Positions 1 to 39,180 of a stretch of DNA of 39,180 bases are shown one piece after another (the first letter of the stretch is position 1; every line of letters begins with the position of its first letter). The position numbers and the translations under genes were made by a program. The DNA comes from Bacteroidales bacterium (lineage in GTDB: Bacteria; Bacteroidota; Bacteroidia; Bacteroidales; CAIWKO01). Where the stretch lies: assembly GCA_035389045.1 (NCBI GenBank), contig DAOORA010000039.1:1-39180 (forward strand). The letters are read 5' to 3'. The notes under the pieces were generated by a model. The model was not told the origin of the DNA. It was given only the letters and a program-made list of their open reading frames with translations, and made no database searches.

Positions 1-46
1 ACCAAAATTTGGGCTATTTTTGATCCGAAATTTTTTGCATGCGGAT

Positions 47-277
47 TTAAGGTAATAGATTTTCTTTAAACCTGAATATTTCATCTTTGATGTTATTTGT
101 CTGATGAGACAGGGCAATCATAAAAAGCTTTACTATCGGGTCTTTGCCAATGTTATAGAACTGGCTGTTTTCATTGTCATCGTCATAATATCCGTCTTTC
201 TTCCATAACGAAACAGCGTCTTTCAGCAATTCGTCAGCATCCTGATGCCTGGGTTCTTTATTATCAATGTTTTTCAT
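47..277 (-). pseudogene. tssF: T6SS(iii) baseplate TssF, N-terminal fragment only (stops after 76 aa)
   Basis: LLKDAVSLW...DPIVKLFMIALSHQTNNIKDEI resembles the Bacteroidota TssF N-terminus (ML..AA..W...DP.V.LL..AL). It lies directly after tssE. TssF is normally ~600 aa, but TAA occurs at 47-49 with another in-frame stop shortly after. Confidence 0.65.
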
Positions 278-289
278 TATTAAAATGTT

Positions 290-781
290 TTACCAGACCT
301 GAAATGATATTTCATGTGTATAATCATTTCCTCTTTCATTATTTATTTTTCCTTTTATCAGCAAGGTGATCATTTTTTCTTTTTGGGTATATTTCATGTC
401 AACATAAACATCTTTCAGCCTGCACTCGTATTTTTCAATGATTTTTTTCAGATCATAAGCAAAACTATTTGAGTTTTTACTTGTTTCATTGATCTTTTTA
501 GAATAATCATCATTTCCATTTTTATAAATCTCCTTTTCCCTTTTCCCATTTGTTTTGGCTAACAATTTATCGGGCCTTTTTTTATTCATTATAGTTCCAT
601 TTATTTCATCAAAAATTTCAAATTTGAAATTTTTAAATCCAAAGCCAAAATCACTTTCCGGTTTAAAACTTTTCCCAAACGATGAAACTATTAATTCAAT
701 GAATTCATTAATAGATTGTTTGATATCTTCTTCTGTTTCTATTAAGCCTTTTTTTATTTGAAACGGGATCTTTATATACAT
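290..781 (-). CDS. tssE: T6SS baseplate TssE (gp25-like)
   Basis: YIKIPF...IKQSINEFIELIVSS.G.....DFGF...F.FE and IEKYECRL..V.V match the gp25/TssE pattern; located in the baseplate gene cluster. Confidence 0.8.
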   Translation of the reverse strand: MYIKIPFQIKKGLIETEEDIKQSINEFIELIVSSFGKSFKPESDFGFGFKNFKFEIFDEINGTIMNKKRPDKLLAKTNGKREKEIYKNGNDDYSKKINETSKNSNSFAYDLKKIIEKYECRLKDVYVDMKYTQKEKMITLLIKGKINNERGNDYTHEISFQVW

Positions 782-801
782 ATGATTTTTGCAAATAATC
801 T

Positions 802-1680
802 TTATATAATAATTATGTCCTCATCTTCTTCTGGTTTTGGCGGCTCTATTTCTACAAAGCATAAGACTTCTTTAAATGATTGTAAAAATGAGAAGGCCTG
901 ATCCAGTTTTTTCTTTATATCGTTATGATCATATTCTTGCAGGATAAATATTTCGGCGCTGTCATCCAACCCGGGATGGCATATGATTATGGTTTTAAAA
1001 ATTTTTTTCAGTAATAAAACCATAACAAACGGAGGCTCGTTTTTGGTGTAGTTATTTAATTCAAGAAACAGCAGTGTTAAATTATAGATCAGGTATGGTT
1101 CGTAGGTTTTACTGTTCATCAAAACGATTATTTCGTTTGATATTTTTTTGATTTCTTCCTGTAAATTAATAAGAATTCCGCATGAAGATATGGTAAGACA
1201 GGGCGGAATATAGTCCATGATTTCCCATGAGCCGGAGGCGTTAGTAATTTTCATTATCGGAAATAGATTATATGCCGACTGTTCTGTCCATGCTTTTGCA
1301 GGTTTTATCTCAAAATCATATTCTGTTTGAATATATGGAATTTCATTGGTTTCAAAATGCGAAGGTTGTGTAATTTTAGCAGCTACATAGTATTCTGCTG
1401 TGGGTAAGTTGGGTAACGGGATGCTGTATTTTTTATCAAGCAGTATCAGCAGCCCGCTTTTTAAGATGGCCTCACAAAAGATTTTTTTTATTTCAAGGAC
1501 AGCGTTGATTATAATACAATCGATGTCGAAATTGCTGTCGGGCAGCAGTCCATAAGAGTTTTGAATTATTAATTTTCTGTTTATTCCGTGATGGAAATCG
1601 TGATACATATCCGATTCGGTAAAAGTCTCCGGAGTAATTATCATCCCTTGTTTCCAGTCGATTCGTTTATTCGCGTCCAT
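802..1680 (-). CDS. tssK: T6SS baseplate TssK
   Basis: N-terminal IDWKQGMIITPETF, YGLLP, DYIPPCL and YDHNDI motifs typical of Bacteroidota TssK. Confidence 0.8.
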   Translation of the reverse strand: MDANKRIDWKQGMIITPETFTESDMYHDFHHGINRKLIIQNSYGLLPDSNFDIDCIIINAVLEIKKIFCEAILKSGLLILLDKKYSIPLPNLPTAEYYVAAKITQPSHFETNEIPYIQTEYDFEIKPAKAWTEQSAYNLFPIMKITNASGSWEIMDYIPPCLTISSCGILINLQEEIKKISNEIIVLMNSKTYEPYLIYNLTLLFLELNNYTKNEPPFVMVLLLKKIFKTIIICHPGLDDSAEIFILQEYDHNDIKKKLDQAFSFLQSFKEVLCFVEIEPPKPEEDEDIIII

Positions 1681-1683
1681 AGG

Positions 1684-2523
1684 CTAAAGTTGTGTGTTGT
1701 AATCCAGAATTATTTGTTTTTCATTTAAAACAAATTGTTGAATGGTATCTTTGATTTTATAATTGTAATCTGTTCCGGCCGGCAGAAACCATTCATTGAC
1801 AAAAGCAAAAAATGCCTCATAGGCTGTTGTGAGTTCCTTATATTCTGTTACGGATAATCCTTTGATGTGAACAATAAATTCAATCAATGGCAATGACTCT
1901 GAATTTTGACCGATGAAAATATTTCGTTTTTTTATTTCCACTCTGTTATTCAGCACAGCACTTAGAATTTCAGGAAGCAATAACAGATCGCCGCGCAGCT
2001 GACTGCTGTAAATGAGCAATGGTGCGAGTTTTTTAATATAACTGTTTTCTTCCCGGTTCAGATCATAATCGAAAAAATATTTAAGTATAAAACCTGTCTG
2101 TATGTTTTCTGTTTCATATATTTCTTTTTCGAGCAGTAAACTTGTTTTAAAATACTGTATATCAAAGAATTTAAAAAATGTCAATAAATGTTTTTTTTCA
2201 ACAATCTGCTTTTTTACTTCTTCTTTAATGGCGGATTCATTTGCGATTTCAGCATTACCAATGCTTTTCTTTTTCTTGATCAGCAACCTGTTTTCTAAAA
2301 AGAAAAGAGTTTCCGGCAACAAATGATAAATTCCGTCACGCGATAATTCCACCACAATTGATTCTCTGTCTGACTCATGGCTGATCCTCATGATGTCCTC
2401 AGAATAATTCCTGAAGAAACACCCCTGCGCACGAATCTCGGGATTATCGCCATCATATATGACTGCGATAACTGATTCGGCTTTGATATCTGCTATGGGA
2501 ATATTTTTATCATTATATTTCAC
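1684..2523 (-). CDS. tssG: T6SS baseplate TssG
   Basis: DIKAE, F.RNYSEDI, LSRDGIYHLLPETLF and FFKFFD motifs; GTG start. Confidence 0.85.
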   Translation of the reverse strand: MKYNDKNIPIADIKAESVIAVIYDGDNPEIRAQGCFFRNYSEDIMRISHESDRESIVVELSRDGIYHLLPETLFFLENRLLIKKKKSIGNAEIANESAIKEEVKKQIVEKKHLLTFFKFFDIQYFKTSLLLEKEIYETENIQTGFILKYFFDYDLNREENSYIKKLAPLLIYSSQLRGDLLLLPEILSAVLNNRVEIKKRNIFIGQNSESLPLIEFIVHIKGLSVTEYKELTTAYEAFFAFVNEWFLPAGTDYNYKIKDTIQQFVLNEKQIILDYNTQL

Positions 2524-2634
2524 GGGAACGGTATAAGTATTTTTTATAAAAAAAATTCAAAGAAAATATGCAAATCCGGCCTTATGTTTATTATACGGAG
2601 ACTTATTCGGTTTTTTGTCGTATCACTTTGTTTT

Positions 2635-3855
2635 TTATATGTTTAAAACATGCATTTTTGCGTCGGCATAGAGTTCAACATAAACATAACCATCTTCTGT
2701 AGTTACCTGAATTATATCATTATGAGGTATCCCTATTTCTTTGAGCGTCATTTCTACATAATGAAATTTATTGTCGATGTTTTCTATTTCATTTTGTTCG
2801 ACGTCGCGTTGTAAACAGTTAAATATAGCCGGAACACTTTCAATATAATCAGGGATCTTAGATTCCGGAAGTTTTGGGAAATATCTTTTATTATCTGTAC
2901 GTGTTACGATTTTATCAACAAATTTGTCATTCCTGAGATTGATCACTGCTTTTTTAACGTTTAATTTTTCTTTGATCATTTCTAATGCATCAGCAATCGT
3001 GGTGTCGGCGCTTAATCCGTCAATTCTGACCACAGGTTCCCAGGTTTCGTGGGCAGCGCAGGTATCATCAAATATCTCAGATTTGTATCGTTTTGCATTG
3101 AGAAAAAGTCCATCATAACTGAACCAACTGCCGCATAACGATTCAAAAGCGCCTGTTTCCAGTTCTTCATGATGTATCAGTTTCATGGCTTCCTGTACCT
3201 GGATAGCGCCAATGATTGATGCGATTACAGGCGTTGTGGCAACGCGCCCTTCCTTTTCGTTTCGTCTCGCATAACCTCCGCAGGGGAAGGTGTCGAAAAT
3301 GACTTTTTTGGCGCTTTCGGTAAGTTCACATTCAAAACAGTTCCTTCCGGGTGAAAATACTTTTGCCGTACCCGACAGATCGAATATCCCCCCGTCTATC
3401 CAGGGTTTTCCGGCCCTCATACACATCCTGTTCAACTGAAGCCGGGCAAAATTTCCATCCAGACATCCTATAATTACATCCATCCGGCGATATATAGCCA
3501 GGCCCACATCGGTTGCAAGTCTGCCGATAATATACTGAATATTAATGGTCGGATTGATCTCCTTCAGCCTTTTTGCTGCAACTTCGGCTTTAAATAACCC
3601 CTTATCGGCATCTGATTCACGAAATAATATGGAACGTGTCAGGTTGCTGTATTCAATGGTGTCAAAATCAATAATCATAATATTTCCCACGCCGAACAGT
3701 GCCAGATTTTTGAGTACTTCATTTCCTAATGCACCTGCGCCAACCACCATTACCCTGGCATTTTTAACCTTATCTGATTTAAACCACGAAAGCAAAGGGA
3801 AAACCTCTTTTCCCCACTCTTTTTTTTCCTGTTGATCCAATTCGATGTTTTTCAT
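2635..3855 (-). CDS. Ubiquitin-activating E1-like enzyme (ThiF/UBA family) with catalytic Cys and putative C-terminal ubiquitin-fold domain
   Basis: VVGAGALGNEVLKNLALFG, DFDTIEYSNLTRSILFR and CLDG..AR adenylation motifs; CFEC Zn pair, then candidate active-site FPCGG; later CAAH; C-terminal MTLKEIGIPHNDIIQV resembles the Uba2/Uba3 UFD end. Confidence 0.9.
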   Translation of the reverse strand: MKNIELDQQEKKEWGKEVFPLLSWFKSDKVKNARVMVVGAGALGNEVLKNLALFGVGNIMIIDFDTIEYSNLTRSILFRESDADKGLFKAEVAAKRLKEINPTINIQYIIGRLATDVGLAIYRRMDVIIGCLDGNFARLQLNRMCMRAGKPWIDGGIFDLSGTAKVFSPGRNCFECELTESAKKVIFDTFPCGGYARRNEKEGRVATTPVIASIIGAIQVQEAMKLIHHEELETGAFESLCGSWFSYDGLFLNAKRYKSEIFDDTCAAHETWEPVVRIDGLSADTTIADALEMIKEKLNVKKAVINLRNDKFVDKIVTRTDNKRYFPKLPESKIPDYIESVPAIFNCLQRDVEQNEIENIDNKFHYVEMTLKEIGIPHNDIIQVTTEDGYVYVELYADAKMHVLNI

Positions 3856-3856
3856 A

Positions 3857-5961
3857 TTATTTGGGTTTTGCCAGCATAAAAATTAAGGCGATTTCGAATC
3901 CGGGTGATAAAATCCTGGTTCCTTTTCCGGATAAAATGTTACTCTGATTGATGTGATACGCAGCCCCTGAATAAAGTTCTGTCAATTGTTTGGATATGGT
4001 ATTCAATGAATAATCGCAGCGCGCGCCTAATTTCAGAATATACCGTGCATCTTTGCCTTCTTTTATCTTGCTCAAAGGAAGATAAACACCACCGGCGAGG
4101 TTGCCCCACAAAACGAGCTTGTTCACTTTGTAGTCGGCATCTTCGTAACATGAGGCATCAGACCTGAAATTCAACTCATCAACGTCATGAATTACAACAT
4201 CCCATTCAGGATAATAACCGGAAATATTGTATTTTCCCTCACCTTTGAATTTATTCTGAAGATTTATAGATGCAGTAATGCCAATTTTACAATAAGCGCC
4301 TATCCTGTGAACTCTTGGCTGCCCGATACTCAAAACAATGGGAATATCCAAATAAAGCAAAGAAACATTCTCTTTTACATCTTTATAGGAACAAATGGCA
4401 TTATACCGGTCATTATCAATATCTGTAAGCCCTTCCAGGGTTTCTTCAAAATTCGAAAAAGTGGCTTTGAATTTATAATTTGATATGCCGAGGCCTATAC
4501 CCAGCGAAACAGGTCCCATGGGCTGTTCATAAACAAGGCCGAACTGACTGGATATCGGATGGCTTTTATCCCAAAATCCGCTTTTCATTAAATCACTGAA
4601 AAGGAAGGGTATGCCGGCAGCATATGATACAGATAGAGAGGGAGCAGATTTATAATTGTCTTCGGCCTGGCGTTTTAATTTTTCTTCCAGACGTTTTATT
4701 TCTTTATTAGCCTGATCCAGCGATGCATTCAGTGGTGTTATACTTTCTTTTAGTTTATTAATTTCCAGGTTGTTATTATCTATTTCAGCAGTTAATTGGT
4801 TTTTCTCCGTTTGTAATTTTTCGATTTCTTTATTTAAGGCGTCTGTTTGTACTTTGTTTTCACCCGGTTTGCCTGCTGCTCTCCCTGTAAGTCTTTGATT
4901 TTTTTATTCTTTTCAACAATTTGGTTTTCTAAATCAGCGTTTTTTGTTTCCAATTCGCTTGCTTTCAGTGCTATGCGCTTTTTTTCTGCGTTTGATTTGG
5001 TCAGGGAATCATTCAGAGGTTGAATACTACTTTTTAATTTATTGATTTCTATATTATTGCTTTTTTTCTCAGCTGACAGCTTATCCTTATCCGCTTGCAA
5101 TTGGTCAATTTCTTTATTTAAGGCGTCTATCTGTTCTTTGTTTTCACCTGGTTTCCCTATTGTTCCCTGTAACTCTTTGATTTTTTTATTCTTTTCGATG
5201 ATCTGGTTTTCTAAATCAGCGTTTTTTGCTTCCAATTCGCTTGCTTTCAGTGCAATGCTCTTTTTTTCTGCGTTTGCTTTAGTCAGGGAGTCATTCAGCG
5301 GCTGGATACTTTCTTTTAATTTATTGATTTCTAAATTATTATTTTTTATTTCAGCAGATAGTTTGTCCTTCTCCGTTTGTAATTTTTCAATTTCTTTATT
5401 TAAGGTCTCAATTTGTTTTTTAGTTTCATCCGTTTTGCCGGCTGCTGCCTGCAACTCTTTAATTTTATTATTCTTTTCAATGATCTGATTTTCCAGATTA
5501 GTGCTTTTTGTTTGCAGTTCGTTTGCTTTCAGTGATAATCGGTTTTTCTCCGTGTTGGCCAGGGTTAAAGAATCCTTTAGGTGCAGCAGGCTTGTATTTA
5601 ATTTATTGATTTCAATATTATTTGTTTTCAGGTCGGCAGACAGCTTGTCCTTATCGGTTTTTAAAATTCCGATTTCCCGTTTTAATGAGTCTGTTTGGGC
5701 CTTGTTTACCACGGGGCCGCCCACAGTGCTCTGCAACTCATTTATTTTTTTATTTTTTGCCGCTATCTGGGCTTGTAAATTGCTGTTTTCTTTTTCCAGA
5801 TCGGTTACCGCCTGGTATTCGATAGATTTAATGATATCCGGGTCGCCCTCATAATATACAAGTTTAACGGATTTGCCTTTATACGTGCCGTATACTGTTT
5901 TTTGCGCAGAAGCTTGTAATCCAACGAATATTACAAAAAATATTAATACTATTTTTTTCAT
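3857..5961 (-). pseudogene. Exported coiled-coil repeat protein with C-terminal outer-membrane beta-barrel-like domain, split by a +2 frameshift (ORFs 4834..5961 and 3857..4588)
   Basis: Signal peptide (MKKIVLIFFVIFVGLQASAQ) and 94-aa repeats. In the 4th repeat the minus strand reads CAG GGA GA GCA GCA GGC AAA; removing the extra GA (~4880-4883) gives an unbroken 700-aa frame to 3857. The C-terminal part has alternating beta strands and a YLDIP motif of porin-family/OMP barrels. Confidence 0.8.
4700..5790 (-). repeat. 282-bp (94-aa) intragenic tandem repeat, about 3.7 copies
   Basis: Anchor ctg(c/t)aa (ELQ/DLQ) recurs at 5731, 5449, 5167 and 4885, exactly 282 bp apart. Confidence 0.9.
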
Positions 5962-5979
5962 ATATATCGTTTTAAACCA

Positions 5980-8439
5980 TTATTTGTCTTTTTCGACATA
6001 GGTAAATTTTGTATTTCCGATGATAAAAGAGGTGCCATGTGTAAGATGGATAATGTCCCCAACCTTCAGCGTCCTGCCACTGCCCAAAATTGTTCCCTCA
6101 CTTATCGCCTTGCAATAAGGCCTGTCATTTTCGAGGTACAGTTCCACTTGTTTATCAGCGATCTTACCTTTATCATCCCAATTGATTTGAATAACACAAT
6201 CAATAGATTTTCCGATAGTCACTTTGTTGAATCCGCCCGATACATTCATCCATTTATAAATAGCAATTTCGCGGTCTTTCATAGGCCCTTCCGTATGAAG
6301 GAAATATTTTTGAGAAATAAAATGTACCACGGCAATTGCCACACCCAAACCTGCTGCATACAGCATATAACTGAACAAGCCGATTATTTCCTGAGCAAAA
6401 GTTGAAAGATATAACACGATGAAACTGAACAGCACGGATATGATGCCGCCAATGAGTGCATTTTTAAATTTGATCTCGGTTTTATAAGATACGGATAATG
6501 CCATGGCTGCTGCAAAAAACAACCACGGGATCCAATCCAGCCAGATACAGTTTGAACTTTTGCCTGCGATAATAATTATTACAGAGCTCAGTAAAAAGGC
6601 AATAAAACCCAACAAGCTGCCGATCAGGGAACGTAGCAGTAAAATGCCGATAACTTTAATCGTCTTTTTTCGAAATTCGATGTAATAGCAAAACACAAAC
6701 GTTAAAAAGAAACCCAGTACCAATCCTGTAAGCAAAAACGTAGGTATTTTGAATTGAAACTGCCTTATTATATTGGGATCTACAACTTCATCGGGTAATA
6801 CTTCATGGGCGATGGGATAAAAAACATCTGTCAAAAAAGAAACCAGGCCATTAAACAAAAGGGCTGAATATATGATCTTGAAAAAAATCCAGGATAATAT
6901 TCCTCCGATCATTCCAAACAAGACCCAGGGCAGATAATATGACCCGTTTCTCGGATCGGTCAATTGCTTTTTATTGTAATAATGAATGCCGGTACTGCAG
7001 TTTTTGCTTCCATATTCAGGGCAACGGTTCCGGTTTTCCTCCCAACATTCCCAATGGACAATATGTTTACACTTTGTAACGATCATATCGCCATCTTCAA
7101 ACCTCTTTTTATCGAAATAACATCTTTCGTCAACCAATTCATTGCCGCTTCCATCGCTTACCCCTCTCCGGTAAGGCACCACATACTTTTTTTTGAAGAT
7201 TCTGTACTGGATATAAGGAATAAGGATTTGCATGATCCCATAAACAATAAGAACAAACAATGCTCCGAATAATAATCCAATACCTATCTTTTTCCAAACA
7301 GACTGTGTTGACTGTATCTCACCCTCACAACTTCTATCCGGAACTTTACATGGCGATAACGGGGTGCAATACGTGTATTCTTTTTCCCCGTAAGCTTTTA
7401 AGGTGCCTTTTTCTATCTCTATCAGAAGCGTAGTGCGGTCTCCTCTATAGGTTTTTCCGGCAGGATTAAGCAATACCAGGCGATAATCGGCACTTATATC
7501 ATCAATGGTTTTAAACATTATATTACGTATAGAATCAGATGAAAAAGCCCGGTGGAATTTACCTTTCATTTGATTTTCGGTTCCTGTGTTGCAAATTATT
7601 TCCATTTCATCTGCTATGTCTTCAATCATATCTGATTCCCCGAAGAAAATGCAATGTATGGGTATATTCGGCATTTCTTTATTAAGGATTTTTTCTCTTA
7701 TGATAGAAGTTAATTCAATCTTTTGTTTGAAAAAATCCCCTCCGGCGATAAATTCATCTCCGTTCCTGACTTTACCGTTGGTGAGCACAAACAACATTTT
7801 AGGGGATGCGGTATCTTTTAACTCCTGGTTATATGCTACCTCCGGGTAATACCGGTGTGAATTTTGGCCTGACAATTCATAGATTTTGGCTAATATTGCC
7901 TCATATAAATGCTTTTCAGAACGCGTACGTTCAGCAGCTTTATCTAAAGAATAATTCAATTCCGCAATTGAAAATTCCACAGATGAAGTTACAGAAGCAT
8001 CCATTAATGAAAAATATATTTTATTATTCGGAAGTAATTCTTTTAACTCTTTTATGGCTTCCTTTTGCTTTTTAATTTCTTTTTCATCAATAGAAGCACT
8101 TACATCCATCAAAACGAGGATGGAAATATCTCCGATTACATTTTTATCATTCAGGTATCTCGATTCAATGAAAACAGGGGCGTATGCGCTGTCGAAACCA
8201 GTTTCTCTGATTTTGATATTAGGTTCTTTAATGTCACCGAAAATGATTTTTTTATTACCTTCTGTCATTTTAACATCGCAATAGATCGTGTCGTAAAATT
8301 CCGAATGGTTAATGGCCACGAATTCCACTTTTGAAACAGCATTTGTATTATCCTCAGACGTTATGTCATTTTGCGATGTTTTTTTATTACAAGAAATAAA
8401 AAGTAATAAAGTAAGTATCAAAATCACTGGTTTTTTCAT
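5980..8439 (-). CDS. Membrane lipoprotein: vWA domain - TM - RING-H2-like finger - ~6 TM - FHA-like domain (putative membrane E3 ligase)
   Basis: Likely start MKKPVILILTLLLFISC (lipobox; ORF track starts at 8460). MIDAS DVSAS, LYEAI and VLTNG motifs; TM at IGLLFGALFVLIVYGIM; CYFD-x15-CKHIVHWECWEENRNRCPEYGSKNC (6997-7122); six further hydrophobic helices; C-terminal VTIGKSIDCVIQI...L.HG..FIIGNTKF. Confidence 0.8.
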   Translation of the reverse strand: MKKPVILILTLLLFISCNKKTSQNDITSEDNTNAVSKVEFVAINHSEFYDTIYCDVKMTEGNKKIIFGDIKEPNIKIRETGFDSAYAPVFIESRYLNDKNVIGDISILVLMDVSASIDEKEIKKQKEAIKELKELLPNNKIYFSLMDASVTSSVEFSIAELNYSLDKAAERTRSEKHLYEAILAKIYELSGQNSHRYYPEVAYNQELKDTASPKMLFVLTNGKVRNGDEFIAGGDFFKQKIELTSIIREKILNKEMPNIPIHCIFFGESDMIEDIADEMEIICNTGTENQMKGKFHRAFSSDSIRNIMFKTIDDISADYRLVLLNPAGKTYRGDRTTLLIEIEKGTLKAYGEKEYTYCTPLSPCKVPDRSCEGEIQSTQSVWKKIGIGLLFGALFVLIVYGIMQILIPYIQYRIFKKKYVVPYRRGVSDGSGNELVDERCYFDKKRFEDGDMIVTKCKHIVHWECWEENRNRCPEYGSKNCSTGIHYYNKKQLTDPRNGSYYLPWVLFGMIGGILSWIFFKIIYSALLFNGLVSFLTDVFYPIAHEVLPDEVVDPNIIRQFQFKIPTFLLTGLVLGFFLTFVFCYYIEFRKKTIKVIGILLLRSLIGSLLGFIAFLLSSVIIIIAGKSSNCIWLDWIPWLFFAAAMALSVSYKTEIKFKNALIGGIISVLFSFIVLYLSTFAQEIIGLFSYMLYAAGLGVAIAVVHFISQKYFLHTEGPMKDREIAIYKWMNVSGGFNKVTIGKSIDCVIQINWDDKGKIADKQVELYLENDRPYCKAISEGTILGSGRTLKVGDIIHLTHGTSFIIGNTKFTYVEKDK

Positions 8440-8470
8440 AGTTGGGTGGGTTTTTATCATGTTGGTATTT

Positions 8471-10111
8471 TTAAATTCTTTTTCTTCTTATCCATGCTTT
8501 CATTTCTTCGAGCGAAAAATAATATAAGGAGGGTTCTTCATGTGCACCCGTTTCAATATTATAGTTTAAGCAGGCATACAATTCATTGTCGTTTTTGTAA
8601 ACAATAAAAAAATCATATTGTTTAATGATGGTGTTATATTTAATAAATAGTTCCGAATTGCCTAAGCCGGATTCTGCAATTAAGCAACCACTTACCCGGC
8701 TGTTGGCGGAAGTTAAACAATGCTCAATAATGATGTTTTTCCGCCTGTTATCAGCCATTTGGCTGAATCCCGAAAAATAGCCGACAACTCCCTTATTGCT
8801 GGAGTAAATGATATCATCTATATCGTTTATTGAATTAGCTGAAAACAGGATGGACCGGATCGTACTGTTCTTGATGGGTAATTCAAAATAGTTATCGGGG
8901 CTGCTGATATTTGTTACAATGTTTTCTTCTTTTGGTTTTCTGCTCCATTGATACAGGTCTTCCCATGAGAAGGTTTTTTTACAATCATCTTTGTTATTCA
9001 TTGTTCCGTTCATCTTTGGTGTGAAAAATGCTGTTTGCCAGTCAGAAGTATTGGTGTCAATAACAATGGCAAGCATCCTGTTTTTAGCACCGGAAACAGA
9101 AACCTGATTCTGGACAATAAGATCATGGCCCGAAAGAAAAAGTCCCAAACCCGGGTGGGAGTGCATCCAGGCTGTGTGCTCATAATTGCATTTGGTCTTT
9201 TCACTGATATTGTTGAGTGTACTGCCCAGGTAGACGCCAATTTTTTGCCCGAACTGCAGGTCGTATTCTCCGTAAACAACATCGTCGCCCGGTTCAACAA
9301 GATATTCCAGACTGATATTATAGCTTGTTTTATCGTATCCGTCATATTCCCAACGGCCAATGATATAACAACCTGTTTCCGGAGTCCGTTCAGAGTTTAC
9401 TAAGAATTTCTTGAACAGGTCGTAAATGCTTTTTATGGCTGCACGGCTGATAAATATGTTGTGTATGGCTGTATCAAAATAAATCTGACGTGCGTCCAGC
9501 ACATAATAATTCCCGATATCGTTTCTGACACCATCAAGCCCAACGGTATAATCGGGCGTTCCGTCATCTTCTTCAATAACCTCAAATTTGTTATCCTCGG
9601 GTTTTATTTTTTCGTCCACAGGTTTTTTCTTTCTTAATTTTAAATAAATAAGCAGCACGATCAACATCAATATTCCGGCTGCTGCAACATACATCCACCA
9701 TTGGATTTCAATCAGGGGAGCCACTGTGGTTTTTGGAATAAAATTTATTTCAATGTCAGTCGGGGTTTCAAAACTTATTCCCTCTTGTTTGTAATAAGTC
9801 AGCACATCCCCTTTTTTTATTTTTTCCTGCGGTATTTTAAATTTTAAAACTTTATCATCGCCTTCAAGCAGATATGCGTCAATATCGTCAAAGTCTTTCG
9901 TTTTAAAAGCCGTTTCAGGAGAATAATAAACCGCTTCAATTACTTTCTGAACTCTGATCTGAATAATATTTTTACATTTCTTTTCAATGGTCAATATCCC
10001 TGTATTTTCGTCATAATCAGCAGTAACATCCTGAGAATAAACCGGGTGGATGCAATTTAAAATCAGAAGCAAAAAGAAAATGACATATAAACTATAATTA
10101 TGTTTAATCAT
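8471..10111 (-). CDS. Membrane-anchored JAB/MPN+ (JAMM) metalloprotease, putative deubiquitylase/Ubl maturase
   Basis: Signal peptide, ~110-aa exported domain, TM (WWMYVAAAGILMLIVLLIYL) followed by KLRKKK; ETGCYIIG...WMHSHPGLGLFLSGHD (9122-9163)...LAIVID is an intact JAMM motif; possible degenerate second MPN at the C-terminus. Confidence 0.88.
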   Translation of the reverse strand: MIKHNYSLYVIFFLLLILNCIHPVYSQDVTADYDENTGILTIEKKCKNIIQIRVQKVIEAVYYSPETAFKTKDFDDIDAYLLEGDDKVLKFKIPQEKIKKGDVLTYYKQEGISFETPTDIEINFIPKTTVAPLIEIQWWMYVAAAGILMLIVLLIYLKLRKKKPVDEKIKPEDNKFEVIEEDDGTPDYTVGLDGVRNDIGNYYVLDARQIYFDTAIHNIFISRAAIKSIYDLFKKFLVNSERTPETGCYIIGRWEYDGYDKTSYNISLEYLVEPGDDVVYGEYDLQFGQKIGVYLGSTLNNISEKTKCNYEHTAWMHSHPGLGLFLSGHDLIVQNQVSVSGAKNRMLAIVIDTNTSDWQTAFFTPKMNGTMNNKDDCKKTFSWEDLYQWSRKPKEENIVTNISSPDNYFELPIKNSTIRSILFSANSINDIDDIIYSSNKGVVGYFSGFSQMADNRRKNIIIEHCLTSANSRVSGCLIAESGLGNSELFIKYNTIIKQYDFFIVYKNDNELYACLNYNIETGAHEEPSLYYFSLEEMKAWIRRKRI

Positions 10112-10115
10112 GTTT

Positions 10116-10895
10116 TTATATTTCAGGTGTATCGTTGGTTTTTTTTGTGGCAGCTTTTAATAGTTTTTTGCTTTTCAAAATATTATATATCATTACCGCG
10201 AAAAAAACTATGGCAAATACGATGGCTATCTTTAGAATAATGCCCCATATGTCTTTTTTAGGTTCAAGATATAGTTTGTTTATGTTTTCTTTTGATTGGT
10301 TGGACGAATCGCAGAGAGCCAGTAACTCCGGTTCGCTTTTAATAAAATCTTCATTGTCGGTATATAAGATTTCAAACCGGGCATTAAGTTTTATGAAGTC
10401 TTCTCCTTCTTTGAGTAATTTAAGGGAATCTCTTTCCTCATTTTTCACAAAAAGATCACCTTTTTGTTTCATTATTTTATACTGTGAAAGGAAGTCGTTC
10501 AGCTTGTTTTTAAAGTCAGATTTCTTCTTTTCCCGGGCGCCCCCTTCTGTCAGATCTTTGATTTTTTTATCTATTTTAATTTGTAAATCAACACATTGGT
10601 CATAGATTTCTCCCAGATTTTCATTGTTTTCAATGGACGAAAAATAGATTTTACTGTAATTTTCAAATTTATCATTGGCTTTTTTAATATTTGTTTTAAG
10701 GTTGTCGTCAATATCCGAAATCTCTTTTATAGATTTTTCAATTTCTTCAAAGTCCTTCTTGTATTTTGAAAGTTTGTTTTCAATTTCCTCAGTAATAGCA
10801 GGGTCATCGAGCGTTTGACCCATGGCATCATTCCTTATAAAAAGGGAAACTATATTTATTATAAATACAATAAAAAGTATTTGCGGTTTTTTCAT
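10116..10895 (-). CDS. Hypothetical bitopic membrane protein (signal peptide, helical periplasmic domain, C-terminal TM, Lys-rich tail)
   Basis: N-terminal hydrophobic signal, coiled-coil-like body, IWGIILKIAIVFAIVFFAVMIY, then KSKKLLKAATKK. Confidence 0.7.
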   Translation of the reverse strand: MKKPQILFIVFIINIVSLFIRNDAMGQTLDDPAITEEIENKLSKYKKDFEEIEKSIKEISDIDDNLKTNIKKANDKFENYSKIYFSSIENNENLGEIYDQCVDLQIKIDKKIKDLTEGGAREKKKSDFKNKLNDFLSQYKIMKQKGDLFVKNEERDSLKLLKEGEDFIKLNARFEILYTDNEDFIKSEPELLALCDSSNQSKENINKLYLEPKKDIWGIILKIAIVFAIVFFAVMIYNILKSKKLLKAATKKTNDTPEI

Positions 10896-10952
10896 TTTAC
10901 CTGTTCATAAAAACTATAACTTTCATAAAAATTCATTTTTTACTGAAATGCT

Positions 10953-12143
10953 TTATTTTTTGACCTTTATATTGTAAAAATCAACAGCCCCGTTATAGCT
11001 GTCAATAGCATCTTTTACTTTTTTTATACTTTTACATAAAGCACCGTATTTGCTGATTTTAGGACTCATATTTTTAATAATATCATCTATTTCGCTTATA
11101 TCTGTTTTTTTATCTTTATCCCATTTTGTCACTAGGTTGTTTATCTTTACAGCAGCCTGATTAAGTTCTGCAGGGTCAAGCAGACATGTCATATCATCTC
11201 TGTATTTCGTTATTCTATCAACCCACGAATGATACTCCCGGACATTAGATAACAGGGTTGGACATAAGGAATTACCATATAGTCCGTCGATATTCAATTT
11301 TTTGTCTTGCGCAGAAACATCGGATTTTATCTGGTCACAATCCCTTTTCCTTTTTTCTTTTTTAGCCACTTCCAGATCATTATAACTGCTTTGTAAATTC
11401 ATGATCAGGCTGTCAACTATTTTTAAGGCCTTAATTTCATCAACACACGGGTCTCGTAAAAGTTTTATATTGATTAGCGGGCCATCTGAAATATATTGCA
11501 AAACCACTTTTTTGCTGTATTTAGACGAACTGCCTGTGCTTTTAGCCGGGATAAAACCGAAAAACCTCAGATCAACAACTGTTGCTTTGTTTATAACCTT
11601 ATAATTCATTGATAGTTTCAAATTCAGTGTGTCCATAAGATTTAAATTAAACATCTCATTCCGGAGTTTTGATTGCGTCTCTTTTGATGCACCGGCTGTA
11701 CATCTGACCGTATCGGCAACATCATAACCCGAAAACTCACAATTTCTGCAGGTAACCGGGTACAATTCCGTCATCTTCACTTCTTTGACCTGCTTTGTAA
11801 AATGGCTGTTCAATGAAACATTTACATCGTATTTATCCTTAAAGGCTTTTGTAAATTTTCCAAGATTGGTCAGATAGAAACCATTATTATCAGGCGGTAT
11901 CCATAACAGGTTATAGTTCGATTGCTTTTTGCTGCTGATAATTGCCGTGATGGTTTCTATGGACTGATCATACACTAAGGTCAAATCCAGATCAACAGTT
12001 TCACATTTTTTATGTGAATATTTGTAGGGCTTTAATTTCAGTGAAATAGTAGTGTCTTTTTGATGTCTCAGTATAAAAGTTGATTGGGCGCCAACCGTAT
12101 ATGCACAAACAGAAATACATATAAATATTACGAATTTTTTCAT
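10953..12143 (-). CDS. Hypothetical exported Cys-rich protein
   Basis: SpI signal ending VGA-Q; many Cys; start overlaps the upstream E2 stop (ATGA, 12140-12143). Confidence 0.7.
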   Translation of the reverse strand: MKKFVIFICISVCAYTVGAQSTFILRHQKDTTISLKLKPYKYSHKKCETVDLDLTLVYDQSIETITAIISSKKQSNYNLLWIPPDNNGFYLTNLGKFTKAFKDKYDVNVSLNSHFTKQVKEVKMTELYPVTCRNCEFSGYDVADTVRCTAGASKETQSKLRNEMFNLNLMDTLNLKLSMNYKVINKATVVDLRFFGFIPAKSTGSSSKYSKKVVLQYISDGPLINIKLLRDPCVDEIKALKIVDSLIMNLQSSYNDLEVAKKEKRKRDCDQIKSDVSAQDKKLNIDGLYGNSLCPTLLSNVREYHSWVDRITKYRDDMTCLLDPAELNQAAVKINNLVTKWDKDKKTDISEIDDIIKNMSPKISKYGALCKSIKKVKDAIDSYNGAVDFYNIKVKK

Positions 12144-12742
12144 GGCTTTTTGGTTTTATATTTTTTTAAATCATCTATCCATCCCTTTGGCTCAGCCTGT
12201 TGAACAACCCAATGAGCAACGATATCATCTTCGGGGTAGGGTGGGTCAATAACGGAGGCATGGTATTTTTCATATTTAAGGTATAAGGCAACCCTGTCAA
12301 TATATAAGGCCAGATCGGTGTAAGTGCCTGAGGCCAGTTCGTTGAGGCAGACCTTTCCTGCAAAATCGCCGTAATATCTGATATTGGGGTGCCAGGGATG
12401 AGGAATATTCTGGCCGGTATTGTCTTCAGTAAGGAACGTAAAGACCAACTTGCTACCGACGGTAGGATAATTATTAGGGATAATGATCCTCATAATAAAC
12501 TTATCAGCAAAGACGGGATATTCCAATCCGTCTTTATCTTTTTCCAATATCCCGCAAAAAGATCTGATATGGTATGTGATCTCAAAAACAACAGGAAGCC
12601 CGTCGGCATTTCTTTCACTGATGATATACGAAATCTCATTATTTTTCCCCAGGCGTTTATCTATGGTTTCCCATTCCCACATCAGACGTGCATTCCTGTG
12701 TATGAAATTCTTCAGTTTTAGTTCTTCAATTTCCTGTAACAT
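12140..12742 (-). CDS. Ubiquitin-conjugating E2-like enzyme (paralog A)
   Basis: IIIPNNYP and HPWHPNIRYYGDFAGKVCLN: UBC PxxYP and HPN..C signatures. Confidence 0.85.
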   Translation of the reverse strand: MLQEIEELKLKNFIHRNARLMWEWETIDKRLGKNNEISYIISERNADGLPVVFEITYHIRSFCGILEKDKDGLEYPVFADKFIMRIIIPNNYPTVGSKLVFTFLTEDNTGQNIPHPWHPNIRYYGDFAGKVCLNELASGTYTDLALYIDRVALYLKYEKYHASVIDPPYPEDDIVAHWVVQQAEPKGWIDDLKKYKTKKP

Positions 12743-12845
12743 TTTTAATATTTTTTTCTGCGCGATGAAAGATGTTATATCCTTTTATTTATTATCCATT
12801 TTCAAATACTGATTTCACTATGGCCTGATCAGCATCCTTGTCAAA

Positions 12846-13439
12846 TCATTCATTTTTGCTTTTCAAATCCTCGATCCATCCTTTGGGTTCTGCCTGTTTA
12901 ACGACCCATTCAGCTACTTTTTCATCCTCGGGGTAGGGCTTTTCGCCAATAATCGCATGGTATTTTTCGTATTTCAGGTATAAGGCAACCCTTTCAATAA
13001 ACAATGCCAGTGAAGTAAAAGAACTGAAAGCATCTTTATTGAGACAGACCCGTCCTACAAAATCACCGAAAAACCGGATATTCGGATGCCAGGGATGCGG
13101 AATTTTGTTTCCGTGAATATTTTCCGTTAAAAATCTGAATACCAACTTGCTTTCAACACTTGGGAAATTATTGGGAATATTAATTCTCATAACAAACCGG
13201 TCGGCATAAACAGGGTATTGGAAGCCGTCGCCATCTTCTTCCAGAATATCGCAAAAAGAATGGATATTGTATATAATCTCATATACAACCGGAAGGCCTT
13301 CTCCGTTTCGTTCCCTGATGATGTAGTTGACGTCCCTTTTGTTTTGGAAACGGGCGTCTATTGCAATCCATTCATCTAACAGGCGCAGCTGGGAACCTTT
13401 AAAATTCTTGTTTTTGTAAAATTCTATTTCCTGACTCAT
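12846..13439 (-). CDS. Ubiquitin-conjugating E2-like enzyme (paralog B)
   Basis: INIPNNFP and HPWHPNIRFFGDFVGRVCLN; colinear and clearly similar to 12140..12742. Confidence 0.85.
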   Translation of the reverse strand: MSQEIEFYKNKNFKGSQLRLLDEWIAIDARFQNKRDVNYIIRERNGEGLPVVYEIIYNIHSFCDILEEDGDGFQYPVYADRFVMRINIPNNFPSVESKLVFRFLTENIHGNKIPHPWHPNIRFFGDFVGRVCLNKDAFSSFTSLALFIERVALYLKYEKYHAIIGEKPYPEDEKVAEWVVKQAEPKGWIEDLKSKNE

Positions 13440-13441
13440 AA

Positions 13442-13768
13442 TTATTTAAGTCCTCCAGCTTTAGGGTCCGGAACCAGTTCAATCGTGTCTCCATTTTTGA
13501 CATTATAGTCATGCAGGCAAAATTCTGTTTTGCCCCGTTTCGCATGAAGAAGAAGAACCTGCCCGTTTTCATCTATTTTTCCGAAAATATAATCGACAGG
13601 AACACCGTCAACGCCAATACTTGGCATGTCGAACAGGTATTTCCCTTCTTTATTCTGAAGGTGTTTCAGGTTTTTTATCAGTACCTCAAGATTGCTGTTA
13701 GGGTCATTTACCTTAACTTTTGTTTTTTTGTTCTGATACTGAATGAATAAATAAAAATTTTCTTCCAT
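13442..13768 (-). CDS. Ubiquitin-like beta-grasp protein with C-terminal Gly-Gly plus a 2-residue extension
   Basis: C-terminal CLHDYNVKNGDTIELVPDPKAGG-LK resembles ubiquitin TLSDYNIQKESTLHLV..GG; stop lies 2 nt before the E2 start. Confidence 0.8.
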   Translation of the reverse strand: MEENFYLFIQYQNKKTKVKVNDPNSNLEVLIKNLKHLQNKEGKYLFDMPSIGVDGVPVDYIFGKIDENGQVLLLHAKRGKTEFCLHDYNVKNGDTIELVPDPKAGGLK

Positions 13769-14002
13769 GGTATTATTTTTAAGTTTAATTAATAATTAAA
13801 ACAATGATGCTCAGGCATATCGATACGTATAGCACTATTAATAATGACTGTCTGATTTAGTATTACCACATTTTTAATGAATAAAAATGTTTCAATTTTC
13901 TTTGAAAAATGATCATCAGGACAAACGGCGCCATTCAAACTTTGCGTATCCATTATGTTGTTCCGGGTATTATCCTGAATGATTTTCATCGTTTCAAATC
14001 TA

Positions 14003-15664
14003 TTATCTGACAATTAGTTTTTCCATGTAAAATTTGCTTTTGCCTGTAGTTAGTTTAACAAAATAAAATCCTTTGCGAAGAGCAAGGTCCAGATTAATTT
14101 CACCGGGGTCATTTACTTTCAGCGAGTATACCACGCTTCCTTCCAGAGAATATATTTCCAGGACAGAACCCGTCAGGTCTGATGCAGCATCACTTAAACT
14201 CACCGAAAAAACTCCGTTGTTGGGATTGGGGAATATGCTTAAGCCCGAGCACTTATTTCCCCAAATGTAGGGATCTGTGAAATTGCCGCATTGGGGAGCA
14301 TTTATCAAAGCGACATAAACCTTATATTCGGCATTCTGCTCCAGGGTTGTTTCAATGCCGGCACTTGTGGGGTAGTAATATTGTTCGTCAGCTCCGGGAA
14401 TACTGTCATTGTTTTTGTACCATTGATAGATCATATCCTGTGGCGGGTTGGGATAAATAAGTATGTAGGGCTGGCCGGCTGAATTTATCTTAGCGACGAT
14501 ATCATTTGGTACAATGGCGCTTACCTGGGATATGGAAACAGGCATCGTGTATGCCGATGAACACCCATCCGTGTTGGTAACATTCACGGCAACCGAGGCG
14601 TTCGGGTCAGGATTGCCCCAGCTGACCGTGATCCTGTTTGTTCCCTGACCGCTATCAATAGTACCTCCAACAATATTCCACCACTTAGTAAGGCCCGGCA
14701 AAGGAGAAATTTCATAAATTATTCCCTGTTGATGGCCACAAACCGAATTTTCGCCAAGTATGTGGGAAATATCCGGCGATGAAAATACGGTATCGGTCCA
14801 TGTACCATACGAATCAACCCAGGTGCCGGCAGAGCAGGTACTGTCTTTTGCCTGTCTTTTAATAACAAATATGTCCGCAGAGTCGTAAAAAGGCTGGTAA
14901 GTATTGCTGTTGCTGTTCGATATAGGATTATTATTTATTAACCATTGATAAGTTATATTTTCATCCCCTCCGTGTGCATTTATCTGACTTGCAATATTTG
15001 ATCCGGCGATCGGTTCCTGCCCCAGACACAGATTACTGCCTGTGGTTGAAATGGCGCCTGCATCAAAAGGTTCGCGCACCGAAAGGATATAAATGCCTGA
15101 GGATGGGATCCATGCAGTACATCCGGCAGGATTGTGAGCTTCGCGTGTAAAATAGTTCACGCCCGGTGAAAATGATGAGGGGGTATAGTTTGAACTATCA
15201 GAACCCGGAATAGGATTGCCATTAAGTTTCCATTGGTATTCAATGATACCGCTTCCTCCTGTTGCCTGCATATTGCCTGCAATTTGCGAAGCCGCAGCTC
15301 CCGGACAAATGGTATCATAACCGGTAACAATAGACCCGGGGTCAATCAGATGATAAACATGAAGCCACCAGTCTGCACTCGTGGCGCTATCTGCAGGAAG
15401 ATAATAAATTTTAACACTATAAAATGTGCTATCGCCTGCTGTTGCATAGTCAATAATAAGGCTGTCGTTATCAGATGATGGAATAATGCTGCCGTTTTTA
15501 CGCCACTGATATCCGGTTATTATATTCGAAGTTGACAAATTGGCCGTCAATACAACGCTTGAACCTGTGCAGGTTTCATGAGGACCGGTAATAGTGGCAG
15601 TCTGTGATAATAAAGACAGTGCCGAAAGTAAAAAAGAGACACAAAAAATAAATATTTTTTTCAT
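14003..15664 (-). CDS. T9SS type A sorting domain protein with Ig/PKD-like domains
   Basis: Signal peptide; repeated YQW Ig strands; C-terminal IFPNPNNG.F...LEIYSLEG...KGFYFVKL...KLIVR. Confidence 0.85.
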   Translation of the reverse strand: MKKIFIFCVSFLLSALSLLSQTATITGPHETCTGSSVVLTANLSTSNIITGYQWRKNGSIIPSSDNDSLIIDYATAGDSTFYSVKIYYLPADSATSADWWLHVYHLIDPGSIVTGYDTICPGAAASQIAGNMQATGGSGIIEYQWKLNGNPIPGSDSSNYTPSSFSPGVNYFTREAHNPAGCTAWIPSSGIYILSVREPFDAGAISTTGSNLCLGQEPIAGSNIASQINAHGGDENITYQWLINNNPISNSNSNTYQPFYDSADIFVIKRQAKDSTCSAGTWVDSYGTWTDTVFSSPDISHILGENSVCGHQQGIIYEISPLPGLTKWWNIVGGTIDSGQGTNRITVSWGNPDPNASVAVNVTNTDGCSSAYTMPVSISQVSAIVPNDIVAKINSAGQPYILIYPNPPQDMIYQWYKNNDSIPGADEQYYYPTSAGIETTLEQNAEYKVYVALINAPQCGNFTDPYIWGNKCSGLSIFPNPNNGVFSVSLSDAASDLTGSVLEIYSLEGSVVYSLKVNDPGEINLDLALRKGFYFVKLTTGKSKFYMEKLIVR

Positions 15665-15789
15665 ATCAATAGATTTTGCCTGTGAATAAATATTTTATTA
15701 CCAGTCAAACTATGCATAATATCTTCAGAATCATAAACAGATCTCCAATATACAACCTGTGCCTTTATATCAATTTTTGACACCATGGC

Positions 15790-16449
15790 TTATTCAATAC
15801 CTCCCTGATATTTTTTTTCCGATATAATTTTTCCGGTTTCGCCATCTATTTCATAAGTTGTCATCCTGTAAAATTTATCTGTTACAGATACATTCCATAT
15901 TTTATTCTTTTCATCATAGAGAACAGATAATCCATCCCTGTTTTCTCCTGTTTCCATGTTGATATTTTTTCTTGAATGTAAAAACGATAACAATTTATTA
16001 TAATCAAAATTTCCATATTTCAGGTCTTCATCTGTTTCTTTGGTTTTATTACCTGTTTCATCAAAATACTCCCATTTTCCTATTCGAAGACTTTTATTCC
16101 CGATCACATTTCCATCAAATTTCAAATTACCATTGCCATAATACTGGGAGTAATTTCTATAAAAATAAGGTAGAGGCGGTTTGTGCCAGACAATAAATCC
16201 ATCTATTTTATTGCCGGATATTCTAACATAAACGCCATCTTTGGTTGTGTATTCCCAATCATATTCATAATATCCTTCCTTACCACTCATTGGTGATATT
16301 TTTGCATTCTTTTCCAATAATTCAAAATCAATCGTTTTATCTATATTCATATTGGTAAATTTAATGTTTTGTGTATTAACATGCTGAGAGCATCCTGTTA
16401 TTAAAACCGCTAACAATATTATGCTGTATCTGATCATTGAAATAATCAT
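15790..16449 (-). CDS. Lipoprotein, putative cognate immunity protein (MORN-like segment plus PepSY-like C-terminus)
   Basis: Lipobox VLITGC; YYGNGNLK..IGKWEYFDETG; WNVSV..YEIDGETGKIISEK; start overlaps the effector stop (TAATG at 16449). Confidence 0.7.
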   Translation of the reverse strand: MIISMIRYSIILLAVLITGCSQHVNTQNIKFTNMNIDKTIDFELLEKNAKISPMSGKEGYYEYDWEYTTKDGVYVRISGNKIDGFIVWHKPPLPYFYRNYSQYYGNGNLKFDGNVIGNKSLRIGKWEYFDETGNKTKETDEDLKYGNFDYNKLLSFLHSRKNINMETGENRDGLSVLYDEKNKIWNVSVTDKFYRMTTYEIDGETGKIISEKKYQGGIE

Positions 16450-18152
16450 TAATTAATTTTATTATTCATGATTTTCCATTGCCAATGAAAAGTACTTCTT
16501 CGAATGAGATTATTCCAATGCGAATAATCCATGACATTCTCTGTTTTCAACGCTTCGAAAGTATATTTGCCATTTTCAGAAGTTTCTTCGGCAACAAAAG
16601 TATGAGGCAGTCCCAGCGAATGTAATAACTCATGCGAAGCAGTAGAATTATTATGCCCATTAAATACAATACAAGAATCTGTCCCGGGAACGGAAAAACC
16701 TAAAGTACCCCCTTCGCATACTTCATCCAGTGCATATACCTTAAAATAGCTTGCATATTTACTGTCTAATTCATTTTTTACTCTGTTATTCAAATAGGTT
16801 AATAAATTACCATTGAATTTTATTTCATGCGTCGCCGAATTAATATATACAGGGTCAAGTGAACCGATATTAAAAGTTACTTCAGTATCTTCTTTAAGGG
16901 AAACATAGGCTTGATTTAAAATGTTTTTGATAGTATCAATTCCGCCATTAAATATTCCGACTTTTTCGCCATTTCCAATATCTACCCTGATTTTTATAAG
17001 AACAGCATCCATAATTCGCCGATGTGCATCATCATTGGCTAATACAAGGAGTTTTCCGCAAATCATCCCATCCAATTCAATTTCAATAATTTGATTTTGT
17101 TCAAAGGTATTTTTACATTCCAAAGTAAATGAGAAGTCTTTTGGATCGCCTTCATTAATTTTGGATACATTTATATCAGTTGCTGTAATATTAAAAAATG
17201 CATGGTCATATTTCCATACAAGATTTGCAGGGTCGATGACACCTTTTTTTTTACTGATAATTTTTCTGTACACCCTTAACGATAGTTTTATTGTTTTTCC
17301 TTTTAATACCGTTAATGTTGGCGTGTGTTCCATAAGTTCCGTATCCCCATGATTTGTATCCCAGTATTTAGAATATGTATCATTAAAAAAGGTACTTTTT
17401 AATTTTTTATACATTTCATTTTTTGCCGGATCCGGTTTAGCAGAATCTTTTTCAAATACATCGGACCAGCTATTGATATTAATGCAATATTTATGAGAAG
17501 CAGCGGGACAGGTCATTCCATATGTGTTTACTGAGGCACAGTTGGCTCTTTTAGTTGCGCAGGCGTTGCTTAAATACTTTCCAAGCAACTCTTTTGTATC
17601 ATAATCATTTCCTTTTTCATTATTATCTTTGGTTTTGATTTTTTCATCCTTAAACCGCACCCAGTCAAATCCATATTCACCTTCCCATACATCATGAGGG
17701 CGGAAAATACCATAACATTTTGGATAATGTTTTATTTCTGTACTACCTCCTCCTGATGCACCTGTCTGGCATTTGCTTGCAGGATGTCCGTCGGTAATGA
17801 ACGAGATACTGCCTGCCCACATACATTGCAACTTGCAGTCATCCATCAGGGCAGGCTGTCCTTTTACGAGTACATCTTTGCTGCCGGGAACCCAGGGCAT
17901 AGTCGTAACAGGAACACAGGGCTGAGGAGTTAATACCCCCATGGCAGCACTTGTTGCGACGGCTACTTGTGGATTAGACAAAGAATTGCACATCCCGAAC
18001 GGAGCAATATTTATCGTTGGCTTGTTATCCATGATATTTGCCAGGGGGTTATTGCATAAATCAGTCAATTTGTCCGGCAAAACAGTCATTGCTGAAGGAT
18101 TAGCTCCAAAAGTACATTTCATTTGTGCTGTGCTGCATACATAATTGGGCAT
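16449..18152 (-). CDS. DUF4280 (PAAR-like) spike tip fused to a zinc metallopeptidase effector
   Basis: YVCSTAQMKCTFG..NIAPFGMC..PCVP..W..C.W.G.I is a DUF4280 pattern; C-terminal HELLHSLGLPH (HExxHxxGxxH) plus NVMDY Met-turn; directly after vgrG. Confidence 0.85.
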   Translation of the reverse strand: MPNYVCSTAQMKCTFGANPSAMTVLPDKLTDLCNNPLANIMDNKPTINIAPFGMCNSLSNPQVAVATSAAMGVLTPQPCVPVTTMPWVPGSKDVLVKGQPALMDDCKLQCMWAGSISFITDGHPASKCQTGASGGGSTEIKHYPKCYGIFRPHDVWEGEYGFDWVRFKDEKIKTKDNNEKGNDYDTKELLGKYLSNACATKRANCASVNTYGMTCPAASHKYCININSWSDVFEKDSAKPDPAKNEMYKKLKSTFFNDTYSKYWDTNHGDTELMEHTPTLTVLKGKTIKLSLRVYRKIISKKKGVIDPANLVWKYDHAFFNITATDINVSKINEGDPKDFSFTLECKNTFEQNQIIEIELDGMICGKLLVLANDDAHRRIMDAVLIKIRVDIGNGEKVGIFNGGIDTIKNILNQAYVSLKEDTEVTFNIGSLDPVYINSATHEIKFNGNLLTYLNNRVKNELDSKYASYFKVYALDEVCEGGTLGFSVPGTDSCIVFNGHNNSTASHELLHSLGLPHTFVAEETSENGKYTFEALKTENVMDYSHWNNLIRRSTFHWQWKIMNNKIN

Positions 18153-18156
18153 GACC

Positions 18157-20133
18157 TTAAGGATTTATTTTAACAATAGATCCTTTAATATCCATGGTAG
18201 CTGCTGCTTCTAACTTCATAGTAGAATCTGATTTCAGTTCAAACGCCTGTGATGAAATCTTATGCTTTTGAGTAGCCCTTCCTTCAATATTATTAGATTC
18301 TAACTGGTATGTTTCGCCTATACTATCATATTTATTATTCCCAATTTCTTCTTTTTGATCTTTATTTACCGTTAGATTATGATTTTCACCGATCTTGGTG
18401 TCCATATTTTTACCAATATCTTCATTCATATTCTCACCGGCATTAACAGCAATGTCTTTACCGGCTTTTATGGTGATATTATTGGTGGCATTCAGAATTA
18501 TATCTTTTTCAGATACCAATTCAATGTTGCCCTTTGATTCTAGTTTAATTAATTTATTGTCGGTAGAGAAAGTGAGTTTGTAATTATCTTTTCCATTATC
18601 ATAAATAGAAATAAAGCCCCCGGGGTCTACATCGTGAATTTCGATGGTGTGCCCGTTGCGTGTACGTATGGCTTTAATATTGTTCTTATCGTTGTACCAT
18701 TTGCTTTCGGGCTTTTGCTTTCCGTGGTATAAGGTTCCCGCCACATAGGGTTTTTCAGCGTTGCCGTTTTCAAAACCCACCAGGACTTCATCGTCAACTT
18801 CCGGAAGGAAATAAAAACCTTTTTCTTTTCCGCCATGCGGCTGCGCTATGCGGAGCCATGGAGACAACAAATTATTGGCCTGTAATTCCTGCCAAATGAA
18901 TTGAACCCGGATTCTGCCGAGTTTTTCAGGGTCTTTATTGTCTTTAACTATGGCACGCTGGGATTCAGCATAAGGATAGGCATCACTGTCCGAATAGGGC
19001 GGGTAAGTTGCCTTCGCAGGAACAGCCGTTAACTCATTTTCATATTTTCCATTAGTGTTAAGGCTGTGTGTGATTTTACAAATGATCAGTTCATCATGAT
19101 CTAATTCTCCCGCATTGATATTTTTATCTTTATCATAACGATCGTGGATTTTTATTTTGCTTCCTATTTGCAGGTCTGCACGATTGGTAGTTGCATAGCA
19201 GAGGATCATGTTGCTTTTGCTTCCTAATCCCTGGCTTTTGAGTGATTCGTCCAATTGATCTGTTGAATTGCCTTCCTGTATACCGGAATGCAGATTTTGA
19301 ACCGTTAATTTCTTGTAGGCAGTGTCTGAATGATTATAAGAATAATCGGTTAAGGGGTGTAAATTTGCGTTAGTAAGTCCTTTGGCATTTTTGGAATTGT
19401 TTTTATATTCCAAATAGTTGTGGCAGTAATGAGTGAAGTTGATATGGTTCAGATTTAACTCATATTTGTAATTTATTATATCAATGCCGGGATTTAGTGT
19501 TATGGATTTTTTTTCGATGATCTTTCCGAATGTCATTTTGCCGTCTTCAAAATAAAAAAATTCACCATATCGTTTTGCCAGGCGCATTAAAAATCCGTAA
19601 GTGGTTTCATTGTATTGAACCACATAGGGGATCGCTTTATCCATTTTGGGGTCAATAACGGAGTCTATGATTTTAGTAGGATCCTTTGTATAATCCTTTA
19701 TGGATTCCGTAATAATATCTTTTAATTTTTTTTCTTCAAAAGAGTAACAATGAGGATTATCGTTCAAAAGATGATCCGGGCTGAACGCTGTTATATCAAA
19801 AACAACATCTTTATCAGAAGTACTACGCGCGGAATTTATGTTAAAGATGATCCCTATAAAGGAAAGAGTTTGGGAGAGATCACCCCCTTTTCTGTCTTTA
19901 ACATTGGTTTCGATTTTTAATTCAACTTTGGCGCCTAAAAGATCATCTGCAATTTTGAATTTTACATCATCCTGACACCTTGAAACTATCTTTTTCCTTA
20001 TTGAAATCTCTAATTTATTGGGTTTTAACAACTCTTTTGACAATGTGGCTGCTTTAATGGAGTAATCAGAATTTTTATCTGTATATGATTTGCCGCCGAT
20101 CTTAATTTCAAAAGTTTTTATGGGTACAGGCAT
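18157..20133 (-). CDS. vgrG: T6SS spike protein VgrG (TssI)
   Basis: VQYNETTYGFLMRLAKRYGEFFYF, DNKDPEKLGRIRVQF, FYFLPEVDDEVLVGFENGN, TRNGH and a beta-helix C-terminus. Confidence 0.95.
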   Translation of the reverse strand: MPVPIKTFEIKIGGKSYTDKNSDYSIKAATLSKELLKPNKLEISIRKKIVSRCQDDVKFKIADDLLGAKVELKIETNVKDRKGGDLSQTLSFIGIIFNINSARSTSDKDVVFDITAFSPDHLLNDNPHCYSFEEKKLKDIITESIKDYTKDPTKIIDSVIDPKMDKAIPYVVQYNETTYGFLMRLAKRYGEFFYFEDGKMTFGKIIEKKSITLNPGIDIINYKYELNLNHINFTHYCHNYLEYKNNSKNAKGLTNANLHPLTDYSYNHSDTAYKKLTVQNLHSGIQEGNSTDQLDESLKSQGLGSKSNMILCYATTNRADLQIGSKIKIHDRYDKDKNINAGELDHDELIICKITHSLNTNGKYENELTAVPAKATYPPYSDSDAYPYAESQRAIVKDNKDPEKLGRIRVQFIWQELQANNLLSPWLRIAQPHGGKEKGFYFLPEVDDEVLVGFENGNAEKPYVAGTLYHGKQKPESKWYNDKNNIKAIRTRNGHTIEIHDVDPGGFISIYDNGKDNYKLTFSTDNKLIKLESKGNIELVSEKDIILNATNNITIKAGKDIAVNAGENMNEDIGKNMDTKIGENHNLTVNKDQKEEIGNNKYDSIGETYQLESNNIEGRATQKHKISSQAFELKSDSTMKLEAAATMDIKGSIVKINP

Positions 20134-20226
20134 AATTAATATTGTTTAATAAATAAAAACATCACTACATATATTATCATTTATAAGCAAAATCATATAA
20201 CAGGTTTAACTAATCCGGGCAGGCCA

Positions 20227-20643
20227 TCAAACGATCAGATCATCGATCACACAATTATCATCAGGTCCAAAAACAACGGTTCCGGGAACAATACTGATTT
20301 TCATGTACATCATTGAAGTTTTTGCCTCGATGTTGCCAAAGTTGAAACACTCGATGAGTTTAACGCAATATGCATCTTTAAAAGAGACAGTTTTCTTTTT
20401 TTCCACATTGTTTGCATTAACTATCAGGGTAAGTTTGCCATCTTTGGTTGTGTTTATGTCTCTCATCCATTCATGCAGTGTAAAATCCGTATCGTCGGGC
20501 ACATCCAGGCTGATATTTATTTTTCCCCCTCCTGTTTTGCCTGAAGGTCTTCCTGTTTCATCACATTCCTGATTGAACTCATAATCGCACCTTAGAATTT
20601 TGTATGATTTGTTACCAATTTCCAATGTTCCGGTTAAGGCCAT
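20227..20643 (-). CDS. tssD: T6SS tube protein TssD/Hcp paralog 2
   Basis: CDYEFNQECDETGRPSG..GGKI...EWM...KDG...FKDAYCV. Confidence 0.85.
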   Translation of the reverse strand: MALTGTLEIGNKSYKILRCDYEFNQECDETGRPSGKTGGGKINISLDVPDDTDFTLHEWMRDINTTKDGKLTLIVNANNVEKKKTVSFKDAYCVKLIECFNFGNIEAKTSMMYMKISIVPGTVVFGPDDNCVIDDLIV

Positions 20644-20670
20644 AATAATTGTTTTTTAAAATTAAAAAAG

Positions 20671-20707
20671 AAAAAGGCTGATTAACTGATAGCTAATCAG
20701 CCTTTTT
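20671..20707 (-). terminator. Intrinsic terminator/attenuator between the two hcp genes
   Basis: Minus strand AAAAAGGCTGATTAGCT-ATC-AGTTAATCAGCCTTTTT hairpin followed by a T-rich tract. Confidence 0.8.
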
Positions 20708-20716
20708 TTAAAAAGG

Positions 20717-21109
20717 CTACGCCCATTTACTTTCATAGGTCACAGGTCCGTTTGTTATTGACCTGCAAGAAATAACTACCTCTTCAGAATGACCTGTTCC
20801 TTCTTCCCATATTTCGGTAAAATCAATGCAATACGCATCTTTAAACTCGATTGTTTTCATTTTGCCACCTTTCACCGTTTCGAGGAACTCGATCGAACCA
20901 TCTTTATTGAGATTCGGGCTCACCATCCATTTCAGCATATCAGGGCATCCGTCGTTCATTGCTTTAACGCGGATAGTAATAAGTCCGCCTCTCGGAATAC
21001 CTGACATTTGTCCTTCGACGTCTGTAGCCTGGTTAAATGAGTATTTAACCATCATTACTTCGCGGTCTTTAAAGTCTTTAACTTTTAATGTTACTGGAGT
21101 TTGTGCCAT
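20717..21109 (-). CDS. tssD: T6SS tube protein TssD/Hcp (major)
   Basis: REVMMVKYSFNQATDVEGQMSGIPRGGLITIRVKA...FKDAYCIDFTE; follows tssC. Confidence 0.92.
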   Translation of the reverse strand: MAQTPVTLKVKDFKDREVMMVKYSFNQATDVEGQMSGIPRGGLITIRVKAMNDGCPDMLKWMVSPNLNKDGSIEFLETVKGGKMKTIEFKDAYCIDFTEIWEEGTGHSEEVVISCRSITNGPVTYESKWA

Positions 21110-21152
21110 GATTTTTAAGTTTTAAGTTTATAATTAATTGCCTGGTTTATTA

Positions 21153-22523
21153 TTATCCAACATCTTCTGTTTCACAATTTTTTTCTTTTTTATCAGCAGC
21201 CAGTTTGATAATGAAATTCTTGGCGGCAAAATAGGGTACTATATTTATGTCAACGGTTATTTGCTTTGTTTTGGGGTCTTGTCTTGGCTCCTTGATATCG
21301 TATTTCTGGAATAATTTACCATAACCCTGGTAATCGTTCAGAAAATCCTGGATCTTTGCCTTCAGCCTGTCGGGAGAATTGTAAGGATCCCAGTTTTCCA
21401 GTGCTACCTCGTGCACATAATTCATCAGCACTTTTTTTATCCAGTCGAACACCCTTACGATCGGATATTCTTTCATGGCTGTGTTATCACCGTTGTACAG
21501 GTTGGTATTGTTGAATGCCATCACCCGGCCTTCAGAAAACACCATAGGCACCACCTGGTTATCCATCAGCGAAGCGATCTCGGATTTTAACAGATCCAGT
21601 TTTACTCCTTTGATTTCATTTAAAGTCCCGAATTTTTTTCCAGCAACACCCTGCGCCATATTTGCGGTTTCGTCGTACAGTTTACCAGCCAGCGCAGCCG
21701 AAGGAGGGATATAAAATGCATCTTCATCTTTTTCCGCCAGGGACAATTTTTCGGATTCGCGCCCGACTACCCAGTTTGCTGTCATGACCACATTTTGCAG
21801 ATCCCTGTCGCTATCCTTGTAAATCAGGGTGTTGTCCCTCAGGTCTTCAAACGAATATTCCAGCGCATGGTCTGTAATGATGATCACTTTATATTTGAAG
21901 GCGATTTTTGCCCATTTCAGAAGTGTTGGCTTATCCGTAAAAACGTTTCCCGGCATTACTAAAAGGCTGTAGCTGTCTTTCAGGCTTAAGCGGTCAAAAG
22001 CATTTTTCAGCAGTTCTTCTATCTTAGCCGCAAAATCTGAGTTTTGATCAAAAAACTCCTCTTTGTTCACATTGACAATTTTAAGATTCTCGACTTTGTC
22101 GGTAGCCGCATTTTTATAAAAGGTGTCCAGGCTTTTGTAAGCTACTTCAAGACCATGGCTGGCTTCTAATGCTGCAGTAATTCCCTGTATAAGTAATTGC
22201 TGATATTTGTTTTCTTTTTGTTTGCAAATTTCAGCAAACTCAGACGGACTGTTTTTATCTTCTTTCAGTAATTCAAGCCATCCGCTCAGTTCATTTTTAA
22301 GACGGTCTCTTTTTTCTTTAAAACGTTGCTCTGTAAGGAAAATATTTTTTGCAGCTTTTTTTGCAGGATCCATATCTGCTGCTTCTGTTATAAATCCCTT
22401 GACAGCAATAAATCCCCCGTATTTGGTAAGAAGTTGGGAAATATCCTTACTTGCAACCGCTTCGGGTTTGGTCTCAAATTGCTGAGATTGTTTTTGCTCT
22501 TCTTGTGGTTTTGTATCTGCCAT
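21153..22523 (-). CDS. tssC: T6SS(iii) sheath large subunit TssC (DUF5458)
   Basis: KYGGF, DRLSLKDSYSLLVMPG, ANWVVGR, PPSAALAGKLY, AGKKFG and VRVFDWIKKVL motifs. Confidence 0.95.
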   Translation of the reverse strand: MADTKPQEEQKQSQQFETKPEAVASKDISQLLTKYGGFIAVKGFITEAADMDPAKKAAKNIFLTEQRFKEKRDRLKNELSGWLELLKEDKNSPSEFAEICKQKENKYQQLLIQGITAALEASHGLEVAYKSLDTFYKNAATDKVENLKIVNVNKEEFFDQNSDFAAKIEELLKNAFDRLSLKDSYSLLVMPGNVFTDKPTLLKWAKIAFKYKVIIITDHALEYSFEDLRDNTLIYKDSDRDLQNVVMTANWVVGRESEKLSLAEKDEDAFYIPPSAALAGKLYDETANMAQGVAGKKFGTLNEIKGVKLDLLKSEIASLMDNQVVPMVFSEGRVMAFNNTNLYNGDNTAMKEYPIVRVFDWIKKVLMNYVHEVALENWDPYNSPDRLKAKIQDFLNDYQGYGKLFQKYDIKEPRQDPKTKQITVDINIVPYFAAKNFIIKLAADKKEKNCETEDVG

Positions 22524-22550
22524 TTTAATAATTTTAATAATTTAATAATT

Positions 22551-23006
22551 TTAATAATTTTTTAATTCTTCCAATAATGCTTCCAATACGGCCTTCAGTT
22601 CTTCTTTTGCCTGCTTGTCTTTCATAATATCGCGCAGTTTCTTGTTCTGCTCGATTTGTTTTCTGAGTTTAGCATTTATATCAACCTTAGCTTTAATATT
22701 GGATAAAAAAGTGCTGTTGACCACAAGATTTCCTTTGCCACCATTGGCTTCAAAGTCACTCATTTCTTTAAAATGCAGCACCTCATTTACAGACCCTCCG
22801 TCTTCATCCAAAAATTCAGCTTCTGCTTTTGGTTTGAAATGATCCAAAACATCTTTGATTGTTTTCGCTTTTTCCAGAAGTTCAGGATCTCCCATTGCTA
22901 CATCATTTGTATATTGATCAATAATCAATGTTTTATTATTGTCAATCGGATTAACCTTGGCATTTGATTCTTCATCTTCAGCCCTTGAAATAAAATTTTC
23001 TCTCAT
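22551..23006 (-). CDS. tssB: T6SS(iii) sheath small subunit TssB
   Basis: NKTLIIDQYT..PELL..KTIKDVLDHFKP..EFLDEDG..NEVLHF..MSDF; immediately upstream of tssC. Confidence 0.9.
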   Translation of the reverse strand: MRENFISRAEDEESNAKVNPIDNNKTLIIDQYTNDVAMGDPELLEKAKTIKDVLDHFKPKAEAEFLDEDGGSVNEVLHFKEMSDFEANGGKGNLVVNSTFLSNIKAKVDINAKLRKQIEQNKKLRDIMKDKQAKEELKAVLEALLEELKNY

Positions 23007-23047
23007 ACTATTTTTGTTAAATTAATATTAATTAGTTTAATAGAATG

Positions 23048-23079
23048 CAAATATATTAAAAAAAAAATTAAAAAGCAAA
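23048..23079 (-). promoter_or_regulatory. Bacteroidota sigmaA-type promoter for the T6SS operon
   Basis: Minus strand TTTG (23079-23076), 20-nt spacer, TATATTTG (23055-23048): matches the -33 TTTG / -7 TAnnTTTG consensus ~40 nt upstream of tssB. Confidence 0.75.
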
Positions 23080-23442
23080 AAGATTTAAACATTTTCTTAA
23101 TACTATATTATTTGATCTCTGAATATTGCTGTGCTTAAATACAAGTCACGCACAGCATTCCGGCTTGTCAGCGATTTTATTGGGGTTATAATATAATTCT
23201 ATCTCTGTTTTAATGTGAAATACAGTTTGTTTTTATACAATCCAATTAGATGAGGACTTATTCCTTGAGCTAATGGCTTTTATGGATGAAGCCGATGTTT
23301 TTGTGAGGTAATCATGAAATAATCCGTCACACAGCCATTTTTAGATAACAGGACTAATTCCGGGTTTTCAAGCAACTTTTATGTTAATAAGCGGAGTTAT
23401 GGCTTTATTTTATACTTTTACCTGAGGTTAAAAAAACAGCAC

Positions 23443-24456
23443 ATGAAAAAAAGACTTTTTTTTATAGTTACTCTTTTATTGGCTTTTGCAGGTTATTGCC
23501 AGACCGCAGAAGATTATTTAAGCAAAGGGGATGAAAAACTTCAGCTTCAGGACTATGATGGCGCAATTGCCGATTATACCAAAGCCGTTAAAATCAAGCA
23601 GGACTATGCAGATGCTTATTTTCACAGAGGAATAGCAAAGAACAATCTGCATAATTACAAAGGAGCAATAGCAGACTATACCAAAGCTATTGAGATCAAC
23701 CCAAAGAATCCGCTGCCCTATTTTAACAGGGGATGTGCCAGGTATGACCAGCAGGACTATAATAATGCATCTGCAGATTTTACCATCGTTGTAGAGAATG
23801 ATCCGGAATTTGCACGGGGATATGTGAGCAGAGCATTAGCAAAAGCAGCGCTGAACGATTTCAGCGGGGCGGTGGCTGATTATTCCCTGGCCATCGCAAT
23901 CAATCCTGAATATGGAGAGGCCTATTATCACAGGGGTATTGCAAAAAATGAACTTACGGATTACAAAGGGGCGATTGACGATTTTACAAAAACGATAAAA
24001 ATCAGGCCCAGAGATGTGAACGCATGGGTGCAGAGAGGGGTGGCGAATAGTGCTCTGAAGGATTTCAACAGTGCGCTTGCCGATTATAACAAGGCGGTGA
24101 CTATCGATTCGATGTCTGCGGAGGCATATTATTACAGGGGAGTTTTAAAGTGTGATCTTGAGGATTTTTCCGGGGCTGTAGCCGACTTTTCGAAAGCAAT
24201 AGCCATTGATCCGGAATCTGAAAAATATTATTTGAACAGAGGGCTTGCGTACGGAAAACTACTTTTTCAGGATAAGGCCATCACCGATTTTTCCAAAGTA
24301 ATAGAATTAAAGCCTGATGATTCAGAGGCTTATTATAACAGAGGATTGGCAAAAATAGCCGCCGGCCTGAAAGACAGCGGATGCAGAGATTTGAACAAGG
24401 CGAACAAATCAGGCAATACCAAAGCATTTGAAGCCATGAAGAATTGGTGTGAATAG
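23443..24456 (+). CDS. Exported tetratricopeptide repeat protein
   Basis: Signal peptide; about 9 repeats of AY..RG.AK..L.DY.GAI.D.TKAI.I.P. Confidence 0.9.
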   Translation: MKKRLFFIVTLLLAFAGYCQTAEDYLSKGDEKLQLQDYDGAIADYTKAVKIKQDYADAYFHRGIAKNNLHNYKGAIADYTKAIEINPKNPLPYFNRGCARYDQQDYNNASADFTIVVENDPEFARGYVSRALAKAALNDFSGAVADYSLAIAINPEYGEAYYHRGIAKNELTDYKGAIDDFTKTIKIRPRDVNAWVQRGVANSALKDFNSALADYNKAVTIDSMSAEAYYYRGVLKCDLEDFSGAVADFSKAIAIDPESEKYYLNRGLAYGKLLFQDKAITDFSKVIELKPDDSEAYYNRGLAKIAAGLKDSGCRDLNKANKSGNTKAFEAMKNWCE

Positions 24457-24603
24457 CATGTGTTTGGAATTTATTTTTCTAACATGCTCGGAATTCTTAA
24501 ATACTTAAAAATGCAGGTTTTATTTTTTGTCTGGCGCTGACATATTGCCATTGTTACTGGCACATTCAGAAATTCACATTCACCGGTATTAGAGTTTACC
24601 GGA

Positions 24604-27600
24604 TCAGTGAACCAGATTTAATACCATACATTTTGATATGTTTACTCCGACAAATTCTAGTTTGAACGTATACATGCCGCAAGGAAGTTTATGGGGTGTA
24701 TATGTCAGTGAGTATTTTCCGGCGGCCTGCGGTTCATTCACAAGCTCTTTTACCAGTCCTCCGATGGCATTGAACAAACTCAGATTAACGGTTCCGTTTT
24801 CAGGTACTATATAGTTAAGAGTGGTTTCCCATAGGAAGGGATTGGGATATGCCGTGAAATCAAATTTTCCATCGGTTTGGTTTCCCTGAACAAGTATTTT
24901 GGGCATTACTAAGTATGCGTCATTGCTTTCGGTTCCATACTGGTCAGCGATAATACCTGTACCGCTTAAATCAAGTTTAAGTTCACCTGCAACCGGTTCC
25001 TTAAGGGATTGGAACCCCAACCTGATCAGTTCTTCGTTGGCTGAAACATCAAAATGATTGGTCGTGGCATACACCACCCTGATCACTCCATCTTCATCCG
25101 TTACCAGGAGGTCATTATCGTCAGCAAGAATTTCTTCCAGTGAAGCATTGATCTTTACGGTACTGTTTTTATCCCTGTTTTTTGACATTGCTGCGCTGAC
25201 AAGTCTGTATTGGTTACCAGGATAATTCAACTCCAATCCCAACGTTGAAAAATCATTCATTCCGGTGCTGATACGCAATGGGACTTCGAAATATGAAGCA
25301 TCACAGGTCGTAATATACTCTTCTGCAACAGCAATAATATTTTCCTGAACCGATTTTACCTGGCTCCAGTTAGTTGCCGAATCGCGGTATCTGACGCTTG
25401 AGGCATTGTAATCTCCGTAACAGATCGTCTTCAGTGTCAGGTAAATGTCGGCGCCACTAACAGCAACCATTGTGTCGAGGGCTACCCAGTTGCCTTTCGG
25501 GAAGTTTTTTGCGGGTAAGAATGGCGATCCTATTTTCGCCTTGATCCTGGAAATATCTATTGCATTTATGGCCGTGTTATTATCAACATTGGCTGCTTTT
25601 TTATATTTTGCCGAAAAATTCCTTGACGGGTCAACCAGGGTGTCTATGCCAATATAATATTTCAGTATGGTCACATCTATAGCATCGACGGCATTGCCCA
25701 TTTGCATGGTATCGGGTGTGTATTTGTCATACGACAACTTATAATTGCCATCAGCAACATCAGTAAATTCAAATATTCCCAGTGCATTGCTTGTATCCCT
25801 TGCCACTTCTGCTCCTGCCGGATAAGTTTTCAGGATGATAATAACATTATCAATATTGTACTTAACAGGATCATAGGAAGGTGGATTAGGGGCAGGATTA
25901 CCGGTGATGGCTCTGCCTGCATAACGGGTTTTTCCGCTTATCAGGTGTCCGCAGGTTGAACGGACAACGAGGTTTAAAATATACAAACTGTCACATCCGT
26001 GTATCGTCAGCAGACTGTCTGAATAAGTTCCCGTTACGGTATAAATATTTCCACGCCAGGAATATGATGCGCTGTCGCATACCTCGGCATTGGTAACAAA
26101 CTCATAGGCTGGGTGAACTATAAGATTCAGATAAATAATTGAATCACAGCCATGAATATTTTCAAGAACATGAGTATAATCTCCGGCGGTTGTCAGAATT
26201 TGAGAGTTGAACAGGTAAGTTTCTCCGTTGCAGATTTCAGCTGTGTCGTATACGCTGTAGGTTGGATATGTATTGGAAACGGTTATGGTAGCATTGGTAT
26301 AAAATGAGGTTATGATAGTTCCTAGCGGATCGCTGAATTCACAGTTTCCGGGCGTTGCGGCATCAAAGGTCAGCGGAGTGGAGATACCTGCATTGCCTGT
26401 AAACAATAGTTTAACCAGGGTGCTGTTTCCGAGGTTGGCCGGTGTGGTTGATGCCCAGCTGAAAAAAACTGTCGTTCCTGTCCCGTTTACAATAAGCATT
26501 CCCGCCGGTAGTGAAGGATGCAGGCCCTGGTAACCGGCAAAGGACAGTTTTGTCGAGTCATAATTCAGCGCCAGCGACATACTTCCCACGTTGTTGCAGT
26601 TCTGAACATTCACCGGGACGATTATTTCACCATTGCATGAATAATTCATATTCTGAATAGAAGCATATATGGCAGCGGTCGTTACGGTGAGTAAGGCGGA
26701 ATTTGAAACTGCAAACGGCGGACAGGTACCGCTCACGCGGCAACGGTAAAAGAAACCATTCATCACTTCTGTGGCCGGACTAATGGTCAGTGTGGCTCCG
26801 GTGACACCTGAATAGGGTGCTCCGTTCGAAAGATCATGCCATGAAAGGCCGTTGTCGGTACTTTCCTGCCATCGGTAGGTTATTCCTGTTCCGGTAGCAG
26901 TTACGTTGAATGTTGTACTGCCGGCGCCATACGTTGTTTTATTTACGGGATGCGAGGTGATGGCCGGAGGCTGCTGAAAGGTTAGTGTGCCGTTGGTCCA
27001 GGTAGAATATACGATCTGTCCTTCTGCATTGCTGTACTCGCAGTTGCCGGGGGTAACCACATCCCAGGTCATGTTGCTGGTTCCAGGTGAACTGACGAAT
27101 AAAAGCTCTATAAGGGTGCTGCCGTTAGCAATGGTCGTATCTGCAGTATTGGACCAGGAAATAAATATTTTGCCGTTGATTTCGTTGATGGAAAAAATGC
27201 CGGCAGATGATATGTGGCTGTGTACATTCTGATATCCCGTATAAGTCATCACGGACTGGTTATAGCCAAGGCACAACGAAAACGAAGCGACATCGATAAA
27301 CTCATTCACGCTGATAACAACAGTAGCGTTTCCCGGACAGGTTGTGAACGTCTGGCAAATAGTAGTGATGTTGGGAAGCACAGTTAATTTTCCGGCATTT
27401 GAATACACTGCTGGATTGCAGGTTCCGCTAACACGGCAGCGGTAAAGATTGCCGTTCAGGTTAAGCTGGGCATTGGTAACAGTGAGCGTGGCAGTACTGG
27501 TGCCGGAATAGGGCGCAACATTTGAAAGATCATTCCACGTATATCCTCCGTCAATGCTTATCTGCCACCGGTATGAAAGTGATGCGCCTGTTGCAGTGAT

Positions 27601-28821
27601 AGAAAAGTTTGTGTTCTGTCCTTTGGCAATGGTTGTACTTGCCGGGTGTGACATAACTGCCGGTACAGCATATGTTGTAATAGTTCCGTTGTTGAATACC
27701 GCAGGCAGGACAGCTCCGCCGGAGTCGGTGTATTCTGAATTTCCGGGAGTTGTAATGTCCCAGGTAAGGACACTGTTACCTGATGAATTGGTGAACAGGA
27801 ATTCGATGAGTGTATCGGCTCCTATGCTTGAAGGAGCAGCCGATGCCCACGTGAGATAAATCCTACCGAGCATTTCGTTGACCGACATAGTCCCGCTTGC
27901 GAGTGCGGGGTGAAAATTCTGATAACCGCTGTATGTCATTTTTGCTGTGTCGTATGAGAAAGTGAGCGAAAAGGCTCCGATATCATCAAAATTGCTCACG
28001 GTGACAGGGATTCTTATCCCGACCGGACAAACACTGAATGTTGGCAGGGTGGTGATGACAGGATTCTTGATGCTCAGCAGGGCGGAATCAGAATATTGTT
28101 CGGGGCTGCAGGTTCCTGAAACACGGCAACGGTAAAGGTTTCCATTCATAGATAGCGATGTGGGGTTGATGGTCATGGTGGCCGTGTTGGTTCCGGAATA
28201 GGGCGGCGCGTTAGAAAGGTCGGACCAGGTTACTCCGTTGTCGGAGCTCCCTTGCCAAAGATACACTATCCCGGTCGCAGATCCGTTAATGGTGAAACTG
28301 CCGATTTGTCCGTTCAGAACGCTTTGGTTTGAAGGCTGGGTGTTGATGACAGGAAGCTGATACCGTGTTACGTTTCCTCCGTAATATGAAGAAGGCAGGA
28401 TAGTTCCGCCCGTATTGCTGTATTCACAACTGCCGGGAGTGGTAACGTCCCATGACAAGGCACTTGTTCCGGCCACCGATGTAAAAATGAATTTCACCAA
28501 AGTGTCATTGCCAATGTTGGCAGCAGTATTGCCTGCCCAGCTAAAGAGTATGCTGGTAGTCGTGGCATTCACACTGAGCAGCCCGCTGAGAAGCTGGCTG
28601 TGTACCTGCTGATATCCGGCAAAGGTGAGGTTGCTGTTGTTGTAATTCAATACAAGTGAAATAGCACCAATGTCATTGCAATTGGTCACCGTCACCGGCA
28701 CGATTAAATTATTTGTGCAGGAGGCGGCAGTGACCGCCGTAGTAACAATGGTTTGTGCATTTCCAGCATTACACCAGAGCAGGATTATCAGTAAGGGAAT
28801 TTTAATAACCAAATTTTTCAT
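24604..28821 (-). CDS. T9SS protein: (cohesin-Ig)x3 - cohesin - dockerin-like - cohesin-like - CTD (scaffoldin-like)
   Basis: Four VPV.V.N...G..SL...Y....L.F.G modules alternate with three Y.WQ.S.D.G..W...YRCRVSG.C Ig modules; paired VDAIDV / ANVDNNTAINAIDI EF-hand-like motifs; AYPNPF...GMY CTD. Confidence 0.75.
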   Translation of the reverse strand: MKNLVIKIPLLIILLWCNAGNAQTIVTTAVTAASCTNNLIVPVTVTNCNDIGAISLVLNYNNSNLTFAGYQQVHSQLLSGLLSVNATTTSILFSWAGNTAANIGNDTLVKFIFTSVAGTSALSWDVTTPGSCEYSNTGGTILPSSYYGGNVTRYQLPVINTQPSNQSVLNGQIGSFTINGSATGIVYLWQGSSDNGVTWSDLSNAPPYSGTNTATMTINPTSLSMNGNLYRCRVSGTCSPEQYSDSALLSIKNPVITTLPTFSVCPVGIRIPVTVSNFDDIGAFSLTFSYDTAKMTYSGYQNFHPALASGTMSVNEMLGRIYLTWASAAPSSIGADTLIEFLFTNSSGNSVLTWDITTPGNSEYTDSGGAVLPAVFNNGTITTYAVPAVMSHPASTTIAKGQNTNFSITATGASLSYRWQISIDGGYTWNDLSNVAPYSGTSTATLTVTNAQLNLNGNLYRCRVSGTCNPAVYSNAGKLTVLPNITTICQTFTTCPGNATVVISVNEFIDVASFSLCLGYNQSVMTYTGYQNVHSHISSAGIFSINEINGKIFISWSNTADTTIANGSTLIELLFVSSPGTSNMTWDVVTPGNCEYSNAEGQIVYSTWTNGTLTFQQPPAITSHPVNKTTYGAGSTTFNVTATGTGITYRWQESTDNGLSWHDLSNGAPYSGVTGATLTISPATEVMNGFFYRCRVSGTCPPFAVSNSALLTVTTAAIYASIQNMNYSCNGEIIVPVNVQNCNNVGSMSLALNYDSTKLSFAGYQGLHPSLPAGMLIVNGTGTTVFFSWASTTPANLGNSTLVKLLFTGNAGISTPLTFDAATPGNCEFSDPLGTIITSFYTNATITVSNTYPTYSVYDTAEICNGETYLFNSQILTTAGDYTHVLENIHGCDSIIYLNLIVHPAYEFVTNAEVCDSASYSWRGNIYTVTGTYSDSLLTIHGCDSLYILNLVVRSTCGHLISGKTRYAGRAITGNPAPNPPSYDPVKYNIDNVIIILKTYPAGAEVARDTSNALGIFEFTDVADGNYKLSYDKYTPDTMQMGNAVDAIDVTILKYYIGIDTLVDPSRNFSAKYKKAANVDNNTAINAIDISRIKAKIGSPFLPAKNFPKGNWVALDTMVAVSGADIYLTLKTICYGDYNASSVRYRDSATNWSQVKSVQENIIAVAEEYITTCDASYFEVPLRISTGMNDFSTLGLELNYPGNQYRLVSAAMSKNRDKNSTVKINASLEEILADDNDLLVTDEDGVIRVVYATTNHFDVSANEELIRLGFQSLKEPVAGELKLDLSGTGIIADQYGTESNDAYLVMPKILVQGNQTDGKFDFTAYPNPFLWETTLNYIVPENGTVNLSLFNAIGGLVKELVNEPQAAGKYSLTYTPHKLPCGMYTFKLEFVGVNISKCMVLNLVH

Positions 28822-28832
28822 ACTGGTAATTC

Positions 28833-31800
28833 TTATTCAGTGATCACAAGTCTCATCATTCTGCTGTAAGATTTACTGTTTCGTCCGCATATCATTCTAA
28901 GTATATATACCCCCGGGCTCAGATAAGATGCATCAAGGTTTAGCACGTGTTTTCCTTCTGTATATGCGGTGTTGGTTAGGGTTTTGATTTGTCTGCCCAT
29001 AATATCGGTCAGGTCAATGGTTACAAGGCTTTGTTTTTCGAGATAAAATTCAATACTGGCTTGTTCTTTTATGGGATTAGGATAAACATCTACACTGAAG
29101 TTTCCGGTGTTGAGTTCGTTGGCAAGCGTAGTCAATGAATGGATTTCCGGTACGGCTATCATCACTCCCTGTGCCGGTTGGGCATCAGGATAGGCAAATT
29201 CACTATGTGGAAAAACTGCAAGCAGTATGCCGTTACTCATTCCACTCAGGTTCTTTGCTTTCATCCGTATGGTGAGCACAACTTCGTTGTTGTTGATAAT
29301 CATTGGAGAAGTGCTGCACCAGGCCATTAGGAGTAATCCGTTCTGTGCCGACCAGTATACATTGGTGCTTCCGTTGGCCATGGTTACGCCGAGTATTTCA
29401 AGATAATTATCCGGGAACAGGAATCCGAGTGAAACAGCACCGGCAGACATGCCTGTTTTAAGCCTTACCGGCAGGTCAAATTCGACACCCGACGAGATGT
29501 TTGTCACACCTTCATAAATCAGGTCCACAGAACTTGATTTTGCTCCTGTGGGCTCGTAAGATGCATTGACATCGCCTAAACAAATCATGCGGATATTGTT
29601 GGTGATATGCTGCTGATTTACAAACAGAGAATCAGTGTGATAGAGATAGTCTCCTGCAGGGAAACTGTCGATGAGTGCCGAATAGCGCCTCATTACATAC
29701 ATGGCATCGGTACCATTGATCGTTGAGCTGGCGTTCACATCAGCAGCCGCTTTTTTCATTCCTTCAAGGGTATCGAGATGTGAGAAGTGATTGAGAATCA
29801 TGAGCGCATCGGTAGCATTCCCGCCACCCCAGTCGTCATAAGGGGTGATGTTCATTTTATAAATTCCTGAAGGAATGTTATTGAAAGCATATGCACCAGT
29901 AGTATTGGTATTTGTTGTGGCTTGTACCACACCGGCGAAATTTTCTATCTCCATCAGGGCATTCTTCATGGGAGAATCAATAGCGTTGGCATATAAAACA
30001 ACTCCATCCATAAGCGTGCTGTCGGCTGGCAACGTGGGAATCGCTGCAGCATCCATGAAAAATACAATTCCTTTGGCCGGATTATCAAACCTGTCATAAA
30101 TGAGATTGGTGATCATCGCTGAATCAGAAGTACCCCAGAAGTTGTAACGCGCCTGTATATTGGATGTGGAATTGTTGTATATTTCATATCCCCCGTTGTT
30201 GTAAATGTTGTTGGTGAATGAAGTGTCGTTGCCGATGACCGGGGCGCTGGTTCCGTCAAGGTATATTCCGATACCGGGATGATTGGTAATGGTCGTGTTG
30301 TGAATAGCGGCCGGCGAGGAATTATAAAGTCTCAACCCCTGATCCAGTGAATGGTGTATGTAACAGTCCTCTAAAGCCGGAGTATTTGTTGATTCGCACA
30401 AAATATTATAATTATTTCCCTGTTCAATTACGCAGTATTTCAGTGATGAAGCAGCGCCGTTCAAATCGCTGTAGTCATGGAAATATATTCCTTCCCAGCC
30501 GCCCGGGGTGTTGTTGTATGCCTTGAATGTGATCAGGCTGTCTGCGGTTCCTGTCGCCGATACATTTCCTGTATAGGCGCCTCCGGAATAATATCCAACC
30601 TGTAATTTTTTACCGGGATTGAATAATAAATGGCATCCGGCCTGAATACCAAGTATGATATGTGGATCATAAGCATAATTTCCAAATATAAAATCATTTA
30701 ATATGTGATATGGAATCCCTTCATTGTAAAGGAGAAAACTGCCACCATAAGTGCCCCCTGAAAGGGCAATATAATTCAGGGTATTGCCGGTATATGTATT
30801 ATTATCCGGTATAATTCTGGCATTTACGTTCATAAATTGTACAGGGTAAGCTCCGTTATTTGCGAAACTGCAGTTCTTGTATTGTATGTTTGCAGTGCTA
30901 AGGCGTAATCCGTCATTAATTGCATTTCTGATTGTACAGTTCTCTATAACCGGAGTGTTTGTTGATTCGCAAAAAATATTGTAATTATTTCCCTGCTCGA
31001 TCACGCAATATTGGAGCGAAGTAACAGCGCCATTCATGTCGCTGTAATCGTAAAAATATATTCCTTCCCATCCCCCCGGAGTGTTGTTGTATGCTTTGAA
31101 TGTGATCAGGCTGTCCGCGGTTCCTGTCGCCAGTACATTTCCTGTATAAGCACCTCCGGAATAATATCCTACCTGAAATTTTTTACCGGGATTGAATAAT
31201 AAGGTGCATCCGGCCTGAATTTCAAGTGTAATATGGGGATCGTAAGCGTAATTTCCCCACTGAAAATCGTTTAATATATAGTACGGAATTCCTTCATTAT
31301 ATAAATAAAGATTTCCGGTATAAGATCCTCCTGAAAGTCCGATATAATTCAGGGTATTGGCGGAATACGTATTATTATCCGGAATTATTCTGGCAGACAC
31401 ATTCATCAACTGCACCGGGTAGGCTCCGTTGTTCAGGAAACTGCAGTTTTTGTACTGAATTGTCGCTCCATTAAGACGTAATCCGTCATTCAGGGCGTTT
31501 CTGATGATACAGTTTTCCAAAACCGGAGTGTTTGTTGCGTCGCAATAAATGTTATACGTGTTTCCCTGTTCAATCACGCAGTATTTCAGGGATGAAGCAG
31601 CGCCGCTCATATCGCTGTAATCGTGGAAATAAATACCTTCCCACCCGCCCGGAGCGTTGTTATAAGCCTTGAATGTGACAAGGCTGTCTGCATTCCCTGT
31701 TACGGACAAATTTCCTGTATACTGTCCGCCGGAATAATACCCCACTTGCAGCTTTTTTCCGGAATTAAACTCCAGGGTGCAACCGGGATCAATAGCTAGA

Positions 31801-34637
31801 GAGATGTGGGTTTCGGTATAGTAATTTCCAATCTGAAGGTCATTCAGGATATGATAATGAATGCCATTATTATGAAATAGTTTATTCACCGTGATGTTCC
31901 CGCCGGCATAAGCAATAAAGTCAGGTGTATTTCCCGAATACGTGTTGTTTATGAGTACTTCCTGAGAGTTTGGGTTTGCAATGTAGATCGGGTAGCTGCC
32001 GTTATTCAGTAACTGACAGGTGTTTATTTCGGGCGCAAGCGCAGTGTTCATCCATATCCCATAATTACCGTTATTCCTGATATAACAGTTTTGAACAAGG
32101 CCTCTTGCGTTGTTAAAACGGATACCATCCTGCGAAGCATACTGAACCGAGCTGTTTTTAAGCTGGAAATAGGTGCCGTCCGCATATATGTTGTATGCGC
32201 TTCCTTTTTCGATGGCGCAATAATCTAAAACAGATGTTGTTGAGGAGTATGCGTCACTGTTGTTATGGAAAAATATTCCGTCCCATCCGCCGGGATTTCC
32301 ATTCCATGAGGTAAATGTTATAGGTTGCGCTGATGTGCCGATGGCGTAAAGTTCACCACCGTTATAATCGCCTGCCACCTGAATTCCGGCGCCGGTTTCG
32401 CCCTTGATGATGTTTCCCGGCTCAATGGTGAGGCGAACAGCAGGGTTGTTGGCAATGACGACATCTCCAAGAATTATGTAATCGTAAGACACATGATTCC
32501 ACACCTTGCTCGTTGTTGTAATGGTGCCGCCGTTTATGCATATCCCGTTATAGGTGTTGCCGGTCAGGGCAGGACTGCCATTGGGCTCATAGAAAGTATA
32601 ATTTGGCGATTCATAATGGATTCCGTAAAGGTTGCCCGAAATGGTTGTTGTGGTGTAATTGGGTATGGATGCGGTAGAGGTCAGGTATACACCGGCAGCT
32701 CCGTTGTTATGGATAAGACTGTTGATCATAGTGGGGCTGGATGTGGTTAGCGACAGGCCGTTGCTGCCGTTATGGTGTGTGCTGGTATTTTCGATCTGTA
32801 GATGGGCTGAAACAAGCCGTAATCCGTTCGTTGAAGATTTTCTTATGTTGCAGTGGTTCAGATAAGGTTCGCTGGTGCTGTTGCAGTATAGGTTGGCTGC
32901 GATGGAGCCTGTGCCGGCATTGGAGATTACCGTATAATAAAATTGCGATGACACCCCTTCGTCACTGGATGAATTAAAATATATTCCGTCCCACATGCCC
33001 GGCTCGTCCAGGTAGCCGGTAAAAACCACAGAATCGCCTGAAATACCGTTGCAGATAAGGTTGGCAGCGCCAACTTCCATATTGGTGCCCGGCAGAAATA
33101 TAAGAACCGTTCCGGCCTGAAATGTATGAGTGCCGGCAGTAAATGAAATGTTTCCTGTCACCCAATATGGGCTGGATGCTTTGGTGAATGTGGTCACTGC
33201 GTTCAGATTTCCTGTTAGCTGGGTTCCCGGTGTTGATAAGCTAAGGTCTGACAGGGTGGCATTGCCGGCGCCCGTGCTTGTGAAGGTAACTTTATATTGC
33301 AGATACCTCGCTGAATCGTTGACAATCACTGGGCTCGATGAAGAAGTAACGCTCCAGTTGCTCCAGATGTTATCATCATCGGCAGTCCGGTAGGACACAA
33401 GAATATCACTCCCTGCGCCAAGTATTTCGTTGTAGACAAGAGAAGAAACCAACCGCTTTGCGCCCAGTTCAGTGAAGGTGGTGGATATAAACTGACCGCT
33501 GAGTTTCCTGTTTGCCGAAAGTGTCAGCGGGGCATAACGTGAATTCTGTGTGGGTGTACCCGAAAGGTTATCCCCTCCGCAGTAAAGGATCTGCCCGTTA
33601 GCCGAAAAAGCGGCGCCGTTCATGGTATAGTCGTACATGTCGCTTCCGGCATTCCATACAAGCGGGGAGGATTTTATATTGGCAAAATATACACTTTTTG
33701 TTGCCGTTCCGCCTGCTTCACCAGCCAAAACAGTGATTATTCCGTTGATGACTGCTGAGGAATGGCGGCTGACATTCACTGGCAATGCTGTTTCGGCCGA
33801 CCAGACGCTGAGGGTTCCGTCAGCTCCCGATGTGGCTTTATAAACGGTACTGACATCAGCGCCGCCGTTAGCAAACCCGCCAAGCACATAAATATCATCA
33901 TTGTCACGTACCATGGAATGTCCGTTACGTGCTGCCGGCAGCGACGTTGTCGTGGAAAACGATGAAAGGGTATTGTCGGCAAGCACTTTGGCATAATAAA
34001 CGGTATTGACAGCTGCTGTTGACGTGGTGTCTCCGGCGCCACCGGCGACATATATATATCCGTTGCAGTAAACTGCGGTATGGCCGCAACGCGCAGCAGG
34101 GAGCGATACCGCAGAAGTCTGCCAGCTGCCGATGGATCCGTCGGAGTTTATAGCAGCATGATAAATAGTACTGACCGGTGTGCTGCTGTTTCTTCCGCCG
34201 ATTATGTACAGAGTGTTGTTTCCAATGACAACGGCATGCTCGCTCAGTGCGGCAGGCATCGATGCCAGGGTTGTCCAGGAACTGATGCCGGAGGTGTTGA
34301 TAGTTGCCCGGTAAACAGCAGCAGAATACGAAACGCCGTTGTACCCTCCGGTAACATAAACATAGCGGTTGTTCCAACTTGCCAGGCCGTGTCCGGAAAG
34401 CGTCTGTGGTAAAACGGTAGTGGTAAGCCAGCTGTTGACGGCTGTCGCCTGATAAGGCAATGATACATTATCAGAGATCAGCATGTCATTGTACTGTCCT
34501 TTCCAGAAATCTGCGTTTGAGGTGTGAGTGAATAATACCTGTGCTGAAATGCTAACAGACAGGATAACGCATAACAACATTGTTGCCGCCAGTCTTTTTA
34601 ATACGGACATTTGTCCAAATGATAAATAATAATGCAT
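28833..34637 (-). CDS. T9SS protein: Kelch propeller - parallel beta-helix repeats - dockerin-like - cohesin-like - CTD
   Basis: YVTGG/YIIGG/YVAGG/YVLGG Kelch blades; GWEGIYF and NC.I.N...G. beta-helix repeats; NATDAL / ADVNASSTINGTDA; VYPNP...PGVYILR. The true start may be a later Met. Confidence 0.8.
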   Translation of the reverse strand: MHYYLSFGQMSVLKRLAATMLLCVILSVSISAQVLFTHTSNADFWKGQYNDMLISDNVSLPYQATAVNSWLTTTVLPQTLSGHGLASWNNRYVYVTGGYNGVSYSAAVYRATINTSGISSWTTLASMPAALSEHAVVIGNNTLYIIGGRNSSTPVSTIYHAAINSDGSIGSWQTSAVSLPAARCGHTAVYCNGYIYVAGGAGDTTSTAAVNTVYYAKVLADNTLSSFSTTTSLPAARNGHSMVRDNDDIYVLGGFANGGADVSTVYKATSGADGTLSVWSAETALPVNVSRHSSAVINGIITVLAGEAGGTATKSVYFANIKSSPLVWNAGSDMYDYTMNGAAFSANGQILYCGGDNLSGTPTQNSRYAPLTLSANRKLSGQFISTTFTELGAKRLVSSLVYNEILGAGSDILVSYRTADDDNIWSNWSVTSSSSPVIVNDSARYLQYKVTFTSTGAGNATLSDLSLSTPGTQLTGNLNAVTTFTKASSPYWVTGNISFTAGTHTFQAGTVLIFLPGTNMEVGAANLICNGISGDSVVFTGYLDEPGMWDGIYFNSSSDEGVSSQFYYTVISNAGTGSIAANLYCNSTSEPYLNHCNIRKSSTNGLRLVSAHLQIENTSTHHNGSNGLSLTTSSPTMINSLIHNNGAAGVYLTSTASIPNYTTTTISGNLYGIHYESPNYTFYEPNGSPALTGNTYNGICINGGTITTTSKVWNHVSYDYIILGDVVIANNPAVRLTIEPGNIIKGETGAGIQVAGDYNGGELYAIGTSAQPITFTSWNGNPGGWDGIFFHNNSDAYSSTTSVLDYCAIEKGSAYNIYADGTYFQLKNSSVQYASQDGIRFNNARGLVQNCYIRNNGNYGIWMNTALAPEINTCQLLNNGSYPIYIANPNSQEVLINNTYSGNTPDFIAYAGGNITVNKLFHNNGIHYHILNDLQIGNYYTETHISLAIDPGCTLEFNSGKKLQVGYYSGGQYTGNLSVTGNADSLVTFKAYNNAPGGWEGIYFHDYSDMSGAASSLKYCVIEQGNTYNIYCDATNTPVLENCIIRNALNDGLRLNGATIQYKNCSFLNNGAYPVQLMNVSARIIPDNNTYSANTLNYIGLSGGSYTGNLYLYNEGIPYYILNDFQWGNYAYDPHITLEIQAGCTLLFNPGKKFQVGYYSGGAYTGNVLATGTADSLITFKAYNNTPGGWEGIYFYDYSDMNGAVTSLQYCVIEQGNNYNIFCESTNTPVIENCTIRNAINDGLRLSTANIQYKNCSFANNGAYPVQFMNVNARIIPDNNTYTGNTLNYIALSGGTYGGSFLLYNEGIPYHILNDFIFGNYAYDPHIILGIQAGCHLLFNPGKKLQVGYYSGGAYTGNVSATGTADSLITFKAYNNTPGGWEGIYFHDYSDLNGAASSLKYCVIEQGNNYNILCESTNTPALEDCYIHHSLDQGLRLYNSSPAAIHNTTITNHPGIGIYLDGTSAPVIGNDTSFTNNIYNNGGYEIYNNSTSNIQARYNFWGTSDSAMITNLIYDRFDNPAKGIVFFMDAAAIPTLPADSTLMDGVVLYANAIDSPMKNALMEIENFAGVVQATTNTNTTGAYAFNNIPSGIYKMNITPYDDWGGGNATDALMILNHFSHLDTLEGMKKAAADVNASSTINGTDAMYVMRRYSALIDSFPAGDYLYHTDSLFVNQQHITNNIRMICLGDVNASYEPTGAKSSSVDLIYEGVTNISSGVEFDLPVRLKTGMSAGAVSLGFLFPDNYLEILGVTMANGSTNVYWSAQNGLLLMAWCSTSPMIINNNEVVLTIRMKAKNLSGMSNGILLAVFPHSEFAYPDAQPAQGVMIAVPEIHSLTTLANELNTGNFSVDVYPNPIKEQASIEFYLEKQSLVTIDLTDIMGRQIKTLTNTAYTEGKHVLNLDASYLSPGVYILRMICGRNSKSYSRMMRLVITE
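30380..32000 (-). repeat. 573-bp (191-aa) intragenic repeat, about 3 near-identical copies
   Basis: cttccca (WEG) anchor at 30491, 31064 and 31637. Confidence 0.85.
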
Positions 34638-34712
34638 GGGTTTAAAAATTAGTTTGTGAATAAATAATTTATTTTAAGTTGATATTTTAAAGTTTAACTT
34701 TCAAAACAATAA

Positions 34713-34720
34713 CAAATTTA
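34713..34720 (-). promoter_or_regulatory. Possible -7 promoter element for the 1934-aa gene
   Basis: TAAATTTG on the minus strand ~75 nt upstream of the ORF; the -33 element is imperfect. Confidence 0.4.
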
Positions 34721-34817
34721 ATTAATAAAATTTAAAAATGATACAATTTTATAGAATTTAACATATATTTTTAAGTTATGGTATTTGTATTTGTTGTGTT
34801 CTAAATTCTCCAGGGAT

Positions 34818-35093
34818 CCCGTCATGCGAAGCTTACGACTTCGCAATCCCTAAATTGTCAGTCCGCGATTAACCGGATTTGGGCTAACAGTACCATGGTG
34901 ATAGTGAAATCAGAACTAATGCAAAGGCATCCTGGCGTTTCCACACCGAATTGCGGAAACACTATCGCCTTTCAGTTTTTTTTGTTTTTTCACAGGGTGG
35001 TTGAACGCAGCCGCCCCCCGTTATGTGAAGCGTATGACTTCGCAATCCATATTTTGTTCGTCTGCTATTAATCAGATTCCGGCAAACAGTACC
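34818..35093. repeat. Two ungapped 77-nt direct repeats (34818-34894 and 35017-35093) with conserved hairpins; candidate structured RNA/regulatory element
   Basis: 61/77 identical by manual alignment; compensatory changes in stems. Confidence 0.75.
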
Positions 35094-35099
35094 CTTGAT

Positions 35100-35137
35100 A
35101 AAAAAAGAAGCTGTCCCATTTCGGCACAGCTTCTTTC
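35100..35137 (-). terminator. Intrinsic terminator of the FN3-repeat gene
   Basis: Minus strand AAAGAAGCTGT-GCCGAAATGGG-ACAGCTTCTTTTTTT, ~20 nt after the stop. Confidence 0.85.
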
Positions 35138-35155
35138 TGGTTTATGGCAGATCGC

Positions 35156-38100
35156 TTATCTCATGATAACGATCTTTTGTAACTCGTTGATGTTTTTCCC
35201 CTGAATATGAACAAAATAGACACCATTCTTCAGGTTGCTGACATCAAGGTCAAGAGTTTCTTTACCCGGTAGCACAGTTTTATCATATTTCTGAACCACT
35301 GAGCCGAATTTATCGGTAATAACAAAACTCATTTTTGTTTCCACTTCATTGTTCATATCCAGGTAAAACTTATGATCCGCAACCGGATTAGGATATATGA
35401 CAATGGGAGTAAGTGTGTGGAAATAAACCATTGCGGACCATAGACTGACATTGTTTGATCCTAAGTTTGTGGAACATACTGATCTGACCTGCCATTCGTA
35501 ATGTGTACCGCCGGTAAGGTTTGTCAAGGTGATGGAAGTGTTTTGAACAGTAACCGTAGTCCATGCAGATACCGGAGTTGTCACAGGACGGTATTGTACA
35601 ATGTAGGCCAGAGCCCCTGCCGGTGCTGTCCAGGACAGTGTTGCTCCGGTGGATGTTATATTGCTTGTGGTTAAATCGGTCGGAGTATTACAGGGAACGG
35701 TACATGGCAAAGTTGTAAAAGTAATACTTTGTGAATACGTATATGAAATATTCGGACCGCAATGAGCAGCAACCTGCCATTCGTATTGAGTACCACAGGT
35801 CAGATTGGATAATGTTACCGAGGTGCCCGAACTGTATATGTTGATCCAGGTCGAAGCGGGATTGGTCACCGGACGGTACTGAACCACATAAACATAGGCG
35901 CCTGTAACCGCTGTCCATGAGAGTGTGGCCCCGGTTGCAGAGATATTGCTTGTCGTTAAACCTGCCGGAGGGTTGCATGGTGTGACACAGGCCGGGGTTG
36001 AAAATGTGATACCGGGTGAGTAAGTGCTGATGCTGTTTGTGTCACAATAAGTAGCAACCTGCCATTCATAGTGTGTTCCGCAGGTCAGATTGGATAAAGT
36101 AACAGAGGTCGTTTGAGTCGTACTAATAATCCATGCAGACAAAGGATTTGTCACAGGACGGTAACGGATCAGATAGTTCAGAGCGCCTGTAACTGGTGTC
36201 CACGTGAGGGTAGCGCCGGTCGTTGTGATATTGTTTGTTACCAGGCCGGTTGGGGGAGCACAGAGTGTCTGACAGGCCAAAGTTGCAAAAGTGACTACCG
36301 GAGAATAAGCGCTGATAGCATTTGAACCGCAATTGGAAGCAACCTGCCATTCGTATTGACTGCCGCAGGTGAGGTTCGATAATACCAGTGAGGTCGTTAA
36401 ACTGTAGACATGTGACCATGCAGATACAGGAACGGTTACGGGGCGATATCGAACCATATAGGCTATTGCTCCTGGAACTGCTGTCCATGAGACTGTGGCG
36501 CCTGTGGTCGTGATATTGCCTGTTGTTAAACCTGTCGGGGGCGAACAGGGACTGATGCAGGGCAATGTTGAAAAAGTGACAATAATTGAAAAAGCGCTCA
36601 TATGATTCGGAGATGTTCCGCAATACGAAGCAACCCTCCACTCATATTGTCTGCCACAGGTGAGATTGGATAACGTAACCGTGGTATTTTGAGCTGTAAT
36701 ATTAGTCCATGCTGAAACGGGAGTGGTCACCGGGCGGTACTGAATCCTGTATGCTAAAGCTCCGGCAGGTGCGGTCCACGAAAGAATTGCACTGTGGGCT
36801 GTAATCATGCTTGTTGTTAAATTTGTCGGAGGGTTACACGGCGTAATACATGGCAGTGTTGAAAAAATTATGCTTTGCGAATACATACTTATGATGCCAT
36901 TACCACAATAGGAAGCAACCCGCCATTCATATGATCTGCCACAAGTCAAATTATGTAAGCTTAGTGTCGGGTTTTGTGTTGTGACATTGTTCCATTGTGA
37001 AACGGGGGTGGTCACCGGGCGGTACTGTACTCTGTAAGCCAGCACTCCTGGGATAGCTGTCCATGAAAGCGTGGCGCCTGAACTGGTGATATTGGTCGTC
37101 GTCAGACCCGTAGGAGGATTACAGGGTGTGATACATGGTAATGTTGAGAAGGTTATGATTTGGGAATAAATGCTCATTTGATTCGGAGATGTTCCGCAGT
37201 AGGAAGCAATCCGCCATTCATATGCCGTGCCACAGGTCAGATTAGTTAAGGTGATAGAAGTATTTTGAGCAGTAAGACTGATCCATGAAGAAACAGGATT
37301 CGTAACTGGCCGGTATTGTATCATATAGGCCAGTGCACCTGCAGATGCCGTCCACGAAAGAGTAGCGCCTGTCATCGTGATATTGCTGGTTGTTAAGCTT
37401 GTCGGAGGGTTACACGGAACCGTACAAGGCAAAGTTGAAAAGGTAATGATTGGTGAAAAAATGCTTACCTGGCTGAGAGAATTTCCGCAATACGAAGCAA
37501 CCCGCCATTCATATTGAGTGCCACAGGCCAGGTTGGTCAATGCAAATAGGGTGGCTTGCGTGGTAACATTGATCCATGCCGATGCTGGATAGGTTACCGG
37601 GCGGTATTGAATTCTGTAAGCGAGTGCTCCCGTAGCCGCGGTCCACGAAAGAGTTGCTCCTGTGGCGGTGATATTGCTTGTTGTTAATCCTGTTGGGGGC
37701 ACACATGGATTGGTACAGGACAGTGTTGAAAAATTAACACTTTGTGAATATGAACTGGTGATGCCATTGCCGCAATAGGATGCAACATGCCATTCATAGG
37801 GTGTGCCGCAAGTCAGGTTGGATAAGGTAAGTGACGTGGTTTGAACTGTTAAATTTATCCATGGTGAAACAGGATTTGTCACTGGTCTGTATTGAACCAC
37901 AAAAGCAAGGGAGCCTGTGGGTGCAGTCCAGGAAAGAACAGCGCTTGATGTGGTAATCATACTCGTTGTTAATCCGGTGGGGGGGATACAGGGAACAATG
38001 CACGGTAGTGTTGAGAATGTGACACTCTGAGAGAAAGCGCCTATACTGCCATAGGTACAAATTGAAGCCACCTGCCATTCATATTGTGTGCCGCAGGTCA

Positions 38101-39180: not shown

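Follow-up and report, generated by a model that had tools for sequence, protein, structure and literature searches.

The loci described here form a distinct T6SS family of Bacteroidales whose TssC is divergent and in which TssN was not detected. They encode a membrane protein that is arranged, from N- to C-terminus, as a signal peptide with lipobox, a periplasmic vWA domain, one transmembrane helix (TM1), a predicted cytoplasmic RING-H2 finger, six further TMs and a predicted cytoplasmic FHA domain. On balance, this protein is probably the membrane-embedded RING E3 (or an E3-like adaptor) of a Ubl cascade dedicated to this T6SS clade, and itself a part of the envelope apparatus. The combination of RING E3, UBC-type E2, E1 and Gly-terminated Ubl is a hallmark of eukaryotes; bacterial cognates have been predicted from genomes, and to our knowledge no bacterial membrane RING of such kind has yet been tested. 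Here the full cascade sits in a T6SS variant without the known Bacteroidota membrane hub, and cultured strains make the questions testable. The findings bear on the function of a bacterial RING E3 and on the anchoring and control of T6SSs that have neither TssJLM nor TssN.

The DNA analyzed, called the window throughout, is a stretch of 39,180 nucleotides from a Bacteroidales bacterium (GTDB CAIWKO01; assembly GCA_035389045.1, contig DAOORA010000039.1, positions 1-39,180, forward strand). Its relevant features are as follows.

290..781, minus strand: TssE
802..1680, minus strand: TssK
1684..2523, minus strand: conserved 279-aa protein
2635..3855, minus strand: E1-like ThiF adenylating enzyme, 406 aa
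3857..4588, minus strand: outer-membrane beta-barrel protein, an envelope partner in the window's clade
4834..5961, minus strand: exported coiled-coil protein, an envelope partner in the window's clade
5980..8460, minus strand: vWA - TM - RING-H2 - 6TM - FHA membrane protein, whole ORF, 826 aa
5983..6315, minus strand: predicted cytoplasmic FHA, residues 716-826, without the canonical pThr-binding Arg/Ser/His and with an invariant C-terminal FTYxEKD
6319..6936, minus strand: six-helix bundle TM2-TM7, residues 509-714, with a non-spanning acidic segment at about 532-571
6997..7122, minus strand: predicted cytoplasmic RING-H2, C447 D450 C464 H466 H469 C472 C480 C488, plus W473 and P481
7216..7284, minus strand: TM1, residues 393-415, followed by a Lys/Arg-rich stretch
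7486..8148, minus strand: periplasmic vWA, about residues 105-325, flanked by beta-rich segments, with DVSAS at 119-123
8389..8439, minus strand: signal peptide with lipobox-like LFISC, residues 8-24
8471..10111, minus strand: membrane-anchored JAMM/JAB peptidase with signal peptide, TM at about 136-160 and the motif HSHPGLGLFLSGHD
10116..10895, minus strand: exported coiled-coil protein with C-terminal TM anchor, 259 aa (L075 counterpart of like layout, 294 aa)
10953..12143, minus strand: exported protein of unknown fold, 396 aa (L075 counterpart of like layout, 388 aa)
12140..12742, minus strand: E2b, a UBC-type E2, HPWHPNI...GKVCLN
12846..13439, minus strand: E2a, a paralogue of E2b, 64% identical
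13442..13768, minus strand: Ubl, ending ...PDPKAGG-LK, with invariant Gly105
16449..23006, minus strand: T6SS core, comprising PAAR-like DUF4280, VgrG, two Hcp, TssC and TssB-like genes

Domains and topology of the RING protein

The ORF is 826 aa long from its first ATG and 819 aa from M8 at 8439, which is the start in the database copy P0001 and the probable start of the protein. The domain order vWA-TM-RING-6TM-FHA, first proposed in a sequence-only reading of this DNA, was confirmed on one minus-strand ORF. The same architecture was found in 221 proteins (E<=1e-3) and 346 clusters at 50% identity, and this recurrence makes it more than a product of chance. NCBIfam gave no match for the RING protein, the JAB peptidase, the E2s or the Ubl. 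Some contigs from RNA libraries match parts of the gene exactly, the RING-coding stretch among them, which is a weak hint that it is transcribed, RNA libraries being able to contain DNA. RNA pieces from library X13 are 95-99% alike to the gene and may stem from a relative, and library X11 yielded no matching pieces; stretches not covered carry no information on expression.

The RING of the window copy reads C447-x2-D450-x13-C464-x-H466-x2-H469-x2-C472-W473-x6-C480-P-x6-C488, and the family pattern is C-x2-[C/D]-x13-C-x-H-x2-H-x2-C-x7-C-x7-C, with the ligand order C-C-C-H-H-C-C-C. Among 79 members (2 of 80 loci, with ORFs <700 aa, were dropped), ligands 1 and 3-8 never vary; at ligand 2, 77 members have Cys, and the window copy and its nearest relative have Asp. 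W473 and P481 are kept in 79 and 76, respectively. The sequence-only reading had made its RING-H2 assignment depend on conservation of the ligands across homologues, and the positions are kept in 79/79. The Asp that it had noticed as second zinc ligand is real (D450), so zinc binding could be weaker in the window copy. The Trp and Pro of RING fingers contribute to E2 binding. In classical RING-H2 fingers the Trp lies four residues after ligand 6, whereas in this family it follows ligand 6 directly. The last knuckle is C-P-x6-C, with a 6-residue insert, and the canonical C-P-x-C is found in homologue P0109.

Pfam zf-RING_2 was matched by 79/79 RING segments (E<=0.01; best 3.9e-7) and Prok-RING_1 (PF14446) by 78/79 (E<=0.01; best 4.9e-7). 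The window copy itself scored under the Pfam gathering cut-offs for all RING families (zf-RING_5, 22.5 vs 27.9 bits; zf-RING_2, 21.4 vs 27.3 bits) and reached E 0.055 against Prok-RING_1, for which the L075 orthologue scored 19.6 bits vs a cut-off of 29.1. When the family profile was compared with PDB sequences, 30/30 matches at E<=1 were named RING-finger proteins, mostly RING-H2 E3 ligases, including RNF126 (4.3e-3), RNF24, ZNRF1, synoviolin/Hrd1 (0.028), RNF13 (0.38) and ZNRF3 (0.41). Complex predictions of the RING loop (residues 416-508) with E2b, run without Zn and controls, gave ipSAE values of 0.38, 0.19 and 0.09 (median 0.19; mark 0.32), which speak neither for nor against binding.

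Hydrophobic helices follow the RING at residues 509-531, 572-592, 603-632, 638-658, 667-687 and 691-714, and the segment at about 530-571 is too weakly hydrophobic to span (maximum KD19 mean 0.74 vs 1.65-2.67 for the seven TMs, n=79). Clusters of Lys and Arg follow TM1 (4.49 per 15 aa) and also occupy the loops TM3-4 and TM5-6, and the other loops are acidic. This fits a topology with the N-terminus outside and both RING and FHA inside, so that hydropathy and Lys/Arg distribution (n=79) support the earlier proposal of one TM, then six, with a cytoplasmic RING and FHA. Judged from sequence, the catalytic domain of the JAB peptidase would lie on the same side as RING and FHA.

The C-terminal 111 aa were modeled as an FHA fold (AF2 pLDDT 91.7, pTM 0.86), an eleven-strand beta-sandwich. 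Among the Foldseek matches listed, all were named FHA or FHA-containing (TM 0.62-0.76), the best being the ArnA FHA (E 4.3e-6, TM 0.72). Pfam FHA was matched by 60/79 relatives (best 4.7e-9), the L075 orthologue scored 27.5 bits vs a cut-off of 20.7, and the window copy had no Pfam FHA match at E<=0.01; among PDB sequences the FHA profile found no more than weak matches (DgcB FHA, 0.13; Rad53, 0.99), and it was the fold search that decided the assignment. Pfam Yop-YscD_cpl, the cytoplasmic domain of T3SS YscD, was matched by 21/79 FHA segments. The pThr-binding positions, assigned from a HMMER alignment to the DgcB FHA, are occupied in the window copy by K751, A768 and Q771 in place of the GR Arg, the Ser and the SxxH His. 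The absence of GR/SxxH residues noted earlier is thus real, and they are replaced in most members too: in the 79, position 751 is K in 54, R in 11, S in 11 and H in three, position 768 is A in 58, R in eight, S in five and another residue in eight, and position 771 is Q in 59, H in 14, A in five and another residue in one.

At the other end, the lipobox-like LLLFISC(24) follows a hydrophobic N-terminus, in agreement with the lipobox first noticed. Signal peptides in the family are of the Cys lipobox or AxA-Q type, and a regular expression counted the Cys lipobox in at least 42/79, an undercount by eye. The ectodomain has a vWA Rossmann-like fold according to VIA-align and Foldseek, both of which, run on the whole model, were dominated by this domain. 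Foldseek matched ITIH1 (E 1.9e-7), and the best VIA-align hit had Z 17.3 and rmsd 2.9 over 175 residues (model residues 103-313); 50 entries ranged from Z 17.3 to 13.6 over ~165-190 residues, most of their titles being vWA or integrin I-type. Pfam VWA matched the window copy at E 3.4e-4 with 21.3 bits, under the 23.8 cut-off. The proposed MIDAS (D-x-S-x-S) is present in the window copy as DVSAS at 119-123, but it is not conserved in the family: among 36 members only the Asp is invariant, and the motif is degenerate in most relatives shown, e.g., ADQGM, DKGLS and DHGET. A conserved metal-dependent ligand-sensing role of the vWA is therefore doubtful.

The Ubl cascade and its T6SS loci

The Ubl Gly105 is invariant in the family; the Gly stands at the stop codon in 70/75 loci, and PFPG is followed by the stop in two more. 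HP[NH]...C was present in 74/75 E2 ORFs and UQ_con was matched by 48/65, and in the E2 family profile the HPN and Cys aligned with those of UBE2K. The E1 matched ThiF at E 2.9e-51. The JAB peptidase was found in 22/80 loci, in one clade that includes the window (family tree from a quick tree search), and its JAMM motif (HSHPGLGLFLSGHD) is present in 22/22 orthologues. Among the same 80 loci, the outer-membrane protein occurs in 22 and the exported coiled-coil partner in 14.

Of the loci with >=9 kb upstream (n=66), 62 contain Ubl, E2 and E1, and TssK, TssE and the 279-aa protein are also present in 61. Genes of the module are intermingled with TssK/TssE/VgrG, with two distinct arrangements across genera. 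In the locus of the nearest relative, TssF and a ClpV-like ATPase come next. The suspected T6SS link therefore holds, the gene lying within a T6SS locus that also encodes a JAMM peptidase, Ubl, E1 and two E2s. Four loci have an additional RING paralogue and an additional Ubl immediately adjacent to PAAR and VgrG genes, and four paralogous RING-protein copies lack their own E1/E2. Carriers include Prevotella, Alistipes, Parabacteroides, Bacteroides and uncultured Bacteroidales, among them sludge or rumen lineages; cultured carriers are Xylanibacter ruminicola D31d, Prevotella sp. ne3005 and Parabacteroides distasonis An863.

No window ORF matched Pfam TssN (PF17555), and hhalign detected no sequence similarity to TssN, with probabilities of 0.5% for the Ubl and 0.3% for the RING protein. 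The genome of the window (96.3% complete) contains one TssC, and TssN was not found in it; the same holds for 5/5 other carriers examined. In a sample of 301 genomes of the order, the five TssN-positive genomes were exactly the five with TssC at 740-770 bits, whereas both carriers with TssC found scored ~351 bits and lacked TssN, a contrast of two carriers against five TssN genomes, with two further carriers fragmented and without TssC. RING protein and TssN occurred together in no genome of this sample. Searches of main texts on Bacteroidota T6SSs found no account of an endogenous Ubl cascade within a T6SS locus, and the words ubiquitin, ThiF, FHA and RING are absent from the main text of Coyne 2016. 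The data suggest, in gut and rumen Bacteroidales, a T6SS type that is not covered by the GA1-GA3 scheme of surveys (PMC10942478).

Functional readings

The conserved RING, the topology and the adjacency to Ubl, E1 and E2 in T6SS loci argue that the protein is probably the ligase of a Ubl tagging system. In such a system, the E1 would adenylate the C-terminal Gly of the Ubl and hand the Ubl to the E2 Cys, and the RING loop, tethered to the inner membrane by TM1 and TM2 on either side, would recruit E2~Ubl and promote transfer to a target lysine. Candidate targets are a baseplate or membrane-complex subunit, or the RING protein itself. The FHA could dock a partner independently of phosphorylation, as the FHA-like domains of YscD/PrgH and EssC dock cytoplasmic parts, and the vWA region may connect the RING protein with the exported proteins encoded alongside. 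In the window's clade, the membrane-anchored JAMM peptidase would trim the two residues past the Ubl Gly and could strip conjugates; as JAB is missing from 58/80 loci, reversibility is not general. Points against this reading are the RING scores of the window copy under the Pfam cut-offs, its Asp as second ligand, the shifted Trp, the insert in the last knuckle and the four paralogous copies that lack their own E1/E2. A bolder version is conceivable, although we hold it only tentatively: a T6SS clade without a TssN-type hub would be built around an envelope-spanning RING ligase, and its assembly or firing would depend on covalent attachment of an endogenous Ubl via a eukaryote-style E1-E2-RING cascade. 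If true, bacterial "ubiquitination" would for the first time be seen to run a secretion machine, and a free-living bacterium would offer a case of a membrane RING E3 acting on proteins of its own cell.

It is unlikely that the protein serves as a structural subunit only, scaffolding the T6SS membrane complex with its RING as a zinc-stabilized binding module while the E2 transfers Ubl alone or with another factor. Such a role would agree with the strict coupling of the gene to baseplate genes, the carrier genomes without TssN, the co-encoded exported and anchored partners, the resemblance of the 21 FHA segments to the YscD family and a vWA without conserved MIDAS, as for a structural domain; bacterial E1-E2 systems without E3, namely CBASS Cap2 and Bil, provide a precedent. 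However, seven invariant ligands, an invariant Trp and a near-invariant Pro are more readily reconciled with E2 binding than with a mere zinc scaffold, and the RING gene accompanies E2 and Ubl in the 62/66 loci counted above.

The P. aeruginosa H1-T6SS has a threonine phosphorylation pathway made up of PpkA (with a periplasmic vWA), Fha1 and PppA, and the protein had been proposed as a receptor-like counterpart of this switch. The periplasmic vWA would sense an envelope or neighbor-cell cue and, by changing conformation across the membrane, turn on the RING, Ubl conjugation would trigger T6SS assembly or firing, and JAB would reset it. The layout of ectodomain, TM and cytoplasmic RING, the DVSAS kept in the window copy, the fact that the window encodes a writer in E1/E2/RING and, in JAB, a candidate eraser, and the recurrence of FHA domains in T6SS regulation, as in H1-T6SS, speak for such a switch, which we nevertheless consider improbable. 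The degenerate MIDAS of most relatives shown weakens the receptor-like role. Kinase and phosphatase families matched 0/25 window ORFs and 0/18 L075 ORFs at E<=0.01, the FHA pThr residues are replaced in most of the 79 members, and JAB is missing from 58/80 loci. The likeness to PpkA/Fha1/PppA is therefore at most one of logic, not of parts.

It is very unlikely that the Ubl is put on Hcp, VgrG, PAAR proteins or effectors for loading or export, with the machine itself not regulated. The second RING paralogue and Ubl beside PAAR and VgrG in four loci would suit such tagging of cargo, as would the small Ubl YukD/EsaB, a core component of type VII secretion, but T7SS Ubls lack a C-terminal Gly-Gly and are not conjugated, according to the consulted portion of PMC11217815, and thus offer no precedent for tagging. 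That an unrelated Ubl system, e.g., a Bil/CBASS-like anti-phage defense, is merely located inside T6SS loci is scarcely credible: the E1 matches CBASS E1-E2 models of PADLOC 2023 (best 2.4e-17) through the shared ThiF fold, but RING protein, JAB, both E2s and Ubl have 0 PADLOC matches at E<=0.01, and the interleaving with TssK/TssE/VgrG in two gene orders is hard to explain by chance insertion.

Comparison with known systems

Burroughs, Iyer and Aravind reportedly predicted, in Mol Biosyst in 2011, TM-bearing prokaryotic RING fingers in E1/E2/JAB/Ubl operons. Members of the Prok-RING_1 family have TM helices and occur in operons with Ubl, E1, E2 and JAB. The protein resembles such prokaryotic RINGs in being a TM-bearing bacterial RING encoded with Ubl, E1, E2 and JAB, and 78/79 of the RING segments match Prok-RING_1 at E<=0.01; the scores listed, such as that of the L075 orthologue, lie below the Pfam cut-off. 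A longer insert in the last ligand pair, as found here, is a trait of prokaryotic RINGs in the consulted part of PMC11354881.

The protein resembles PA-TM-RING ligases (RNF13, RNF43/ZNRF3) and Hrd1/synoviolin in having a cytosolic, membrane-anchored RING-H2. The sequence-only reading had likened it to the layout of RNF43/ZNRF3, and the succession of ectodomain, TM and cytoplasmic RING stands. However, the ectodomain is vWA, not PA, there are seven TMs, not one, an FHA is fused, and the RING occupies the loop from TM1 to TM2, whereas it lies in the C-terminal tail of eukaryotic membrane RING-H2 ligases. The protein thus falls outside the PA-TM-RING family, and the likeness to eukaryotic membrane ligases, an analogy, extends to the RING-H2 class.

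Among the top structural neighbors of the two ends of the protein are the ArnA FHA (at the E value given above) and ArnB-type vWA domains (Z 16.2-16.7). In Sulfolobus, ArnA (zinc finger + FHA) and ArnB (vWA) are separate cytoplasmic proteins of archaeal phospho-signaling, whereas here the membrane would separate vWA from FHA; the likeness is of fold only.

Bil/ISG15-like systems and CBASS Cap2/Cap3 are soluble, have no RING E3 and are located in defense islands, and Bil reportedly conjugates its Ubl to a protein of the phage tail, which is related to the T6SS. The bacterial cascade of E1, E2, JAB and Ubl is shared with them, but their PADLOC models match neither the RING protein nor its E2s, JAB and Ubl. 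In common with YscD/PrgH of T3SS and EssC of T7SS, an FHA fold without full pThr residues would stand on the cytoplasmic face of a secretion membrane protein, and a small Ubl is tied to secretion as is YukD/EsaB of T7SS in the consulted portion of PMC11217815; those T3SS and T7SS systems lack RING, E1 and E2.

Among T6SSs, the system resembles PpkA/Fha1/PppA in the periplasmic vWA and the FHA module, with a writer-plus-eraser logic possible, and differs from it by the lack of a Hanks kinase or PP2C in the locus, by an FHA that is not of the pThr type and by its Ubl chemistry. In T6SS-iii, as described in the consulted part of Bongiovanni et al. (2024; PMC10781749), the membrane complex is TssN-TssO-TssP-TssQ-TssR. 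Both are Bacteroidota T6SSs without TssJLM, and both have a periplasmic vWA (D2 of TssR in T6SS-iii) and a multi-pass inner-membrane protein (the hub TssN in T6SS-iii) with exported partners, which are lipoproteins in T6SS-iii; TssN has a ubiquitin-fold domain and binds TssK. Unlike in T6SS-iii, the carriers described here are without TssN, and their ubiquitin fold stands alone as a protein that ends in a C-terminal Gly and comes with its own E1/E2.

The RING gene and its locus

The RING gene is a single minus-strand ORF, read from 8460 to 5980, which encodes 826 aa from its first ATG; the database copy of the protein starts at M8 (8439) and has 819 aa. Hydropathy and sequence reading revealed a hydrophobic N-terminus closing in LLLFISC(24), and this lipobox-like end is followed by about 370 acidic residues, with DVSAS at 119-123 inside them. 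A strong transmembrane (TM) segment lies at 393-415 with YRIFKKK directly after it, and downstream of it are a Cys/His-rich loop, hydrophobic helices at 509-714 and a 111-residue tail. The layout proposed in the sequence-only reading (lipobox, DVSAS, TM, RING-like loop, more TMs and FHA-like tail) was thus recovered. A Pfam scan of the window's 25 long ORFs placed the gene in a co-directional array:

First block: TssB-like protein, TssC, two Hcp, VgrG and a PAAR-like DUF4280 protein
Second block: small lipoprotein and a T9SS-sorted Ig/PKD protein
Third block: 108-aa ubiquitin-like protein (Ubl; 13442-13768) and two E2-like proteins (12140-13439)
Fourth block, directly before the RING gene: two exported proteins and a JAMM protein (JAB)
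5980-8460, minus strand: RING gene
Block after the RING gene: exported coiled-coil protein, OM beta-barrel and ThiF E1
Last block: 279-aa protein, TssK and TssE

The window comprises one entire contig, which stops just past TssE, at a short repeat that is found on two other contig ends. This repeat sits at assembly breaks, and the T6SS locus is cut by it directly behind TssE. The opening 52-56 bases of the contig (window 1-56) are found again where contigs C47 and C63 of this genome begin. Downstream of TssE, the nearest relative encodes TssF, an NlpC/P60-LysM protein and a ClpV-like ATPase.

Several neighboring genes were also described. Three very large T9SS-sorted proteins (24604-39055) adjoin the T6SS locus, and they carry cohesin/dockerin and Ig domains, a Kelch propeller with beta-helix and dockerin, and thirteen FN3 repeats, respectively. 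In the PAAR-like DUF4280 protein, the C-terminus is extended by 440 aa that match no family, and a 219-aa lipoprotein follows (15790-18152), which is the layout of a putative effector-immunity pair. The 375-aa exported coiled-coil protein (4834-5961) has visible repeat units of about 90-100 aa (NKKIKELQ...LNKEI..LQ..KDKLSAE...); BLASTP of this protein against itself returned the full-length match only.

The RING gene is present in sequencing runs that carry the labels activated sludge and anaerobic digester. Contigs of 151-194 nt identical to parts of the gene were found in two metatranscriptome runs from two studies, and they include 6955-7148, a stretch that spans the RING codons; this is a weak hint that the gene is transcribed.

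Domains and predicted topology of the RING protein

The whole RING protein was modelled with AlphaFold2 from 36 homologues, picked from the best 120 of 221 relatives (pLDDT 78, pTM 0.59). The Pfam VWA score of the window copy is sub-threshold (21.3 vs 23.8 bits), and vWA structures are a strong match to the model (Foldseek, ITIH1, 1.9e-7; VIA-align, Z 17.3, rmsd 2.9, 175 residues), which bears out the vWA assignment of the sequence-only reading.

The Cys/His-rich loop reads C447-x2-D450-x13-C464-x-H466-x2-H469-x2-C472-W-x6-C480-P-x6-C488. Conservation of the ligands across homologues, proposed earlier as a check, was followed in 79 sequences: the window and 78 loci, after two of the 80 fetched had been set aside for ORFs <700 aa. 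Ligand positions 1 and 3-8 are invariant (79/79), as is W473 (79/79), and P481 is kept in 76/79. Position 2 is Cys in 77/79 and Asp in 2/79; the Asp ligand noticed earlier is therefore real in the window copy and shared with its 80%-identical relative, L005. In a separate set of 36 database proteins, Asp occupies this position in 3/36, and one member (P0109) ends in a canonical C-P-x-C. The family zf-RING_2 was matched by 79/79 RING segments and Prok-RING_1 by 78/79 (E<=0.01), and the family profile picks out 30 PDB sequences at E<=1, all of them named as RING-finger proteins, mostly RING-H2 ligases. The window copy alone scores below every Pfam RING cut-off, and its departures are the Asp at ligand 2, an insert in the last knuckle and a Trp directly after ligand 6. 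In a classical RING-H2, the Trp stands four residues after ligand 6.

Pfam FHA gave no match to the window copy at E<=0.01. Among the 79 sequences, 60 match Pfam FHA and 21 match the YscD cytoplasmic-domain family, and the orthologue of X. ruminicola exceeds the FHA cut-off (27.5 vs 20.7 bits). The fold of the 111-residue tail was predicted with pLDDT 91.7 and pTM 0.86, and every structural neighbor listed is an FHA domain or an FHA-containing protein. In place of the canonical Arg, Ser and His, the window copy has K, A and Q, in agreement with the earlier remark that the GR/SxxH phosphothreonine residues are lacking, and the canonical residues are mostly replaced across the family. At the extreme C-terminus, T-x-F-T-Y-x-E-K-D (residues 817-825; window 5983-6003), the residues T817, F819, T820, Y821, E823, K824 and D825, with one Lys among them, are invariant in 79/79; this motif may serve for docking or as a site of conjugation. 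In the protein atlas (structural row 5), a Bacillota cluster contains proteins of about 570 aa with FHA, UQ_con and YscD-like families. These align weakly with residues 424-825 of the RING protein (TM 0.30/0.40) and may be a lead to E2-FHA membrane proteins in Gram-positive secretion loci.

A signal peptide was found in all RING-family members viewed. Maximal hydropathy, averaged over the 79 sequences, is 1.65-2.67 for the seven proposed TMs and only 0.74 for segment 530-571, in which the model draws a short extra helix. The stretch after TM1 and the loops TM3-4 and TM5-6 are rich in Lys and Arg, and segments 532-571, TM4-5 and TM6-7 are neutral to acidic. Together, the exported N-terminus, the seven TMs and the Lys/Arg distribution give a predicted topology with the vWA outside and both RING and FHA inside, as the sequence-only reading had placed them.

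Conservation of the locus and the Ubl cascade

A total of 221 relatives of the RING protein were retrieved as 90% clusters at E<=1e-3, and the family comprises 346 representative clusters at 50% identity. Nearly all relatives are 750-830 aa, and the named ones are annotated as hypothetical. When one genome per species was scanned, 92 carriers were found, of which the best 80 loci were analysed. Their sources are uncultured Bacteroidales, Alistipes, Parabacteroides, Bacteroides, Prevotella/Xylanibacter and five bins labelled otherwise. X. ruminicola D31d, Prevotella sp. ne3005 and P. distasonis An863 are carriers available in culture. The five bins (L053, L068, L073, L082, L084) are labelled Bacillota or Spirochaetota; their proteins nest in the Prevotella-type clade, and the contigs are probably mis-binned.

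Genes matched by window proteins in the best 80 of 92 loci (tblastn, 1e-5)
Ubl: 75/80
TssE: 74/80
279-aa protein: 74/80
TssK: 73/80
E2: 72/80
E1: 68/80
JAB: 22/80
OM barrel: 22/80

Of the 66 loci with 9 kb or more upstream, 62 hold Ubl, E2 and E1 together. Three of the other four are second paralogues, and in the fourth the downstream flank is cut by a contig end. Two gene orders were found. In the window type, the module lies between VgrG and E1; in Prevotella/Alistipes, the order is E1, 279-aa protein, TssK, TssE, TssF-like, then Ubl, E2, two exported proteins, RING gene, Hcp and VgrG. A quick tree separates a JAB-associated clade, which includes the window, from a JAB-less clade. The second paralogues L029 (with L012), L030 (with L019), L079 (with L028) and L049 form a separate branch, a small sister group of the JAB-associated clade. 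The second copy is about 31% identical; accompanied by another Ubl, it sits some 15 kb away from the first copy, directly beside PAAR and VgrG genes, and lacks its own E1/E2.

The Ubl has an invariant Gly105. Its reading frame ends in a Gly codon and an immediate stop in 70/75 loci and in PFPG plus stop in two more. Two or three extra residues follow in the window and three relatives, all four in the JAB clade, and among the 75 loci such copies occur only where a JAMM peptidase is also encoded. The Ubl profile matches ubiquitin weakly, and segments match the Rad60-SLD, ubiquitin and YukD families at E<=0.1. The E2 signature HP[NH]...C is present in 74/75 E2 ORFs, UQ_con is matched by 48/65 E2 sequences, and the profile aligns HPN and Cys with UBE2K. 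One E2 per locus is found in 70/72, with two in L005 and three in L011; the two tandem paralogues of the window are 64% identical. The JAB motif HSHPGLG[LI]FLSxxD is kept in 22/22 orthologues, and in 19/22 a crude scan found a hydrophobic stretch by which the catalytic domain would be anchored at the cytoplasmic face, one exception being a truncated ORF. PADLOC matches E1 alone, via its ThiF fold. By these signatures, the Ubl-E1-E2 cascade looks functional.

Proposed role and comparison with known secretion systems

In the source genome (96.3% complete), a single TssC and no TssN were found. Each of five other RING carriers likewise has a single TssC (336-365 bits), and TssN exceeds the cut-off in none of them (0/5). 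Among 301 genomes drawn evenly from the order, TssN exceeds the cut-off in five (G031, G163, G247, G281, G292), exactly those with TssC at 740-770 bits. Four of the 301 genomes hold the RING protein, and two of these (G000, G216) have TssC at about 351 bits and no TssN; the other two are fragmented assemblies with no TssC found. TssN and the RING protein never share a genome (0/301), which is a pattern rather than a statistic because the numbers are small and the genomes related. Since the TssC scores fall into two classes, one with TssN and one with the RING protein, two T6SS lineages with different membrane parts are suggested in the order.

The best reading, held with somewhat more belief than doubt, is an E1-E2-RING Ubl cascade at the inner membrane with FHA docking and a vWA link to exported partners; the architecture, conservation and genomic coupling are observed, and the steps of the cascade we infer. 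E1 would activate Ubl and E2 would carry it; the RING loop at the inner membrane face would recruit E2~Ubl and direct transfer to a nearby lysine. The FHA may bind a partner in the cytoplasm independently of phosphothreonine, with TssK, TssE and the 279-aa protein as candidates. The vWA region may connect the RING protein to exported partners; the candidates here are the 396-aa and 259-aa exported proteins, the coiled-coil protein and the OM barrel. In one clade JAB would mature Ubl and possibly also remove it. The cue-sensing receptor switch of the sequence-only reading is unlikely, because the MIDAS is not conserved, the locus has no kinase or phosphatase, and JAB is missing from most loci. 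A purely structural subunit is equally improbable, and cargo tagging by a RING ligase is more doubtful still. An unrelated system lodged inside the T6SS locus is very improbable.

In 2011, Burroughs, Iyer and Aravind reportedly predicted that operons with E1, E2, JAB and Ubl encode prokaryotic RING fingers in TM-bearing proteins, and the RING protein probably falls within the scope of that prediction; no link between such a Ubl cascade and a T6SS was found in the literature searched. The vWA-7TM-FHA form, the TssN-less T6SS setting and the Gly-terminated Ubl appear undescribed in that literature. The relevant terms (ubiquitin, ThiF, FHA, RING) are absent from Coyne 2016. In a 2006 paper of the Burroughs/Iyer/Aravind group, RING E3s were still held to be apparently eukaryotic. 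In a 2024 preprint, gut Bacteroidales T6SSs were counted as GA1-GA3 only, and BLAST with GA1-GA3 consensus sequences gave no T6SS in Segatella or Hoylesella (PMC10942478).

The T6SS-iii membrane complex was described as TssN, TssO, TssP, TssQ and TssR, in which TssN is EccD-like with a ubiquitin-fold domain touching TssK, and TssR has a vWA domain (Bongiovanni et al., 2024; PMC10781749). No sequence similarity of Ubl or the RING protein to TssN was detected; compared with that complex, the RING locus has analogous parts in a different form.
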